DNA of 64,000 nt from an uncultured delta proteobacterium. GTDB taxonomy: Bacteria > Myxococcota_A > Polyangia > Fen-1088. The notes under the pieces were generated by a model. The model ran no database searches, was not told the origin of the DNA, and saw nothing but the letters and a program-made list of their open reading frames with translations. A program made the position numbers and the translations under genes. Within the stretch, counting starts at the first letter, position 1. Every line of letters starts with the position of its first letter. Where the stretch lies: positions 64,001 to 128,000 of the forward strand of contig CAVTRY010000014.1 in the NCBI GenBank assembly GCA_963737265.1, in the 5' to 3' direction. Shown one piece after another: positions 1 through 64,000 of this stretch.

Positions 1-786
1 GGCGACGAGGCGCCGGTTTGGGATGTCTGCGCGTCGACTTACGCCGAAGCTCCTGACGCCCTTGCTGTGCGCGAATCGTCCGGCAAGGCGGCTGCGAGCC
101 TTCTACCGCTCGATTGGCGGCACGCCGCAGCCGAGGTGGAGGCGATGCTGGCCAATGCCTCGCAGGAAGGGTGGCGTCACGCGCTGTCGCTGGCACGCGA
201 GGCGGTCTGCCTGGGCGAGGCCGATGACTGGCTCTATGCCCGCGTGCAGGCCGCGGTTCGTCGCGCGCTTCTGGCGCTGGGCGAGGGGTTGCACCAAGCC
301 GCCGCCATGGCCAAGCCTGCGGATGTGTTCTACCTGCCGTTCGCGTTGGTGCAAGAAATCGCCGGCGGGAAGGCTATTCCGGTCACCCTGAACGCGGCGG
401 CGGGCGCGGGCAGGGCCGCGTGGGAGTGGGCTTGTGCACATCCGCCTCCGTCGCCGGTGGATGGTCGAGGGCGAGCGATGGTGCGTGGCTCGGGAACCGG
501 AGGGCGCGCCATCGGCCGCGTGGTCTGGCATCGATCCGGTCTGCGCACCCCGGTGGCGCTGGATGCAGTGCTGGTGGCAAAGACGCTCTTGCCCACCGAG
601 CTTCCGCTCATCAACGCCGTCGCCATCGTGACCGAGACCGGCGGACCGCTCGATCATGTTGCCGCTCAGGCGCGCGAACGTGGCATACCCGCGGTGGTTG
701 GCGCTGACGGCGCAAGCTCGGCGTTATGCGAGGGCGACGTGGTGCTGGTCGACGCCGATCGTGGCGTCGTGGTCCGCCTACTCTGA
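1..786 (+). CDS. PEP-utilizing enzyme mobile (swivel phospho-His) domain protein, 5'-truncated by the window
   Basis: Frame is open from position 1. C-terminus has GRAIGRV...VLVAKTLLP...AIVTETGGPLDHVAAQARERGIPAVVG...GDVVLVDADRG, typical of the PEP-utilizer mobile domain. Confidence 0.8.
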   Translation, partial: GDEAPVWDVCASTYAEAPDALAVRESSGKAAASLLPLDWRHAAAEVEAMLANASQEGWRHALSLAREAVCLGEADDWLYARVQAAVRRALLALGEGLHQAAAMAKPADVFYLPFALVQEIAGGKAIPVTLNAAAGAGRAAWEWACAHPPPSPVDGRGRAMVRGSGTGGRAIGRVVWHRSGLRTPVALDAVLVAKTLLPTELPLINAVAIVTETGGPLDHVAAQARERGIPAVVGADGASSALCEGDVVLVDADRGVVVRLL

Positions 787-1104
787 ACGTAGCGGAGCGG
801 AGGACGTAGGCGCGGCGGTGCGATCGCGTCCTCGATTCACGCGTTCGCGCAGTTCCTTGCCAACCTTGAAGAAGGCCAATCGCTTGGGTTGGACGTGGAC
901 GGTGTCGCCGGTGCGTGGATTGCGCCCCTCGTAGGCCTTGTAGTCGCGCACGGTGAAGCTGCCAAAGCCCCGGATCTCGATTCCGTCGCCCTGCTGAAGT
1001 GCTTCGGACATGCAGGAGAAGATCTGATCGATGAGCAGCTCCGCTCGAGCCCAGGGAAACTTGAGCTTGTCCGCAACCACCGCGATGAGATCGGCCTTGG
1101 TCAT
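778..1104 (-). CDS. ihfB: Integration host factor beta / HU-family DNA-binding protein
   Basis: MTKADLI...IEIRGFGSF...GRNPRTG...FFKVGKELRERVN signature. Confidence 0.88.
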   Translation of the reverse strand: MTKADLIAVVADKLKFPWARAELLIDQIFSCMSEALQQGDGIEIRGFGSFTVRDYKAYEGRNPRTGDTVHVQPKRLAFFKVGKELRERVNRGRDRTAAPTSSAPLRSE

Positions 1105-1139
1105 GGTTGGTTCCCGGTAATGTAGCGAAAATTAAGGGT

Positions 1140-2009
1140 TTAGTCGAGCGGGCGAGCGGGCAGCGGCAACGATGGATCGCCGCGGTAGCGATAGGACTTG
1201 AAAAATGTGTATTCCGTGCAGTTATGACGCGCATAAAAATCGATCACGTCGCGCCAGCCCAGCTCGTTCTTCTCGATGCCGTCCTTGATCTCGCGCCAGG
1301 AAAAGGTTTGCGCGCACAAGGCGCCTTTGGGCGGCGTATGGCCGGCGAAGGTGCGCGGATCGTACAGAGTGGAGTTCGGCGGCACGCGCGACACGTAATA
1401 CGCTGACAGGGCGGGCAGCTCGATGACCTCAATGCGGGACACGTCGATCTGCGCTTCCTTGCGATACAAGCACTCGGTGCGAAGAACTGTCTGTTCCGGC
1501 TCAATCGCGATAGCGTTGTGGGGAAGCTCGGCCTTCATCGCGCATTTTTGTTTGTCGGGCACCCAGGTTTGGATTCGGTAGGCCAGGAAAAGTGGCGTGC
1601 GATTTTCGATGCGCAACACCAGATGATCGGTACTGAGCGAGTGCCCTTCGATGATCGAGGTCTGCTTGCTGACTTCAAGTGAGATGCGCAGGTGGCGGGT
1701 TTCGATGGGAGCTTTGAGGCGAAGGTGTTGCTTGCCGTGAATTTCGTCGAAGTAGGGATTGGGCTGTTGCAGATCCTCGTAGGAGGGCGCGGGGATCTCG
1801 TACGACTTCGCGTCTTGCTCGGTGAGCGCCCTGTAGTAGATCACGGAGAATCGTTGCTCGGAGTTGATCATCTCGGACGGTGGCGGGGGCGGTTCCGGGC
1901 GTTTGGGCGCGGGCGGTGGCGCGCTCGCCGCATGCAACACGAGGACGCCGAGGGCAATGGCGAGGCCGCCGGAGAGCAACACTGCCAGTGCGAGCGGCTT
2001 GCCTTCCAC
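1140..2009 (-). CDS. Hypothetical membrane-anchored protein
   Basis: 289 aa ORF with an N-terminal TM helix, Pro-rich linker and Cys-containing globular domain; 6 bp downstream of serS. Confidence 0.7.
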   Translation of the reverse strand: MEGKPLALAVLLSGGLAIALGVLVLHAASAPPPAPKRPEPPPPPSEMINSEQRFSVIYYRALTEQDAKSYEIPAPSYEDLQQPNPYFDEIHGKQHLRLKAPIETRHLRISLEVSKQTSIIEGHSLSTDHLVLRIENRTPLFLAYRIQTWVPDKQKCAMKAELPHNAIAIEPEQTVLRTECLYRKEAQIDVSRIEVIELPALSAYYVSRVPPNSTLYDPRTFAGHTPPKGALCAQTFSWREIKDGIEKNELGWRDVIDFYARHNCTEYTFFKSYRYRGDPSLPLPARPLD

Positions 2010-2015
2010 GTTGAA

Positions 2016-3281
2016 TTATCCCAGCACGTCGATGCCGCCGAAGTAGGGTCGAAGTGCCACGGGAAGGTCCAGTTTTCCGTCCGCCCGCTGGTAAGTCTCA
2101 AGAACGCCAATCAGGGTGCGTGGCAGGGCCAAGGCGGATCCGTTGAGGGTGTGAACGAAGCGATTTTTCTCCTTGCCGTCCTTGAAACGAATCTTCGCTC
2201 GGCGGGCCTGGAAATCGCCGAAATTCGAGCACGAGCTGACTTCGAGCCACTCGCCACAGCCAGGCGCCCACAGCTCCAGATCGAACTTGACCATGGCCGA
2301 GAACGACAGATCGCCGGTGCACATCTCAACGACGCGGTAGGGAAGCTCGAGCGCCTTCAAGACATCTTCGGCATCGGCGAGCAAGCCCGCGAGCTCGTCC
2401 ATGGAATTTTCGGGCCGCACGAACTTCACCAGCTCGACCTTGTCGAATTGGTGACCGCGCTTGATGCCGCGGGTGTCGCGGCCGGCGGCCATCTGCTCGC
2501 GGCGGAAGCAAGCCGTGAAGGCCACATGCTTGATGGGTAACTGGGCGCCGTCGAGAACCTCGTCGCGGTAGAGGTTGGTGACGGGGACCTCGGCGGTGGG
2601 AATGAACCAGAAATCCTCGACGGCGTCGCGGTAGAGGTTGTCGCCGAATTTGGGCAGGTTGCCGGTGCCCACCAGGCATTCGCGGCGGACCATGTAGGGC
2701 GGCAGGATCTCGCCGTAGCCGTGCTTGCCGGTGTGCAGGTCCAGCATGAACGAGATGAGCGCGCGTTGCAGGCGGGCGCCCCAATTTTTGAGGATATAGA
2801 ACCGACTGCCCGAAATCTTCGCCCCGCGGTCGAAGTCGATGATGCCCCAGCGCGGACCGAGATCCCAGTGCGCCTGCGGGGCGAAGGCGAAGACGCGCTT
2901 CGTGCCTTCTTCGCGCACGACCTTGTTTTCGCCTTCGTCCTTGCCCATCGGCACCGACGGATGGGGCAGGTTGGGTAACTCGAGCAGCCTCTCGTCGAGG
3001 GCCGCCTCCTGCGCCGCGAGATCCTTGAGCAGCTGCTCGTTACGCTCTTTGAGAGCGGCGCCCTTGGCTTTGATTTCGTCGCGTGCCGCGGGCGTCGGCG
3101 CCTTGGCGATTTCGCGCGACAGGCGATTCTGGTCGGCCTGGATGGCTTGGGAATCGTTCTTGAGCCGGCGCACGTCCTCGTCAAGGGCGATCACGTCGTC
3201 CAGGTTCACGTCGGCGCCGAGCTTGCGCAGCCCCTCGCGGACATCTTCGGGTTTTTCACGAACGAGACGGATGTCGAGCAT
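2016..3281 (-). CDS. serS: Seryl-tRNA synthetase
   Basis: MLDIRLVRE, IPTAEVP, FRRE...RGIKRGHQFDKVE, EVSSCSN, HTLNGSALA motifs. Confidence 0.98.
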   Translation of the reverse strand: MLDIRLVREKPEDVREGLRKLGADVNLDDVIALDEDVRRLKNDSQAIQADQNRLSREIAKAPTPAARDEIKAKGAALKERNEQLLKDLAAQEAALDERLLELPNLPHPSVPMGKDEGENKVVREEGTKRVFAFAPQAHWDLGPRWGIIDFDRGAKISGSRFYILKNWGARLQRALISFMLDLHTGKHGYGEILPPYMVRRECLVGTGNLPKFGDNLYRDAVEDFWFIPTAEVPVTNLYRDEVLDGAQLPIKHVAFTACFRREQMAAGRDTRGIKRGHQFDKVELVKFVRPENSMDELAGLLADAEDVLKALELPYRVVEMCTGDLSFSAMVKFDLELWAPGCGEWLEVSSCSNFGDFQARRAKIRFKDGKEKNRFVHTLNGSALALPRTLIGVLETYQRADGKLDLPVALRPYFGGIDVLG

Positions 3282-3429
3282 GGAGGTGCCCGAGTGTACG
3301 ACGTTTCCGCGCCATCGGGCCAGTTCTAGATCTAGAGCGCCGAACGGGTTGAAACGTCACCCCAGCGAGCCCGTTCCATCGCTTGGCGTGACCGCGATGA
3401 ACTTGTGCAGGTGTTTCGTGCGCATGGGC

Positions 3430-3600
3430 ATGGTGCCCGCCTTCGGGAAAAGAACGAAGGCTCCCACTTGGCCGGAACGCAATGCGCGGGCCGGCCCTTC
3501 GGACGGCCCGCAAGTTCCCTACAGGCGCTTGGGGCTCCAATACCTCGTGGCGCGCCGAAAGGCCGCCGCTTCCAGTGCGCTGCGGTGGTCACTGCACCAT
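3430..3600. ncRNA. Candidate structured RNA in the serS-cheA intergenic gap (family not recognised)
   Basis: Terminal complementarity ATGGTGC/GCACCAT encloses several hairpins, including GAAA and CTTCGG loops. No convincing ORF in the gap. Confidence 0.3.
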
Positions 3601-3807
3601 TTCGAGAGGCGAGGATTGGGTTTTCGACCATCTCGCGCGGGTCGTCCGCTCTGCCATTCCTGCGTCGAGATAACGTGCGCGGATCGGCTGGACGGCACAT
3701 CTCATCGCGCAAAGTCGCCCTAAATTCGGCCCGTGCGACTACCTGCTCCCCATAAACGACCGGAAACCCGCCCAGACCGACGACCGCTTGGCGCCGTCAC
3801 GGCGCCG

Positions 3808-6021
3808 TCACGTCCTGGCCACGAACGGTCGAATGGTCTGCCACAGCAGCGCCTGGTTGAAATCGCTCTTGTCGATGTAGGCCGACATGCCCGCCTCCAT
3901 GGCTGCGCGCTTCTCGGGTTCGGTGCTGCGCATGGAGATGGCCACGACCGGAACATCCCTGGACGCCTCTCGCTGGCGCAGCGCCCGCACCAGTCCTAAA
4001 CCATCCAGGCGGGGCATGTCGATGTCGGTGACGACGATATCGACGCGCGCGTGCGCACCGAACAGGGCCAGTGCTTCTTCCCCGTCGCCCGCCACGAGGA
4101 CGTGTAGTCCATGGGCGCGCAGCGCCTGCGCGATGATGTCGCGGACCACCGGCGAATCATCGGCGACGAGAGCGGTCCAGCGCGGCCCGCGACTGTCCCT
4201 GGCACCGGTCAGGGACGCGTTGGTTTTGCCGCGCGCCCGTGCCAGCAGCACCAACTCCGCCGTCTTGAGCACGAGCGCCAGCGCCCCTTCCTCGAGGCTG
4301 ACCGCGGCCGGCACCAGCGGCTGGTTCGCGAAGAATCGCCCCAAGGGCTTCAGCATCACCTCGCGCTCCAAATGGCCCGTGGTCCTGGTCAACGCCACCA
4401 GGTCGGCGCCACTTTGCGCGATGAGGATACGCGCGTTCGACCCCAGCACATCGGGCTCGTCGAGCACGTCGCCCAAATCGACCACCGGCACGAGTGCGCC
4501 CGCGTAGCGCACGAACGTCCCGTCTGGCCCTTCGCTTCGTTCCATGGTGCTCGTTTCGACCAGACCGCGCACCGAAGCGGCGGGAAGCGCGTACCACGCC
4601 ATCCCGACACGAAACAACACCACGCGCGTGATGGCCACGGTAAGCGGGACCTCGATGTCAAAGGTTGTGCCGCGCCCCAAGTGGGTCCGCACCTCGATCT
4701 TTCCACCGAGGTTTTCCGCCACGTCGAGCACGATGTTGAGCCCGATGCCGCGTCCGGAAACCTCCGAAACCTCGTCGCGGGTCGAGAATCCCGCCACGAA
4801 GACCGTGCGAAGTATCTCATCATCGGTCGCTGCCGCGGCGACGGCTTGGTCGAGCAGGCCGGTCGCAACCCCGCGCCTGCGCACGGATTCCACGTCGATT
4901 CCCCGTCCGTCGTCGGAGACTTGCAAACTCAGGCGTTGACCGACCAGACCTGCGACGATGCGCACCGTGGCCTCAGGCGTCTTGCCTGCCTGCACGCGCT
5001 CGTGCGGCGACTCGATCCCGTGGTCAACCGCATTGCGGAGAAGGTGGAGCAGAGGTTCCTCCAGCATTTCCAGCAATGCCTTGTCGACCTCGACCTGTTC
5101 GCCGACGGTTTCGAAGCGGACTTGGCGGCCGAGCGACCGCGCGAGCTGGCGCAGTGGCATGGGGAAGCGCTCGAGCAATGTTCCGAGGGGAATCATGCGC
5201 AAGTCGCGCGTGGTGCTATCGAGCTCTCCTATCAGACGCTCGAGATCGTGCGTCTCCTCGCGCAGGTGCGATTCGATTCCCGAGAGATCGGCCAGCAGGC
5301 CGGCCCAGACGGCGGCATCCTGCTCGCCGACTGCCGCCGAGCGCCCGTACTGCATTTCCTGCGCTGATTCGCGCAGCCGACGGGCGGCACGCGTCAGTTG
5401 TCGCCAGCGCACATTCGACAGCAGCAAATCGGAGACCATGCTTCGCAGGCTGTCGATCTTGTCGCTCTTGATGCGAATCGAGTTCTCTTTGCGCGTGACC
5501 ACCGGCGCCGCCGAAGAGTCGTCGGCCACAGCCTGCCAGGTCGACGAGACCGCCGAGGAGGGCGAGAGCGGCGTACGGCCCGAGCTCTTCGCTGGTCGTG
5601 AATTCGGGGCCGGCTCCGCGGTTCCACCCAAGAGAACATCAACCCTGGTCAAGAAGGCGTCCGCTTCGGGCGAAGTCGACTCGGGCGCGCCCTGGGCAAG
5701 GCGAAGGATGATATCGAGGCCAACCAGGATCAAATCGCCCGGATCGCCCCGATCGCCGTCGCCTTCGACCGGCGTGGTACCTCGGGCATGAATCGCCTTC
5801 ACGTAATCTTCCATGGCGTGCACCAATTTCGACGCCACCGCGAACCCGGTCAGGCCGGCCTCGCCCTTGAGGGTGTGGGCCTCGCGCAGGAAGGCCGCAG
5901 GATCTCCCGCCGATCGTTCAACCTCAATCCACAGCAAATTCAGCTTTGCGATGCGCTCGGCAGCCACCTGACGAAACATGTCGAGGCGCTTTTGCCTTCT
6001 GGCTTCGTGATCGACGGCCAT
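3808..6021 (-). CDS. cheA: Hybrid CheA-REC chemosensory kinase (FrzE-like)
   Basis: HPt (REAHTLKG), HLLRNAVDHGIE, DDGRGID, GFST...SGRGIGL, CheW domain and C-terminal REC (LVADDS...TDIDMPRLDG). Confidence 0.93.
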   Translation of the reverse strand: MAVDHEARRQKRLDMFRQVAAERIAKLNLLWIEVERSAGDPAAFLREAHTLKGEAGLTGFAVASKLVHAMEDYVKAIHARGTTPVEGDGDRGDPGDLILVGLDIILRLAQGAPESTSPEADAFLTRVDVLLGGTAEPAPNSRPAKSSGRTPLSPSSAVSSTWQAVADDSSAAPVVTRKENSIRIKSDKIDSLRSMVSDLLLSNVRWRQLTRAARRLRESAQEMQYGRSAAVGEQDAAVWAGLLADLSGIESHLREETHDLERLIGELDSTTRDLRMIPLGTLLERFPMPLRQLARSLGRQVRFETVGEQVEVDKALLEMLEEPLLHLLRNAVDHGIESPHERVQAGKTPEATVRIVAGLVGQRLSLQVSDDGRGIDVESVRRRGVATGLLDQAVAAAATDDEILRTVFVAGFSTRDEVSEVSGRGIGLNIVLDVAENLGGKIEVRTHLGRGTTFDIEVPLTVAITRVVLFRVGMAWYALPAASVRGLVETSTMERSEGPDGTFVRYAGALVPVVDLGDVLDEPDVLGSNARILIAQSGADLVALTRTTGHLEREVMLKPLGRFFANQPLVPAAVSLEEGALALVLKTAELVLLARARGKTNASLTGARDSRGPRWTALVADDSPVVRDIIAQALRAHGLHVLVAGDGEEALALFGAHARVDIVVTDIDMPRLDGLGLVRALRQREASRDVPVVAISMRSTEPEKRAAMEAGMSAYIDKSDFNQALLWQTIRPFVART

Positions 6022-6027
6022 TGCGCC

Positions 6028-7365
6028 CTACTCCTTGCGCGACGCCGCTGCATTGTCAGCCGGGGTCGGCGGAATACGCTGCTCGTCGGCGCGCGATTGT
6101 CTAAGCGTATCGTTGCTTCCCACCAACCGATCGAGCCGCAAGGCCGCGCTTACCAGATCCGACGCAGTCGACGCAGTTTGGCGCGTGTTCGTTATGGCTT
6201 CGGCGACGGTGGCGGCCATATCATCCATGCTGTGGCCAACTTGTTCGGTGGCCTTGCGCTGCTGCTGGGTCACCAGGGCGATGTCGCGCGCCGACCGCGT
6301 CGTCTCCTCCGAGAGGGCAATGCCTTCCTGTCCTGCCTGCACCGCGGACTGGGAGGCTGCGCGCATGCCGGTCATGAGTCGCCGAATCCCGGCCACTGAC
6401 TCCATTACACTCTCGGCCAAGCGCCGCATCTCCGCCGCCACCAAGGTGAAGCCGCGTCCAGCTTCTCCGGCCTTGGTTCCCTCGAGAGCGGCATTGAGCG
6501 CGAGCAGGTCGGTGCGATCGGCAACCTGCATGATGGTGGCGAGAATCTCCGCCACCTTCTCGGCGTGGCTGTTCAGTTCCTTGATCCGGTGGGCGACGTC
6601 CCGGTTTCCATTCACCGTGCGTTCGGCATTGCCGAGCACCGCCAACGAGCTTTCAGTGATCTGTTGTGCCGACGCAAGCACCACGTCCATCGTTCCGCGC
6701 GTCTCGTCGATGGCCAACACCTGGTGACGGCTGGCGCTTTCTTGGCTGAGGGCCATCCCCGCCAAATCCCGCGAAAGCTGTGTCAGACGCGCCGCTAGGT
6801 CGAGCATGGGACGAGCGACGGTGCCGGATACGACCCACGCGACCAGGAATCCGATGAGTAAAATCGCCGCGCTGAATACCACGACGGTGCGCGTGCTCGT
6901 CTGGATCTCCTGGTCGATCGACTGGCGGGAAAAACCCGCGACCAGGGTACCCAAAAGCTTGCCATTCGACCGGATGGGTTCGAGCGCTTGCACAAGATCG
7001 CCCCTGGTCTCGACGCGCGTGACGTCCGAGGTTTCGAGCGACTCGTTTCCGGGCCGACTACGGGCCTCGCTGTGGCGAAGGTAGACTGTTCCGTCGTTCT
7101 TGAGCACGGCGACATAGAGGAGATCCTTGTGGCCCTTGATGGCCGCCAAGGCGTTTTCGGCCTGGGATTTGTCGAGGTCGAGATCTACCGCGGGAGCCAC
7201 CAGATTGGCCAGAATGATGGCGATCCCCTTGGCGCGCGTCTCGAGCGCTTGCGATGCGATGGCTTCTTGTCGATGAATCAGATACCAGGCAAAAACCAGG
7301 GTAAAGGCCACGAACAGCGCCGTGAAGGTGAGTACGAGCCGGGCCTGCAATCCGAGTGTCTTCAT
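6028..7365 (-). CDS. Methyl-accepting chemotaxis protein, two TM helices, short signalling domain
   Basis: LLALNAALEGTKAGEAGRGFTLVAAEMRRLAE hairpin tip. Start placed at ATG 7365, overlapping the cheW stop (ATGA). Confidence 0.9.
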   Translation of the reverse strand: MKTLGLQARLVLTFTALFVAFTLVFAWYLIHRQEAIASQALETRAKGIAIILANLVAPAVDLDLDKSQAENALAAIKGHKDLLYVAVLKNDGTVYLRHSEARSRPGNESLETSDVTRVETRGDLVQALEPIRSNGKLLGTLVAGFSRQSIDQEIQTSTRTVVVFSAAILLIGFLVAWVVSGTVARPMLDLAARLTQLSRDLAGMALSQESASRHQVLAIDETRGTMDVVLASAQQITESSLAVLGNAERTVNGNRDVAHRIKELNSHAEKVAEILATIMQVADRTDLLALNAALEGTKAGEAGRGFTLVAAEMRRLAESVMESVAGIRRLMTGMRAASQSAVQAGQEGIALSEETTRSARDIALVTQQQRKATEQVGHSMDDMAATVAEAITNTRQTASTASDLVSAALRLDRLVGSNDTLRQSRADEQRIPPTPADNAAASRKE

Positions 7366-7838
7366 GGTTCGACCTGTTCCGACAGCGAGAAGATTCCGGC
7401 GAGCTGCGCCGCGGACGCAACCAGGATTGGAACGTCGAGCAGGTAGACCCGGTTTCCCTTCCAATCAAACTCCTCGCCCACGAATCCCGGCAAATCGATC
7501 GACCGTTGGGGAGCGAGCTCGGGTGCGACCACGTGCTCGACCATGCCGTGAATCTGCTCCGCGACCACGGCCATTTCGCACGTCTCGTCGCGCACAACCA
7601 CCAGACGCGGCAGGGTCGTGCTTTTTTCCTGGGCGAGCGGCACCGCTCCTCCGACCATCTGTTCCAAGCTCACGACGGTCACGAGACGACCACGCAGGCA
7701 AGTGACGCCGAGGACGTGGCTGGGCGACGTCGGCACGCGCGTGACGGCGCCCTTCAAGGCAACTTCGACAATCGTCCTGACATCGAGCGCGAACCACCTG
7801 ATTCCCAGGCGCAGAAGCATGATCTGAATCAAGCCCAT
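7362..7838 (-). CDS. cheW: CheW coupling protein
   Basis: VTRVPTSPSHVLGVTCLRGRLVTVV motif; operonic with the MCP and cheA. Confidence 0.9.
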   Translation of the reverse strand: MGLIQIMLLRLGIRWFALDVRTIVEVALKGAVTRVPTSPSHVLGVTCLRGRLVTVVSLEQMVGGAVPLAQEKSTTLPRLVVVRDETCEMAVVAEQIHGMVEHVVAPELAPQRSIDLPGFVGEEFDWKGNRVYLLDVPILVASAAQLAGIFSLSEQVEP

Positions 7839-8032
7839 CTCCGACCCAGGGTCACGGCTTCGCCCGCGACGGCGCGCAGATCCGCGGCGATCTGCCGCGC
7901 GACATCCGGCGTGGGCTTGGCGATCGACGCCGTGTCGGTGGCGGCCTTTTCGCGCGCGGTCATGAGCAAACGTGACAGTGGAGACTCGCTAGGCATAGTC
8001 CTTGGCCCGTCCATCGGCGGCTTCGCGGCCAA
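7829..8032 (-). CDS. Small hypothetical protein, possible first gene of the che operon
   Basis: 67 aa ORF overlapping the cheW start; no motif recognised. Confidence 0.35.
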   Translation of the reverse strand: MAAKPPMDGPRTMPSESPLSRLLMTAREKAATDTASIAKPTPDVARQIAADLRAVAGEAVTLGRRWA

Positions 8033-8174
8033 CCCTTAGGAGCTCAAGAGCAACCGCCGAATGGTCGATAGTGCGACGAGGGTCCGACCTCGTTGTTGGG
8101 CGAGAAAAGACAGCCATGTTTCATCATGCCCGAAAGACAGCGCGGGCCGGCCGCCTGGCCGAAGGCGGTGGTCG

Positions 8175-9539
8175 GTGAGCAACGACGACCCGTTCTGCAC
8201 GCTCACCGATCGGCTGCTGGACAGCGCGCGGCCAGCGGCACGTGGGCGACTGTCTTTTCTGCGTTCGACCCAGGAAACCGCCAGCCCGCCGGGAAGAATC
8301 CTTCTTCTCGACGACTCCGCCATCGTACTCGACACAGTCTCGGCCTTCTTGGAAGAAATGGGCTGGACGGTTCTCACGAGCCAGAACGGTGCCGAGGCGC
8401 TGAAGCTGATTTCAACCTTGGAGATCGAGCTCGTGATCTCGGATCTCAACATGCCCGACATGAGCGGCCTCGACGTATTCCGCCGCGTCTTCGCCATGGA
8501 TCCCACGCTTCCCGTGGTCATCCTCAGCGAGGAGGGCGACATAACCCAGGTCCTCGAATCGGTCCACGCCGGCGTCTTCGACTTCGTTCCCAAATCCGAC
8601 CACGCGCGCATGTTGCCCGCGGCGGTCACGCGCGCTGTGGCCCATCGGCGCGTGCTGCGCGAAAATCAGCGTCTGTCGCAAGACCTCATGCGCAGCAACG
8701 AGGGCCTCGAGCGCCGGGTTGCCGAGCAGGCTCGCCTGTTGGAGGAGCGCCTCCGCCGCGAAGCCGATCTCGAAAGGGAAGCTGCTTTAGCGCCGTTGCG
8801 CAAAGAAGTGGAGATCGCGCGGCGGATTCAGACCTCGATTCTGCCCACGGAACACGCGGTTCACGGGCTGCAAATCGCGGCGAAGATGGTGACCGCATCC
8901 GAAGTCGGCGGTGACTACTACGACGTTCGCCCCATCGACGACGGATGTTGGCTTGGCATCGGCGACGTCGCTGGACACGGCCTCGAAGCCGGTCTGGTCA
9001 TGCTTATGATTCAAAGCGGGCTGTCGTCGCTCATCTTGCACGACCCGAATGTGCTGCCACACCAGATCCTGCCCGCGCTTAACCAAATGCTGTACGAGAA
9101 CCTACGTCGGCGCATGGGCCGGGACGATCACGCGACCTTGACCATGCTGCGGTTCTTCTCGGACGGCCGGCTGGTGTACGCGGGAGCCCACGAGGACATT
9201 GTCGTGTGCAGCAGGATCGGAGAGGTCCGAACCGTGCCCACCCACGGAACCTGGGTCGGCATCAGTCCCGATATCAGCCACGATTTGGAAAGTCGGTCGA
9301 TCCAGCTCGCGCCAGACGATCTCGTGGTGCTTTACACCGATGGAATTCCCGAGGCCCGGCGCGGCCGCGAATGTTTCGGAATGCCCCGTCTGATTGCCGC
9401 GGTCGAGCGATTCCACGCCCAACCCGTCGAAGACGTTGTCACCGGTATCCTGCACACCGTGCTCGATTACAATTCAGGCGTTCTGCAAGACGATGCCACC
9501 CTGCTCGTGCTGCGCTACCATCCTGCCACCGGACCGTAG
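8175..9539 (+). CDS. Response regulator-PP2C (SpoIIE/RsbU-type) phosphatase
   Basis: REC (ILLLDDS...SDLNMPDMSG), coiled coil, then EVGGDYYD, IGDVAGHG, LYTDGI, DDATL. Start uncertain (ORF open from 8061). Confidence 0.9.
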   Translation: MSNDDPFCTLTDRLLDSARPAARGRLSFLRSTQETASPPGRILLLDDSAIVLDTVSAFLEEMGWTVLTSQNGAEALKLISTLEIELVISDLNMPDMSGLDVFRRVFAMDPTLPVVILSEEGDITQVLESVHAGVFDFVPKSDHARMLPAAVTRAVAHRRVLRENQRLSQDLMRSNEGLERRVAEQARLLEERLRREADLEREAALAPLRKEVEIARRIQTSILPTEHAVHGLQIAAKMVTASEVGGDYYDVRPIDDGCWLGIGDVAGHGLEAGLVMLMIQSGLSSLILHDPNVLPHQILPALNQMLYENLRRRMGRDDHATLTMLRFFSDGRLVYAGAHEDIVVCSRIGEVRTVPTHGTWVGISPDISHDLESRSIQLAPDDLVVLYTDGIPEARRGRECFGMPRLIAAVERFHAQPVEDVVTGILHTVLDYNSGVLQDDATLLVLRYHPATGP

Positions 9540-9544
9540 CGCTC

Positions 9545-9578
9545 CAGGCTTCGGGCTTCAGGCTTCGGGCTTCAGGCT
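9545..9578. repeat. Heptamer tandem repeat, (CRGGCTT) about x5
   Basis: caggctt cgggctt caggctt cgggctt caggct immediately after the PP2C stop, between convergent genes. Confidence 0.8.
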
Positions 9579-9683
9579 GTCTGGTCGAGAGCGGCGATCT
9601 TCATCTACCCGCGGCTCTGTGCTTGCGACCCGATGGTTTGCTGGATCTCGACGCACACGCCTGCACTGAAACCTGTAGCCTCA

Positions 9684-10340
9684 TCAGCGTGCTTGGGCGG
9701 AATCCCTGACTTCCCAGACCACCTCGACCTTGCCTATGGGCGAGGCGATGCGCAGGACCATCCGCCCGGACGGAGGTCCGGCGAAGGATTCGCCACCTTC
9801 CTCCGGCCGAACAAATCGCAGGGTGTAGGTCCGGGAAAACGGCGTGCGGTTGGGAAAGAACGCCGTCTCGTAGACCTCGGGCAATTTCTCGACCTTGATC
9901 GACGAGGGATCGAGCTCCGCGCCGGTACCGTCGAGCAAGGTGATTCGCCAGGGCGAGTTTCGGCGTTCAAGGTCATTCCATCGATCCGCGGTGCTCTGGG
10001 CGACGAGATGGATTTCGTACGCCGCGCGAGCCATTTCCTTCTGCGACTTGGCGACGTCCTCGCGCTCGCCGTCCGACAGGTCGTAGACTTTTGCGAACTT
10101 CGCCACATAGGCTTGCCGGAAATCCCAACTCTTGAACGTGGCCCAGATCTCCATCACCGTACCAATGTCCTGCACCAACTTCGCGTGGCGCGTCCACGCC
10201 TCGTGCACCGTCGCGTAGTCGTCGATGCGATAGTTCTTGGAAGCATCGCTAAAATCGACCTGCTGCGGACGCGACGAAGCGCACCCAGCCGCGGCGCCGA
10301 GCAAGTAGGCCAAGCAAGCCGCGCCGCTCGGCCGCTTCAC
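9684..10340 (-). CDS. Hypothetical lipoprotein
   Basis: GTG start overlaps the pyrE stop; signal peptide ending in AAGC lipobox. Confidence 0.75.
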   Translation of the reverse strand: MKRPSGAACLAYLLGAAAGCASSRPQQVDFSDASKNYRIDDYATVHEAWTRHAKLVQDIGTVMEIWATFKSWDFRQAYVAKFAKVYDLSDGEREDVAKSQKEMARAAYEIHLVAQSTADRWNDLERRNSPWRITLLDGTGAELDPSSIKVEKLPEVYETAFFPNRTPFSRTYTLRFVRPEEGGESFAGPPSGRMVLRIASPIGKVEVVWEVRDSAQAR

Positions 10341-10903
10341 GTGAACTCGCGCCTCCGGAACAAGGTCACGAGCGGCGCCTCCTTTTCCAGCGCCTCGCGC
10401 CCGCCCTCTTCGCGATCGACCAGCCCGACGATCAAGCTGACCTTGAGGCCGAATTCGCGGGCGCGCGCGATCGCCTTGAGCGCCGATCCGCCCGTGGTCA
10501 CGACATCCTCCAGAATGGCGACCGGCATGCCCGGGCGGAGCAACTTGCGTCCCTCGATCCATTGCCCGGTGCCGTGCCCCTTGGCTTCCTTGCGCACGTA
10601 GAAAGCGTCGAGAGGCTTGTGACCGAGATAGCTGACGGTCGACACCGCCGAGGCCAGCGGATCGGCGCCCATGGTCAGTCCACCCACGGCCTCCACCTCG
10701 GGCGCTCGCCCGGCGATGACGTGGCCGAAAAGCCAGCCCACCAAGAAATGCCCTTCCGCGCTCAGCACCGCCTGTTTGCAGTCGATGTAGAAGTTGCTCT
10801 TCTGTCCGGACGCGAGCACCACCTCGCGCTCTTCGTAGGCCAGGCGCTTGAGGAGCTCGAGGAGCCTGGCCCGGTGACGCTCGAAAAGGTCGTTGCCACT
10901 CAT
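10337..10903 (-). CDS. pyrE: Orotate phosphoribosyltransferase
   Basis: LASGQKSNFYIDCK, VRKEAKGHG and the PRPP loop ILEDVVTTGGS. Confidence 0.95.
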   Translation of the reverse strand: MSGNDLFERHRARLLELLKRLAYEEREVVLASGQKSNFYIDCKQAVLSAEGHFLVGWLFGHVIAGRAPEVEAVGGLTMGADPLASAVSTVSYLGHKPLDAFYVRKEAKGHGTGQWIEGRKLLRPGMPVAILEDVVTTGGSALKAIARAREFGLKVSLIVGLVDREEGGREALEKEAPLVTLFRRREFT

Positions 10904-11107
10904 GCGGCCGTTTTTACCATGCCGCCGGCCTGAAGACGTGTCCATCAATCGCTCCCGTCGCCAGCCCGGCTGCGCAGCGCGCCCGCTTCGTTTCTCCCCG
11001 CTTACATAGCCCGCGCTATGCGCGCTCGTCGCGCCTCGCGGGCGGGCTGCTCGCGCGGGCAGGCACGGTCCGCGATTGATGGACACGTATTGAGTGGCGT
11101 ATGACAG

Positions 11108-11873
11108 CTACAGCTTGAGCCCTTCGAGCGGGTCGTTGGAGACGGGCCTCTTGCCCTTGATGAGATCGGGCGCAGGAGCGGGCGCGGACTCTTTCTTGTC
11201 CTTTTCCCTCGACGATGCGGATCGCGTCGGGGTGCTGCTCGGCGCATGGCTTCTGGCGCGAACGGCGTCATCGAGCTGCCTCTGAATCGAGGCACGTTCG
11301 GAGTCGCTCTTGGCCGCGGCAAGCTGCCTCTTGAAGGAAGCTTCGAGCTGCTCGAATCGCTTCTCCTCCTCGGCCAGCCGCAGCCTCGCGGCCTCGCTTT
11401 CCCGCGCACTCTTCTCCTCTTGTGCCGCAAGCTGCTTTTGGTGATCGGCCTTGATCTTGAAAATCACGCCGCCCGCGATCACGAGAACGAGCGCCACGAT
11501 GCCGATGATGGCTCCCACGGGCGTGCTCTTGCCTTTGGCCGCGCTCCTGGCCTGCACCTCAAGGCGCATGCGCTCTTGCTGCAGCTTCACCTCGCCGTCG
11601 ACGCGGGCTCGGCGCTCGGCTTCTTCGAGCCGCAGCCGCTCCTCGCGCTCGCGCGCCAGCTTTTCCTCTTCGGCGCGCCGTAGCCGCGCCTCTTCTTCGC
11701 GTTTGGCACGCTCCGTCTCTTCCTTGGCCTTGCGCTCGAACATCTTCCTTGGCGCGGCGCTCGGCATCGGCGCGAGCTTCGGCTTCGGCGCGCTCCTTCT
11801 TGACCCTGTCCTCCTCCTGCTTGCGCAGTTCCTTGAGAGACTTGAGGACCGAATTGTCGCGTGAATCCAACAT
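11108..11873 (-). CDS. Coiled-coil membrane protein, one frameshift near 11740
   Basis: MLDSRDNSVLKSLKELRKQEEDR joins an E/R/K-rich coiled coil, TM helix and NDPLEGLKL tail if one extra base is removed. Confidence 0.7.
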
Positions 11874-12085
11874 AGAACTCCTTATGACCGAATCACGTCC
11901 GGATGGGCGGCAGGCATTCTCATATCTAACACAGAATTATGGGCAAGCGAACGCATGAGCTGCGCAACCGATTCATCTTACCTGACATATATCTCTCGAC
12001 ATGCGCGCCACAATCTTTACGACTTATGATCGGACCAATGCTATGCGCGGGCCGGATGCGAAATTCCCCCAGCGGAGAAAGCAAC

Positions 12086-12607
12086 CTAGCCGGCGCCGAT
12101 CGCGGCCTGAAAACGCCGGGCGACGGTTGCCGCGAGGTCGTCGACGCCGCGACCGTCGGTGTCGACGCGCGCGTGCGCGAGACGCTCGTAAAGGGGCGTG
12201 CGACGCTTCAACACTTCTTCCACCTCCTCGGTGAAGCTTTTGGTGCCCGTCAGCGACGGACGAGAAGCGTCCCCGCCGATCCGCCCGACGATGGTGGCCG
12301 GCGTGGCCCGCAGCCAAAACACCTTGCCCCCTGCGCGCAGCAGCGCGATATTCGCCTCGCGCTCGACCACGCCGCCGCCGCAGTCGAGGATCAGACCATC
12401 CATGGAGCAGAGCTCGCGGCAGAGTTTTTCTTCGAGGTCGCGAAAGTGATTCCAGCCGTGCGCGGCGACGATGTCGGGGATGGGCACGCCGGCCAAACGC
12501 ACGATTTCCTCGTCGAGACTAACCACGCGTCGGTCGAGCAAAGGCGCCAACCTGCGCGCCACCGCGCTCTTGCCCGTGCCGCGATAGCCGACCAGGATCA
12601 GATTCAT
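12086..12607 (-). CDS. aroK: Shikimate kinase
   Basis: GYRGTGKS P-loop, FRDLE, DCGGG, RPSL. Confidence 0.95.
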   Translation of the reverse strand: MNLILVGYRGTGKSAVARRLAPLLDRRVVSLDEEIVRLAGVPIPDIVAAHGWNHFRDLEEKLCRELCSMDGLILDCGGGVVEREANIALLRAGGKVFWLRATPATIVGRIGGDASRPSLTGTKSFTEEVEEVLKRRTPLYERLAHARVDTDGRGVDDLAATVARRFQAAIGAG

Positions 12608-13462
12608 AGCCGTGCCTCGATCACCTGCCTCATGGCCTGCGCCGGCGCCGGCCTACCCGTCCAAAGCTCGAACTGCACCATGGCCTGGCCAAGGAACATC
12701 TCCATTCCCTCCACCACGCGGCATCCCGCGGCGGCCGCTTGCCGGAGCAACAGCGTCCGGCGGGGATTGTAGACCGCATCGAAAACCGCCAGGTCCGGTC
12801 TGAGCAAGCTGCTCGGTACCACACTGCGCTCGGCTTCGGGCGTCATCCCAACCGGCGTACAATGCAACAGTACGTCGGCCCGACCAACCGCCTCCGCCAG
12901 AGTCGCATCGGTCAGGACTTGGGCTTTGGCGTTCTTCCCTGTCTTGTCCGCGACATCGCGGCCCAGCCGGACAAGCTCGTCCTCGACGACGCCGAGCAGG
13001 GCCAATTCCGCCGGCTGTCCGCGCAAGGCAACGGTCATGGTCACCGCGCGGGCCGCCCCTCCCGAGCCAAGCACCAGCACCCGGCGGCCGGCCACTTCGA
13101 TCCCCGCGCGCCCAAGCGCGTCCAGGGCGCCCTGTCCGTCGGAGTTGTAGCCCATCAGGCGACCGTCTTCGTTGACGACCGTGTTGATGCAGCCAATGGC
13201 ACGTGCCATGGGATCCACGCCGTCGACGAGAGCCATGGCCGCCACCTTGTGCGGCATCGTGATGGACAGGCCACGGTAGCCAAACGCGCGTGCGCCAGCA
13301 ACGGCGGACGCAGAGATCGGCCGCCGCGACGTCGTGGGCTACGTAGACGTAAGGCAAGTCCAGCTCTTCAAACGCGGTGTTGTGAATCATCGGCCCCATC
13401 GAATGACGGGCCGGGAAACCGAGCAGGGCGCAGATCCGGAAGTTGGCGTCGATTCTGGTCAT
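12604..13462 (-). CDS. aroE: Shikimate dehydrogenase, frameshift near 13312
   Basis: GFPARHSMGPMIHN in one frame; TMPHK, IGCINT, GYNSDG, GSGGAA, DAVYNP, GMEMFLGQA in the next. Confidence 0.92.
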
Positions 13463-13507
13463 AGTATTGCGTCAGCGGCGAAATTTCCGCTGGTGCTTTT
13501 TACCACT

Positions 13508-14290
13508 TCAATTGTTCACGACGACGTTGTTCTGCACTGAATTGTTGTCGTCGCACGCGTTCTTGCCTGAATTGCACAGCACCTGCGAGATGCCGCCCGC
13601 TCCTTGGGTGGCGCCGTTGCCGCCGCCGCCGCCCATGGTCATCTCCAACACCACGTTGGTCTGGCCGTCAACCGCCGTGCCCTCGGAGCGGATGACCACG
13701 ACTTGGTTCACGTCGACGATGAACTCGCCCATCCGGCATTCCGCGGTGTCGTTGCGGATGTAGACCGTGTACGCGCCCATGAGCGGGTTCTGCAGGCCGG
13801 AAGGGTTGCCCGGGACCGCTTCGGCGTGCGCGACACTGGTGGGATAATTCACCCGCACAAGGGGCACGCCCGCGGTGTCGGTCAAGATCGCGCCTCTTCC
13901 GATGGGCAGACCATGCACGGGATCCACGGCGGTGGGAATCTCGTCGGCCGGGTTCGCCGCGTGGCCGGCGCCGCCGAGCGCCGCGGTCAGATCCGGCGCG
14001 ATGGGACCATTGAGAATGTCGCGCGCGCGCTCCAGCCCAGCCTCGGCAACGTAAAGCGCCTGGTTGCGCAAGTTGGTGTTGGTCAGCATCTGCACGCTGG
14101 ATCTGGCCAGGAACAACCCCGACATGCCGAGCCCGAGCAGCGCGATCATGACCAGCATGACTGCGACCAGCACGGCGCCCCGCTCGCCTTCCGGCCGGTC
14201 GGCGGGTCGTTGGCCGGAAGACAAGGCTCGGCGCAAGCTCGCGAGGAAGCCGCAACCGCGAGCACGACCCATGCAGGAAACTGGACGCAC
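13508..14290 (-). CDS. PilX-like N-terminal domain protein (minor pilin/pseudopilin)
   Basis: ERGAVLVAVMLVMIALLGLG...QALYVAEAGLERA, the PilX_N pattern. Confidence 0.75.
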   Translation of the reverse strand: MRPVSCMGRARGCGFLASLRRALSSGQRPADRPEGERGAVLVAVMLVMIALLGLGMSGLFLARSSVQMLTNTNLRNQALYVAEAGLERARDILNGPIAPDLTAALGGAGHAANPADEIPTAVDPVHGLPIGRGAILTDTAGVPLVRVNYPTSVAHAEAVPGNPSGLQNPLMGAYTVYIRNDTAECRMGEFIVDVNQVVVIRSEGTAVDGQTNVVLEMTMGGGGGNGATQGAGGISQVLCNSGKNACDDNNSVQNNVVVNN

Positions 14291-14341
14291 GATATCCGCT
14301 CTATCGGCGGATTCGGCTTGCGTCTGAAGGATTGCCTAGAC

Positions 14342-15394
14342 CTAGAAGGTCCGCCCGCACATGAGCCCAGCCGGGAACACCGAGCACGCGATGGAGCCAC
14401 GATTGGCCGGCGCGTTGGACGTCAGGTTCCAGCTAACGATCCCAACCACGGCCATGGTCACCGCGGCCGCGCCCGCCGCCAGCGTCGCCCCGAGCGCGAG
14501 GTTGCGCTGGGATTGGATAGTGTTCTTGTTATCGCAGGGGTTGTAGCCGAGAGGCGGCTCGCCGGTACACTTGCTGTATTCGTTGCTCCGATCGAGCCAC
14601 CACGCCCCGGCGCCCAAGGCAGCGAGCGCGGTCCCACCCGCCGCCAGCAGCCAGACCGAACCGGGATGCCAGCCTGCAGGTGGTGGGCCGACGGTCTTGG
14701 CGCCGATTCGCATTGCTTCGGCAGAGCCCTCCGCCGGCGCCGTCTTCGCGCCCTGGACCTGGTCCGGTTGCTTTCGTTCCAGGGTCATCGCCAAGTCCTT
14801 GCGTTCCCCGCCGCGCGCGTTCACGGAAAAGGTTCGCAGCACGAAACCCGACTTGCGAACCTCCAAGTTGTGCGAACCGAATCCCAACAGCAATGTTCCG
14901 TCTGCTTCGTATTCCGGTGCGCGTCCGTCGATGAGCACCTGGGCATCGGCGGGCGAAATCTTCAAGGTGTAGACCGACACGAACATTCGACTGCGTTCCA
15001 GCAAGCCCTGGGCATGGGCGCGCTGCTCCGGATTGAGCGGCTTACGCACGTCGACGAGCGATGCCGACAGCGCGCGCACCGCCGCGACGTAATCGCGCAG
15101 CTCGAACGAGGCCATACCGATACTGCGCAGAGTTCTCGCATTGGGATTGAGATCGTGGGCACGCCGAAACAGGATCCTCGCCTCCTCGAAGTGATGGGCG
15201 TCGTACTCGGCCAGCGCGTCCCTGAGCGTGTCGTGGTACCTCGGATCTTCCTTACCGTCGGGCTTTGCATCGGCAGCCCAGGCGCTGCGGGCCGCGCTGC
15301 CGCCACAGGCGATCGCCACCGCAAAACAAACGTAGATGCCCCGCCCGCGCGTTTTTCTTGTCGCAGGGAGCAGCCTGTCTATGCCACGAACCAT
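14342..15394 (-). CDS. TPR + PEGA domain membrane protein
   Basis: Signal peptide, TPR (FEEARILFRRAH...PNARTLRSIG), PEGA (ISPADAQVLIDG...GSHNLEVRKSGF) and C-terminal TM helices. Confidence 0.8.
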   Translation of the reverse strand: MVRGIDRLLPATRKTRGRGIYVCFAVAIACGGSAARSAWAADAKPDGKEDPRYHDTLRDALAEYDAHHFEEARILFRRAHDLNPNARTLRSIGMASFELRDYVAAVRALSASLVDVRKPLNPEQRAHAQGLLERSRMFVSVYTLKISPADAQVLIDGRAPEYEADGTLLLGFGSHNLEVRKSGFVLRTFSVNARGGERKDLAMTLERKQPDQVQGAKTAPAEGSAEAMRIGAKTVGPPPAGWHPGSVWLLAAGGTALAALGAGAWWLDRSNEYSKCTGEPPLGYNPCDNKNTIQSQRNLALGATLAAGAAAVTMAVVGIVSWNLTSNAPANRGSIACSVFPAGLMCGRTF

Positions 15395-15579
15395 TGGGTT
15401 ATCTTAGCGCATCCATTCGCCCGCAGAAGATCGAATGACTGAGACTGGGTGCGAAGGGATCTGACGACGGAGATCCGCGGATGGGAAGGTCAAGCGAAAT
15501 CGCGCTGCAAATCCTGCCTCGCGGGCCTGGCACGATTCGATGAAATAGGGCATACGATTATCTTGCATCAACTTCGGGA

Positions 15580-15984
15580 GTGGCCATGAACCCAGGAGAG
15601 CGACTGCCGCGCGTCGTGATCGCCGAGGATGACGACGACATGCGGAACGTGTTGTGCGAGCTAGTTTCCGGTTTGGGCGTGGAAGTTGCCGCGGCCTCGA
15701 GCGGCGGCGACCTCGTGCTTCTGCTGACCGATGATCGTCCGGTCGATCTACTTATCACCGATGTGCGCATGCCATGGATGACGGGATTTCAGGTCGCGCT
15801 GTCCGCGCGTAATTCTGGGCTGCGCATTCCCATCATCATCGTGACCGGTTTTCCCGACGACACGTTGCGGGCTCAGGTGGAAAACATGGGCTCCGCGGTG
15901 CTGCTCGCCAAGCCGTTCCGGCCCGAGGAACTGCTGTCGCTGGTGCGTGGACGGCTCTTCGCGTCCCCGGCCGCCAGCGCGTAA
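15580..15984 (+). CDS. Single-domain response regulator
   Basis: VIAEDD, TDVRMP, VTGF, KPF. Confidence 0.92.
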   Translation: MAMNPGERLPRVVIAEDDDDMRNVLCELVSGLGVEVAAASSGGDLVLLLTDDRPVDLLITDVRMPWMTGFQVALSARNSGLRIPIIIVTGFPDDTLRAQVENMGSAVLLAKPFRPEELLSLVRGRLFASPAASA

Positions 15985-15993
15985 CGGGCGCGT

Positions 15994-17427
15994 ATGAAAC
16001 TGGCGCGCAAGCTGATCCTCTCCATGGTCATCAGCGTGACCGTGGTGCTTGCGGCGAACGCGTACTACCGCGTGCGCCGTGAGCTCGATGCCTTTGACAG
16101 GGATATGGAACAGGATCATGCGGTCCTGGCCCAAGTGCTCGGGCATGCCGTCAGCGCGGTCTGGGTTGCCAAGGGGCGCGACGCGGGTTTACAACTGGTG
16201 GCCCAAGTGAAGGCGCCGTCGGAGATGCTCCACGTGCGCTGGGTCGATGCCGAGACCCTCAAGAGTCGGGTGAGGGCGAATGACCTGCTCTTCACCGACG
16301 TGCCCATCTCGGTGGGCGGCGCTCTCATGGGTTTCGTCGAAATCTCCGAATCGCGCAACTTCGAGCACGCCTACACACGCAACACGCTCATTCACAGCAT
16401 CGTGCTGACACTCATCGCAGCGGCCAGCGCGGGTATCTTGTCCACGGTGCTCGGCGTGTGGTTCGTCGGCAAACCCATCGAACAACTGGTCGACAAGGCC
16501 CGGCGCATCGGCGCGGGCGACGTGGGCAGCCCGCTCGTCATTCGCCAGCGCGACGAGATCGGCGAGCTGGCCGCGGAGATGAATGCCATGTGTCTGCGGC
16601 TGGCCGAGACCCGCTACGCCTTGACCGCCGAGACCGAGGAGCGCCTGCGCGCGGTGGAGCAGTTGCGCCACGCCGATCGTTTGGCCACCGTGGGCAAGCT
16701 CGCCTCGGGCATAGCCCACGAGCTCGGTACGCCGCTGGGTGTGGCGCTCATGCGCGCCAACATGATTGCTTCGAACGAGAGCGTGGTCCGAGACGTACGC
16801 GACGCCGCCCGCATCGTCGGAGAACAGATCGACCGAATCACCGGGATCGTTCGTCAGCTGCTGGATTTCGCTCGTGGCCGAGGAACGGCGGCGCCCGGCC
16901 CGCAACAGCGGCGCGGTCCCACCAACCTACTCGCCATCGCCCAGCGCTCGGCGGGAATGTTGCAGCCCTTGGCCGTCAAACGCCTGCTGGCCATCGAGAT
17001 CGTCCACCCAGAGAATCCGCCCGAACCGCCGGCCAACGCAGAGCAGATCCAGCAGGTTCTGGTCAACCTGCTGGTGAACGCCATTCACGCCTCGGAGCGG
17101 CCCGGCAAGGTGACTGTTTCTATCGGCGTCGCCGAAACGCGTCCTCCTGCCGACGTGACGCCACCCATGTTCTCCGAATCCGCGCAGCCACAGTATGCGT
17201 ATATTTCGGTCAAGGATGAAGGCATCGGCATCGCCCCCGAAGTGCTGCCGCGGATTTTTGAACCCTTCTTCACCACGAAGCACGTCGGCGAAGGAACCGG
17301 TCTTGGCTTGTCTGTTGCCTACGGAATCGTGCGCGAACACGGCGGCTGGATCGAGGTGGCCAGCGAGCGCAACAAGGGCAGTTGCTTTTCGGTCTACCTA
17401 CCCCTCGATTTCGCCGTGCTGGTCTGA
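15994..17427 (+). CDS. HAMP-domain sensor histidine kinase (NtrB-like)
   Basis: Two TM helices, HAMP, H-box AHELGTPL, NLLVNA, DEGIGI, FEPFFTTK, GTGLGL. Confidence 0.95.
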   Translation: MKLARKLILSMVISVTVVLAANAYYRVRRELDAFDRDMEQDHAVLAQVLGHAVSAVWVAKGRDAGLQLVAQVKAPSEMLHVRWVDAETLKSRVRANDLLFTDVPISVGGALMGFVEISESRNFEHAYTRNTLIHSIVLTLIAAASAGILSTVLGVWFVGKPIEQLVDKARRIGAGDVGSPLVIRQRDEIGELAAEMNAMCLRLAETRYALTAETEERLRAVEQLRHADRLATVGKLASGIAHELGTPLGVALMRANMIASNESVVRDVRDAARIVGEQIDRITGIVRQLLDFARGRGTAAPGPQQRRGPTNLLAIAQRSAGMLQPLAVKRLLAIEIVHPENPPEPPANAEQIQQVLVNLLVNAIHASERPGKVTVSIGVAETRPPADVTPPMFSESAQPQYAYISVKDEGIGIAPEVLPRIFEPFFTTKHVGEGTGLGLSVAYGIVREHGGWIEVASERNKGSCFSVYLPLDFAVLV

Positions 17428-17444
17428 TTCTGCTATGGACGCGA

Positions 17445-19088
17445 CTAGAAGTCGTCCGGCGAGAGTCTCCCGGCCCGAGGGGCAGGAGACGGCTCCGCGG
17501 AGCTTGGGGGTGACGATCCATGACCTCGGTGCTCATCCGCCTGTGGGCGGGCCGCGCGCAAGGGTCGCGCTCGGTTCCGGTCAGACGGGCCCGCCGATAC
17601 CGGTTTTCCCATCGCGCTTGTCGCTGACGCCGATGGGGGTGTCGGCGACACGGTCTGCTTGCCGGGCCCATCGCTCGGGGCCGCACCAGGTCCGCCCGGG
17701 ATTGCCACCGCTGGAGTCTCTGGAACTGTTTCGTTTGCCTTGAGTGGCGCGACGACCGGCACGCGCGCGACCACCGCCTGGGAAGCGGTGGCGCTTGGCG
17801 CTGGCGCCTTTGCCGAGCGGTGCAAGCCAGCTGGATGGGGAATCGCCAACCAAAGAATCAGGATGAGAACGGCAGCGAATATCGCGCTGATGATGCCTCG
17901 CCTCGCCAAGAAACGCCGGCTGGAAGCGATGAGCGTAACCCGGGCGGTGCGAGGTACGGCAGACTCTCCGGTCCGATTGAGCGCCACCACCCGACGCGAC
18001 GTTTCGCCATCCCTGATTTCAGCTAAACGAGGCAGGGTGTAGAGCGCCATCGTCTCATTGGCTTCATGCGGAGCCGAGGGCTCCGTTTTGGACGGTACTT
18101 GCACGATCGAGTCAGCCACACCCGATAGCGGCTCGCGCAGTGAAAACAGGGGTACCCCGGCGAGCGGAGTCATCGTGCGCGGTAGTGAAGACTTGGGCAG
18201 CAGATGGTCTTCAACCGCGCCGATGAAGTGGTCGAGACTCGGGAACCGATCGCTCGCCTCCTTGGCCATGGCTCGCTCGATGATTTGGACGACCGCGAAG
18301 GGCAGGTCGGGGCGGAGATGGCTAAGCTTGGGCGGCGGCTCGCTGAGGATGCGCATGAGGAGCGCCGGGCCGGGCTCGCCAGGAAATGGAATCTGGCCAG
18401 TCAAGGCTTCGAAAAACAAGACGCCAAAGCCGTAAACATCAGCACGTGCGTCGATGTTGGGCGCGCCCGCAATGTGCTCGGGCGACATATAGGCGGGCGT
18501 GCCGAGGGTGGATAGCTGCACGGTGGCCGCCGAATGATCGATGGCCCTCTCCATCATCAGCGAGATGCCAAAATCGAGCACCTTGGTCGTCACCAGACGC
18601 CCATCGGGACCAACGCAGAGGAAGATGTTCTGTGGCTTGAGGTCGCGATGGACCACACCCTGAGCGTTGGCTGCCGAAACGCCGCGCATCGCCGGCAATA
18701 GCAACGCCGCCGCCTCTTCGATGCTGAGGGTTCCTTTTTTGGCCAGATAGTTGCCGAAGGGCTCCCCTTCCAGCAATTCCATCACGATGCAAGTCATGCC
18801 CTCGTGGTCGATCACGTCGAAGACATTGACGACGTTCGGATGATTTACCCGGCTGGCCACCAAGGCCTCGCGACGAAACAGCTCGGCCGCTTCCCCGCTG
18901 GATGCAAACGAACGCAGAATGACCTTGAGCGCGACCCGTTTGCCAGTCCGTTCGTTGACGCCGGCCCACACCGCCGCCATCCCGCCCTTCCCCAAGAGCT
19001 TATCGATACGGTACTTCTCGGCGACGATCTGGCCCGGGCGCAGAATCGTTTCGAGAGTTCCTTGTATCTCCGTTTCGCCTATTATCAC
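17445..19088 (-). CDS. Hanks-type Ser/Thr protein kinase with TM helix and Pro-rich tail
   Basis: LGKGGMA, VALK, HRDLKPQN, DFGIS, GTPAYMSPE, DVYGFG. Confidence 0.95.
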   Translation of the reverse strand: MIIGETEIQGTLETILRPGQIVAEKYRIDKLLGKGGMAAVWAGVNERTGKRVALKVILRSFASSGEAAELFRREALVASRVNHPNVVNVFDVIDHEGMTCIVMELLEGEPFGNYLAKKGTLSIEEAAALLLPAMRGVSAANAQGVVHRDLKPQNIFLCVGPDGRLVTTKVLDFGISLMMERAIDHSAATVQLSTLGTPAYMSPEHIAGAPNIDARADVYGFGVLFFEALTGQIPFPGEPGPALLMRILSEPPPKLSHLRPDLPFAVVQIIERAMAKEASDRFPSLDHFIGAVEDHLLPKSSLPRTMTPLAGVPLFSLREPLSGVADSIVQVPSKTEPSAPHEANETMALYTLPRLAEIRDGETSRRVVALNRTGESAVPRTARVTLIASSRRFLARRGIISAIFAAVLILILWLAIPHPAGLHRSAKAPAPSATASQAVVARVPVVAPLKANETVPETPAVAIPGGPGAAPSDGPGKQTVSPTPPSASATSAMGKPVSAGPSDRNRARPLRAARPQADEHRGHGSSPPSSAEPSPAPRAGRLSPDDF

Positions 19089-19277
19089 GGCGCGCGCCCC
19101 CTAGGATGCCAAGGGGAGCCTGGTGGTTGCGTCGCCCAAGCCCAGCCCAAGGTAGGTTTATGTACGTTGAATTGGTAAGGGGAGGAAAAATACCACGAAT
19201 AGCGCGCTCCGGCCAGCTTCACGGTGAAGTGGTCTTAGGTGAAGTGCCTCACGGTGAACTCGGGCGAAGCAGGATCT

Positions 19278-20351
19278 TCAAATCCGGCGCGCGGGCTGCT
19301 GTTGGGTCAGGCAGTGCAGGGTGCCGAAGCCGAGCACCAGATCGACGGCATGAATCCCGACCACGGGGCGGTCGCGGAATAGCTCGCCGAGAATGCCGAG
19401 CGCCACGCGATCCGCGGGATCGTTGAAGGTCGGCACCAGTACGGCGGCGTTGGCGATGTAGAAATTGGCGTAGCTCGCGGGCAGGCGCCAGTCGCCGCAG
19501 AAAAGCGGCGCCGGCACCGGCAGCTCGACCACGTCGGGGCGCGAGCCATCTTCAAGGCGCGCGTCCTCCAGCCTTTCGCGATTGTCGCGCAACGGACGGT
19601 AGTTCACGTCCCTCGGGTTCTTCTCCTGAATGAGTACCATGGTCTTGCGATTGACGAAGCGGCACAGGTCGTCCACGTGGCCGTGGGTGTCGTCGCCCAC
19701 GATGCCGTGGCCAAGCCAGATGACCTTGCGCGCGCCGAGGTAGTCGCAAAACACGCGGTCATATTGCTCGCGGGTCATGCCGGGATTGCGGCACTGGGTG
19801 TTCTGATCGAGGAAGCATTCTTCCGTCGTGAGCAAGGTGCCGCGGCCGTTGACGTCGATGCCACCGCCCTCGAGAGCAACCATCCCATTTTCGCGAGTCG
19901 CTTTGAACACGCGTAGGCGCAGGCGTTCGGCGATGCTGCCGGCGATGAGGTCGTCCTTGTGCCAGTTGGCGTATTTGGCCCATGCGGTGAACTTGAACTT
20001 GGCGACGGCGACCTCGGGACGCGGGCCGGCTTTGCGCACGCAAATCGGCCCGAAATCGCGCGCCCAGCCGCGATCGCTCGGCGTGCGGAAGAATTCCACG
20101 TTGACCATGTTGGCGTGGGCACGTCCGAGAATTCTGCGCGCCTTGGCTTCCCTGGCCGCCGAATCGATCAGAATGCGAGCTTTTTCGCCTTCCGCGATCT
20201 TGCGCACCATCTCGCCGTAGACCCACTCGATGGCCGCCAATTTGCCCGGCCAATCGGTGCGGCAGTGGGGCCAGCCGAGCCACGTCGCTTCGTGCGGCTC
20301 CCACTCGGCGGGCATGGCGAAACCAAGGTCGGCAGGGGTTCGGGTCTTCAT
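19278..20351 (-). CDS. aguA: Agmatine deiminase
   Basis: MPAEWEPH, WARDFGP, LEGG, DDTHGHVD, SYANFY, GTLHCLTQQQP. Confidence 0.95.
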   Translation of the reverse strand: MKTRTPADLGFAMPAEWEPHEATWLGWPHCRTDWPGKLAAIEWVYGEMVRKIAEGEKARILIDSAAREAKARRILGRAHANMVNVEFFRTPSDRGWARDFGPICVRKAGPRPEVAVAKFKFTAWAKYANWHKDDLIAGSIAERLRLRVFKATRENGMVALEGGGIDVNGRGTLLTTEECFLDQNTQCRNPGMTREQYDRVFCDYLGARKVIWLGHGIVGDDTHGHVDDLCRFVNRKTMVLIQEKNPRDVNYRPLRDNRERLEDARLEDGSRPDVVELPVPAPLFCGDWRLPASYANFYIANAAVLVPTFNDPADRVALGILGELFRDRPVVGIHAVDLVLGFGTLHCLTQQQPARRI

Positions 20352-20352
20352 T

Positions 20353-21246
<894 letters not shown>

Positions 21247-21293
21247 GCGCCCTCTTTACCTCAACGCCGCCGATCTTTCTATGCGGCGAGCGG

Positions 21294-22095
21294 CTAGCGC
21301 TTGGGGAAAATGTCGTGGACGAGGTCGGTGAATACCTCGAACGAGCGTTCGTCGGCATTCTTGTTGTACGCCTGGCCGGTCTTGACGTCCGAGCCCGCGC
21401 CCGCGTCGGTGAAGCTATGCACAGCGCCGCCGTAGACGGTCATCTGCCAATCGACGTTGTGGCTGCGCATTTCGTTCTGGAAGGCGAGAATGTCCGCCGG
21501 CTTCACGAAGGGATCGTCGGCGCCTTGCAAAACGACCACCTTGGTCCTGATGTTTTTGCCGTCGGCCGGATTGGGGCTGTCGAGCCCGCCGTGAAAGCTG
21601 ACCACGGCCTGCACATCCGCGCCCGCTCGGGCGAGCTCGATGACACCCGTGCCGCCGAAGCAGTAGCCGGCTGCCACGACCTCGGTGCCGTCGACTTCTT
21701 TTTGTTCGCGCAAAACTTCGAGGCCGCGCAGCACGCGTTCGCGGAACAGCTTGCGGTCGCCCTTGTACTTTCCAGACAGCGCCATCGCCTCCTGCGGTCC
21801 CTTGGCGCGTACCCCCTTGCCGTACACGTCGACCGCGAATACGGCCAATCCAAGCTTCGCCACGCGCTCGGCCTGCCGCTTGGTTTCGTCCGAAACGCCG
21901 AGCCAGTTGTGCACCATCAGCACGCCCGGAATTTTGCCCTTGATCGCCTGCGGATAGACGAACACCCCTTCGAAACTCTTGGTCGCCGATCTTGTAATCG
22001 ACGGTCCTGCTTTTCACCGCGACGGTTCCGGCCACGGCAGTCGACACCATTGCCAGAATCAATCCAACTGTCAGCATCGGCCGAGCAATCATCAT
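21294..22095 (-). CDS. Secreted dienelactone hydrolase family protein, frameshift near 21973
   Basis: GYCFGG nucleophile, SFHG and HSFT motifs; signal peptide lies in the adjacent frame. Confidence 0.88.
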
Positions 22096-22162
22096 CGGAA
22101 AATCTCCCTTTTTGTATGCGTTGTAGATGCCATTGCGAGTGGTCTGGTGACATTCTTCGCCC

Positions 22163-23434
22163 ATGAATGCTTGGCGTGTCGGAGCGCCGCTCGCGATGTG
22201 CTTCGCGCTTGCGTGGGCACCTCGGCGCGCGTCGACGCCACCGTTTGCTGTGGAACCCGTGCGGCCGAGCGCCGTATCGCTCGAAGCACCCGCGCCACCG
22301 CGAATTCTGTTGCACACACCTGAGAATCTGGCACTGCAAAAGCTACGCTGGAACACCGATCGGCAACATCCCGGTCCAGCGCTGGCCCGGCTTCTCGACG
22401 ACGCGCGAAAGGCCCTGGGCGAACGCCCATTCTCGGTGACCGAAAAAAAGGCAACTCCGCCGAGCGGCGACAAGCACGACTACTTGAGCTTGGCTCCCTA
22501 CGCCTGGCCCGATCCGAGCAGCCCCGGCGGACTGCCGTACGTGAACCGCGACGGCGAGGTCAACCCAGAGCGCGACAGCATTGCCGACCACCAGTATTTT
22601 TCCCGCCTGGCCAATCTAACCGAAACCTTGGGCCTGGCCTATTTTTTAACCGGAGATGAGAGCTACGCTCGGCACGCGGCGCTGTTGCTGCGAACCTTCT
22701 TCGTCGATCCCGCGACGCGCATGAATCCAAATTTGAAATTCGCGCAAGGCGTGCGCGGCAAGGAAGATGGGCGGCCCGCCGGCATCATCGATACCGTTTC
22801 CATCGCCCGCCTCCTCGACGGCGTCGGGCTTCTCCGCGGCAGCAAGTCCCTGGCGAAGGAAGACGAGCAACGACTCGACGGCTGGTTTCGCGAGTACCTT
22901 TCGTGGCTGCGCGACAGCGAGCTCGGGCGCAAGGAAGGTCAGTCCAAGAACAACCACGGAACCTGGTATGACGTGCAGGTCGTCTCCCTCGCGCTGGCCA
23001 CCGGTCAGGTAGGTCTTGCGCGCGAGGTGCTGGAATTCAGCCACAAGCGCCGCATCGGCCGCGAAATCGAGCCTGACGGCCGACAGCCCGAAGAGCTTCG
23101 CCGCACGCGATCTTGGCACTACGCCGTCTACAATTTGCAGGCCTTGGTTGCGCTGGCGAATCTGGGCGACAGTATCGGTGTCGATCTCTGGCACTACCAA
23201 ACCCCCGACGGCCGTTCACTTCGCAAGGCGATCGAATGGCTGATTCCATTTGCCCGCGGCGAGCAATCCTGGCCCGCCCAAAATATCGACGGGATGAAAG
23301 TCGAAGAATTGTGGCCAGTCGTGCGCGAGGCAGCGGATCGGCTGCACGATGCGCGCCTGCTTCAGATTTCGTCGACCTTGGCTGGAGCGGGCACGGCCAG
23401 GGACCGGCTGCTGCTCTTTCTCGACGAGCGCTGA
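22163..23434 (+). CDS. Alginate lyase family protein (alpha/alpha toroid)
   Basis: GDKHDYLSLAPYAWP, MNPNL, NNHGTW, RTRSWHY motifs; signal peptide. Confidence 0.88.
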   Translation: MNAWRVGAPLAMCFALAWAPRRASTPPFAVEPVRPSAVSLEAPAPPRILLHTPENLALQKLRWNTDRQHPGPALARLLDDARKALGERPFSVTEKKATPPSGDKHDYLSLAPYAWPDPSSPGGLPYVNRDGEVNPERDSIADHQYFSRLANLTETLGLAYFLTGDESYARHAALLLRTFFVDPATRMNPNLKFAQGVRGKEDGRPAGIIDTVSIARLLDGVGLLRGSKSLAKEDEQRLDGWFREYLSWLRDSELGRKEGQSKNNHGTWYDVQVVSLALATGQVGLAREVLEFSHKRRIGREIEPDGRQPEELRRTRSWHYAVYNLQALVALANLGDSIGVDLWHYQTPDGRSLRKAIEWLIPFARGEQSWPAQNIDGMKVEELWPVVREAADRLHDARLLQISSTLAGAGTARDRLLLFLDER

Positions 23435-23627
23435 AGAACTGTCCAAGAATTGGTAGTTCTTCAGCAGCCGAGCCAAGGGCGCGGCTGCAAGTGGCCTGAA
23501 GTCCGCGAATTTACTTCGCGCAAGAGGGGAGGGCCGCGGCCCACAGGCACTAACCGGATGGGCAACGAAAGGTCGAGCATGCCGCCTCACGCAGCGAGGC
23601 GGGTGAGAGGTTATGTCGCGCCGGACT

Positions 23628-23669
23628 CCTCATCCCAACCTTCTCCTCGGCGGACCGGGGAGAAGGGGC
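23628..23669. repeat. REP-like imperfect palindrome
   Basis: cctcatcccaaccttctcc...ggagaagggg, resembling CCCTCTCCC...GGGAGAGGG-type intergenic repeats, between convergent genes. Confidence 0.45.
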
Positions 23670-23742
23670 CAGATTTCTCCGTCAGGCATCGCTTGACACG
23701 TATCAGATACGCCGAATTCCTCCGTCAGGCGTCGGCTAATGC

Positions 23743-24228
23743 CTATGGGGCCGCGGCCCTCCCTCCAACAATCGCCGCGCGCAGATGGACTTCGCGTTCG
23801 ACGGACACGAACATCGCGGGCAGCGACAGCGCCACCAGCCCGTCGGTGATCTTGCGCAGGATGAAGCCAGGCAGCGGGGCCGCGATCTCCATCGCGACCC
23901 GGTACTCCACGCGCGTGCCGCCGTCCTCGGCCGAAAAGCGCCAGCCGCCTTCGGAATTTTTCACCACCTCGCCCTCGACGTAGCGCCAGTCGACGGTCAA
24001 TGCAAAGGCGTCGCAATCGAGATCGAGCACGTAGCGAAAGGGCAACACGATGTTGCCGCGAAATTCCACGCGCGTGCGTTTTCCCTCGCTCGACAGCACG
24101 CGCGCCGCCTTGACTTCGGGAAAAAGGCGCGGATAGGCCGCGAAATCCACCACCACTGCGTAAGCCGCCGCGGGCGCGATACCTTTGAAGACGGCGATCT
24201 TGGAAACTGGAGCGAGCGGCGAAGACAC
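23743..24228 (-). CDS. SRPBCC / polyketide cyclase-dehydratase family protein
   Basis: YAVVVDFAAYPRLFPEV...NSEGGWRF...TRVEY pattern. Confidence 0.85.
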   Translation of the reverse strand: MSSPLAPVSKIAVFKGIAPAAAYAVVVDFAAYPRLFPEVKAARVLSSEGKRTRVEFRGNIVLPFRYVLDLDCDAFALTVDWRYVEGEVVKNSEGGWRFSAEDGGTRVEYRVAMEIAAPLPGFILRKITDGLVALSLPAMFVSVEREVHLRAAIVGGRAAAP

Positions 24229-24291
24229 GGGGGCACTCTACCCGCTCTGCGCTCTTCGCGCCTCTGTGGTGGTGAATCCGGATCCGGATCT

Positions 24292-25117
24292 CTACTGCGG
24301 CTTCTTGCGGATAGCGAGCAGCTGATTGAGCGAACCCGACGAAAATCCCGCCAAGTCCAGCGCCACGAAGGTGAAACCGAGCCGGCGGCCGAGCTTGAAG
24401 AATCGCCGCGCGGGTCTCGGGCTCGACCGCGCGCGCGAGGGCGGCAGCTTCCAACTCCAGCCGCGCGATCTCGCCATGCCAGCGCGCGCGCACCTGGCGG
24501 AAACCGAGAGCGCGAAGACCGTCTTCGAACCGGTCGACCTGGTGCAGACGCTCGGGCGTGATCTCGGTGCCGTAGGGAAAGCGCGACGACAGGCAGGCAA
24601 GCTGCGGCTTGTCCCAGGTGGAAAGACCGAGCTCTTTCGACAGCTCGCGCACGTCGCCCTTCGACATGGCCGCATCGACAAGCGGCTGGCGCGCGCCGTG
24701 CTCCTTGGCCGCTTGCAAGCCGGGACGGTAGTCGCCGAGGTCGTCGGTGTTGGTGCCAAGCAGAATTTCCTTCAGCCCCAGGCGCTTGGCCACCGGCTGC
24801 GCGATGTCGAGCAGCTCGTCCTTGCAGTAAAAGCAGCGGTCCTTGGGATTCATGCGGAATTCGGGGCGCGACAGCTCGTGCGATTCCGCGACCTCGGTGC
24901 GCGCGCCGATTTCCGCCGCCAGCTCCAGCGCGGCCTTGCGTTCGCTGGCCGCCATGGTCGGCGACAGCGCCACCATGGCAACGCAACGTTCGCCGAGTAC
25001 GTCGTGGGCGACCTTGAGCACTAGGGTCGAATCCACGCCGCCCGAATAGCAAACCAGAGCCGAACCGCAGTCCGAAATCAAACTGCGCAGTCGTGTGTGC
25101 TTGTCAGCGAGAGTCAT
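24292..25117 (-). CDS. larE: ATP-dependent sulfur transferase LarE, frameshift near 24399
   Basis: PP-loop SGGVDS, RCFYCK, DLGDYRPG, ACLSSRFPYG; C-terminus GFTFVALDLAGFSSGSLN in the neighbouring frame. Confidence 0.9.
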
Positions 25118-25150
25118 CGTTTCTAGTTATAGCGCGGAAGTTTCTCAATT

Positions 25151-26472
25151 CTACTTGGCTACGGCCTCCGCCGAGCCGTCGCCGTGGTGGAAGGGCGCGA
25201 TGGCGGTGAAGAGAAGCGACGGCGCCGCCGCCAGCAGTACGATGATGAAGTAGGTCTGGTAGCCAACGGCTTGCTGGATGTAGCCGCTGGCCGCGCCGGT
25301 CACCGTCATGCACATGCTGAGTCCGAAACCCGTCGCGAACGCGTAGTGCGCCATCCGGTACGGCCCGGGCGCGATCTGCTGCATCATGTACACCATGTGC
25401 CCGACCGCACCGATGCCCCAGCCGAGTTTTTCGATGCAGAAGATGGCGCCGATGATCCACAGGCTCTCTGGGCGCACCCAGCCAAGGTAGAGAAACGTTA
25501 CGTTGGGCACATTCAGGAACAGACACAAAATCAGCAGCGACCGCTTGAGGCCGCGCTTGGCGACGAACCACCCGCCAACCAGCGATCCCACGATGAAGGC
25601 GGCCGTCGCGATGCCATTGAGTAGCCCGAGCTTGCTGTTGTCGAGGCCCAACCCGCCATGCGCGCGCGAATCGAGCAGGAACAGCGTCGACACCTTGTCG
25701 AGCAACCCCAGGCCGAAGCGATAGAAAAAGGCGAAGCCAATCAGCTTCCACACGTCCCTTTTCTGAAAGAACGTGACGAACACGCGGCCGAACATGACGA
25801 AGCCCTCGCCGAGCGACTTGGGCGCGTCGGCGGCCTTCGACCCTTGCGGCAGAAAGGCCGTGTGCCACAGCGCCATGCCCAGCATCAACGCGCCGAGTAG
25901 AATGAAGGTGATCATCCACGCCGAGGAATAGGCCCCGACCGAGGGCTTAAGCCCGCCGCCCTCGCCCGCCAGTTTCCCGACCAGCAAGACCAACGCGCTG
26001 CCCGCCACGATGGGACCGATGCTCCAGCTCATGCTTTGCACGCCTGAAAACGCGGCCTGATGCTTGTTGCTGAGCGTGGTCACGTAAACGCCGTCGGTCA
26101 CCAGATCCTGCGTCGCTCCGGCCAGCGCCGCGATCATGAGCAGCCCCACCGCCGGCGCCACGAACGCTGGTAGCTTGAGCGCCGCGGCCAGCGCCATGAA
26201 AATCCCGGCAAGAACGAGCTGCATCAAGACCACGAAGAATTTCTTAGTCTTGCCGAGCTCAAGCAGCGGCGCCCACAGCGGCTTAAACGTGAATGCGAAT
26301 CCCGTCAGGCTCGAATAGAGAGCCGACTGTTCGTTGGAGAACCCCAGATTCGCAAACATGATGTTCGCCGCCGTGGTGACCATGGTGTACACGGTCCCCA
26401 TCGCGAAGTAGCTGGTGGGTACCCAAAGAATGGGATGCTTGTAGCTTGGCTTGACGTCGCTGTCGGTGTTCA
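25151..26472 (-). CDS. AmpG-like MFS transporter
   Basis: WVPTSYFAMG, FKPLWAP, ATQDLVTDGVY and about 12 TM helices. Confidence 0.85.
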
Positions 26473-26760
26473 TGGGGGTGGCCGCCGATGATACGCGTTT
26501 ACGCGGCGGCAACAACCCCCCATGCGGTTCCAGCGGTTCCACCTCGTGCTGCGCGCCGCTGCCACGCCACCTCCGTTGTGAGCCCCAACACCAAGTCCGC
26601 CCCGAAAACGCCGGATAACGCGAGATTCGGCCGGGAAATCCCGCCCGCGAATGCTAGTCTCAGCGTCTGGCGCTCTCGCCCCTTTTTGAGTAGTATGCCG
26701 GCGATTTGGCTGCCCCTCCCCGCATTGGGGCCGTCGCCACCCACAGATGATGAGGACCCC

Positions 26761-27756
26761 ATGAAAACTTCGCTCCGCCTTGTTTCAGGTTTGCTGTCCG
26801 GCGCCGCCGTCGTGGCGCTGGCCTTCGCTGGCTCAAACTGCTCGCCGACTGGTGGCTCGCTCGGCGGAAGCAGCGGCAGCGGCTCGGGTGGATACACGTC
26901 CTCCGGGTCGGGAGGGAACAGCGGCAGCAATGGCGGCTCGAACACCGGCAACGGTGGCTCCTCCGCCAGCAACGGCGGTGCGCACACCAACGGCGGCTCC
27001 TCCGTCAGCAACGGCGGCGCGACCAGCAACGGCGGCGCAACCGTAACGAGCAACGGCGGCGCGACCAGCAACGGTGGCTCCTCCGCCAGCAACGGCGGCG
27101 CGACCGTAACGAGTAACGGTGGCGCGACCGTAACGAGTAACGGCGGCGCCACAACCAGCAGCAGCACCCCGACTGGAAAGACGGTGACATTCACAACCGG
27201 CAAAGCCTCGGGCGCCATGGTCGGCTACGGCTGGGTTGCCCTGGGTTCGGAGGACACGATAAGTGACCCAACCTGCGGTGCCACCAAGGCGGCTATCACG
27301 CAAGCCGCGCCGTGCGCCACCGCCACGAATTGGTCGAGCACCAGTTCTCTCTGCATAACAGGCTCCATCCCCATCGTATCGGGTCCCACTGACTACACCC
27401 CGAACTGGGGCGTCTCGGTAGGTGTGAACGCCACCGATCCAGCCGGCTCAGGCCTCGGCCAGCAGTTTACGTCGGTCACGATAGCCGTAACTGGCTCGCC
27501 GACGTCGGGTCTGCGCGCCATTGTCCATAGGAAGGGTGATACGGATCAAGTTACCTACTGCTCCCCCTTGACGTCGGGCACGGCCATCCCATTCGCTTCC
27601 TTCACCACAGCCTGCTTTACACCCGCAACCCCGGGAACGGCGCTCACGGCTGCGGACGTGCTCAACGTCGACAAGCTCAGCGTCCAGGTTTCGTCGGGCA
27701 CTGCGGCGGCGATCACCGTGACCAGCCTCTGCATCACTGGCATCACGTTTCAGTAA
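26761..27756 (+). CDS. Secreted lipoprotein with Ser-Asn-Gly-Gly repeat linker and C-terminal beta-rich domain
   Basis: MKTSLRL...AGSNC signal, then repeated SNGG(A/S) units, then a Thr/Cys-rich domain with WGVSVG. Confidence 0.8.
   Translation: MKTSLRLVSGLLSGAAVVALAFAGSNCSPTGGSLGGSSGSGSGGYTSSGSGGNSGSNGGSNTGNGGSSASNGGAHTNGGSSVSNGGATSNGGATVTSNGGATSNGGSSASNGGATVTSNGGATVTSNGGATTSSSTPTGKTVTFTTGKASGAMVGYGWVALGSEDTISDPTCGATKAAITQAAPCATATNWSSTSSLCITGSIPIVSGPTDYTPNWGVSVGVNATDPAGSGLGQQFTSVTIAVTGSPTSGLRAIVHRKGDTDQVTYCSPLTSGTAIPFASFTTACFTPATPGTALTAADVLNVDKLSVQVSSGTAAAITVTSLCITGITFQ
26926..27150 (+). repeat. Coding low-complexity repeat (agcaacggcggc units)
   Basis: About 10 degenerate copies encoding xNGG. 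Confidence 0.8.
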
Positions 27757-27867
27757 GTCATCTCTTCGTGACCCCATCGAAGTAGGGCGCACAGACGCTC
27801 CGCTTTCGTTGTGCGGAGAACGTCATCGGCATCTTGCCGCGAAGGATGCCAACGTGGTCGTGCATCG

Positions 27868-28620
27868 TCAATTGCACGCCTGCGCCCCGACATCGTAGCC
27901 TGTGCCCGTCTGGCCGCAACTGCCATTGCCAAACATGTCGAGACAGAAAGTGGTTTGGAGGTGGTACGGCTGACCGCACGCGGCAGTGGTGAATGATGTG
28001 CAGGGGTTGACGGTGCCGGCACACGTACACCCTCCGATAACCTGGCAAGTCCCTGACACGATTCCGCAAATCGCGGTACCACAGGTTCCGGCAGCGGGTC
28101 CGTTCGACTCCGGCGTTTCCTGCCCGTCGCAGTTGTAGTCGAAGCTGACGCAGGCGTCGGCGGTGGTGAAGTACGCGGTCTGACCGGGGTGGGCGTTGGC
28201 GTCGCTGTCGCAGCAGTCGCCGGACTTGTTGGCGTAGCCTGTCGGGACAGTGGTGCCGCACTGTTGGACCGATGCGCTGGTGCCGTAGCTGTCGCCATCG
28301 CCATCCACATAGAAGGTGCTGCACACGCCGGTCAGGCACTGCGTGCCCGCCGTGCAAGATTGGCCGTCGACGAGATAGCAGGATCCGCCGGAACAGGTCG
28401 ACCCCGTGGCGCAGGTCCGGCCGCAGCTACCGCAGTTGGCGTTGCTCGTCAGCGATACGCAAGCGCCACTGCATCCCGTTAGGCCCGTGGCACAGCAGGT
28501 GGCGTTGGAGCAATTCCCACTGGCACACTGACTGCTGTTTTGGCAGACGCCACCAGGACCGACCAGATCTACACAGGCGCCGCCCGTGCAGTATTTCCCA
28601 GAGGCACAGGGCTGCGGGGC
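27868..28620 (-). CDS. Cys-rich extracellular protein with DxDGDxYG...DCxD...NCDG putative metal-binding motif; native 5' end unclear
   Basis: CASGKYC, NCGSCGRTC, FYVDGDGDSYG, DCCDSDANAHPG, FDYNCDG. Confidence 0.75.
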   Translation of the reverse strand, partial: APQPCASGKYCTGGACVDLVGPGGVCQNSSQCASGNCSNATCCATGLTGCSGACVSLTSNANCGSCGRTCATGSTCSGGSCYLVDGQSCTAGTQCLTGVCSTFYVDGDGDSYGTSASVQQCGTTVPTGYANKSGDCCDSDANAHPGQTAYFTTADACVSFDYNCDGQETPESNGPAAGTCGTAICGIVSGTCQVIGGCTCAGTVNPCTSFTTAACGQPYHLQTTFCLDMFGNGSCGQTGTGYDVGAQACN

Positions 28621-29085
28621 ATAGGCATTAACCCAAAAACTTGCGATTTCTCCGCGGTGACGCCGCCTGCTGCTCGCAAATGCGCACCGGGTTCGCCCGG
28701 CGGTTGAGGAGAACCGGCCGATTGCACGACTGCCGGAACCTCGACTGCGTGGTTTTGCTTGGCCAGCATGTCCTCGCACTCGGCGATGTGTTTCTGCGCG
28801 TCGGCCTTGTCGCTCTCGCTTAGCCGCTTGCCTACGCGTAGATATTCCCGGAAACTAGAGATCGCCTCGGAAAGGTTGTTTTTCTGTTCTAGACAGTCTG
28901 GCCTTGTTTAAAATGTACGTCTCATTTTTTGTGTCGACGAACATCTCGGAAAGGATCGCCACGCCCTTGGCGTAATGGCCCGAAAGGCAAGACGTTCTCG
29001 CCATGCGCTCCTGCGCCTGCCGGCTGGCCACCAGCGCCGGCGGACTTAAAGCGAGCAGCGCCAACACACAAAGAGGGGCGAACAT
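28569..29085 (-). pseudogene. Frameshifted TPR-protein N-terminus
   Basis: Signal peptide + ERMARTSCLSGHYAKGVAILSEMFV, continuing across frame breaks as EAISSFREYLR...AQKHIAECE. Confidence 0.55.
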
Positions 29086-29194
29086 CGGTCGGTGTCGCCG
29101 TAACTGTCTCTCGCGTCCGTCAGTCTGGCTCATCGCGGCGGATCATGCAGTCTCGGCTTGCCGCTGGCAAGAATGTTTGGAGGTGGAAGCGCAA

Positions 29195-29214
29195 AGCCGG
29201 CCTCGCGGCCGGCT
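29195..29214 (-). terminator. GC-rich hairpin, likely terminator of the 31897-start gene and target of the IIC intron
   Basis: AGCCGGCC-tcgc-GGCCGGCT. On the minus strand it follows the reconstructed TGA (29216-29214) and is followed by a short T run. Confidence 0.65.
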
Positions 29215-29220
29215 CATCGG

Positions 29221-31106
29221 GTGCGCCCAGCATGGGCGTCGTCTTGGGGGTGCAAGTCCCCCCGAAAGGAGACCATCCCAAACGAAGCGAACTGCAACTG
29301 CGAAAGGGCGACCAATCGTGGGGAGGAAGCAGGGAGCGAAACCGCGGGCTGATGAACAAAAACCGGATAAGAGGCGGCGCCGAGCGGGGCGAGTGGGCCC
29401 GTTGCCACAAAGCCTCGATGGTCAAAGCTCAGGCTACGTAGATCCGGCGGTCGTGCGGGGAAGGACGACGTACTTACCTGGGGAGATCTCGCCTTGTGCC
29501 TGAAAGGGCGACGGCGCGGACGCGACGGGGCGAGAAGTCAGCAGAGGTCGTAGTAGCGAAGTCGAAGCCGGGGCGGCGATATCACCGACGCCGGAAGTCT
29601 TTGGCGATGCGAAGGACTGAACGAGAAGGAGAGCGAAACGAACATGCGTCTCGGAAGCAAACGGCCTCAGATGACCAGGCAACTGGAGCTAACGTTTTCA
29701 AATAGGGGTGAAACCCCGACGGGAAAACGAAGCGAGGAAGCGCCGACGGCGACGTGTGAAAACGAGCGCTCGGGAGCGAGCGGCCTGATGGAGAGGGTGT
29801 GCGAACGCCCGAACCTTTTGGCCGCGCTGAAGCGAGTGAGAAGGAACAAGGGCAGTCCCGGCATCGACGGGATGACGGTGGATGAATTGCCGATACACCT
29901 GCGCGAATACTGGCCACGGCTGCGCGAGGAACTGCTCGCGGGGACGTACCAGCCCGCGCTTGTGAAGGAGCAACTCATACCGAAGGCCAGCGGAGGAATG
30001 CGCAAGCTTGGCATTCCGACGGTGGTCGACCGATTCATCCAGCAGGCTGTATTGCAGGTTCTGCAACCGATGTTCGACCCGGACTTCTCAAAGCACAGCC
30101 ACGGTTTCCGGCCTGGGCACCGTGCGCACGACGCCATCGTCGAGGCGCAGGGGTATATCCAGGGCGGACGCAAGTGGGTGGTAGACGTGGACTTGGAGCA
30201 ATTCTTTGACCGCGTGAACCACGACGTGCTGATGGGAAGACTGGCGAAACGCATCGGCGACCGTCGTTTGCTGGGGCTCATCCGGCGTTACCTCGGGGCC
30301 GGCATTATGGCTGGCGGGGTGGCGACGGAGCGGTACGAGGGAACGCCACAAGGCGGCCCCTTGTCACCGCTGCTAGCCAACGTGCTGCTCGACGAAGTGG
30401 ACAAGGAGCTGGAGAAACGCGGGCACGCATTCTGCCGGTACGCTGATGACTGCAACGTATACCTTCGGTCGCGGCGTGCGGGCGAGCGTGTGATGGGGCT
30501 GCTACGGCGGCTCTACGCGGGACTGCGACTTCAAGTCAATGAAACGAAAAGCGCGGTGGGCTTGGCGTGGAACCGGAAAATCCTGGGTTACACATTCTGG
30601 GTAAACCGGGAAGGAACGGTGAAGCGCGCGGTGGCAGACAAAGCCCTTGCCACGATGAAGGACAAAGTCCGGAACATCACGAGGCGGACGGGCGGGCAAA
30701 GCATTGGCCAGGTCTGCAAACGGCTGGGGGAATATCTGCGTGGTTGGAAGGAATACTTCCGGCTCGCGGACACGCCTCGGGTCTTTGGCAACTTGGACAA
30801 ATGGATTCGCCGTCGCCTACGGGCTCTCCACTTGAAACACTGGGGACAACAATCGACCGTCTATCGGGAACTGCGGGCTCGGGGGATGTCCCATGACGCA
30901 GCAAGCGTAGTGGCCGTGAACTGTCGCCGCTGGTGGAAAAACTCGGCTAGTATGATGAACGTGGCATTTCCCATTCGCTACTTTGACCAGTTGGGGGTAC
31001 CCCGGCTGGCCACGTAACCTCAACTTCCCGAACCGCCCGGTGCGGACCCGCACGCCGGGTGGTGTGGCAGGGGTCCTTGACGATCTGTCGAGGCCCCTAT
31101 GCCGAT
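29221..31106 (+). mobile_element. Group II intron, class IIC
   Basis: 5' GTGCGCCCAGCATGGGCG; domain V GAACCGCCCGGTGCGGACCCGCACGCCGGGTGGTG; domain VI ending CCTATGCCGAT; inserted 6 nt after a hairpin. Confidence 0.93.
29644..31017 (+). CDS. ltrA: Group II intron reverse transcriptase/maturase, no endonuclease domain
   Basis: NKGSPGIDG, RKLGIPTVVDR, FFDRVNHD, GTPQGGPLSPLLAN, RYADD, thumb GWKEYF. Start could be 29671. Confidence 0.96.
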   Translation: MRLGSKRPQMTRQLELTFSNRGETPTGKRSEEAPTATCENERSGASGLMERVCERPNLLAALKRVRRNKGSPGIDGMTVDELPIHLREYWPRLREELLAGTYQPALVKEQLIPKASGGMRKLGIPTVVDRFIQQAVLQVLQPMFDPDFSKHSHGFRPGHRAHDAIVEAQGYIQGGRKWVVDVDLEQFFDRVNHDVLMGRLAKRIGDRRLLGLIRRYLGAGIMAGGVATERYEGTPQGGPLSPLLANVLLDEVDKELEKRGHAFCRYADDCNVYLRSRRAGERVMGLLRRLYAGLRLQVNETKSAVGLAWNRKILGYTFWVNREGTVKRAVADKALATMKDKVRNITRRTGGQSIGQVCKRLGEYLRGWKEYFRLADTPRVFGNLDKWIRRRLRALHLKHWGQQSTVYRELRARGMSHDAASVVAVNCRRWWKNSASMMNVAFPIRYFDQLGVPRLAT

Positions 31107-31897
31107 CCGTGCAGCGGCGGCCAGCGATCCTGACCTGGCTCTTCCGGGGCTGCGTGCCAGGGCGGGGCGACGACGGCTTTCTTCGTCACCTTCTCGACCA
31201 GCTTCCACGACTCTCTCGCCAACTCGCGAGGGAAGCCGGAGCAGTACGGCGACGCCCACTCGCTGTGAAACACCGCCAGCCGGGCAAATTCCGCCACCAA
31301 GGTCATGCTGGCGCGGTAACTCTTGCCCACGCTTGGCGCGGCTGGCGGGGCCTCGGCACAAGGGGGATAGGAGGAGAACTTGCAGACCGACTTATCAATA
31401 GACGGCCGGAAGTGATACTCACAAAAGTAGTCAAGAAATAAGAAGATCCCTTTCCCAGAGAAGAATCCACTGCTCTTTCGCAGAGCGTGAGAGGCCTGCG
31501 ATCTGCCGGCAAAGCTGTTCCAACCGCTGATACCGTCGACCTCGATCGCGTAAATGTCGTTGCCTCGGAGCGAGACCCGAATGTGTCCAGACTCGAACCA
31601 CTCGTCGTAGATGAAGTGGAGGAATTTGTCCTCATGCCCCGGCAGTCCATACTCTTGCTTTTCTAGCCACTCCTCCAGGAAAAAAGCCTCCCATTGCGAA
31701 TCGTCCGTGGGAGACACCGAGGCGTCGACGGACCTGGCGTCTGCGAGGATACTCATCCCGCCCGATTTGCCACCGTCCGGCCGCGAAGGCGAGGCGCCCG
31801 CTGGCGAACACGAGAAAGACGCTATTGAGGACGCCACGATCAGGACAAGCCCCGGAACCTCAGCGGCTATCGTTCTCCAATGCGCTGACGAGATCAT
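31097..31897 (-). CDS. Hypothetical exported protein / possible lipoprotein
   Basis: Hydrophobic N-terminus ending SFSC; ATGA-coupled to the upstream gene; last codons supplied by the intron. Confidence 0.65.
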   Translation of the reverse strand: MISSAHWRTIAAEVPGLVLIVASSIASFSCSPAGASPSRPDGGKSGGMSILADARSVDASVSPTDDSQWEAFFLEEWLEKQEYGLPGHEDKFLHFIYDEWFESGHIRVSLRGNDIYAIEVDGISGWNSFAGRSQASHALRKSSGFFSGKGIFLFLDYFCEYHFRPSIDKSVCKFSSYPPCAEAPPAAPSVGKSYRASMTLVAEFARLAVFHSEWASPYCSGFPRELARESWKLVEKVTKKAVVAPPWHAAPEEPGQDRWPPLHGSA

Positions 31898-33558
31898 AGT
31901 GCAGGCCCGAGAATCGTGAACCGGTCTTCTGCCCCCTTGAACATGCGAAAAACAGCGCCGTCGTCCTGAAAATAGGCTGCGAAGGACCGTGACGTGCCCT
32001 CTTCGAGTATGTGAAGAACGCCGCCGATCCCAGGTGTGACGAGACCTTCAACCCGGCGATTCGCATGCGTGAAGTTAAAGCCGCTAATCTTCAGGTACTT
32101 GTCGTTCCATGATACCAAGGTCGTCGTCTCTCGCTGGGATCTTCGCTCCCGAAGTAGGCGGTAATAGGCTGACGAAAACCCCGGTCGCTGAGATGCCCTG
32201 AGCGCGGCCATCTTCCTGTAGTTCAGGTACCCGTCGCCATTCTCGACGTAGTTGTCTTTGAATTCCCGGCACAGGTATCCCTTCACGTTGGGATTGTCTT
32301 CGACCTGCATGGCGTAAATATCGCCGCGCTTAACGAAGGAAGCCCCCGCCCCGGGCGCCGCCGCCCAGACGTCGATATCGAAAAACGACACCACGGCAAC
32401 CGGATACCCGCTGAGAAGCTCATCCTCGAACTTCCACTTCGCCATCGCCAAGGTCAGGTTCTCGTCGATGCGTTGCTCGACCTCGGGATGATGGGTCGGC
32501 TTGTAGGCCGTCTGGACCAAGAAGAAGCTGTCCCTCGGGGCCTTGGCGCGCAGGCGAACCAGCGACTCGCGAGCGATGCTTTGCATGTGCGTGGTGGCGC
32601 GGCAGCCCCAGATGTGCCAGCGCGCGGATGCCTCGATGGCATTGGCCAAATCCGGCCATCTGCCGGTGTTGGCGGGCAGAAAATCCTTGGGGCGGGCATC
32701 GAAGTCGGCGGGATCACGGGCGCCGTGAGTGTTAGTCAAATCGTCGGTGTTGTACAAAATAGGGCCGCCCGGATACGAGTGGCTAAAGATGCCCACCTCT
32801 CTGACCGAGAATCGGTTCCGCTTCGCCACGCTGTCTAGGTAGGCGTACAGGTTCGTGATCGAAACATCCCCTGGCGCCGGCTTGGCGTTGGGTCGCTTGG
32901 CTCGCACGTTTGCGCGGGTTTCATCGAGAATCGAATGAAATACCCGCAGCCATTTACCCCCGCGGGCACGGACGAAAGTCGAGTGAGACACCCGGCGACA
33001 GGACAGAAGCGTGATCGGCGTGCCGGGATTCAGTCGTCCCGCGCCCCACAGCGTTTCCAGTCGGCCCAGCGCGAACAAGTCGAAGTCAGTCCCCGGCGGG
33101 TATTCATGGGTGTGCAGATTTTCGACGTCGCTCTCGTAGTCCACCCCGGCGATGAACACGACCTCCGATGCGTCGTACATCGACACCTGGAAAACGATTC
33201 TGACCACGACGATGGTTCCCTTGACCGTCAGCCGCTCAAGATGCGGGACGACGGTCAGTGCGAGCCCGCCCTCGGGCGATGCGGCGAACTCACCCGACGG
33301 AAGCTTCTTCAAGGCAAGAGGCTGAACCACTGGCGACTTGCCTTCCGCGCGAACCACAAGACGCCACGAACCCTCGGTCGCGGCGAGCGCGCCTTTTTCC
33401 TGGTAGCTGCCTGCGGCGCCGTGGCCGTGGGTGGGCGGCACTTCGGCGAATTGAAAGTGGGTGTGCTGCTTGGGATCGAAGGCAAAGAGCGCGACCTTGG
33501 CGCCGCTAATCGCGGCTCCTGAGGCGTCCCGAATCTGAACTATCCACTCTTGCTTCAC
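31894..33558 (-). CDS. Hypothetical protein: N-terminal carboxypeptidase-regulatory-like beta domain plus putative His/Cys catalytic domain
   Basis: VQIRDASGAAISGAKV start; VGIFSHSYPGGPIL and WHIWGC motifs. Confidence 0.7.
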   Translation of the reverse strand: MKQEWIVQIRDASGAAISGAKVALFAFDPKQHTHFQFAEVPPTHGHGAAGSYQEKGALAATEGSWRLVVRAEGKSPVVQPLALKKLPSGEFAASPEGGLALTVVPHLERLTVKGTIVVVRIVFQVSMYDASEVVFIAGVDYESDVENLHTHEYPPGTDFDLFALGRLETLWGAGRLNPGTPITLLSCRRVSHSTFVRARGGKWLRVFHSILDETRANVRAKRPNAKPAPGDVSITNLYAYLDSVAKRNRFSVREVGIFSHSYPGGPILYNTDDLTNTHGARDPADFDARPKDFLPANTGRWPDLANAIEASARWHIWGCRATTHMQSIARESLVRLRAKAPRDSFFLVQTAYKPTHHPEVEQRIDENLTLAMAKWKFEDELLSGYPVAVVSFFDIDVWAAAPGAGASFVKRGDIYAMQVEDNPNVKGYLCREFKDNYVENGDGYLNYRKMAALRASQRPGFSSAYYRLLRERRSQRETTTLVSWNDKYLKISGFNFTHANRRVEGLVTPGIGGVLHILEEGTSRSFAAYFQDDGAVFRMFKGAEDRFTILGPAL

Positions 33559-33625
33559 GTCGGCACCCAGTCATTTGATGGCTCACCTGATGGCTCACCG
33601 AACTTCTCCGGGTCTGGATCGGGTT

Positions 33626-34057
33626 CTAGGGAGGTTCTAGGGTAGCAATGACCTCGATGCCCTGGTCTTGCTGCACCTCGGGTTTATCCGCGGGCTTTAT
33701 CAACACAGCGAGGGCATTCAAGTCGCGGTCGCGGGCGATCACCTTGTTCTTCCACAATGGCACGTCGCGACCGTCGGTCGAGACCTGCAAGCTCGTAGGA
33801 TCGTTTTCGTTCAACCAGCGAAAGGCGACCCGGACCCGGCCGTCGTCGTGAGCTCCATTTCGGATCTCCTGGCGCTGCACGTCCCCTGTTACTGTCAGGC
33901 CCAAGGTGAGATCGTCGGGCAATTCCGCGGCCACGCTCTCGTCCCACTCCAGCTCAAGCAATACCTGCGGTCGCAGGATGATTATCTTGTGGTGCTCGCC
34001 GGTCTCAAGCTGGATACCGGCCCGCATTTGCTCGATCGTTACTCGGTGTATCTTCAT
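33626..34057 (-). CDS. Hypothetical protein
   Basis: 143 aa ORF with GGTGAG RBS; same strand as the two downstream genes. Confidence 0.65.
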   Translation of the reverse strand: MKIHRVTIEQMRAGIQLETGEHHKIIILRPQVLLELEWDESVAAELPDDLTLGLTVTGDVQRQEIRNGAHDDGRVRVAFRWLNENDPTSLQVSTDGRDVPLWKNKVIARDRDLNALAVLIKPADKPEVQQDQGIEVIATLEPP

Positions 34058-34173
34058 GGCTCACCCACTGGACAACTTCCGACTCTGGCGCGTGACCCTA
34101 TCACGCACACTATCGCCCAGCACGGCTCTTCGGGATGCGGTTCCTGAAGGCCGGTTTCGCCCGACAAGGGCCT

Positions 34174-34360
34174 ATGTCCACGGTGCCTGCCTCGCCCGAA
34201 ACCCGCGCCAGGCTCAAGGCCTTGGCCGAGCAGTCAGTGCCACGCGATGAATGGCGTCGTCGGTTGGCTATCCCGTTGTTGCCAGAAGAAATCGAGCATA
34301 CCCAGGCCCCTGGTACGCTGGGGTTCCGCCGGCGTTACCCCACGGTCGGAGAGTCGCAGG
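34174..34360 (+). pseudogene. Truncated small protein fragment
   Basis: MSTVPASPETRARLKALAEQSV...EEIEHT...RRRYPT with frame breaks and no proper end. Confidence 0.35.
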
Positions 34361-34376
34361 ACCTTCCGGCCGGCTG

Positions 34377-34590
34377 CTACTGGACGTTGGCGCAGAACTG
34401 CTTGACTTGAAGTCCGTCGCCGCCGCCCCAGACCTCGAAGCCGGCGAAGATGATGCTGAGGTACATGCTGGGGGGTGATGCCGTACTTGTTCCTGACGGC
34501 GTCTTGGATAAAGGCATTGAGGTCGAAGCTTAGCTGCGCTAGCAGTGCGCCGCTGACCACATAGGATATACACGGTTCGAGGCGGCAGCT
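34377..34590 (-). pseudogene. C-terminal fragment of a GH12-like glycoside hydrolase
   Basis: PCISYV...LSFDLNAFIQDAV...MYLSIIFAGFEVWGGGDGLQVKQFCANVQ* across one frameshift at the G6 run near 34470; no N-terminus. Confidence 0.6.
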
Positions 34591-34718
34591 CTAAGAATTC
34601 CATCGCACGCACCTATGGCACGTTTGGACGATGGCGCAGCGGCGATTGGCCAAAGAGAAGGTCCGGAACAGCCTTGAGGCCGTCCGGTGCGCGAACCGGC
34701 CCTCGGCTACTTCCTCAT

Positions 34719-35819
34719 CTATTCCTTGGCGCTGAACTGCTCCTCCTTCTCGTCGGGCTTGGCGGCGGCGCCGAACTTGCCGGCCAGGTAGGCCTTGGCC
34801 ATGTCGTCGAGCGACACGACGGGAACCTTGGCGGCGTGGCCGGCCTGGCCGAACTGCTTCATGCGCTCTTCGCACACCTTCTGCATGGCAGCGCGCGCCG
34901 GGGTCAGGTAGTAGCGCGGGTCAAACTCGGCTGGCTTCTCGGCGAACGCCTTGCGGATGGCGCCGGTAATGGCCAGGCGGTTGTCGGTGTCGACGTTGAT
35001 CTTGCGCACGCCAGCGCGGATGCCGCGCTGGATTTCCTCGACCGGCACGCCGTAGGTTTCCTTCATGGCGCCGCCGTGCTTGTTGATGATGGCGCAAAGC
35101 TCGGCTGGCACCGAGCTGGAGCCGTGCATGACCAGGTGGCAGCCCGGCAGCTTGGTGTGGATTTGCTCGATGCGCTTCATCGCCAGCACGTCGCCGGTGG
35201 GCTTGCGCGAGAACTTGTAGGCGCCGTGACTGGTGCCGACCGCGACCGCCAACGCGTCGAGGCCGGTGCGGCCGACGAAGTCGACGGCCTGATCGGGGTC
35301 GGTGAGGAGCTGGTCGAGCGACATCTTGCCCTCGGCGCCGTGCCCATCTTCTTTGTCGCCCATGCCGCTCTCGAGCGAACCCAGGCAGCCGAGCTCGCCT
35401 TCCACCGACACGCCAAAGCGGTGGGCAATGTTTACCACCTCGCGCGTCACCGCCACGTTGTATTCGTAAGCGGCCGGCGTCTTGCCGTCGGCTTCGAGCG
35501 AGCCATCCATCATGACGCTGGTGAAGCCGTAGCGGATCGCGCTCACGCAGGTCTCAACCGAGTTGCCGTGGTCCTGGTGCATGACGATAGGAAGCTCGGG
35601 GTAAAGCTCGGACGCGGCCAGCATCAGGTGGCGCAGAAAGTTGTCGTTGGTGTACTTGCGGGCGCCGCGCGAGGCCTGGACGATGACCGGGCTTTGCGTC
35701 GCGCGCGCGGCTTCCATGATTGCCTGGATCTGCTCCATGTTGTTGACGTTCAGGGCGGCGACCCCATAGCCATTCTGGGCGGCGTGATCGAGGAGGGGAC
35801 GAAGTGGAATCAGCGGCAT
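34719..35819 (-). CDS. fba: Class II fructose-bisphosphate aldolase
   Basis: [46 protein letters not shown]. Confidence 0.97.
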
Positions 35820-36200
35820 AGAAGGAGCTCCAATCGATGAATTGGTTGGGTTGAATCCGAGACGAGCGCCTTGGTCCTACAACACGGATCGGGCGGTCGG
35901 TAGGCAGAAATGCGTCGAGAGTTTGGTTGGGCTTTGGGCAAGAGCCGCGACGTCGATACCGGCGTTGCAATTCCAGCTCGGCTTCTTCGTCTTGAAACCC
36001 AGGTGGGGTAGATTGTGCCGCGTGAAGAATCCCGAACGGGGCAACGACGACAAGTTCCAAGCCTGGCTGGCGCGCCACCCAGGCACCGACCAACCGCTCG
36101 GAACCTTGGTGTCGAGAGATACGGTCGGCCGGGTTGCCCCATTTCTCGCGCAAAGTCCGGCGGCCAAGCGACGCGCGCGAAAGTCGAAAGATCAAGCGCT

Positions 36201-36560
36201 GTGATCGCAACAACCTGGTTGAAGTCGCCCGTGTTCGTGGTGGTGGCGACGCAATCGCTGTTCACCATCGGCGATCTCATGGCGCGCGCGAATATGCGCA
36301 AGCACGGGTTCACCGCGGCCGCGTTTCTGAACCTCGGTTTTCTGGCCTATTTCCTCATTCGGCAAGTCGCCATGTTCGGCCAGCTCTACGTTCTTGCCAC
36401 CGTGCCCATCGGCAAGACCATGGCGCTCTTCGGTGCCGTTTCCATCATTTTCGCCAACCTGCTCGGCGTCTTGCTCCTCGGCGACCTGCTGTCGCTGCGT
36501 TCCTACGCCGGCGTCGCCCTGGCTGTGCTCGCGTTCACGGTTATGAGCTTCGCGAAGTAA
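36201..36560 (+). CDS. Small 4-TM membrane protein (DMT/SMR-like)
   Basis: 119 aa, four hydrophobic helices, GVLLLGD.LS motif. Confidence 0.7.
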   Translation: MIATTWLKSPVFVVVATQSLFTIGDLMARANMRKHGFTAAAFLNLGFLAYFLIRQVAMFGQLYVLATVPIGKTMALFGAVSIIFANLLGVLLLGDLLSLRSYAGVALAVLAFTVMSFAK

Positions 36561-36706
36561 ACCTCCCTAGCCGTGTGACGGTGGCATTCGGAGTCTTGCC
36601 GCCGACGAATTCGACCTGATCGATGTCCCTTCGTCTGTCTTGGAACGTGGGGTATCATCGCCGCGTTAGCGATTTTCCGCACATTCGCAGGCTCCCACGC
36701 GCCAAT

Positions 36707-36967
36707 ATGTCCACTCGATTTTTCACCAACCTCGGCAGCAACACACTCCTTGCCAAGCTTGAAGGCGTCTTTCACCACAACCCGGACATCGAGTGGTTCG
36801 ACGCCCTGGTCGGCTACCTGCGAGCGTCCGGCTATTTTGCGTTGCGCCCGCACCTTGAAAAGGTGCCACACGTGCGCATTCTCGTCGGAATCGATGTCGA
36901 TGAAATCGTCGCGGACTACCACAAGCGGGGACTCCTTTTCCTCGCCGACCCGGCCAGGCCGCCTTGA
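36707..36967 (+). pseudogene. N-terminal fragment of a PLD-domain/SNF2-type helicase
   Basis: MSTRFFTN...FDALVGYLRASGYF...VRILVGIDVD; stops after about 86 aa. Confidence 0.6.
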
Positions 36968-37605
36968 ACGATGAAGAGCTTGCGCTCAAGGACAGCTCGC
37001 TCAGCGTCTATCTGACCGAAGCGGTGAAGCAGGGTCTGGTTCACGACGCCGGGCGAGGGTGGTACTCGCGCCTCGCCGATCGCGTGGCGCTGGATCCCAA
37101 GCCCGTTGCCAGGCTGGTTCGCGCGGTCGAAAAGGCGTTCCCATTGCTCGACTTCACCGTCTGGAGCACGGCGCAGGTGAACCCGTGGATGCACCACTTG
37201 CTCGCGCAGCCCGTGGCGTTTCTGCACGCCCCGGCGGACACGCTGGAATCCATCGGAGAAGCACTGGTCGAGTTGAAATGGAACGTGGGGATCAATCCAC
37301 CGCCCAGCACCGCCGCCAAGAGCGTCGAGCCGAGCGAGAAGACCGTCGTCCTGCGCCCCACGCTGTCGAAACAGCCCATCGCTGAGGGTCGTCAGGCGCC
37401 GATCGAGAAGATTCTGGTGGACCTGATCGTGGAGGCCCCGCTGCTTTCGTTGATGGACAGTTCCGAGGCGCAAGCCGTTGTCCGGAACGTGCTTGACGTG
37501 CATCTAGCTAATATTGCTGCCATCCAACGCTATGCCGACTCGCGTCGCGTTGCCTTCGAAGCGATTAACCAACGCCACTCAATCGCCTCTAGTGGCGTTA
37601 GTTAA
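36964..37605 (+). CDS. AbiEi-like antitoxin (DUF6577-like), probably 5'-truncated
   Basis: wHTH end GLVHDAGRGWYS, VWST, IEKILVDL; directly upstream of AbiEii. Confidence 0.7.
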   Translation: MNDEELALKDSSLSVYLTEAVKQGLVHDAGRGWYSRLADRVALDPKPVARLVRAVEKAFPLLDFTVWSTAQVNPWMHHLLAQPVAFLHAPADTLESIGEALVELKWNVGINPPPSTAAKSVEPSEKTVVLRPTLSKQPIAEGRQAPIEKILVDLIVEAPLLSLMDSSEAQAVVRNVLDVHLANIAAIQRYADSRRVAFEAINQRHSIASSGVS

Positions 37606-37610
37606 TCGCT

Positions 37611-38728
37611 GTGTTTCAAGCCCAAGCCTTCACCGTCGAGTGGATCCGCGCCCAAGTGCAGGACGCTGGGAAATTGCGACCCCGGGATCCTTGAAAAGTG
37701 CGTTCACGCCCTGACCTTGCTCGGTCATCTGGCCGAAAGCGGCCTGCCGTTTCTTTTCAAGGGCGGCACCAGCCTACTCCTGCACCTGCCCGAACCACGT
37801 CGCCTCTCGCGCGACATCGACATCGTGTGTGGCCAGCCAACGCACGAGGTCGACACCGTGGTGGTGCGGATCGGTGGGCGGGCTCCATTTCTGCGCTGGG
37901 CGGAAGACCCGCGCGGGGGCGCGCGGCTGCCACGGCGGCGGCACTTCAAATTCTTCTACCGATCCGCGCTGCCGGGGAATCCCGAGACCGAGGTCTTGCT
38001 CGATGTGGTCGAGGAATCGCGCGAAACCCATGAGGTCGTGAGCCTTCCCATCCGCACCAGCTTTCTGCGGCCAGAGCGAGAAGTGGCTCGTGCGCATCCC
38101 GACCATCGAAAGCCTGCTCGGCGACAAGTTGACCGCGTTCGCCCCATCCACGACCGGAATACCACTGCGCAACGCCGATGGGTCGGAGGCCGACGTGCAG
38201 CAGGTTGCCAAGCAGCTTTTCGACGTCGGTGCGCTGTTCGATGCAGCCAGCGACTTCGTCGTAGCGGACAAGGTTCACGCCGCTGTGTGCGCTCTCGACG
38301 CAGAGTACCGAGAATCGCGGCCGACACGCGAGCAAGCCCTCGACGACACATGGCGAGCCTGCCTTGCGATGACGGCGACCAAGCCAGCGATTTGCGCGGG
38401 GTATCCAGATGGGCCGCTGCTACACGCAGGGCTCGACCGCATGAGAGGGCACCTTATCGAACCGAAATATGTGGCGGGCCAGGCCGCTCGTCAGAAATTG
38501 GCCGCGAAAGCGGCGGTGCTGGTGGCCCACATGCGCTCAGGCGCCATGTTCGACTTTGCGGCCAATCGGTACACCGGCAGCTCTACCCAGTTGGATGCCG
38601 TGCGGGCAGCAACTCTCAACGGCACCGATCTCGCTTGGCTCGACAAGATGAAGACGGTTAACCCTGAAGCGTTTCATTACTGGCATCGGGCCGTGCTTGT
38701 ATTCAAGGCAACGAGTTTTGGCAAATAG
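37611..38728 (+). CDS. AbiEii/AbiGii nucleotidyltransferase toxin, frameshifts near 37662 and 38086
   Basis: LEKCVHALTLL, FKGGTSL...RLSRDIDI, LLGDKLTAFAP, KQLFDV. Confidence 0.85.
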
Positions 38729-38733
38729 ATGCA

Positions 38734-39402
38734 TCACTTGTGGCTGGCCATCCCCACATACACGACATGAACTCGTCCACCTTGGCCGCTCCGGTGGCGC
38801 TGGACGGAGAAGCCGGCGGCGGCGAGTCGGTCCTCGAAGGCGCGGTCGCGCTCTTCGGACCAGACGGCAAAGGCGCCGCCGGGCCGCAGCGCCGACGACG
38901 TGCGCGCGAGAGCGTCGGCGCCATACAGCGGATCGCGGGCGCTGTTGGTCGCGGCGTGCGGGCCCTCGTAGAGATCGAGGACGATGGCGTCGAAGTGGCC
39001 GGCGGGCGCGCGCGCGATCGCCTGCGCCACATCGGCCACGACGATCTTCACGCGCGGATCCTCGACCGCTTTCCGGGTCAGGAAGGCGAGCGGTCCGCGG
39101 TTCCACTCGACGAGCGGGCGGTTCAGATCCACCACTGTGAGCCGCGCGCCGGCCGGCAAACGGTCGAGGGCCGTGCGCAGGGTGAAGCCCATGCCGAGAC
39201 CGCCCAGTAGCACCTTCGGTCGCGGCTTGTCGGCCAGTGCGGCACAGGCGAGGCTGGCAAGCTCGTCTTCCGAGCGGTGCGCGGCGCTGGTCATGAGAAT
39301 CCGGCCGGCGATGGTGATGAGGAAATCTCGGTCGCCGCGACGGCGCAGTTCCATGATGCCTTCGCGGGTCTGCACGCTTTCGATGATTTGCCAGGGGAGC
39401 AC
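38734..39402 (-). CDS. Spermidine synthase-like SAM-dependent methyltransferase
   Basis: LMTS...SEDELA, VLLGGLGMGFTL, FDAIVLDLYEGP. Confidence 0.85.
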   Translation of the reverse strand: MLPWQIIESVQTREGIMELRRRGDRDFLITIAGRILMTSAAHRSEDELASLACAALADKPRPKVLLGGLGMGFTLRTALDRLPAGARLTVVDLNRPLVEWNRGPLAFLTRKAVEDPRVKIVVADVAQAIARAPAGHFDAIVLDLYEGPHAATNSARDPLYGADALARTSSALRPGGAFAVWSEERDRAFEDRLAAAGFSVQRHRSGQGGRVHVVYVGMASHK

Positions 39403-39502
39403 GGCCGTGACTCTACCTGACCGGCGAGCACCGAAGCACGGATCTCTCGCGGACGCACGCATGGGTTTGATCCGGAGCCGTTCCCTGGTAGCAGTAGGGG
39501 CG

Positions 39503-42292
39503 ATGTCGTCTCCCAAAATGTCCGCGGTCGTGTTTCGTGCCGCGGTATTCGCCGGACTTCTGGTCGGTATCGTCGATGGCGTGCGCGCCGCTGCGCTCGG
39601 GCACCTGCGCGTCCTTGGGCTGCTCGCCTGTTTGATTCTGACCGCCGGTTGCGATGTGCTGGCGGCGGCAGCGGGTGGCGCGGTCCTGGCGTTGCTGCTA
39701 GGAATAGCGGGTTGGGGACGGAAGACGAAGGCCGGCGCGCTCGGCGCCGTTGCCGGTTGGCTAGTCGCGGGGGGCGCGGCTGCCACCGCGGTCGCGGCGG
39801 CAGTTCAAGGAACCGCCGTGCGCAACAACCGTTTCCTCGCCGCGGGCGTGGTGGTGTTGGCTTCGCTGGTTGCGGCGCTGGCGGCTTGTTTCTTGGGGCC
39901 GGCGCTGGTCCGCCTGTGCCACCGTTTTCTTCACCTCCGGGCGAAGGCCGAGCTCCAGGATGCACACCTGAGCGCGGCCGGAATTCTCGTGCTTGCTCCG
40001 TTGGTAGCCGTCGCCGTGGAAGCCACCGTGTTTTTCGTCGTGTGGCGCACGCGCGCGCCCTTGCGCCAGGACGTCCTACTTGCACGAGAGGCTTGGGCCG
40101 CGTGTCTGACCACGCCTCTTCCGTTCTTGCTTTCCTGGACCAGCGCTCGCTTTTCCCGCGTGCGCTGGTGGCAAGGCGCGCTGGTCGCAGCCATTCTCTT
40201 CGGCGCACCAACCGCCTCTCTCGTTCGCTTGCGCTGGGCGCAGGATTTTCAGTTCTTGCCTTGGCCGATCGTGGTCGCTGTCGCCAGCATGGCCATCGTC
40301 ACCGCTGGCCTCTCGGTTCTTCTTCGCGACCGCACGCCAAGCCGAAAGTGGAATCTCATTGTGGTTGCCGGCCTGCCAATTTTCGCCCTCATCGCGCTCT
40401 TCACTGCATCGGAATACGAACCCGCGCGCAAGGCGGCTTCGGCGCGGGCCGGTCTCGTCGGCGACTTCCTTGCCAACGGCCAGCGCTTGTTCGACTTCGA
40501 CCACGACGGCTATGCACGCTTTCTCGGCGGCGGCGACTGCGACGACCGCGATCCCGGACGCAACCCCGGCGCCACCGATTGGCCCGACGACGGAATCGAC
40601 CAGGACTGCGACGGCAAGGACGCCACCGCCGCGGTCCTGCGCTCGCCGCCGTTCGAGCCCGTGCCCAACGCGGTTCCCGCCGATTTGAAGATCCTTCTTG
40701 TCACCATTGATACCCTGCGCGCGGATCACTTGGGTTGCTACGGTTATGCGCGGCCCACCTCGCCCAACCTCGATCGCTTGGCTGGCGAGGCAACGTTGTT
40801 CGTGAACGGCTGGGCCCACGCCCCGTCCACGCGCTATTCGATGCCCGCCATCGCCACCGGCCGCTGGCCGTCGGCTATCGAATGGGACGAATCGATCTGG
40901 TGGCCGCGCATCGCGCCCAGCCAGCGCATGATCGCCCAGTCTTTCAAGAGTCTCGGCTACACCACGGCGGCTTTCTACGCCTATCTCTACTTCAACCTCG
41001 CCGATAGGCGCGGCTACGAGCGCGGGGTCGACTACTACGACGACACCTGCGCGGCCTTGCATATGAACGTCAGCGGCCCGGCTGAGTCAGTTGGGACATC
41101 GGCCCGGCAGATGGCGGACAAGGGCATCGCCTTCCTGCGCGCGCACGGGCAGGAGAAATTCTTTCTGTGGATGCACTTCTACGATCCGCACCTCAACTAC
41201 GAGCGCCACGCCGAGGCGCCCAACTTCGGCGCTGCGCAGGCCGACCTCTACGACGGCGAAATCTGGTTCACCGATCAGCAATTCGGCCGAGTGCTCGACG
41301 AATTGCGCGCGCTTGGGCTGTGGGACAAGACCGCCATCATCGTGGTCGGCGACCACGGCGAGTCGTTGGGCGAGCACGGCATCGTGGCCCACGGCTACCA
41401 TTTGTATTCGCCCCACACCAAGGTGCCGTTCATCGTCCGCGTGCCAGGACTGCCGAGCCAGCGGCTGACCACGCCGGTCGGCCATGTCGACCTGGCCCCG
41501 ACCATGGTGAATCTGGCGCGCGGCCCGCACGAACCGTCTTTCCTCGGCCGCTCGCTCGTCGACCTCCTGGCCGGCAAGCCGGCGCCGCCCCCCCGAGGTC
41601 CCGTTTTTCAGGAGGTCAGCTACGAGGGCAACGTCAAGCGGCGGGCTCTGGTGACGGCGACCCATCACCTTATCTGGAACTGGACGCCAGACAACACCAC
41701 CGAATGCTACGACATCCTTCACGATCCCGGCGAGACGAAAGATCTCTGGGGTACAGCCGATGGCGAGCCCGTCTGTTCGCAATTGAAAGAAGACCTGCGC
41801 AGTCGGGTTGCCCTGCTGTCGCTCCCACCGGGCTACAGCGAAAAAGTTGCCTTCGGGTTCATTCCCGCGGGATCGCCCGTGCCGGCGCCTGCCCAGGCAA
41901 TCGATGCGCGCATCGGTTCCGCCCTGCACGTCTCGGGCTACGACCTTTCTTCGCAGACGGTTCGGCGCGGCGACAGCGTCGAGCTTGTCACGCACTTCGA
42001 GGTGCGCGGTGCCATCGAACCGGGCTGGAAGTTGTTCTTTCACATGGACGGCCCAGGCGGCTTCCGCAACCTCGACCACGTTCCTGTCGAAGGCGCCTAC
42101 CCCATGGAGCGCTGGCACCCTGGCCAGCGCATTCGCGACCGCCTGCACATCACATTTCCGCCGACGTCGCCCGCTGGCGTGTACTCGGTCTACGTCGGCC
42201 TTTTCAAGGGCGGCCAGCGTTTGCCCGTTAGCCCCGCCGGTACCAGCGACAGCCACGACCGGCTGCGTCTGGCGACGATATTGGTGCAGTAG
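39503..42292 (+). CDS. Multi-TM sulfatase/LTA-synthase-fold protein with Asp-Cys metal-binding motif and C-terminal beta-sandwich
   Basis: TIDTLRADH, HFYDPH, GDHGE, HVDLAPT; DCDD...NPGA...DGIDQDCDG. Start uncertain. Confidence 0.85.
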   Translation: MSSPKMSAVVFRAAVFAGLLVGIVDGVRAAALGHLRVLGLLACLILTAGCDVLAAAAGGAVLALLLGIAGWGRKTKAGALGAVAGWLVAGGAAATAVAAAVQGTAVRNNRFLAAGVVVLASLVAALAACFLGPALVRLCHRFLHLRAKAELQDAHLSAAGILVLAPLVAVAVEATVFFVVWRTRAPLRQDVLLAREAWAACLTTPLPFLLSWTSARFSRVRWWQGALVAAILFGAPTASLVRLRWAQDFQFLPWPIVVAVASMAIVTAGLSVLLRDRTPSRKWNLIVVAGLPIFALIALFTASEYEPARKAASARAGLVGDFLANGQRLFDFDHDGYARFLGGGDCDDRDPGRNPGATDWPDDGIDQDCDGKDATAAVLRSPPFEPVPNAVPADLKILLVTIDTLRADHLGCYGYARPTSPNLDRLAGEATLFVNGWAHAPSTRYSMPAIATGRWPSAIEWDESIWWPRIAPSQRMIAQSFKSLGYTTAAFYAYLYFNLADRRGYERGVDYYDDTCAALHMNVSGPAESVGTSARQMADKGIAFLRAHGQEKFFLWMHFYDPHLNYERHAEAPNFGAAQADLYDGEIWFTDQQFGRVLDELRALGLWDKTAIIVVGDHGESLGEHGIVAHGYHLYSPHTKVPFIVRVPGLPSQRLTTPVGHVDLAPTMVNLARGPHEPSFLGRSLVDLLAGKPAPPPRGPVFQEVSYEGNVKRRALVTATHHLIWNWTPDNTTECYDILHDPGETKDLWGTADGEPVCSQLKEDLRSRVALLSLPPGYSEKVAFGFIPAGSPVPAPAQAIDARIGSALHVSGYDLSSQTVRRGDSVELVTHFEVRGAIEPGWKLFFHMDGPGGFRNLDHVPVEGAYPMERWHPGQRIRDRLHITFPPTSPAGVYSVYVGLFKGGQRLPVSPAGTSDSHDRLRLATILVQ

Positions 42293-42368
42293 CCACCGGA
42301 GAACGCCCAGAAATCTATGGTTGACCGTCCACTTCCGCGCTAAAGCCCACGCTCGCACGAGAACAGCC

Positions 42369-43508
42369 GTGATTTACGCCGACTACAACGCGACCACTCG
42401 CCTCGATCCCGAGGTGCGGGCGGCGATGGACGAGGCGTTGGACGCCGGGTTTGGCAATCCGTCGAGCATTCACGCCGCCGGGCAGGCGGCACGGCGGCTG
42501 GTAGATAGGGCGCGCGCGCAGGTCGCCCGGCTCGTGGGCGCGGCGCCCGAGGAAATTGTGTTCACTGGCGGCGGCACCGAAGCCGACAATCTGGCGGTGC
42601 TCGGCGTGGCCAGCGCGGCGCCGCGCGATCGCCCAGGCATCGTGACCAGCGCCGTCGAGCACCAAGCCGTTTTGGCCCCTTGTGCCTTCCTGCAAAAGCA
42701 GAGCCACGAGGTCACCTTTCTGCCGGTCGATGGCGCCGGCCGAATCGATCTCGCGGCGCTGGAGGCCGCCGCCAAACCCGACGTCGCGCTGGTGTCGGTG
42801 ATGTTCGCCAACAACGACACTGGGACCATCCAGCCGGTAGCCGAGGTAGTGAAGGTAGCGACGGCTTGCGGTACCGCGGTTCACACCGATGCGGTGCAGG
42901 CGGCCGGCAAGCTGCCCATCGACGTGAAGAAGTCGGGGGTGTCGCTGCTCTCGTTCTCGTCGCACAAGATCCACGGACCCAAGGGGGTGGGCGCTCTCTA
43001 CGTCCGGCGCGGGGTGGCTCTGGCACCGCTGGTACACGGCGGCCGGCAGGAGCGCACGCTGCGGCCTGGAACGGAAAACGTGCCCGGCATCGTCGGATTT
43101 GGCAGGGCGTGCGAGCTGGCGCAGGCACGCCTGGAAGCCGACAGCCGCCGCGTGGCCGAGTTACGCGCCCACTTCGAAACGCAGATTCTGGCGCGCGTTC
43201 GCGGCACTCGATTGAACGGCGGCGGCGATCGCTTGCCCAACACGTCTAATATCGCCTTCGCCGGCCTCGATGGCGAGGCCATCACCATCAACCTGGACCT
43301 GGCCGGCATGGCGGTATCCACCGGCGCGGCGTGCAGCTCGGCCGACAAGACGCCCTCGCACGTGCTGGTCGCCATGGGCCAGTCGGCGCTGGAAGCGCGC
43401 TCGTCGGTGCGTTTTTCCTTCGGCCGCGACAACACCGATGAAGAGATCGACCGAGCGGTAACCCTGGTCGTTCAAACCGTAAACATGCTGCGCGGGGCGC
43501 GACGATGA
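42369..43508 (+). CDS. iscS: Cysteine desulfurase (IscS/NifS family)
   Basis: DYNATT, GNPSSIH, GGTEADN, SHKIHGPKGVG, STGAACSS. Confidence 0.93.
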   Translation: MIYADYNATTRLDPEVRAAMDEALDAGFGNPSSIHAAGQAARRLVDRARAQVARLVGAAPEEIVFTGGGTEADNLAVLGVASAAPRDRPGIVTSAVEHQAVLAPCAFLQKQSHEVTFLPVDGAGRIDLAALEAAAKPDVALVSVMFANNDTGTIQPVAEVVKVATACGTAVHTDAVQAAGKLPIDVKKSGVSLLSFSSHKIHGPKGVGALYVRRGVALAPLVHGGRQERTLRPGTENVPGIVGFGRACELAQARLEADSRRVAELRAHFETQILARVRGTRLNGGGDRLPNTSNIAFAGLDGEAITINLDLAGMAVSTGAACSSADKTPSHVLVAMGQSALEARSSVRFSFGRDNTDEEIDRAVTLVVQTVNMLRGARR

Positions 43509-44585
43509 GTGAGCGCATCGTCGTGGCCATGAGCGGCGGCGTGGACAGCAGCGTGGCCGCAGCGCTGCTCCGGCAAGCAGGGCATTCCCTCGTCGGCGTC
43601 ACGCTGAAATTGCAGGAATGCCACGACGCCCACGGCAGCAAATCCTGTTGTGGCGTCGACGGAGTCACGCGCGCACGCGACGTGGCCGCCAGCCTCGGCA
43701 TCCCGCACTACGTGCTCGACTGTGTGAAGGATTTCGAACAGCTCGTGCTGCTGCCGGCGTGGCAAGAATACGCGGGAGGCCGAACGCCCAGCCCGTGCTT
43801 GCTGTGCAACGAACACGTGAAGTTCGGCTTGCTGCTCGACTGGGCCGAGCGCCTCGGCATTCCGCGCGTGGCCACCGGCCACTACGCGCGCCTGGAAAAG
43901 GACGAAGCCGGCCAGACGATGCTGCTGCGCGGCTGCGACACGGGCAAGGATCAATCGTATTTCCTCGCCGGTCTGTCGCTCAGCCAGCTCGGACGCGCGG
44001 CCTTTCCCGTGGGACATCTGCGTAAGCCCGAGGTACGCGCCTTGGCCAAGAGCCACGACCTCCCCACGGCAGAAACGCCCGAAAGCCAGGACGCATGCCT
44101 GGTTCGAGCCGGGCCAGTCGTTCTCCGAGATGTTGCGCAAGCGCTTCGCTGCCCCGGCGAAGACCGGCGAGATTGTCGACGAGGCCGGCCAGGTGGTCGG
44201 CCAGCACGCCGGCATTCACGTGTTCACCATCGGCCAGCGCAAGGGGCTGCCCGCGGGCGCGGCCTCGCGCCGCTGGGTCAAGTCCATCTCGCCCGAAACG
44301 GGCCAGGTCACCGTGACCGGCAACGCGGCCGAGCTCGTGGGCACCGAGTTCGTGGCCAAGAGGGTCAACTGGCTCGACGGCCCGCTGCCTGCTGCGGTCC
44401 TGCCGTGCTCGGTCCAAGTGCGCTATCGCCACGCCAGCGAACCCGCCACCGTCGAGGCCCTGGCCGACGGCAACCTGCGGGTCATCCTGGCCAAGCCCGT
44501 GAAGGCCATCACCCCGGGTCAAGCCGCGGTCTTCTACGACGGCGACCGCACCCTCGGTCGCGGCTGGATCGCTCCCCCTACGTGA
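43505..44585 (+). CDS. mnmA: tRNA 2-thiouridylase, frameshift near 44110
   Basis: AMSGGVDSS, PSPCLLCN, ATGHYAR, KDQSYFL, ESQDAC, then FTIGQRKGL and ITPGQAAVFY. Confidence 0.95.
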
Positions 44586-44835
44586 GATGCAGACGGGTGA
44601 ACCGGTGCCCGCGTGCAGCAACGCGAGCGACGGCGTGTTTGTTCCCGGCCACGGTGTCGTCATCTGGATCTTCCTCATCCGGAAGGATTTCTGGACGTCA
44701 TTCGGTCTGGACAAGGAGTATCTTCTTGTCTGTCACGCTGCTGGCCAGCGGCTTCGTCCAAAATACCATTTCAGACAGTCAGCTGAACGGACGCTTCCCC
44801 GCGCGAATCCCAAACCCAGACTTTGACGTGCATGC

Positions 44836-45834
44836 ATGAGCCTCGACGACGCCACCCCGCCTAATGTCCCAGTTGAGATTTCGCTGGTTGTACCTGTCTA
44901 CCAGGGTCAGCAGACGCTGGAGGCCCTGGCCGCGGAGATAGAGCCGCTTACCGTCACCCAGACCACCCGCGCGGGAGGGACGTTTCGCGTGGTGGAGTTA
45001 CTGCTCGTGCATGACGGCGCGGTCGACGACTCGGCCCGCATCATGAAGCTGCTCGCCGAACGTTACGCCTTCGTGCGACCGATTTGGCTGTCGCGCAATT
45101 TCGGCCAGCATCCGGCAACCTTTGCCGGACTCGCCAGCTCCGTTGGCGAATGGGTGGTCACCTTGGACGAGGACGGCCAGCAGGATCCTCGCTACATCGG
45201 CGACTTGCTCGATCAGGCGCTGAGCGCGCGCAGCCGGCTTGTTTACGCGAGTCCCACCAACGCGGCTCCTCACGGATTCGTGCGTAATGCATTTTCCACC
45301 TTGGCCAAGTGGCTATTCGTGAGCGTGCTCGGTGCCAACACGGGCCGGTTCAACAGTTTTCGCCTGATCGAAGGCGAAGTCGCGCGCGGTGTGGCGGCCT
45401 ACTGCGGACCCAATGTCTACCTCGACGTCGCCTTGTCCTGGGTCGTGGGTGCGGCCGAGCGCTGTCCAGTGAAACTTCGCGAAGAGCGCGGACGACGGTC
45501 AGGGTACACGCCTCGGCGTCTTTTGCGCCATTTCTGGCAGCTTGTGCTCTCTTCCGGAACGCTCCCGTTGCGCCTCATTGCCCTGGTCGGACTTGCCTCG
45601 GTTGTTTTCGCCGTGTTCTTCAGCCTCGTTCAGATCTGGAATCGACTTCACAACAAGATCCCCGTGCAAGGCTGGACCTCGACGATGATCGTCATGAGTC
45701 TGTTCGCCGGACTGACCTTGCTGTCTATCGGAATCGTCGCCGAGTATTTGGGCTTCAGCGTTTCCATGGCAATGGGCAAACCCGCCTACATGATTGTGTC
45801 TCGTCCACGCGAGGATCTCGCCAAGGAGCCATGA
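44836..45834 (+). CDS. GT2 polyprenol-phosphate glycosyltransferase (ArnC/GtrB-like)
   Basis: VVPVY, LSRNFGQH, LDEDGQQDP, two C-terminal TM helices, GIVAEY. Confidence 0.9.
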   Translation: MSLDDATPPNVPVEISLVVPVYQGQQTLEALAAEIEPLTVTQTTRAGGTFRVVELLLVHDGAVDDSARIMKLLAERYAFVRPIWLSRNFGQHPATFAGLASSVGEWVVTLDEDGQQDPRYIGDLLDQALSARSRLVYASPTNAAPHGFVRNAFSTLAKWLFVSVLGANTGRFNSFRLIEGEVARGVAAYCGPNVYLDVALSWVVGAAERCPVKLREERGRRSGYTPRRLLRHFWQLVLSSGTLPLRLIALVGLASVVFAVFFSLVQIWNRLHNKIPVQGWTSTMIVMSLFAGLTLLSIGIVAEYLGFSVSMAMGKPAYMIVSRPREDLAKEP

Positions 45835-46859
45835 GAGCGCCCATCGTTTGGGTGGTGGGCGCGACCGGCCTGCTGGGAGCGGCTGTCGTCCGCGGGCTGG
45901 GAGGGATGGTTTGGCGACCGGACAGGCCTTTTGCGTGGGGTGACGAAGCTCGGCTGGCAAGCGGCTTGCGCGATGCGGTCCACGCGTTTGCAACCCAAGT
46001 CGGGTCCGAGTCGGCTCGGCCTTGGGCGGTCTGCTGGTGCGCGGGTGCTGGTGTGGTGTCCACGTCGGCGTCGGCGCTCGCGGCGGAGACAAGGGCATTT
46101 CACCTGTTCCTGCAGCTGCTCGGCGCCGAGCAGCGTTTGCTGGCAGTCCCTGGACACGTGGCGCTGGCAAGCAGTGCCGGGGGCGTCTATGGAGGCAACA
46201 CGGAATGTCCCATCACCGAGGAGACCTTGCCCCAGCCCATTTCCGACTATGGTCGTGCCAAGCTGGAACAGGAACGGATGCTGCTTTCCTGGGCCGGCAG
46301 CCTGCCCACGCTGGTCAGCACCCTAGTGGCGCGTTTCTCCAATCTCTATGGCACTGGGCAACGTCTCGACAAACCGCAGGGACTCATTTCGCATCTGTCG
46401 CGCTGCTTGATTTTCAACACTCCTGTGCATGTCTACGTGTCGCTCAACACCATCCGCGACTATCTGTTCGCCGAAGATGCCGGTCGCCTATTTGTCGCGG
46501 GTCTTGGGAGGCTCGCGATCGAAGCGCGTGGAAACGGTCTGCACGTCACCAAGATCTACGCGTCCGAGCGCGAGATCTCCATCGCCTGTTTGCTGGGTAT
46601 CCTCCGCCGGATCTCGCGTCGCCGATTGCGGGTCATCTCCGGCTTGCACCCGGGAAGCTCACTCCAGCCGCGACGACTCCAATTCCGCTCGCGCGTGTGG
46701 CGCGCGCGGGATGATGGCGGGGGCAGACTGGTCGAGCTCGTGGCAGGGCTGAGTCAGGTCTATCGCGACCAGCTTGCGCTGTTCCGTCGCGGCCTCTTGC
46801 CGCCGCCGTCGCATACGAGTCCCATCACTTTGCGACCACCCAGCTTGGGAAGAGCGTAG
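45831..46859 (+). CDS. NAD-dependent epimerase/dehydratase
   Basis: GATGLLG, SSAGGVYG, YGRAK, RFSNLYG, RDYL. Confidence 0.88.
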   Translation: MRAPIVWVVGATGLLGAAVVRGLGGMVWRPDRPFAWGDEARLASGLRDAVHAFATQVGSESARPWAVCWCAGAGVVSTSASALAAETRAFHLFLQLLGAEQRLLAVPGHVALASSAGGVYGGNTECPITEETLPQPISDYGRAKLEQERMLLSWAGSLPTLVSTLVARFSNLYGTGQRLDKPQGLISHLSRCLIFNTPVHVYVSLNTIRDYLFAEDAGRLFVAGLGRLAIEARGNGLHVTKIYASEREISIACLLGILRRISRRRLRVISGLHPGSSLQPRRLQFRSRVWRARDDGGGRLVELVAGLSQVYRDQLALFRRGLLPPPSHTSPITLRPPSLGRA

Positions 46860-46874
46860 GGGAGGTGCAGTCGC

Positions 46875-47114
46875 TCAGTGGCTGAGTTTCTTGTCGATGA
46901 GCACCAGCAGATCGCCCACGTTGTTCAACCCGACAACCTCTCCGGTGCCGAATCTGATCTTGAAGGCCTTCTCGATCTGAACGATCAGCCTGACGTTCTT
47001 CAAGGAGTCCCACCCTGGGACATCCTTTGCGGATGTGCTGTCCGCAAGCACGATGCTGTCGTCGTCAAACAAGTCGCGGAAAATCTCCTGCAGGCGATCT
47101 CGATGCACCGACAT
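46875..47114 (-). CDS. Acyl carrier protein (WDSL type)
   Basis: DVPGWDSL phosphopantetheine site, IEKAFKIRF; 79 aa. Confidence 0.93.
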   Translation of the reverse strand: MSVHRDRLQEIFRDLFDDDSIVLADSTSAKDVPGWDSLKNVRLIVQIEKAFKIRFGTGEVVGLNNVGDLLVLIDKKLSH

Positions 47115-47137
47115 CGCTCCTCCCTCGTCAGTCAATT

Positions 47138-49012
47138 TCATTCAATCACTATACAGTGGCCCCGTAGCATACGCTGTTCGCTCAGATCGAATTGCCAGGT
47201 GGTTCCGTCGGCGTCACCTGGGATCTCCTTGAAACCGAGGTCGGCGTAGTGTCCGCTGACAAGCTTGTTCTTGGCGGTGGGTAAGTAGCGACCCACGATC
47301 ACGCGAAGGCCTCGACCTCGACAAAACTCCACCAGGCGCTCCATCTCAAGGACCTCGACGCCGCGCTTGAGAACTCGGCAGCTCATCACCCAGTTGTCGA
47401 TTACGAGAGAGCTCTCCTTGACACGCCCGATGACGACGCTGATGAGCCCATTGGCGCCGAACCGGTCGTCGAGCCGGATCGTCGACGTGTAAGCCTGGTC
47501 GTTGCCGACCAGCGCCTGCACCTCCGCCTCGGTCATGCGGCGGGTGGTCAGGTTGAACTGGTTGGTCTTGTTGATGAGCTGGGTCGCGCGCGCCAGGTTC
47601 CTCTCGGTGACTGGCTCGATCCCAGCGCGCATCTCGAGCCGTTGAAGGAAGTCGTCGTAGCCCCTGGCCCCGGCCTCCAGCTTTTCGCGAGCCTGGTTTT
47701 GCTGGAAGAACTCTCCCCGGATCTGATCTTCTTGCGTCACTGACAGCGTGTCGAAGAGATTTGCGCCGTCCAGCTTCTGCACGAACAGCGAGGGATCCTC
47801 GGGTACGTCAATCACCGTCACGTCCGGCAGACTGGTGCGAACCAGGTGACGCTCTGCGGGGTTGTCGTCGAAGAAGACCATCGCGTCGAGCTCGATATTG
47901 AGTCGCTCGGCAATCGACAGGAGGCTCCGGTCCTTGGGCTCCCAACCCGCCACAAAGCAGGATATGTCGCTCTCTTTCAAGATCATGTCCCGGTGCTCGC
48001 GGAACGGCGCGAGCGCGTTTTCCGGTTCGTTCTTACTGGCCACCGCCAGCAACACGCCGCGCTCCTTGAGCGCCCGCACGTAGGCCTGGAACTGCTGAAA
48101 AGCCTCGCCTTCCGGCTGCCCCACTCCCAGTCGAATGCCGCGCAGGCCATCGTCCCCGATTACGCCGCCCCACAGCGTGTTGTCTAGATCGAGCACCAGG
48201 CACTTCTTGGATTTTCCAAATAGCGCGCCCAGCATCGCGGCCAAACGATCAGCATAGTGCGGCTGGCATTCGAAGCTGACGGCGGTCTTGGTTTCGTTCC
48301 ACAGACGCGCGTCGAACCAGCGACCCTTGCCCCAGATTGCCGAAAGTTGCTCGATGTCGTTAACGTAGACCCGTGGCGGCAGCGCTTGCGCCAGCGCCTC
48401 GTTCAAAGCCCTGATCATGCCGTTGCGGCTACCGGCGGCGACCACGTCTAGCGTGCCATAGGGTCGCTCGACACCGGTCTCGAAGTTGTTCACCACCAGC
48501 GGACAACCGAAACGAACAACGGCGGCCCGAAAGAGGTCGAGCAGGCGCTCGGCCTGGTCGCGCACGAGTCGGGGGGGATCCTCCGCGAACAGCGGAAACG
48601 TCAGGTTGCGGCTCGAGACGTGGAGATGAATCACGTCGGGCGCGAACGCGCACAGCGCAGGAGATTCGGACCAGATCTCCTGTTCATAGAGCCCGAAGTC
48701 GCTTTCGTAGGTTGTGAGCGCCAGCCCGCGCCGGCAGGCAAAGAGCCGAACAAGCGGCGTTAGAAAATGGGTGGTCGCTCCGCCAAGAATCGCCAGACGT
48801 TTTTGGGTCGGGATGCGCGCCGACACGATTTCGGCCGGAATCTTGCCGAGCTGATCGGCGGCATACTCCACCACTTCCAGGGCGTCGCCCGGCTGGACGC
48901 GCAGCATGAGATCGAGTGCCTCCCGGTACCGGTGGGCCTTCATCTGCTGCTTGATTTCTGCCTTCATTTTGCTTGCGCGCCCCGTTCGCGCGGTGGCGGC
49001 AAGTGTAGACAA
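47138..49012 (-). CDS. FkbH-like HAD-IIIC phosphatase / glyceryl transferase
   Basis: VLDLDNTLWGG, ASKN, FFDDNPAE, KTNQFNLTT, DRFG, MSCRVL. Confidence 0.93.
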   Translation of the reverse strand: MSTLAATARTGRASKMKAEIKQQMKAHRYREALDLMLRVQPGDALEVVEYAADQLGKIPAEIVSARIPTQKRLAILGGATTHFLTPLVRLFACRRGLALTTYESDFGLYEQEIWSESPALCAFAPDVIHLHVSSRNLTFPLFAEDPPRLVRDQAERLLDLFRAAVVRFGCPLVVNNFETGVERPYGTLDVVAAGSRNGMIRALNEALAQALPPRVYVNDIEQLSAIWGKGRWFDARLWNETKTAVSFECQPHYADRLAAMLGALFGKSKKCLVLDLDNTLWGGVIGDDGLRGIRLGVGQPEGEAFQQFQAYVRALKERGVLLAVASKNEPENALAPFREHRDMILKESDISCFVAGWEPKDRSLLSIAERLNIELDAMVFFDDNPAERHLVRTSLPDVTVIDVPEDPSLFVQKLDGANLFDTLSVTQEDQIRGEFFQQNQAREKLEAGARGYDDFLQRLEMRAGIEPVTERNLARATQLINKTNQFNLTTRRMTEAEVQALVGNDQAYTSTIRLDDRFGANGLISVVIGRVKESSLVIDNWVMSCRVLKRGVEVLEMERLVEFCRGRGLRVIVGRYLPTAKNKLVSGHYADLGFKEIPGDADGTTWQFDLSEQRMLRGHCIVIE

Positions 49013-49162
49013 CGCCGCTTCGTTTTGTCTATATTCTCAATCATTGTCCTAAAGAAGTCCCTGACGTTGGCGCATTTGTCGTTCAAGAATCAGCGCGAAT
49101 CGAATCGGCCCTGCTAAGGGGTAGCCGATCCATCGGGGACGCGGTAGCAGAGATCGCCATCC

Positions 49163-50587
49163 ATGCTGTTCAATAGCTTCGAGTTCCTGATCTTTCTGAC
49201 CGTCGTCTACGGCCTCTATCTGGCGCTGCCGCACCGGCTTCAGAACTGGATGCTGCTCGCCGCCAGCTACGTGTTCTACGGTTGGTGGGACTGGCGCTTC
49301 CTCAGCATCATCCTTTTTACGACGGTGCTCAACTACCTGGTCAGTCTCAAGGTGTCGCGCAGCACGAGCGACCGATCTAGAAAGCTGTTTCTCAGCATCT
49401 CCGTTATCTGCAACCTCGGGTTGCTGGCCGTCTTCAAGTACTTCAACTTCTTCGTCGGGTCGTTCATCGATCTCGCGCTCAGGCTCGGGTTTCATCTCCG
49501 GTGGGAGCCGCTGCACATCATCCTGCCAGTCGGGATTTCCTTCTTCACCTTTCAATCGATCGGCTATTCTATTGACGTCTACCGGGGTCAGATCAGTCCG
49601 CCCCGCCGCTTCCTCGATTTTGCGCTGTTCGTGGCGTTCTTCCCGCAACTGGTCGCAGGACCGATCCAGCGCGCGACCAATCTGCTGCCCCAGGTAATCG
49701 CGCCTCGTCGGATCGTTCTCGATCAGGTCACCCGCGGCGCGTTCCTGATCCTTTACGGCTTGTTCAAGAAGACGGTCATCGCCGACGGCCTAGCAGGCAG
49801 CGTCAATGACGTCTATAGCTCGGTGGGTGGGAGCTCTGGACTGGATGTCCTGCTGGCCACCTATCTATTTGTGCTCCAGATCTACTGCGATTTTTCCGGC
49901 TACACAGACATCGCGCGCGGTGTCGCCAAGCTGATGGGGTTCAACCTTTCGAAAAACTTCATGACGCCGTTTTACGCCGCCTCACCCTCGGAGTACTGGA
50001 CCCGATGGCACATCAGTCTGTCGAGCTGGGTGAAAGACTACGTTTACCTGCCGCTGGCGCTCCGCTACCTGCGGCGCAGTGACAGCAAGGTCAACGAATA
50101 CAAGCCACATCTGTACGCGATGGTGCTGATGGGTCTGTGGCATGGCGCTGCCTGGACCTATATTCTGTGGGGCGTCTATCACGGATTCATGCTGGTGGCG
50201 TGGGACGCCATCAAGTGGCCCAGGGCAGGGAAAAAGCGGCGGCCATCGATCCCGAAGCCGATCCGGATCGCGTTCTACTTCCAGGTGACCGCGCTCAGCC
50301 TGCTGATTTTCCGGGCGAACTCGGTCCGCCAAATCGGCGAGCTCTTGTGGTCGCTGACGGGCGGGTTGTCGACCAAGCGGCTCAGCATTCCCTTGCCTCC
50401 GACGGCAACCTTGCTGGGTATCCCACTGTTTCTCGTGCTCGATTTTCTGGCCTTCCATCACTCGAGCGATCTCTACTATCGCAAGTGGCCAGATGCGATG
50501 CGCGGCGCCCTGGTGGCCACGCTCTTCATTCTGGTATTAATGGGTTGGTCCAATGCCCCGGCAGAGTTCATCTACTTCCAGTTCTAA
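49163..50587 (+). CDS. MBOAT family O-acyltransferase (AlgI/DltB/PatA-like)
   Basis: MLFNSFEF, LPVGISFFTFQ, FFPQLVAGPI, DFSGYTDIA, WHISLS, GLWHGA, C-terminal FIYFQF. Confidence 0.95.
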   Translation: MLFNSFEFLIFLTVVYGLYLALPHRLQNWMLLAASYVFYGWWDWRFLSIILFTTVLNYLVSLKVSRSTSDRSRKLFLSISVICNLGLLAVFKYFNFFVGSFIDLALRLGFHLRWEPLHIILPVGISFFTFQSIGYSIDVYRGQISPPRRFLDFALFVAFFPQLVAGPIQRATNLLPQVIAPRRIVLDQVTRGAFLILYGLFKKTVIADGLAGSVNDVYSSVGGSSGLDVLLATYLFVLQIYCDFSGYTDIARGVAKLMGFNLSKNFMTPFYAASPSEYWTRWHISLSSWVKDYVYLPLALRYLRRSDSKVNEYKPHLYAMVLMGLWHGAAWTYILWGVYHGFMLVAWDAIKWPRAGKKRRPSIPKPIRIAFYFQVTALSLLIFRANSVRQIGELLWSLTGGLSTKRLSIPLPPTATLLGIPLFLVLDFLAFHHSSDLYYRKWPDAMRGALVATLFILVLMGWSNAPAEFIYFQF

Positions 50588-51704
50588 TCCGACGGCACTC
50601 GCGCCGCCGCAGTCCTTCTCGCTTAGGAAGCTGGGGCGTACCGCGTTCTTCTTCTTGCTCTTCCTGTTGCTGTTCGAGCTCGGGACCTGGGCGGTGTTCA
50701 CCAAGACCCGCCTGGCAGGCGGGTCGCTGCACAGGTTTCTTTGGTACGGAACCTCCTACGAGACGAAGCTGCGCGATTTCGTCAACACACCTAACCAGCC
50801 CGCGAACTCGCTGCTCTATGCGGGTTGGCTGGGCGACGGAAAGCTGCGGTCGCTGCCTGCGGACATCGACGTGACCGTCTACGGGATGTCCTTTTCGGCA
50901 AACCTGAGCGAAGCCATGCGCGAGCTGCGGCCGGAGATAAGGCAACGGGTGGTAGCCGGCCCAGGGGCACCCCTCAACCACACGTACGCCATGTACCAGG
51001 TCGACAAGAAACTGCGCAAGACACGCTTCGCGGTCATCGGCGCCACCTCGGGCGCGGTGCAAGAGATCCTGCTCATGAACCGGGGCAGCTTGTTTTTGGA
51101 TTCAGCGTTCCCGTACTTCTTTCCGCGTTACAAGGTTGATCATGGGAACGTGGTGCTTGCGGCCGATTCCCTCGTCAACTCGGCGGACGAGCTGCGCACG
51201 GCACTCAACAACCCCGAAATCTGGCGGCGCCAGTTGGCGGTGCTTGCGGAGAATGACGATGGCTACCGTCGCTTCTTCTTTGCCGGCGATCCGCTGGATG
51301 CGAGCGTGCTGGGTCGTCTCGTGCGCCGAGGGCTCTCGAAACACCACCTTCAGGACTACTCCAGCAAGGTCCTAGGACCGTCCGGCTTTCGGCGCGACCA
51401 CGAAGCGCCACAGCTTTTTCGGGCCTTGTTGCGGCAAATGGTACGCGAGCTGCGCGCCGAGAACGTGCAGCCCATCGTGGCGCTCTTCTCGCTGCAGGGC
51501 CACGGAAACCACCTCTATTCGCTGGTGGAGGACATCTTGCGCGACGAGGCAGTCCCTTATGTAAATTCCTACGACTTCTGCCATTCGGATGACCGCAGCA
51601 AGTACCAGCCCAATCTCCACTTTGTCCACGAGTGCGACCTCTTGTTCGCGCGGCGCACACTTGAAATCATGGACGCCATCGATAAAGCCAGGTCACCCAT
51701 GTGA
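50553..51704 (+). CDS. Membrane-anchored periplasmic protein, putative SGNH-like (AlgJ/DltD-analogous) acyl acceptor
   Basis: One N-terminal TM helix, VYGMSF candidate Ser block, late NLHF His; directly follows the MBOAT gene. Confidence 0.6.
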   Translation: MPRQSSSTSSSNPTALAPPQSFSLRKLGRTAFFFLLFLLLFELGTWAVFTKTRLAGGSLHRFLWYGTSYETKLRDFVNTPNQPANSLLYAGWLGDGKLRSLPADIDVTVYGMSFSANLSEAMRELRPEIRQRVVAGPGAPLNHTYAMYQVDKKLRKTRFAVIGATSGAVQEILLMNRGSLFLDSAFPYFFPRYKVDHGNVVLAADSLVNSADELRTALNNPEIWRRQLAVLAENDDGYRRFFFAGDPLDASVLGRLVRRGLSKHHLQDYSSKVLGPSGFRRDHEAPQLFRALLRQMVRELRAENVQPIVALFSLQGHGNHLYSLVEDILRDEAVPYVNSYDFCHSDDRSKYQPNLHFVHECDLLFARRTLEIMDAIDKARSPM

Positions 51705-52042
51705 AGTCCGCGCCGCCCAGAACACACTCTACCTTCGATGTTCTCGGTTATTGTCGCTGACGTGACCGTCGGGCAAGTATGGCGCCACATCGAGAGCTAC
51801 CAACCCGACGTCATCGTCGTCTCTATCCGACCATCCCGCCATCCAGAACCGTCTAGACGGGGGAAGGAAACGCGGGCAGACTTGCGATTGTGCATGCCTG
51901 CATCCGCGAATAGTAGACAGAGGCGGGGGTTCTCGAATTCGCACGCCGACGGCGTAGAGGGGCCGATCGATGGCGGTCGGAAGCGTTCCTCCGTTGAGGT
52001 CGAACGCGATTCTCAACGCGACCACACGGCGGAAGCTCGACC

Positions 52043-53721
52043 ATGAATACCATCGAGAGCGCGACCGCCCGGCTGCCCAGACGCCACGTGGAACGGGTTA
52101 TTCTTCCGGCTGTGATCGCGCTGCTGGCGATCCTCGCGTGGCACGCCCGTTGGGATCAGGACGACGCATTCATCTCGTATCGCTACGCCCGGAACTGGAT
52201 CGACGGCTTCGGCGTCGTTTGGAACCCGGGTGAGCCCGTCGAGGGCTACAGCAACTTCCTTTGGGTGGTCGTGCTCGCGACCCTAGGTGCTCTTGGCATC
52301 CCGCTGACGACGGCCAGTTATTTGGCGTCCATCGGGTGCTTCGTCGGCAGCCTGGCGGCGACCTACGCGCTCGCACAAACGGTTCTGAAGAACCACGTAC
52401 TCGCCCTGCTGGTGTGCCTCTTGGTGGGACGAACTACAGCTTTTTCTCGTACGCGACCGGAGGCCTCGAGACCCAGCTCGAGGCCGTTCTCAGCCTCATC
52501 CTGCTCAACGTCGGGGCCCGCGTCACGATTCATCGCAAAGCCTCGATCGGCGTGCTCATGGCGACCAGCGCGGTTTGCGCCTGCGCAGTGATGACGAGGC
52601 CGGACGGCGTCCTGCCCGCAGGCATCCTCGCCGGATGGATCACGCTGGTCCTGTTCGACGCCAAGACGTCGTGGCGCACCTGGTTGCTGCAAATTTTGGC
52701 GCTCGCGGCGCCCGGGGTCGCTATTCTCGCGCGATGGGTGGCCTGGAAGATCCACTTTTACGGCAACTGGCTGCCGAACACATACTACGTGAAGCTTGGA
52801 ACCATCCACCCGCAGACCCTCGAGCGCGGCGCCATCTATGTCGGACTGTTTCTCGCATCCTATTGGCTCTTGCCGGTCCTCCTGGTGCTGGCATTCCAGG
52901 CTTTCAAGAAACTCAAGAAGGGTGCCTTGCCCAGCGTGAGGCTCTCGCCCGCTCTCATGATGGCTCTCCTGGTGTGCGTGACGTTCGCCTATATCGTCGT
53001 GGCCGGTGGGGACATTATGGAGTTTCGCTTCATCGTATCCCTCGTCCCCCCCATCTTCGTACTCGTCGTGAAGTGGCTGTCGGAGCTACTTCCGCGATCC
53101 GTGTTTTTTGTCAGCGGAATTCTCGCCCTTGGAAGCATCTCGCACGGGTTGTTCTTCCCGCGTTACGTGACACCGCCAGGAATCGGGTTCATTCGGGGGT
53201 TGGAATATAACGTCACGCGCGCAACGACGACGAGCTGGTCAGCTATTGGAATAGCCATCGGACGCGGGTTGCCTGTCGATAGCACGGTGAAGATCGCAAT
53301 GACACCGGCTGGCGCGATCCCGTATTACAGCCGACTGCGTTCCGTGGATATGCTTGGGCTGAACGACAAGTGGGTCGCGCGATACGGACGCCCCCGGCAG
53401 CTTTGCGTTGTGTGCACGGGGCACCAGCGACTGGCGGACGTTCACTACCTGCGGTCCGTGGGTACGACGTTGATCGTCGGTCATCCACAAGTCGGAACGC
53501 AAGCGGAGTTCCGGGACGCGGACTTCACACGCATCCTGTCGGCGATGTTTTACGACGAGAAAATGGATTTTCAGGAGATTCCGAGTGGCGCTCGGATGCT
53601 GATGATCCCGCTCGATGCCACGCACGGCGTGTTCGTCGTGTACCTGACGCCGCACCCCGACGTCGAACGAGCTCTCATGGAAGGCCGCTGGTTGGCGCGG
53701 CCGCTTCTTCCGTCCTCGTGA
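52043..53721 (+). CDS. Multi-TM GT-C-like glycosyltransferase, frameshift near 52428
   Basis: DDAFISYRYARN, VEGYSNFLW, GLET, TRPDG, PNTYYVK, DMLGLND. Confidence 0.8.
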
Positions 53722-53741
53722 CGTGGGCAAATGCGTCGGTC

Positions 53742-55013
53742 TCAGGACGATGCGGGGACGTCAAATAGCTCCCGTGTCCAACGGGCGCGCCGATCCAGCC
53801 ATGCCTCTTGCGTGTTCGCCTTTGCAAATTCGACAGCTTTGCGAAATGAGCCATCGAGTCTTTCTCGGTTTTGGCTGATATCGGCAATGGCTCGGCCCAT
53901 TGCATCAATATCTAGCCAGGGAAGGAGAGCCACGGCCGCTCCAGCCGCAGCTAGCTCGCGATAGTAATAGGTATCGTACGCAAGGATGGCTTGACCGGCG
54001 GCCATAGCGTCCATCGCGCTCCTAGGTGTGTCTTGACTGAGCGGTGCAGCTAGGAGCACGTGGCACTGGTAGAGCAGCTCAAAAACCGAGTTGAACGGGA
54101 CGGGACCGTGAAAATGTACCAGTTCGCCAAGTTTCAACGCTTTGGTCAGGGCGGTCAGCCCGGCCAACTCAGGCCCGCCGCCGATGATTTGGAAACGGAT
54201 ATTCTTGGCCCCAAGGCCGATTGCACGATGAAAAGCCCGCAGCATGTGGTCGACGCCCTTGTAGGCGACCAAGCGGCCAAAGTAGGTGAATACAACGGGC
54301 GTTGCGGGATCCAAAGCCGCACAGACCTTCGCAGCGAGCTTAGCAGGTGTGATGACTTGACTCTCCCCAAAAGCCGCATCCAGAAAATTCTTTACGTTCG
54401 AGCGGCCCTTTCCGTAGTCGCTGGCCAGTTCTTCACCTTTGAGAAGTATCAACGAGAAGAGACGAACGCCAATGGACTGTTGGACATGAGCGAAGGAATT
54501 GTGAAGTACTCGCGTGACGAGGTAGTCCTTGCGCGACCATCGACCTGTCTTGAGATTCATTCTCGCGGTGGTGCGATTGTCGATATCCGTGACACTGATC
54601 GTCTTTCTCCCAATTGCCCGAGCCATCAGGAGCGCAGGAAATTCGAATGGACGATAGAGGGACGAATTGCCGGCGTGCACGAGAGACGACTTTCTGACTT
54701 CGGTCCATAGCACCCGTAGTACGTTGGGCAGCTCAAGTAGGTAAGACAGTCGACCTATCTCGGCGGAAAATGCAGTCTGAAATCGGATGTTTTCACGGGC
54801 CTCGTCCACGACCGATAGGTGAGACTTCTGAGTCTCGTACTGCGCAGGGGACATATTGGGTGCCACCAGCACCATATCCTCTGCCAGGGGGCCGAGCTTC
54901 TCTTTCAACTGGCGCAAATGCAACACAAAGGCGCTCTCCATCGCAAACCTACCTTGCAAGGTGCGATAGCCAGGAACCGAGATGACGATGAGATAGGTTC
55001 GATTAGCCGCCAT
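53742..55013 (-). CDS. GT4 family glycosyltransferase
   Basis: YFGRLVAYKGVD, IIGGGPE, DTPRSAMDAMAAG. Confidence 0.85.
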   Translation of the reverse strand: MAANRTYLIVISVPGYRTLQGRFAMESAFVLHLRQLKEKLGPLAEDMVLVAPNMSPAQYETQKSHLSVVDEARENIRFQTAFSAEIGRLSYLLELPNVLRVLWTEVRKSSLVHAGNSSLYRPFEFPALLMARAIGRKTISVTDIDNRTTARMNLKTGRWSRKDYLVTRVLHNSFAHVQQSIGVRLFSLILLKGEELASDYGKGRSNVKNFLDAAFGESQVITPAKLAAKVCAALDPATPVVFTYFGRLVAYKGVDHMLRAFHRAIGLGAKNIRFQIIGGGPELAGLTALTKALKLGELVHFHGPVPFNSVFELLYQCHVLLAAPLSQDTPRSAMDAMAAGQAILAYDTYYYRELAAAGAAVALLPWLDIDAMGRAIADISQNRERLDGSFRKAVEFAKANTQEAWLDRRARWTRELFDVPASS

Positions 55014-55143
55014 TCATTCTCCGGGAACCGAAACTATCAGATCGTTGGCGGGTTTGCCACCGTCACGCCATGATCGAGTTGGCGCCGCAATCAGTCATTC
55101 GTGCGCTCTTGTGGACCACGGTCAGATCAAATAGATTACGGCC

Positions 55144-56160
55144 ATGTCGTGCGGTTCACACAGCCGATCGGGATCGCAGACGGTTCGCTTCGTCCACCGT
55201 GACGCACGGCTGGTTGAACGCATTCTCAGCCTGCCGAGCAACGCTTTGCCTCTGGAGATGTCGCCCCCCCTCGACATCAGCGAAGGCGCCAACGCCTGGA
55301 TCGCCCAAAGCTTCATGCACCTTCGCCGTCACGGTCTTCCGGTCCAACTGGCGTCGACCCTTTCGCCTAGCCATGTGAACGTGCTTCACTACGATCATGT
55401 TCCTGGCTGGAAGAGGTTCCCGTTTTGGGCGTTCTTTGCCGTGGTTCAGGCAGACCGGCCAAGGCCCATGATTGCCGATGTCCGCATGGTTCAGAACAAA
55501 CTCTGTATTCAGGATGTGGATCGGGACCGATTCGTCCCCCTTTGGTCTCAACCATGCCTACGCCCGCGCGATCCTGCTCGCGGCGACCGATTGAGCACGA
55601 TTGCCTACATGGGACTCGAGTGCTACTTGGCTCTACCGTTTCGGGAAGCCAAATTCAAGGAACGGCTCGCGGCTGCTGGAGTCTCCTTCGAGCCGCACTT
55701 TCGACCCGAGGAGTGGAGCGACTACAGCGCCGTCGACGCCATCTTGGCTGTGCGAAACGTCACGCCCTACGATCTGTCCATCAAGCCCGCGACAAAGCTC
55801 ATCAATGCGTGGAAAGCTGGCGTTCTTCCCCTGCTTGGGCGGGAGCCCGCCTATACGCAAGTGGGGCGCCCTGGTGTCAACTATTGCGAGGTTTCAAGTG
55901 CTGAAGATGTCATCCGCGCCGTTCATTGGGCGCAGGATAATCCAGCTGATGCAGCTCGGGTGCGGCAGTCAGGCGCATGCGCCTTTCAGATGTACAATGA
56001 TGAGCAGACAATTCAGCGTTGGGTCGAGATCCTTGCCGGGACACTTCTTCCGGCATTCGAGCAGTGGCGCCGCGAAGGGGCGCTGAGTCATCTCCTGAAG
56101 CTCCCGGGTCGGCTAGCGAAGCATCGACGCGAAGCAGCCTTCTTCCGTGCCAACATCTGA
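55144..56160 (+). CDS. GT-B-like glycosyltransferase
   Basis: DYSAVDAILAVR, KPATKLINAWKAGV; polysaccharide-locus context. Confidence 0.65.
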   Translation: MSCGSHSRSGSQTVRFVHRDARLVERILSLPSNALPLEMSPPLDISEGANAWIAQSFMHLRRHGLPVQLASTLSPSHVNVLHYDHVPGWKRFPFWAFFAVVQADRPRPMIADVRMVQNKLCIQDVDRDRFVPLWSQPCLRPRDPARGDRLSTIAYMGLECYLALPFREAKFKERLAAAGVSFEPHFRPEEWSDYSAVDAILAVRNVTPYDLSIKPATKLINAWKAGVLPLLGREPAYTQVGRPGVNYCEVSSAEDVIRAVHWAQDNPADAARVRQSGACAFQMYNDEQTIQRWVEILAGTLLPAFEQWRREGALSHLLKLPGRLAKHRREAAFFRANI

Positions 56161-56290
56161 CAAGACGGTGCATGGGCGCTCCCGCCGAAGCTGGCCTCGG
56201 CGACGCGTGCGCGCTCCTGTGCGCCCTCGATGCCGTGCAGCCCGAATAGGCTGACCCGGGTCCTGTTGCGACGAGGCTGACGCCGGTAGG

Positions 56291-57601
56291 CTAATCTGGG
56301 AAGGGCATGCCGAAGTCGGGCCTAGCGGCGCGCCGCAGAACCCAGTCGTAGACAGCCGCGATCTGGTCAGCCTTGCGATCCCAGGTAAACCATCGTTCCA
56401 CGCGCGAACGACCAAGGGCAGCCTTGGCGACCACCTCGCCCGGCCGATCAACAAGCACCTCCATCTGGCTGCGCAGCTTTGCAATGATGGTTTGGCGTGG
56501 GCCGAGCGGCACTAGGTACCCGGTCGCAGGGGTAACCAATTCGGCGGGTCCCGCGTAGTCGACCACGACGGGAACCACGCCCGACGCCATGGCTTCTAGC
56601 ACCACGCCACCTCCAAATTCTCGAATGCTGGGAAAACCCAGGACATGCGATTGACGCAGCCGTGCCGCAACACCGGTGCGATCCAGCCACCCACTGAAGG
56701 TCACCCCTCGACTCAGGTGGTGCTCACCGACCAGGTGTTCCAGAGCTACTCTTTGCGGACCATCGCCAATAATCTCTAGGAGTACTTTCCCCTTCTGGAT
56801 CAATCCGGCACAAGCCTCGATCAACATGTCCGCGCCCTTGTAGGGCACGAGTCTGCCTACGAAGACCACTCGAAGCGGAGCACGAACGGATGGCCGGTTG
56901 TCACTTTCCGCAAAAGTCTCGGGCGAAATGGCATTCTCAGGAACATAAACGGCTTTGGAGCACCAAGGCGCTCCCAATTGCTTCCAAGTCGACCGCGAGC
57001 CGACGAGGATAGCGGCGGCGCTTTCCCGCATGCTCCGGTAGCCTGGCAAGAGGCGATAGGCATCTCGCACATAGGAAAGCCATTCGCGTTCTTGCCGCCG
57101 AGCTTGGGAAAACTCGCGCGGCCAGGGTACGCCGCCGTTGAGTGGGCCCACCACGAACGGGACCCCAAGTGCCTGGAGTCGATGGGCGATGCGGCTGGGC
57201 GTGGTCGGGCTGAGTGGTGTCACCCGATGGACGATGTCCCATTTGCCAGCACGAAACTCCGGTTCAAAACGTTTCCACAGTAGACGCTCAAACCAGTAAT
57301 AGGAAGGAACGGACATTGCGGTCATCAGTGTCCATGCTACCCCTGGGGAGCCGCGCAGCCGGTCTGCAAGCCTCGACATCGGCGCGGCCACCGCCTCGCT
57401 GTCGAGGGCGGTGAAGTCGCTCTCGGGCGACCAGCCGGCCCGCGCGATGGCGGCGGCGTTGCGTTTCTGAGTCACCAGATGAACGTCGGCCACTTGCCGC
57501 AGGGCCGCCGCGATCGACCACCCAACGAGCGGAACGCTGACCCATTCGGGATTAGCCGCCTCCGCAATGACCATGACCCGGGTTTTCTTGTCAGTTTTCA
57601 T
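56291..57601 (-). CDS. GT4 family glycosyltransferase
   Basis: AEAANPEWVSVPLVGW, FVGRLVPYKG, REFGGGVVLEAMASG. Confidence 0.9.
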   Translation of the reverse strand: MKTDKKTRVMVIAEAANPEWVSVPLVGWSIAAALRQVADVHLVTQKRNAAAIARAGWSPESDFTALDSEAVAAPMSRLADRLRGSPGVAWTLMTAMSVPSYYWFERLLWKRFEPEFRAGKWDIVHRVTPLSPTTPSRIAHRLQALGVPFVVGPLNGGVPWPREFSQARRQEREWLSYVRDAYRLLPGYRSMRESAAAILVGSRSTWKQLGAPWCSKAVYVPENAISPETFAESDNRPSVRAPLRVVFVGRLVPYKGADMLIEACAGLIQKGKVLLEIIGDGPQRVALEHLVGEHHLSRGVTFSGWLDRTGVAARLRQSHVLGFPSIREFGGGVVLEAMASGVVPVVVDYAGPAELVTPATGYLVPLGPRQTIIAKLRSQMEVLVDRPGEVVAKAALGRSRVERWFTWDRKADQIAAVYDWVLRRAARPDFGMPFPD

Positions 57602-57671
57602 GGACTGATGACGAGAGATCCTGTTGCAATCCTAGAGATCAGCACGAGGGTGTCAACTGCTGCAAGTGCCG

Positions 57672-59792
57672 CTACCGATTGAGTCCAAGCGGGGGAAGAC
57701 CAAATCCTCCGCGGACGTAGTCGTTGATGACAGTCGCGGTGTACAAATTGCTCCAGGTGGCTTTGGACTGTCCACGAACAGCAGTATACAAGTCGGTCAG
57801 CTTTAGTGAAAATTTGGCCATGTAGGTGTCCAGGTTCAGCCCTGGACTAGGATAGGTGACTGTTTGAACAGCGGACGCAGTCTCGCCACTGGCCGCAACC
57901 CATTGAGCATAGGTTTGTTGTGCGTTGTTAATGAGCGCAAAATTGGACGATTTAGAGGCCGAGTAGATATTCCCAGAATACGTTAGCGGCGCAAACGGTC
58001 CACTCTGCGACTGCATTGCTGCGCCAAGGCCGCCATCTTGAATCGTGTTGCTGCCGATTAGAATGTTAGACCAACCCGATTGTGGTTGCAGCGCGATGCC
58101 CTGAACATTGACCTTGTAAAGCAAATTGTTCTGAATCGTCACGTTCGAGCTCACCGAGGTAGTTTGGTCGGTAGACTCCAAATAGATCGCGAACGTGTTG
58201 CCCGTGAATGAGAAATCTGAGAAAATGTTCCCGCTAAGCGTCGCGTTGGTGACAGTCGACAGATCTATTCCCCAACCAAGTCCACGCCCAGTTGGATTGT
58301 CGCGATTGATCTGTAATAAAATATTGTTGGCAATACTTAGTCCGTTGATACACGATCCGCCGGATGGGACAGGGTCGCCGTCGTTCTTCTGGAAGTTGGC
58401 GCTAATCCCGACCTCACCCTCAAAAAAGAGATTGTTGCTGATCGCGACATTTTTGACCTTGTTGATGCCCTCAGACATGAGCTTCATGTGAAGACTTCCG
58501 TCACGCAAGAACATGTTGTTGCGAATAACTGTATTGGTGAGGTTGAATGTGTACATGTGATGATTGAAGACATCGGCGGGAACGAGCGCTTGATCGTTCC
58601 AGGAATTGTGGTCGAAAATGTTCTCTTCGACCAGAACGCCATCCACGGTGTATAGGTATATCGCCTGTGAGTGGCCATCAATGCCATACATATCCGTCAG
58701 CACGCAACGACGGACGGTGAGATTCTTGGGGGCCGGTCCTCCCGCAAGTTGGACACTTATTCCGCCACCCATGAAATGAACAAAGCAGTCTTCAAATAGA
58801 ATGTCATCTCCCCCATCGAGCCAACTTACTGCAGAGTTGTCGTGACCTGCCGCCTTGCCGCTGCTATCATGCACGAATTCTGGTGCGCTCGGATCCCGGT
58901 TCACATCATAGAACTCCAGGCCAATGAAGTAGACGTGAGACGTGACGGTGCTGCCGTTGTGGTAGACTGTACTGTCGCCAGCACCGGCAGGATTGGGGCG
59001 AATTTGCGGTCGGGCAGCCGTCGCCGAGCTGGCGTAACCGGAAAACAGCATCGGTTCGTCCGCCGAACGGCCCCCCGCGCCGGAGACGGATCCTATTTCC
59101 TCTGACCATATCTCGCCCGCCTTCAGGAGAAGCCAGTCCGGATATCCCGGCCGCATCAAGGCTTTGGCCTTGGCGATAGTCTTGAAGGGGGACGGTGGAA
59201 TCTGCGTCTGCGCTGTCTGGCCGGATGGAATGTCCTTCCCCAGCAAGAACGCACCCGTGCTGTCGTTCCCGCTCTTGGAGCTCACGTAAATAAGCCGGCT
59301 GTCCGCCGAGGGGGTCACAATAGTCCAGCCATTGGGATCCCGTGCCACATGAAGCCCTGAACCAGCGCCGGCATCGATGGTCACCACCGTCCCGCTGTCG
59401 GCGGTGGACACTATCGTCCCGCTGTCGGCGGTGGACACTATCGTCCCGCTGTCTGCCGTAGGCGCTATCGCCCCGGTTGTCACCGTGACTGCGACGCTGG
59501 CCTGTGACCCGCTGTACTTGGCACTCACGTGATACGTTCCGGAGCTGCCGGGTGCCGTATAGAGGCCTTGTGCAGTCAGAGTGCCGCCAGCATCGCCCTC
59601 CGCCAGCGACCAGGTCGCGTTCGAGAGGCGTTGGTCGTTGAACGTTGCCTGGAACGGAACCATTTGGCCTGGCGCTATCCTAGCGGAGCTCGGCTGGATT
59701 GTGAGGGCTGACGCTCCTTTCGAGCTGGCGCAGCCCGCGCCTGCCAGAGTTGACACCAGGAACAGAACGCAGGATGTGACTACGTGTTTCAT
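57672..59792 (-). CDS. Lipoprotein with Ig-like domain and right-handed parallel beta-helix
   Basis: GAGC lipobox, GLYTAP Ig motif, IYVSS...GND, repeated I.NN.F rungs. Confidence 0.85.
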   Translation of the reverse strand: MKHVVTSCVLFLVSTLAGAGCASSKGASALTIQPSSARIAPGQMVPFQATFNDQRLSNATWSLAEGDAGGTLTAQGLYTAPGSSGTYHVSAKYSGSQASVAVTVTTGAIAPTADSGTIVSTADSGTIVSTADSGTVVTIDAGAGSGLHVARDPNGWTIVTPSADSRLIYVSSKSGNDSTGAFLLGKDIPSGQTAQTQIPPSPFKTIAKAKALMRPGYPDWLLLKAGEIWSEEIGSVSGAGGRSADEPMLFSGYASSATAARPQIRPNPAGAGDSTVYHNGSTVTSHVYFIGLEFYDVNRDPSAPEFVHDSSGKAAGHDNSAVSWLDGGDDILFEDCFVHFMGGGISVQLAGGPAPKNLTVRRCVLTDMYGIDGHSQAIYLYTVDGVLVEENIFDHNSWNDQALVPADVFNHHMYTFNLTNTVIRNNMFLRDGSLHMKLMSEGINKVKNVAISNNLFFEGEVGISANFQKNDGDPVPSGGSCINGLSIANNILLQINRDNPTGRGLGWGIDLSTVTNATLSGNIFSDFSFTGNTFAIYLESTDQTTSVSSNVTIQNNLLYKVNVQGIALQPQSGWSNILIGSNTIQDGGLGAAMQSQSGPFAPLTYSGNIYSASKSSNFALINNAQQTYAQWVAASGETASAVQTVTYPSPGLNLDTYMAKFSLKLTDLYTAVRGQSKATWSNLYTATVINDYVRGGFGLPPLGLNR
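59385..59460 (-). repeat. 27-bp coding tandem repeat (TADSGTIVS), about 2.8 copies
   Basis: cgtcccgctgtcggcggtggacactat occurs twice, followed by a partial copy. Confidence 0.85.
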
Positions 59793-60223
59793 TTTTCACC
59801 CGTCTGCGATTGTAAACCAAATAGGCGAGAAAGTATTGAATCGGGTCGCCGCTAATTTGGCAAAGATGCCCTTTGGCATGTGTGCCGGTGTCTTACCGAC
59901 TGCGCGGGGATCCATCTGCACCGGACCGAAAATGACAGCTGCGTCAGCTGCGCGTCTTGGGGGTAGCGCCCTCGACAAAAGTCGGTATCCTTGGCGCGTT
60001 TCCGAGACGATTTGAGGAAGCTGAACCAACGATGGATGACCACCCGACCGTTCCTGGCAAAGGCATCGTGACCGATTCCCTCACGACCGGGCGCTCGCCC
60101 AAGGCTAGCCGAGCCGAGCCTTCGCGTCTCGCAGGGAAGTCAAGGTGTCTGGGAGGCTAGCGACCGCGATAAAGACTGGTATTCTTACGCGCGTTTCCAA
60201 GAGTCTTTAAGCAAGAAGTGCGA

Positions 60224-63216
60224 ATGATGGCTGCCAATCTGACTGCTCCCGGCGAGAATGTGGTTCCCGCGCCTTCTGGGGTTGTCATCGCGGCTACCTT
60301 CACGGTAAATCCCATCACCGAGTCGCTTTCCCTCTTGCTGCAGGAGGCCAGGCTTGCGCTGCCGACCGAAGTAGTGCCCTACGGGCAGGTGTTTCAAGAG
60401 CTCCTTGACCCATCGGGCCGTTTCGCGCGGAATCGCAACGGGGTCAACGTCGTGTTGATTCGCTTCGAGGATTGGCTGAGCGGCGCGGACGCAATAGCCG
60501 AGTTGACGGCGGAAACACGCAGCGCGGTCGAACGGAATGTCCGCGATCTCGGAGCGGCTATACGAGGAGCGGCTGCGACCACGCCCGTTCCCATCGTTCT
60601 CTCTATGTGCCCGCCGTCACCCATCCTGACCGGCGACGCGGAAGTTCGGCGACTTTTTCGCGCGCTGGAGGATAGGCTGAGAACGGAAGTCGCCACCACG
60701 CCGAGCGTGCACGTCCTGTCCATGGCTTGGGTTGCGAGCTGGGACACGGCGTCCGTACACGATCCGGAAGGAGACCGCATCGGCCACGTGCCATACACGG
60801 CGCGTTTCTTTGCGGGCCTCGGGCTGGCCCTCGCACGTCTCATCCATGCGCTCAAGTGCTCGCCAATGAAGGTGCTGGTGCTCGACTGCGACAACACCCT
60901 TTGGAAAGGCGTGGTAGGCGAGGATGGCGCTTCCGGCATCGAAATCACAGAACCGTACCTAGAGGTGCAAAGATTCGTGCTCGAAGAAGAAGCGCGCCGG
61001 CATGATTCTCTGCCTCGCCAGCAAAAACGTCGAAGCCGACCTGTTGGAGGTGTTTCAGGACCGCAAGGAGATGGTGTTGCGACGGGACGACATCGTTGCC
61101 ATGCGCGCAAACTGGTTGCCCAAATCCGAGAATATCCGCGCCCTCGCGGCGGAGCTGAATCTTGGCCTCGACAGTTTCGTCTTCATCGATGACAACCCCG
61201 TCGAATGCGCTGAGGTCGAGGCAGCATGTCCGGAGGTGCTCGCGTTGCAACTGCCGGTGGGCGACGACGACGACCCTGCCACATTTCTTCGCCACGTCTG
61301 GCCGCTCAACGTTCTTCGTGTGACCGACGAGGATCGACGTCGCAGTGAGATGTATCGTGAAAACCTCGAGCGCGATCGATTTGGCAAGGCTGCGGGGACC
61401 CTCACCAGTTTCCTGGCTGGGCTCGAACTTGAGGATCGGGTTTACGACGCCAACCGCCAGCCAGCTGGCCCGCGCGGCCGAGCTCACCCAACGCACCAAC
61501 CAGTTCAACCTGACCACCCGCCGCCGCAGCGAGGCGGAGATTGAACAGCTCGCCAAGGACGGCTGGCTGTGTCGCGTGGCGGAAGTGCGCGACCGATTCG
61601 GCGACTACGGTTTGGTCGGGTTGGCCATCGTCGCGCCGGAAAAGAATTCCTTGGTGGTGGATACCTTCCTCCTTAGTTGCCGAGTTCTCGGCCGTGGCGT
61701 CGAACATGCGATGCTACGCGAGCTTGGCAAACTGGCAGAGACGGCGGGAAAAAGTCGAGTCGAGATTCTCTTTGTCCCGACCAAGAAGAACCAACCCGCG
61801 CGAAACTTCCTCGACAGCTTGGAAGCGGACGCGCGCGAGGTTTCCGCCGAGGGCCTGCGCGTCGCGCTGTCGACCGCGCGAGCTTGCAAGGTGGCGTATT
61901 GCCCAGGGGACGCGCCCGTCGACTTGCCCACCAACGACAATCCCCAGGCGAGTATTCCGCAGAGTGATGGCCTCCCGAGGTCCAAAATCTGGAATCGCCT
62001 CGCCCGCATCGTTGCCACACCGGAAGACGTCCTGGCCATCTTGGAACGGAATGCTCGCCACGCGAGGGTGACAAGCAAGCCGGTAGTTCCACCTCGCACC
62101 GATACCGAGCGCAGACTTTGCGCTATCTGGAGCGACATTCTCTCTATTTCCGAGGTCGGCGTCGACGATGACTACATCGCGGATCTCGGCGGTACTTCGC
62201 TTCTTGCCGTCGCTATCTTCGCGCGCATCGAGCGAGAGCTAGGCGCACGTTTGCCTCTGGCCACCTTGGTGGAGACACCCACCATCTCCGGAATCGCCGC
62301 GCGCATCGATCGGCCAAGCGACGTTCATTCGCTCGTGCTGTTGCACCGGAGAGGCAGCGAGACTCCGCTCTTCCTCGTGCACGATGCGGATGGCGAGATC
62401 CTGCTCTATCGCAATCTCGCTGAGAGGCTGAGCGATAGACCGGTTTATGGAATCCAGCCGCAAAGCCGGTCGGACGCGCCGATTGCACACACCCGAATCC
62501 GCGACATGGCGGCCCACTACGTCGCCGAAATTCGCAAAGTGCGCCCTCACGGACCCTATTTGCTCGGCGGCCTCTGCGCTGGCGGGATTGTCGCCTACGA
62601 GATGGCGTTGCAACTGGAGGACAAGGGTGAGAGCGCGAAACTCGTCGCGGTCTTCGACGCCGCCGACGTCGAGGCTCAGCGCAAACCCCATATCGAGAGC
62701 AAACGACGACTGCTGCGCATCCAACAGGTCCTCGACGGTCCCTCGGCACGCCAGGCGGCGAGTGCGTTGCTGTCTAAGTTGGTCGGGTATGCGGCGTACC
62801 AATTGAACAGCCGAACCAAGGCTGCGTGGAACAAGATGGCAGTCGCGACCCTGCGATTCTGCTTGGATCGAGGCCTGCCGATCCCGCCCTGGGCGCGCAA
62901 CCTCACGGTCCGGACGGTCTACACGGTCGCTGAGGCCGAGTATCTTCCCACTCGATCGGTGCGCGAAGAGATCCTCCTTTTCCGCGCTACCGAGGGCGAA
63001 GGCTCGGACGAACCCTACACTCGCCTCTACGTCGATCCGCTGCTTGGCTGGGACAAGCGCAGCACGCAAGGAACGCGCGCTTTCGACGTGCCCGGTGGCC
63101 ACGGCAGCATGTTGCAAGAACCTCATGTGGCAGCCACGGCCGAGATCTTGCGGTCCCACCTTGCATCCACGAGACTAAAGCCCATCTCAGGGGCCGCCGG
63201 AGGCGTGGCTGCGTGA
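60224..63216 (+). CDS. FkbH-ACP-thioesterase fusion, frameshifts near 60985 and 61433
   Basis: VLDCDNTLWKG, ASKN, FIDDNPVEC, RTNQFNLTT, LSCRVLGRG; ACP LGGTSLL; TE GPYLLGGLCAGG...FD...GGHGSML. Confidence 0.88.
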
Positions 63217-64000
63217 CGGAACGATCCGGGCCTCTTTCTGATCGACCCCATCTCGGCGTCGTCATTATCGGTCGCAACGAAGGCGAGCGGTTGCGCCGGT
63301 GCCTCCTCTCTTTAACGGAGCGTGCGTCGTGGCTGGTCTACGTGGATTCTGGATCCATCGATGGCAGCGTCGCGCTGGCGGCGGAAATTGGCGCGCACGT
63401 CGTCGAGTTGGATCGTTCTCTTCCCTTCACCGCAGCCCGAGCGCGCAACGCGGGATTCGCCAAGCTGCGCGAGCTCGAATCTGCTCTCGCGTTGGTCCAG
63501 TTCGTCGACGGGGATTGCGAGGTGGCCGCCGACTGGCTTGAAAAGGCGATCCCGCAAATCCTCAGCGATCCTAGGTTGGCGGTCGTGTGCGGTAGGCGAC
63601 GCGAGCGCTATCCCAAGGCATCCATTTACAACCGGTTGTGCGACATCGAGTGGAACACAACCGTCGGCAATGCGGATGCGTGCGGCGGTGACGCCCTGAT
63701 GCGGAGTGGGCCGCTGTCCGAAGTGGGCGGCTACAATCCTGAGTTGATTGCCGGCGAAGAGCCCGACCTTTGCCTGCGTTTGCGCCAGCGCGGATTTCGC
63801 ATTTTGCGCATGGATGCGGAGATGACGTTGCATGATGCCAACATCACTCGATTCTGCCAATGGTGGAGACGAAGCGTACGCAGCGGACATGCCTATGCCG
63901 AAGGATTCACACGCCATCGGCGCGAGCCCGGGAAATACTGCGCCAGGGAAGTGCGGAGCAATCTCGTGTGGGGTGCCATGCTGCCCGGCCTGATCCTCGC
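63213..64000 (+). CDS. GT2 family glycosyltransferase, runs off the window
   Basis: GTG 63213 overlaps the upstream stop; VVIIGRNEGERL, YVDSGS, FTAARARNAG, FVDGDC, GEEPDLC. Confidence 0.9.
   Translation, partial: MTERSGPLSDRPHLGVVIIGRNEGERLRRCLLSLTERASWLVYVDSGSIDGSVALAAEIGAHVVELDRSLPFTAARARNAGFAKLRELESALALVQFVDGDCEVAADWLEKAIPQILSDPRLAVVCGRRRERYPKASIYNRLCDIEWNTTVGNADACGGDALMRSGPLSEVGGYNPELIAGEEPDLCLRLRQRGFRILRMDAEMTLHDANITRFCQWWRRSVRSGHAYAEGFTRHRREPGKYCAREVRSNLVWGAMLPGLIL

Follow-up and report, generated by a model that had tools for sequence, protein, structure and literature searches.

The Dlt pathway is described in a recent paper on the MBOAT-SGNH mechanism (PMC12148441, 2025) as the sole pathway of its kind that is fed by a carrier protein, with all other MBOAT-SGNH pathways using acyl-CoA, and the same paper describes the FXYXXF acyl-shuttle motif and its role. 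The characterized FkbH enzymes that we found in the literature all act in polyketide pathways, and the literature searched, mostly outside the subscription journals, held no description of a system combining FkbH, an acyl carrier protein (ACP), an MBOAT, and an SGNH protein. Here, a window of 64,000 nucleotides (the whole stretch of DNA analyzed) contains neighboring genes for all four (Table 1). A sequence-only reading of the window had proposed that they form a Dlt-like relay from FkbH and ACP to MBOAT and its partner, and this is supported by the SGNH fold of the partner and by recurrent neighborhoods of the same kind. The proposal needs refinement on three points: the MBOAT belongs to the PatA/AlgI type and has a fused shuttle, the carrier link is confined to a subclade among the close MBOAT-partner relatives, and a second FkbH-ACP-thioesterase gene is present in the cluster.

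ORF, Pfam, and NCBIfam scans found all four genes intact and at the positions claimed, with the fkbH-acp pair divergent from the MBOAT gene and 150 bp between the FkbH and MBOAT starts. The start of the ACP gene overlaps the stop of FkbH by 4 nt, and the operon consists of these two genes only; the ORF and Pfam scan detected no further acyltransferase in it. The unit indeed lies inside a glycosyltransferase cluster (about 44836 to 64240), in which the scans turned up no gene for an exporter or a polymerase. The earlier statement that the window contains no PKS or NRPS was borne out to the extent that KS, AT, condensation, and adenylation domains, as well as FabH-like, acyl-CoA dehydrogenase, and O-methyltransferase domains, were absent from the 55 window ORFs scanned, but it needs correction for the fused FkbH-carrier-thioesterase gene near the end of the cluster. 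This second FkbH gene has frame breaks near 60984-60991 and 61420-61460, and intact relatives of the fusion are present at two other loci, G000:C11 (L050:8671-12003, 1110 aa) and L055. Because of this gene, glycerate chemistry in the cluster need not go via the MBOAT.

Table 1. Features of the four-gene unit and the surrounding glycan cluster (window coordinates)
Feature	Position	Strand	Remarks
ArnC/PgfS-like GT2	44836-45834	+	Cluster context
NAD-dependent epimerase/dehydratase	about 45831-46859	+	Convergent with ACP
Discrete acyl carrier protein (ACP)	46875-47141	-	88 aa; PF00550
FkbH-family loader	47138-49012	-	624 aa; FkbH_N + HAD-IIIC + C-terminal acyl-transfer domain; TIGR01686
Divergent intergenic region	49013-49162		Promoter-like sites on both strands and TAGACAA...TTGTCTA palindrome; consensus matches only
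MBOAT	49163-50587	+	474 aa; PF03062; DltB-like core
FXYXXF hexapeptide F-I-Y-F-Q-F, MBOAT C terminus	50567-50584	+	Read directly from sequence
Membrane-anchored SGNH-fold partner	50553-51704	+	383 aa; AF2 model and structural matches
GT-C-like membrane glycosyltransferase	52043-53721	+	Split over two frames
GT4	53742-55013	-	Cluster context
GT-like protein	55144-56160	+	338 aa; cluster context
GT4	56291-57601	-	Cluster context
Beta-helix/PKD protein	57672-59792	-	Cluster context
Second FkbH domain, carrier domain, and thioesterase, fused	60218-63216	+	Split over three frames
GT2 closing the cluster	63213-64000, on past window end	+	Two-component system next

The ACP matched PF00550 at 22.4 bits (cut-off, 20.8) and has the WDSL-type motif G-W-D-S-L, in which W44, D45, and S46 are invariant in an alignment of 20 FkbH-linked ACPs; Ser46 is the predicted phosphopantetheine serine. 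The loader scored 307.2 bits against TIGR01686 (curated cut-off, 146.65) and 66 bits against the HAD-IIIC model TIGR01681 (cut-off, 35.75), Pfam identified FkbH_N plus HAD, and residues 71 to 427 matched the N-terminal part of BF1531 (PDB 3slr) with an E value of 9.5e-60. Its start codon is TTG, and an alternative ATG 15 codons in is possible. All residues of the HAD motif (DxDxT, S/T, K, DD), namely, D275, D277, T279, S326, K327, K360, D382, and D383, are invariant in six of six sequences, and an intact HAD phosphatase would fit a phosphorylated acyl-phosphate substrate. In the C-terminal domain, S544-C545-R546 is likewise invariant in six of six FkbH sequences. In work on OzmB, a cysteine in this domain of the FkbH family is said to carry the acyl-enzyme intermediate, and C545 in the S-C-R motif is a candidate for this cysteine. 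No characterized member of the three-domain, FkbH_N-bearing subfamily was found, 3slr being an uncharacterized structural-genomics protein.

The MBOAT (PF03062, 63.6 bits) matched the solved DltB chains 8jem and 6bug with an E value of 1.5e-32 and scored 171.4 bits over residues 31 to 384 against TIGR04091, the DltB equivalog model with a cut-off of 375; judged by these matches, it is homologous to DltB but is no DltB equivalog. W282-H283 and also H327 are invariant in the 20 sequences aligned. The protein extends about 90 residues beyond the DltB-like core and ends with FIYFQF directly before the stop codon, and in the same alignment, F469, Y471, and F474 each reach a conservation of at least 90%, making Tyr471 the candidate acyl-tyrosine. 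A fused FXYXXF motif is of the PatA/AlgI type, and the MBOAT is therefore no copy of the DltB/DltX arrangement; with the motif fused, the route would run from the ACP via the MBOAT tyrosine and the SGNH serine to the polymer without DltX. Prediction of an MBOAT-ACP complex gave a score of 0.47 (0.51, 0.47, and 0.47 in three runs; best of three controls, 0.01), which lies in the range up to 0.60 where the mark was reached by only 7 of 80 solved complexes plus both of the mismatched pairs that passed. Overall, the mark was reached by 58 of these 80 and by 2 of 110 mismatched pairs. The partner pLDDT was at least 77, and at least 82% of the contacts agreed between runs. The prediction weakly suggests docking of the ACP to the MBOAT, and the pass may stem from likeness because the DltB-DltC complex has already been solved.

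The partner matched no Pfam or NCBIfam family, that of DltD in Pfam included, and the search of its sequence against solved structures yielded nothing useful (best E value, 0.11). Its AF2 model (pLDDT 92.3) has a single N-terminal helix (residues 24 to 51) and an SGNH/GDSL domain, as the sequence-only reading had anticipated. VIA comparisons gave Z scores of 16 to 17 with GDSL proteins, 16.2 with PatB, and 15.1 with OatA, and the Foldseek list includes the DltD structures 6o93, 6pfx, and 3bma at an E value of about 2e-3, with no sequence-family match to DltD. In the family alignment, S113 (Y-G-M-S-F-S) and H356 do not vary, and D354, which forms a D-G-H motif with H356 in the family, is conserved in at least 90% of the sequences. 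The model places Ser113 at a strand-to-helix turn (strand 107 to 111, helix 113 to 125) and His356 just ahead of the last helix, with Ser113 as the candidate nucleophile and Asp354 and His356 as candidate triad partners. The start of the partner gene overlaps the end of the MBOAT gene by 35 nt, and the overlap is real, since no other start codon precedes the membrane helix. A conserved N-terminal S-S-S-T-S-S-S stretch in the partner family was considered as an acceptor peptide and rejected, being the +1-frame reading of the likewise conserved MBOAT end E-F-I-Y-F-Q-F within this overlap.

On balance, we lean toward the reading that the four genes constitute a carrier-protein-fed MBOAT-SGNH O-acylation relay, leading from 1,3-bisphosphoglycerate to a glycan ester. 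By analogy with its family, FkbH would take 1,3-bisphosphoglycerate, its HAD domain would strip the 3-phosphate, and the glycerate would be loaded as a thioester on the ACP. The glyceryl-ACP would then dock at the cytoplasmic face of the MBOAT, where His283 would shift the acyl group to Tyr471 of the FIYFQF shuttle at the outer face, as in PatA and DltB/DltX, and the SGNH partner would accept it on Ser113 and esterify a hydroxyl of the glycan made by the surrounding glycosyltransferases. It is the membership of the loader in the FkbH family that points to glycerate as the acyl group, and a surface polysaccharide is the presumed acceptor polymer. The residues that the relay singles out as predicted key positions are Ser46 of the ACP, Cys545 of FkbH, His283 and Tyr471 of the MBOAT, and Ser113 of the partner.

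The neighborhood of FkbH, WDSL-type ACP, and MBOAT recurs widely in other loci. A scan centered on FkbH covered 80 metagenome loci, 33 of them with at least 4 kb on both sides, and found an ACP in 63 and an MBOAT in 35 of the 80; among the well-flanked loci, the ACP lay no more than 500 bp away in 25 and an MBOAT no more than 4 kb away in 18. In 14 of the 35 loci, MBOAT and either FkbH or ACP were direct same-strand neighbors less than 100 nt apart (gaps of -11 to 97 nt). No more than 2 MBOAT genes occur in the 6.55 Mb of the genome that the window comes from, yet the adjacency recurs in unrelated contigs, and the linkage therefore exceeds chance. All four genes were found together in five genomes (two Methylibium MAGs, a record titled Cyanobium, a gammaproteobacterial MAG, and Terracidiphilus), three of them with the order MBOAT-partner-FkbH-ACP on one strand, so that the four-gene sets span several phyla and two gene orders. 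Metagenome contigs with the cassette came from the gut as well as from soil, peat, and freshwater. As to the source of the window, the one pointer to a myxobacterium is that the nearest named homologue is from a Myxococcales MAG.

When the scan was centered on the partner, the MBOAT gene was directly upstream in 40 of 44 loci, any carrier domain was present in only 10, and 26 of the 44 were from genomes without an FkbH over the cut-off, many of these genomes being incomplete MAGs. In the clade nearest this MBOAT, 33 of 38 rows had no FkbH in the flank retrieved. Most close MBOAT-partner relatives are without FkbH and ACP nearby, so that the carrier link characterizes this MBOAT subclade; it is also seen with MBOATs that are more distantly related. 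Conversely, 13 of the 33 well-flanked FkbH loci had no MBOAT within 8 kb, and FkbH-ACP therefore serves other acceptors too. The MBOAT-adjacent ORFs in the FkbH loci were often of SGNH type, the 30 scanned including three ALGX/DHHW proteins, one SASA protein, and two sub-threshold GDSL matches. Against Pfam-less MBOAT-adjacent ORFs, the partner-family profile matched two clusters, weakly though collinearly (P 7.8e-4 over 262 columns and P 0.0086 over 250 columns), and gave no match to four other clusters of such ORFs. For one of these Pfam-less families (five sequences), the best VIA matches of a poor AF2 model (pLDDT 60.7) were SGNH/GDSL proteins and PatB at a Z score of about 10, with unrelated folds at 8 to 9, a hint of an SGNH-like fold. 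G-x-S and D-x-x-H motifs were read by eye in the Pfam-less ORFs.

The same evidence bears on whether the four genes work together at all. They could be two independent modules in one glycan cluster, with the MBOAT-SGNH pair O-acetylating a polymer from acetyl-CoA in the manner of PatA/PatB or AlgI/AlgJ and FkbH-ACP feeding a cytoplasmic transferase that could, for example, acylate a nucleotide sugar or a lipid-linked intermediate. A fused shuttle motif is typical of acyl-CoA users, FkbH is missing near most of the closest MBOATs, 13 of the 33 well-flanked FkbH-ACP pairs have no MBOAT within 8 kb, and the thioesterase fusion in the same cluster would be an MBOAT-free use of glyceryl-ACP. We nevertheless consider this arrangement unlikely in view of the direct, same-strand abutment of FkbH or ACP with MBOAT, the co-travel of all four genes across distant taxa in two gene orders, the frequency of an MBOAT within 4 kb in relation to the scarcity of MBOAT genes in the genome, and the fact that the FkbH-ACP operon of the window offers no other acyltransferase. 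That the FkbH-ACP pair serves polyketide-type biosynthesis (of methoxymalonyl-ACP or a tetronate) and is only incidentally linked to the MBOAT is highly improbable; it would agree with the characterized members of the FkbH family, but the window ORFs scanned are free of the KS, AT, FabH-like, acyl-CoA dehydrogenase, and O-methyltransferase domains of such pathways and the neighboring genes are glycosyltransferases.

Another alternative keeps the relay and changes its cargo: this FkbH subfamily may make some other product, or glycerate may be altered further while on the carrier (to a lactyl, hydroxymalonyl, or methylated form). That no characterized member of the subfamily was found leaves room for this, as do the tailoring genes that stand between FkbH and MBOAT at other loci, a MaoC-dehydratase/SDR fusion (L073) and an aldo-keto reductase (L052). 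Furthermore, Campylobacter jejuni makes a di-O-methylglyceric acid sugar derivative, and its flagellin glycosylation locus contains cj1302, a gene with an FkbH domain (PMC7099621, PMC3958885). We regard a modified cargo as quite doubtful here, however, because the operon has only two genes, the cluster ORFs scanned include no methyltransferase, acyl-CoA dehydrogenase, or dehydratase, and the HAD and S-C-R residues of FkbH are all conserved.

If the relay is true, it would be a second carrier-fed route besides the D-alanine pathway of Gram-positive bacteria, and a recurrent FkbH-ACP-MBOAT-SGNH cassette would break the division between a carrier-fed Dlt pathway and acyl-CoA-fed systems. [quoted passage not shown] More tentatively, and with rather more doubt than confidence, we suggest that such cassettes represent a widespread second class of carrier-dependent envelope acylation, in which an activated three-carbon hydroxy-acid of glycolysis would be passed, without ATP-dependent adenylation, through a fused acyl-tyrosine shuttle to form extracytoplasmic glycan esters. 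On this view, the sister clade of the MBOAT, which looks acyl-CoA dependent, may descend from carrier-fed forms that lost the loader. The relay would also account for how glycerate esters get onto extracytoplasmic polymers. Gellan-type exopolysaccharides are secreted polysaccharides that carry a glycerate ester; the ester in gellan is L-glycerate, while D-glycerate is the form expected of FkbH chemistry, and no FkbH-MBOAT route for these exopolysaccharides was found described.

In comparison with the FkbH, OzmB, Tmn16, and Mad7 loaders, the loader described here shares an FkbH domain over the curated cut-off, the HAD-IIIC motifs, and a dedicated standalone ACP adjoining it, but it bears an additional FkbH_N domain, which BF1531 also has, and it lies in a glycan cluster, with neither oxidizing nor methylating enzymes downstream and with no PKS or FabH-like enzyme. 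The C. jejuni locus resembles it in that an FkbH-domain gene lies among genes for glycan modification, in an organism with a glyceric-acid derivative on its glycan; in the accessible parts of the two papers, however, no MBOAT-SGNH link is reported and cj1302 is not functionally tied to that derivative (PMC7099621, PMC3958885).

With the Dlt system of teichoic acid D-alanylation (DltA, DltC, DltB, DltX, and DltD), the unit shares a small carrier protein that would be loaded in the cytoplasm, a DltB-homologous MBOAT for outward passage of the acyl group, an SGNH-fold protein with a membrane anchor for delivery to the polymer, and a similar gene linkage. It differs in having FkbH, a HAD phosphatase with acyl transfer, in place of the adenylating DltA-type enzyme (the unit and the cluster ORFs scanned yielded no AMP-binding domain), in the proposed use of a hydroxy-acid from glycolysis instead of an amino acid, and in carrying FXYXXF on the C-terminal extension of the MBOAT instead of on a separate DltX microprotein; moreover, the MBOAT falls below the DltB equivalog cut-off and the partner lies outside the DltD Pfam family. 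The fused C-terminal hexapeptide with its invariant tyrosine and the separate, membrane-anchored extracytoplasmic SGNH partner are shared with PatA/PatB and AlgI/AlgJ(X), and PatB is among the best structural matches of the partner. Those systems use acetyl-CoA and no carrier (PMC12148441), whereas in this unit the MBOAT gene is linked to those of an ACP and its loader. This gene linkage argues for a carrier-bound rather than an acyl-CoA donor for the MBOAT.

Our results support, as far as computation goes and with some refinements, an earlier interpretation of the four-gene unit at 46875..51704 in which glyceryl-ACP feeds an MBOAT and an SGNH-like partner that would place a glycerate ester on an exopolysaccharide (EPS). 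All four open reading frames claimed in that sequence-only reading are present and intact, and the MBOAT gene does start 150 bp from the FkbH gene on the opposite strand. The FkbH gene shares 4 nt with the start of the ACP gene. Its product reaches 307.2 bits with TIGR01686, a curated model of the FkbH domain whose cut-off is 146.65, and 66 bits with the HAD-IIIC model, and its residues 71-427 match the structure solved for the N-terminal portion of Bacteroides fragilis BF1531 (3slr; E, 9.5e-60). The MBOAT matches the DltB structures 8jem and 6bug (E, 1.5e-32) and reaches 171 bits with the equivalog model for DltB, far below the cut-off of 375, while the partner has no match to solved structures by sequence (best E, 0.11). 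The 150-bp intergenic region contains promoter-like sites on both strands, as consensus matches only, around a TAGACAA...TTGTCTA palindrome that overlaps the sites of both divergent operons and may be an operator.

Positions of the genes and sites discussed, within the window
Feature	Position	Strand	Description
Alginate-lyase-family protein	22163-23434	plus	Upstream of the glycan cluster
Reverse transcriptase/maturase ORF	29644-31017	plus	Group II intron; RVT_1 + GIIM
Sulfatase	38984-42292	plus	1102 aa; MopE-type metal-binding motif; upstream of the glycan cluster
mnmA	43505-44839		Housekeeping tRNA thiolase; frame-split, middle and C-terminal domains in other frame (44130-44585)
Glycan genes	about 44836 to just beyond window end		From an ArnC/PgfS-like GT2
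ACP	46875-47141	minus	88 aa; PF00550 at 22.4 bits (cut-off, 20.8); motif G-W-D-S-L
FkbH	47138-49012	minus	624 aa; FkbH_N and HAD domains (Pfam)
Palindrome	49002-49035		TAGACAA(N12)TTGTCTA; candidate operator
MBOAT	49163-50587	plus	474 aa; PF03062 at 63.6 bits
Partner	50553-51704	plus	383 aa; no Pfam or NCBIfam family
GT-C-like gene	52043-52591 and 52261-53721		Frame-split
Second FkbH	60218-63216	plus	FkbH domain, carrier domain and thioesterase; over three frames, breaks near 60984-60991 and 61420-61460

The co-occurrence check favored the unit, as FkbH, ACP and MBOAT neighborhoods recur in other genomes. Among 44 partner-centered loci, from one genome per species, an MBOAT gene lies immediately upstream of the partner in 40; in three of the other four the contig has no upstream DNA, and L020 has 6.3 kb upstream with no MBOAT gene. 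All four genes occur together in five of the 44: two Methylibium MAGs (L001 and L003), a record titled Cyanobium (L002), a gammaproteobacterial MAG (L004) and a Terracidiphilus MAG (L025), the last of which has three MBOAT genes (4028-5464, 5497-7011 and 10128-11681) in one locus with FkbH and ACP. Locus L044 carries an FkbH domain with a carrier domain and a thioesterase after it. The gene order in L001-L003 is MBOAT-partner-FkbH-ACP on a single strand with touching coordinates, whereas in the window and L004 the pairs point away from each other, and the four genes have therefore been kept together through rearrangement. In the best 80 of 575 confirmed FkbH relatives on metagenome contigs, many of them short, an ACP was present in 63 loci, an MBOAT in 35 and the partner family in 2, L051 and L055, which are the closest relatives of all. 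Where at least 4 kb was available on each side (n = 33), an ACP lay within 500 bp in 25 loci and an MBOAT within 4 kb in 18 and within 8 kb in 20; for scale, the window's 6.55-Mb genome has two MBOAT genes. Of the 35 loci with an MBOAT, 14 have it directly next to ACP or FkbH and on the same strand, at gaps of -11 to 97 nt.

The guess that the partner is SGNH-like was borne out by structure prediction. One search returned 79 homologues, all of which lack Pfam domains. When a profile of the partner was run against 1.84 billion cluster representatives, there were 901 matches at E ≤ 1e-3, of which 493 had E ≤ 1e-10 and 270 had E ≤ 1e-30. The AlphaFold2 model (pLDDT, 92.3; pTM, 0.87), built on a 32-sequence family alignment, combines a single N-terminal helix, at residues 24-51, with an alpha/beta domain. 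VIA-align of this model against 48,161 chains ranked GDSL/SGNH proteins at the top (4rsh, with Z 16.9 and an rmsd of 2.5 across 158 residues), with PatB at Z 16.2 and the OatA C-terminal domain at Z 15.1, and Foldseek returned GDSL lipases and TesA first and then DltD of three species, with E values of about 2-3e-3. Ser113 (Y-G-M-S-F-S) is invariant and lies at the turn from strand 107-111 to helix 113-125, while His356 (invariant) and Asp354 (≥90% conserved) both precede the last helix. In the predicted structure, the candidate catalytic Ser113 and Asp354/His356 are thus at the usual spots of SGNH blocks I and V.

The DltB-like match in the window MBOAT stops at residue 384, and the roughly 90 residues beyond it end in E-F-I-Y-F-Q-F directly before the stop codon. 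An alignment of 20 FkbH-linked MBOATs shows no variation at W282-H283 or H327 and at least 90% conservation of F469, Y471 and F474. Anderson and colleagues (2025, PMC12148441) describe how DltB hands D-Ala from the carrier DltC to the FXYXXF tyrosine of the microprotein DltX and how, in PatA, the same motif is auto-acetylated and fused to the protein's own C-terminus via two extra helices. According to the same paper, the donor in MBOAT-SGNH pathways outside Dlt is acyl-CoA. The window MBOAT, with its FIYFQF-ended extension, therefore has the PatA/AlgI architecture, yet it adjoins a carrier protein and its loader. The partner's ATG falls within the MBOAT gene, giving an overlap of 35 nt (50553-50587), and there is no alternative start codon ahead of the membrane helix. 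An N-terminal S-S-S-T-S-S-S in the partner family was rejected as a true motif, being the +1-frame reading of the conserved MBOAT codons for E-F-I-Y-F-Q-F. This common other-frame reading shows that the predicted MBOAT and partner genes overlap alike across the family, which would fit coupled translation.

The HAD residues D275, D277, T279, S326, K327, K360, D382 and D383 and the S544-C545-R546 motif are invariant in the window FkbH and five relatives. Judged from sequence, an intact phosphatase and adjoining acyl-transfer domain would fit a donor that is an acyl phosphate and a phosphate ester at once. The cysteine would be the residue that reportedly bears the acyl-enzyme intermediate in OzmB. 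Since the FkbH-ACP operon holds no tailoring gene and the 55 window ORFs scanned include no methyltransferase, methoxymalonate-route dehydrogenase, FabH-like enzyme or KS, AT, condensation or adenylation domain, plain glycerate is the simplest reading of the acyl group. Campylobacter jejuni cj1302, which encodes an FkbH domain within the flagellin glycosylation locus (PMC7099621), is a precedent for FkbH in glycan work; in the flagellin of C. jejuni 11168, pseudaminic acid occurs as a di-O-methylglyceric acid derivative (PMC3958885), and neither passage draws a connection between gene and derivative. A complex prediction for ACP and MBOAT scored 0.47 versus 0.01 for the best of three controls, weak support that we discounted as evidence; the pass may be mere likeness since the DltB-DltC complex has already been solved.

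In other FkbH loci, Pfam assigned 3 of 30 MBOAT-adjacent ORFs to ALGX/DHHW (AlgX-type SGNH), 1 to SASA, 2 to GDSL below the cut-off and 10 to unrelated families, leaving 14 with no match. Most of the unmatched ORFs have an N-terminal hydrophobic stretch, then G-x-S, and a D-x-x-H-like motif near the end. It is likely that the FkbH cassette usually includes an SGNH-type partner, which is only partly shown because these motifs were read by eye, profile matches to the window's partner family are weak and the AlphaFold2 model of one unmatched family is poor (pLDDT, 60.7; SGNH proteins top at only Z about 10). A MaoC-dehydratase/short-chain-reductase fusion adjoins the MBOAT in one FkbH-ACP-MBOAT locus (L073:9689-11149) and an aldo-keto reductase does so in another (L052:12130-13188), which hints that carrier-bound glycerate is changed, e.g., to lactate, before transfer in such variants.

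The window MBOAT is 40-49% identical to MBOATs of pairs lacking FkbH versus 24-34% to other FkbH-linked MBOATs, and by this measure the window pair is closer to the former. In a quick IQ-TREE of 73 MBOATs without outgroup, from which ORFs of <380 aa (including those of L002 and L004) were dropped, the 33 rows whose fetched flank lacks FkbH fall together on one side of a branch (SH-aLRT, 90), their sister is a group of the window, L051, L055, L001 and L003 (support, 100), and the remaining FkbH-linked rows all fall outside. A single change of the FkbH label suffices on this tree, with labels drawn from two sampling schemes and the fusion-type L044 labeled as lacking FkbH. Two home-made HMMs of limited reach found any carrier domain within about 7 kb in only 10 of 44 partner loci (five FkbH-type ACPs and five others), and a Pfam scan covering L001-L015 (124 ORFs) showed those of L005, L006 and L014 to be parts of PKS-like or A-T-TE proteins. 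FkbH exceeded the cut-off anywhere in 18 of the 44 partner genomes and in none of the other 26, many being incomplete MAGs. The carrier link is therefore a trait of the window's subclade and of more distant MBOATs, not of the whole partner family. Some FkbH-less MBOAT-partner pairs have other carrier genes nearby (L005:10880-15097; L006:10838-13567 and 1409-3004; L014:1-2322; L020:1032-3767), namely KR-DH-ACP-TE accompanied by an AMP-ligase and a phosphopantetheinyl transferase, an A-T-TE protein, and a carrier-domain protein of 912 aa, which suggests other carrier-fed acyl groups within the family.

In the surrounding glycan cluster, the first GT2 is followed by an epimerase, the four-gene unit, the GT-C-like gene, two GT4 genes, a GT-like protein of 338 aa, a beta-helix/PKD protein, the second FkbH fusion and, last, a GT2, and a two-component system comes after the cluster. 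No flippase, polymerase or exporter was found in the cluster, and EPS as the acceptor polymer is a guess. Judging by the polyprenyl-phosphate GT2 and the GT-C-like gene, further decorations are probably attached outside the cytoplasm as well. Within 20 kb, three genes (mnmA, the GT-C-like gene and the second FkbH fusion) are frame-split, and because a housekeeping gene is split too, we suspect assembly indels and not gene decay. An intact 1110-aa counterpart of the fusion, 67% identical in DNA to the window copy, adjoins a priming sugar transferase on another contig of the same genome (L050:8671-12003), and an intact 1031-aa counterpart in the close metagenome relative L055 (807-3902) lies beside an AT3 acyltransferase and the MBOAT-partner pair.

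In the literature searched, the scope of which left out most subscription journals, we found no description of an FkbH-ACP-MBOAT-SGNH system. The full mechanism, glycerate included, is one that we lean towards, if only slightly. The proposed likeness to Dlt holds for the design, since the window system would also work as a carrier-fed MBOAT-SGNH relay, but not for membership, because it has no adenylating enzyme and no DltX and its MBOAT falls under the DltB cut-off. Structurally, the window pair is of the same kind as those of PatA and AlgI, and the difference is that it has acquired, or kept, a carrier-protein donor.

Follow-up and report, generated by a model that had tools for sequence, protein, structure and literature searches.

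A frameshifted FkbH-ACP-cysteine thioesterase gene coupled to a membrane glycosyltransferase: a member of a widespread family of putative glyceroyl-transfer enzymes

In the window (the whole stretch of 64,000 nucleotides that was analysed), positions 60224-63216 of the forward strand encode one protein that joins an FkbH domain, a carrier protein domain (ACP) and a thioesterase (TE), spread over three frames of the same strand. Frame 1 runs from 60218 or 60224 to ~60985, frame 2 from ~60987 to 61430, and frame 3 from ~61432 to 63216; a single FkbH-ACP-TE protein of ~1000 aa is obtained only on reading through both frameshifts. The features of the locus are as follows.

60224..60985, + strand: FkbH N-terminal part, frame 1 (TIGR01686 profile positions 3-41; Viterbi segment 60203-60985)
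60983..60992, + strand: frameshift site 1, one base more in GAAGAAGAAG than in the intact paralog (blastn; frame switch at 60985 by Viterbi)
60987..61430, + strand: FkbH middle part, frame 2, with LCLASKN and the DD motif (TIGR01686 positions 49-187, 115.7 bits)
61425..61437, + strand: frameshift site 2, one base more in GAACTTGAGG than in the paralog (blastn; frame switch at 61454 by Viterbi)
61432..61830, + strand: FkbH C-terminal transferase part, frame 3, with QRTNQFN (TIGR01686 positions 194-317, 104.8 bits)
62110..62307, + strand: carrier protein (ACP/PCP) domain (PF00550, 51.5 bits versus a cut-off of 20.8)
62365..63150, + strand: type I thioesterase domain (PF00975, 89.9 bits versus a cut-off of 26.4)
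63213..64000, + strand, extending past the window end to 64241: membrane GT2 of 342 aa (PF00535, 54.9 bits versus a cut-off of 23.3)

The domain order and the catalytic residues can be read directly. The N-terminal part of FkbH, for which there are three alternative starts (GTG 60218, ATG 60224, and ATG 60227), carries the HAD motif D-C-D-N-T at 60884-60898, and the catalytic Cys of FkbH is the TGC at 61678, within S-C-R-V-L. The phosphopantetheine Ser of the ACP is the TCG at 62197, within G-G-T-S-L. In the TE, the nucleophile Cys (TGC at 62575, within G-L-C-A-G) is followed by an Asp (GAC at 62656) and a His (CAC at 63100, within G-G-H). An earlier sequence-only reading of this DNA had named this architecture together with the ACP Ser, the TE Cys, the downstream Asp, and the GGH His, and both sequence and profile matches bear it out. 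It had also proposed translational coupling to the GT2 gene, and the GTG start of the GT2 at 63213 does overlap the TGA stop of the TE at 63214-63216 (GTGA). Against TIGR01686, the three FkbH pieces score 38, 115.7, and 104.8 bits, each below the cut-off of 146.65, with a rough sum of 258; an intact paralog on another contig (C11, 1388170-1391502), with 64% identity and the same motifs, scores 290.3 bits. Profile searches detected neither a C nor an A domain in the FkbH-ACP-TE protein. The sole match of the FkbH part in a PDB sequence search was the uncharacterised BF1531 (PDB 3slr).

The gene pair lies inside a larger polysaccharide locus with GT4, MBOAT, and epimerase genes. The same locus holds another FkbH gene (FkbH1), a PP-binding protein, and the MBOAT, so the genes for the parallel MBOAT route that the sequence-only reading had placed here, a Dlt-like glycerate route, are present. 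Dlt-type carrier-plus-MBOAT acylation and the FkbH1/ACP/MBOAT set resemble the proposed FkbH-ACP-TE route in that a small acid on a carrier protein decorates a cell-surface polymer. In the MBOAT route the acyl group is passed across the membrane, whereas the FkbH-ACP-TE route would rely on a Cys TE in the cytoplasm together with a GT2.

Are the two frameshifts lesions in the gene or indels in the assembly? Aligned by blastn with the intact paralog, both appear as single-base gaps, that is, as +1 insertions at ~60986 and ~61431, and the two lie 445 bases apart within one gene. Frame-switch positions were placed with a home-made codon-usage Viterbi decoder, which returned 275 candidate switches genome-wide; this number is an upper bound and not an error count, as some of the switches, at ppk/ppx and rhomboid for instance, are true gene boundaries. 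Four of 20 randomly sampled candidates were confirmed as one Pfam family split. The splits include leuA, serA, and RepSA; the genome's only strong match to metG is split across frames, and so is mnmA inside the window. Because leuA, serA, mnmA, and the sole metG of the assembly carry frameshifts as well, we consider assembly indels the probable explanation, ahead of pseudogene formation. Programmed frameshifting was rejected, since all 120 listed relatives do without it, the +1 sites are two and separate, and no recognisable slippery motif was seen.

A real, recent pseudogene, with both insertions genuine and the job done, if at all, by the C11 paralog, is the less likely explanation, but it carries some weight. 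Two indels only 445 bases apart in one gene would fit it, as would an intact paralog that could make the window copy dispensable. The family is also patchy in the genus, with a match of 58-64% identity in only 4 of 12 other genomes and a closer orthologue in 0 of 12, and the transposase genes that adjoin the C11 paralog suggest turnover around it. However, indels are untrustworthy in an assembly in which genes such as metG are broken in the same way, frames 2 and 3 are still open throughout their coding parts, all five catalytic residues are intact, and so is the coupled GT2.

In one soil study, low-depth short-read contigs (word depth of ~2-5) from three runs match positions 62463-62688, including the TGC codon of the TE, without a difference; no RNA data set was listed as containing the stretch. 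This match is not independent support, as the soil study may be the source sample. The contigs end at 60980, resume at 61086, and leave 61304-61640 uncovered, so that neither frameshift site is spanned. An exact search of metagenome contigs with 40 bases just upstream of site 1 gave no match. Among 40 relatives searched, none exceeded 64% identity to the window gene, and hence there is no syntenic intact orthologue for comparison at the shift sites. The earlier repair of the two frames agrees with the fusion found in homologues but presumes errors that are likely only.

The window gene adds a member to a catalogued, widespread, uncharacterised family. With 8000 proteins scored, 2977 were found at E ≤ 0.001, and a scan of species-representative genomes gave 577 confirmed loci. 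The best 120 relatives are all single proteins of ~970 to 1255 aa with both PF00550 and PF00975, which upholds the fusion in homologues; they are annotated only as "FkbH-like protein" or "HAD-IIIC family phosphatase." Fusions of FkbH-ACP-TE with a hexapeptide acyltransferase also exist among the relatives. One orthologue comes from a cultured organism, Leptolyngbya sp. FACHB-36. Across the full-length relatives, the FkbH Cys, ACP Ser, TE Cys, TE Asp, and TE His are each invariant (121/121), and D219, D221, and T223 of FkbH are invariant in our alignment A1. The TE Cys is also found in 42 of the 44 genome loci with a full tri-domain gene. A TGC codon could have arisen from a Ser codon, a concern raised by the sequence-only reading that this conservation settles: judged from these alignments, the TE Cys is a hallmark of the family and not a Ser-codon slip.

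FkbH-type loaders feed PKS and NRPS lines via a discrete or module-embedded ACP, and FkbH/OzmB loading draws on D-1,3-bisphosphoglycerate to place D-glycerate on a carrier protein. The window protein has in common with the FkbH/OzmB glyceryl-ACP loaders (TIGR01686; methoxymalonyl-ACP, tetronate, and oxazolomycin pathways) the HAD motifs DxDxT, SKN, and DD and the C-terminal Cys. It differs from them in that the loader carries its ACP and a Cys TE on the same polypeptide, in that there is no chain-extending enzyme, and in its setting in glycan loci. The literature searched held no biochemistry on any member of the tri-domain family, and it placed FkbH only in PKS/NRPS contexts, apart from one mention in a Campylobacter jejuni flagellar locus.

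What kind of thioesterase is fused to this loader? The domain scores over the PF00975 cut-off and is modelled with an alpha/beta-hydrolase fold (pLDDT of 88), and the top Foldseek matches of the model are all NRPS, PKS, and FAS TEs. In place of a Ser-His-Asp triad with the Ser of GxSxG, the nucleophile is Cys, and since the Asp and His are present, the TE is a Cys variant of the type I thioesterases. The invariant Asp lies 27 residues past the Cys, directly after the strand behind the nucleophile helix (position I), and a helical lid of ~60 residues comes after that strand. A TE-only search returned 379 representatives at E ≤ 1e-30; among the best 150 of these, the nucleophile position is Cys in 144, Ser in 4, Gly in 1, and uncovered in 1. 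Homology to the Pks13 TE, which transfers mycolate to trehalose, is also detectable (E of 1e-9 to 1e-10; match to NF040607). Pks13 thus offers a TE acting as an acyltransferase onto a sugar, albeit one that uses a Ser nucleophile and moves a very long acyl chain in a PKS setting.

The closest relative of known structure is the TE of the termination module AB3403 (ABBFA_003403) of Acinetobacter baumannii (PDB 4zxh/4zxi), which is both the best PDB sequence match (E of 2.1e-32; GGWCFGG aligned to GGLCAGG) and rank 1 in Foldseek (4zxh; identity of ~26%). EntF PCP-TE comes second by structure, and SulM PCP-TE ranks 39th. The AB3403 TE has, as here, a Cys nucleophile in that alignment, with the Asp at position I, and is uncharacterised (PMC11298585). 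AB3403 is a C-A-PCP-TE NRPS module whose loader is an adenylation domain, whereas the loader here is FkbH. The sequence-only reading had instead compared this TE with ObiF and SulM. These share the Cys nucleophile and are described as off-loading without hydrolysis (beta-lactone and beta-lactam formation), with the Asp relocated to position II and, in SulM, a Gln-Cys-Asn motif (PMC6668435, PMC11298585). The window TE has neither: its Asp is at the canonical position I, and it reads L-C-A (M-C-A in most relatives). We therefore set that analogy aside; by its Cys, its Asp at position I, and its closest sequence and fold match, the TE belongs to an AB3403-like clade of Cys TEs. A Cys nucleophile by itself does not establish transfer, given that AB3403, the closest Cys TE of known structure, is likewise uncharacterised.

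The adjoining GT2 has helices at its C-terminus and carries a D-G-D and a Q-W-W-R-R motif; its residues D99 and D101 are invariant. QxxRW is the motif of processive synthases; the GT2 reads F-C-Q-W-W-R-R-S-V-R, which resembles QxxRW and is not identical to it, with W217, R220, and R223 invariant and Q216 nearly so. Its model (pLDDT of 92) has as top Foldseek matches hyaluronan and cellulose synthases and PcManGT (7sp7, 8smm, 4p00, and 6yv7; TM of 0.59 to 0.68), and the partner is thus predicted to be a membrane GT2 with a cellulose-synthase-like fold. Searched by sequence against the PDB, the GT2 matched nothing but GmaR, and that weakly.

The linkage of the tri-domain gene to membrane GT2 genes is observed directly across genomes. 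In 30 of the 44 loci with a full tri-domain gene, one or more of three GT2 subfamilies are represented within 8 kb, and in at least 19 of the 44 a GT2 sits immediately beside the gene in the same orientation, in many cases overlapping it by 4 bases. In 14 of the 44 loci none of the three subfamilies is found in the flanks, and 6 of those 14 have <400 bases downstream. Orthologues of the window GT2 itself, at 40-64% identity, are present in 19 of 80 loci. The tri-domain gene can be flanked by a cassette of as many as three GT2 subfamilies (locus L012, for example), and other recurrent neighbours are GT4 (12/44), ABC-2 (9/44), Wzt (8/44), and PPTase (6/44). In 2 of 39 sampled proteins of the Cys-TE clade, a GT2 is fused after the TE; this fused GT2 belongs to subfamily cl2 (the window GT2 is cl3) and is 57-61% identical to the GT2 adjoining the FkbH-ACP-TE gene in locus L011. 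The glycosyltransferase neighbourhood noted in the sequence-only reading is thus conserved, and the TE-GT2 fusion proteins back the link. A complex prediction for ACP-TE with the GT2 scored 0.00 against a mark of 0.32, which has no bearing either way.

How might such a protein work? We infer that its cargo is glycerate, by homology to FkbH/OzmB, and that this is transferred rather than hydrolysed, with a GT2 glycan as acceptor. The FkbH domain would take a three-carbon glycolytic unit (by homology, D-1,3-bisphosphoglycerate) and hold it on its own Cys; the HAD half would dephosphorylate the bound unit, and the glycerate would pass to the fused carrier domain. The carrier arm would then bring the glycerate to the TE Cys to form a thioester acyl-enzyme, from which it would be off-loaded to an acceptor other than water, such as a hydroxyl or amino group on a sugar or glycolipid close to the membrane. 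That acceptor would be made by the translationally coupled GT2, with its minimal cellulose-synthase-like fold, and the two-gene operon would decorate or prime the polysaccharide of the surrounding locus. We give about an even chance to this reading as a whole, in which the protein belongs to a widespread uncharacterised family and by itself carries out thiotemplated glyceroyl transfer, with a GT2 glycan as acceptor and frameshifts that are more likely assembly indels.

One potential alternative is that glycosylation takes place on the carrier. In that case, the GT2 would add a sugar to glycerate tethered on the ACP or the TE Cys, and the TE would free or pass on a glycosyl-glycerate, making glycerate an aglycone primer and not a decoration. 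The GT2 coupling and the TE-GT2 fusions fit this equally well, and cassettes of up to three GT2 subfamilies around the gene are in its favour. However, the GT2 fold is membrane-embedded and synthase-like, with known relatives that use lipid-linked or growing glycan acceptors; no GT2 acting on a carrier-protein thioester was found in the literature searched; and the window pair sits within a larger polysaccharide locus of GT4, MBOAT, and epimerase genes. On balance we think this alternative unlikely.

The remaining alternatives concern the TE itself and are more improbable still. Hydrolysis is the default chemistry of thioesterases, and membership in PF00975 would suit an enzyme that merely frees D-glycerate or clears a mis-loaded carrier. 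Yet spending an energy-rich acyl phosphate and three domains to release free glycerate would be wasteful, and both the strict conservation of the Cys and the kept GT2 partner would be left unexplained; we regard such a role as quite improbable. Slightly lower still we place iterative, EntF-type oligomerisation or lactonisation, with the GT2 using an oligo-glycerate ester: EntF PCP-TE stands second among the structural matches and the free hydroxyls of glycerate could attack the acyl-enzyme, but this similarity is generic to NRPS TEs, and the locus holds no pointer to such chemistry. A TE of the ring-forming type, closing glycerate into a strained lactone, seems barely credible. It would rest on the Cys nucleophile common to the window TE, ObiF, and SulM; the Asp placed at position II in the latter two is at position I here and invariant, L-C-A stands instead of the Gln-Cys-Asn of SulM, and SulM PCP-TE comes only 39th by Foldseek. 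We thus return to transfer of glycerate to a GT2-made acceptor as the preferred reading.

Glycerate is an acyl group on bacterial surface sugars, as in Pse5Am7Gra of Tannerella forsythia and di-O-methylglyceroyl-Pse of C. jejuni, according to two reports (PMC5378307, PMC3068675), the first of which calls the genetic basis of glyceroyl attachment "a major challenge." A third (PMC7099621) places cj1302, an FkbH-domain gene, in the C. jejuni flagellar glycosylation locus. These N-glyceroyl sugars are a precedent for glycerate on surface sugars, and their relation to the tri-domain family is hypothetical. We tentatively suggest that FkbH-ACP-Cys TE proteins may be the missing cytoplasmic glyceroyl-transferases and may also form one branch of an undescribed logic of loader, carrier, and AB3403-type Cys TE working with a minimal synthase-like GT2. 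Within this tentative scheme, the loader could be FkbH or an adenylation domain, and the GT2 could be partnered or fused. Loader-carrier-Cys TE systems are distributed over Myxococcota, Planctomycetota, Cyanobacteria, Proteobacteria, and Acidobacteriota.

The window gene itself is ordinary in one way, as a further member of a catalogued family, and its breaks are probably assembly noise. The tri-domain family is a concrete and widely distributed candidate for the attachment of glycerate to surface sugars, and its plan, in which a loader, a carrier, and a Cys acyl-enzyme are joined by a coupled GT2, is clear and lends itself to testing. If the proposal is true, it would mean thiotemplated acylation or priming of glycoconjugates without NRPS or PKS chain building, and the AB3403-type Cys TEs, which have a solved structure and no chemistry assigned, would gain their first function.

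One FkbH-carrier-thioesterase protein is spread over three overlapping frames of the forward strand (60218-63216). The FkbH model TIGR01686 matches with profile positions 3-41 in frame 1, 49-187 in frame 2, and 194-317 in frame 3, where FkbH is followed by two further domains, PP-binding (51.5 bits) and thioesterase (TE; PF00975, 89.9 bits). The same architecture is found in homologues, in agreement with the sequence-only reading of a single FkbH-ACP-TE protein. All of the codons named in that reading are present:

60884-60898, +, DCDNT motif
61678, +, FkbH Cys codon TGC in SCRVL
62197, +, carrier Ser codon TCG
62575, +, TE nucleophile codon TGC in G-L-C-A-G
62656, +, TE Asp
63100, +, TE His in G-G-H

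Is the Cys at the TE nucleophile position shared by relatives? The source genome encodes an intact paralog on contig C11 (gene call of 1000 aa, 64% identity over the frame-3 part, identical motif GGLCAGG). With this paralog as query, 2977 of 8000 scored candidates matched at E<=0.001. The best 120 of these are 970-1255 aa long, all contain PF00550 and PF00975, and they go by no other names than "FkbH-like protein" or "HAD-IIIC family phosphatase". When they were aligned with frame 3 of the window gene (n=121), the FkbH Cys, carrier Ser, TE Cys, TE Asp, and TE His were each invariant (121/121). From 577 stretches coding for relatives in species-representative genomes we kept 80 loci, 44 of them with the full tri-domain gene. 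The nucleophile was Cys in 42/44 and Ser in two, both cyanobacterial (L032 and L046), in whose flanks none of the GT2 subfamilies cl2, cl3, and cl6 (see below) was found. The Cys first noticed in the window gene is, on this evidence, typical of the family. When 1.84 billion representatives were searched with the TE alone, 379 matched at E<=1e-30; the best 150 carried Cys in 144 cases, Ser in 4, and Gly in 1, with the site uncovered in 1.

Domain content was sampled for 39 of these best 150 matches: A-PCP-TE (13/39), NRPS modules (11), PCP-TE without a recognised N-terminal loader domain (5), A-KR-PCP-TE, C-PCP-TE, PKS, and GT2 fused after the TE (2 each), and PCP-TE-AT and a symporter fusion (1 each). 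The TE-GT2 fusions are A-PCP-TE-GT2 and PCP-TE-GT2 (P0213, P0161), and in PCP-TE-GT2 the nucleophile is replaced by Gly; both GT2s are of the cl2 type, 57-61% identical to the GT2 adjoining the tri-domain gene in locus L011. FkbH-ACP-TE proteins with a C-terminal hexapeptide-repeat acyltransferase also occur (P0055, P0060, P0088, L010:3-3236).

The best solved relative of the window TE was the Acinetobacter baumannii AB3403 TE, both by sequence (E 2.1e-32; GGWCFGG aligned to GGLCAGG) and by fold (window TE model, pLDDT 88). The SulM paper names AB3403 as the one further TE of solved structure whose nucleophile is Cys (PMC11298585). According to PMC11298585 and PMC6668435, the Asp of AB3403 stays at position I, whereas it is relocated in ObiF and SulM. 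The invariant Asp of the window TE lies 27 residues past the Cys, right after the strand following the nucleophile helix, which in the alignment and the model corresponds to position I. The Gln-Cys-Asn motif of SulM is absent. We therefore place the window TE outside the ObiF/SulM type. The earlier analogy with these enzymes stands insofar as Cys TEs can perform non-hydrolytic chemistry, but does not extend to the type of TE.

The gene following the tri-domain gene encodes a 342-aa GT2 (PF00535, 54.9 bits) that extends beyond the window end. Its GTG start at 63213 overlaps the TGA stop of the tri-domain gene, in line with the translational coupling noted earlier. Upstream lie 530 non-coding bases and a beta-helix gene in divergent orientation, and downstream of the GT2 a convergent response regulator; the two genes thus form a bicistronic unit. 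Neighbour clustering over the 44 tri-domain loci revealed three recurrent GT2 subfamilies, cl2 (21/44), cl3, the window's type (18/44), and cl6 (11/44), with at least one of them in 30/44. A GT2 of one of the three is directly adjacent on the same strand in at least 19/44 loci, and the 4-base overlap recurs. By tblastn, cl3 was found at 40-64% identity in 19/80 kept loci. In the Myxococcota-labelled loci L024, L041, and L048, cl3 follows the tri-domain gene as in the window. In L024 and L041, the two closest of these, the cl3 GT2 has just past it, on the opposite strand, an A-PCP-TE gene that carries Cys (LLGLCFGG; L024:8183-10759, -; L041:12083-14716, -). Other recurrent neighbours were GT4 (12 of 44 loci), ABC-2 (9), Wzt (8), PPTase (6), and sugar-nucleotide enzymes. 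The window GT2 model (pLDDT 92) most closely resembles hyaluronan synthases, cellulose synthases, and the minimal PcManGT, with an invariant D-x-D, invariant W/R residues within a Q-W-W-R-R stretch, and C-terminal helices.

The surrounding polysaccharide locus contains GT2, epimerase, FkbH1, MBOAT, two GT4 genes, and the beta-helix gene. The MBOAT route previously placed in this locus is represented by the following genes, a Dlt-like glycerate route (46881-51689):

46881-47138, -, small PP-binding protein just downstream of FkbH1 (22.5 bits versus a cut-off of 20.8)
47141-49024, -, FkbH1
49163-50584, +, MBOAT
50583-51689, 369-aa protein without Pfam match

Elsewhere in the window are ORFs for a group II intron reverse transcriptase/maturase (29644-31017, +) and an AbiEii-type nucleotidyltransferase toxin (37717-38661, +). 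An NRPS-like line on contig C16 (L116; 352001-372000, -) comprises PCP-aminotransferase, C-A-PCP, and a docking-domain C-PCP-TE with a Cys nucleophile and a TE 40% identical to that of the window; downstream are genes for a GT2 of the cl2 type and for a PMT_2 (GT-C). The source genome thus seems to have another unit of carrier, Cys-TE, and GT2. The intact paralog (L007, C11:1378001-1398000) comes after genes for a Bac_transf priming transferase and for a sigma-54 activator; beyond it, near the contig end, are genes for ParB-HTH, Mu-transposase, and rve integrase, and the locus may be mobile or recently rearranged.

Is the window gene broken in the organism or only in the assembly? Nucleotide alignment to the intact paralog gave exactly one surplus base at each of two sites, near 60986 within GAAGAAGAAG and near 61431 within GAACTTGAGG, matching the two single-base frameshifts of the sequence-only reading. 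On our reading, deleting one base per site would make the protein equal in length to the intact paralog across both junctions. One +1 event does not compensate for the other. Parts of the stretch were found in reads of a single soil study only, possibly the source, in three runs of low depth. Their contigs reproduced the TGC region of the TE Cys without differences; they end at 60980, restart at 61086, and have a gap at 61304-61640, with both frameshift sites outside coverage. We therefore examined the trustworthiness of the assembly. Our codon-usage Viterbi decoder, which looks for changes of frame on one strand that are not near a stop codon, recovered the switches of the window gene at 60985 and 61454. 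Across the 6.55-Mb genome it flagged 275 candidates, an upper bound since several other candidates in a random sample of 20 were ordinary gene boundaries. Four of the 20 (metG, serA, leuA, and RepSA) were confirmed as one Pfam family split in two frames; the split metG is the sole strong methionyl-tRNA synthetase match in the genome. Contig C7 has the highest candidate density (7.8 per 100 kb). Within the window, mnmA is split as well, a sign of assembly indels. The split genes are:

C7:195751-196829, metG (L098)
C7 ~364865, serA (L095)
C7 ~370585, leuA (L106)
C18:1-661, RepSA (L094)
window 43496-44570, +, mnmA (tRNA 2-thiouridylase), frameshift ~44092, HUP domain in one frame, M and C domains in another

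A switch at ~52429 (52028-53694, +) links coding segments of 134 and 422 aa, neither with a Pfam match, and may mark another frameshifted gene of the polysaccharide locus. Tri-domain genes are in pieces or have an in-frame stop at L028, L033, L043, and L109, in other metagenome-assembled genomes; this long gene is thus often broken in such assemblies. An assembly in which essential single-copy genes are broken is no basis for calling a pseudogene. The extra bases are probably an assembly artefact, and a real, recent pseudogene is the less likely explanation.

FkbH/OzmB chemistry loads glycerate from 1,3-bisphosphoglycerate. By family analogy, the FkbH domain of the tri-domain protein would do the same. 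The domains, their catalytic residues, their conservation, and the linkage to membrane GT2s are observed. Judged from context, the TE Cys acyl-enzyme may hand the glycerate on, at the GT2, to an acceptor that is a sugar or is lipid-linked. Rival outcomes are glycosylation on the carrier followed by release, plain hydrolysis by the TE, oligomerisation, and ring formation. N-glyceroyl sugars are on record (PMC5378307, PMC3068675), but not their transferases. In the literature searched, subscription journals and supplements excluded, FkbH turns up in PKS/NRPS pathways and once as a domain gene in the flagellar glycosylation locus of C. jejuni; no account was found of the FkbH-ACP-CysTE family or of its partnership with GT2s. 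The window gene is a further member of an already catalogued, uncharacterised family, and its interest resides in the family-level hypothesis for FkbH-ACP-CysTE proteins rather than in the single gene.
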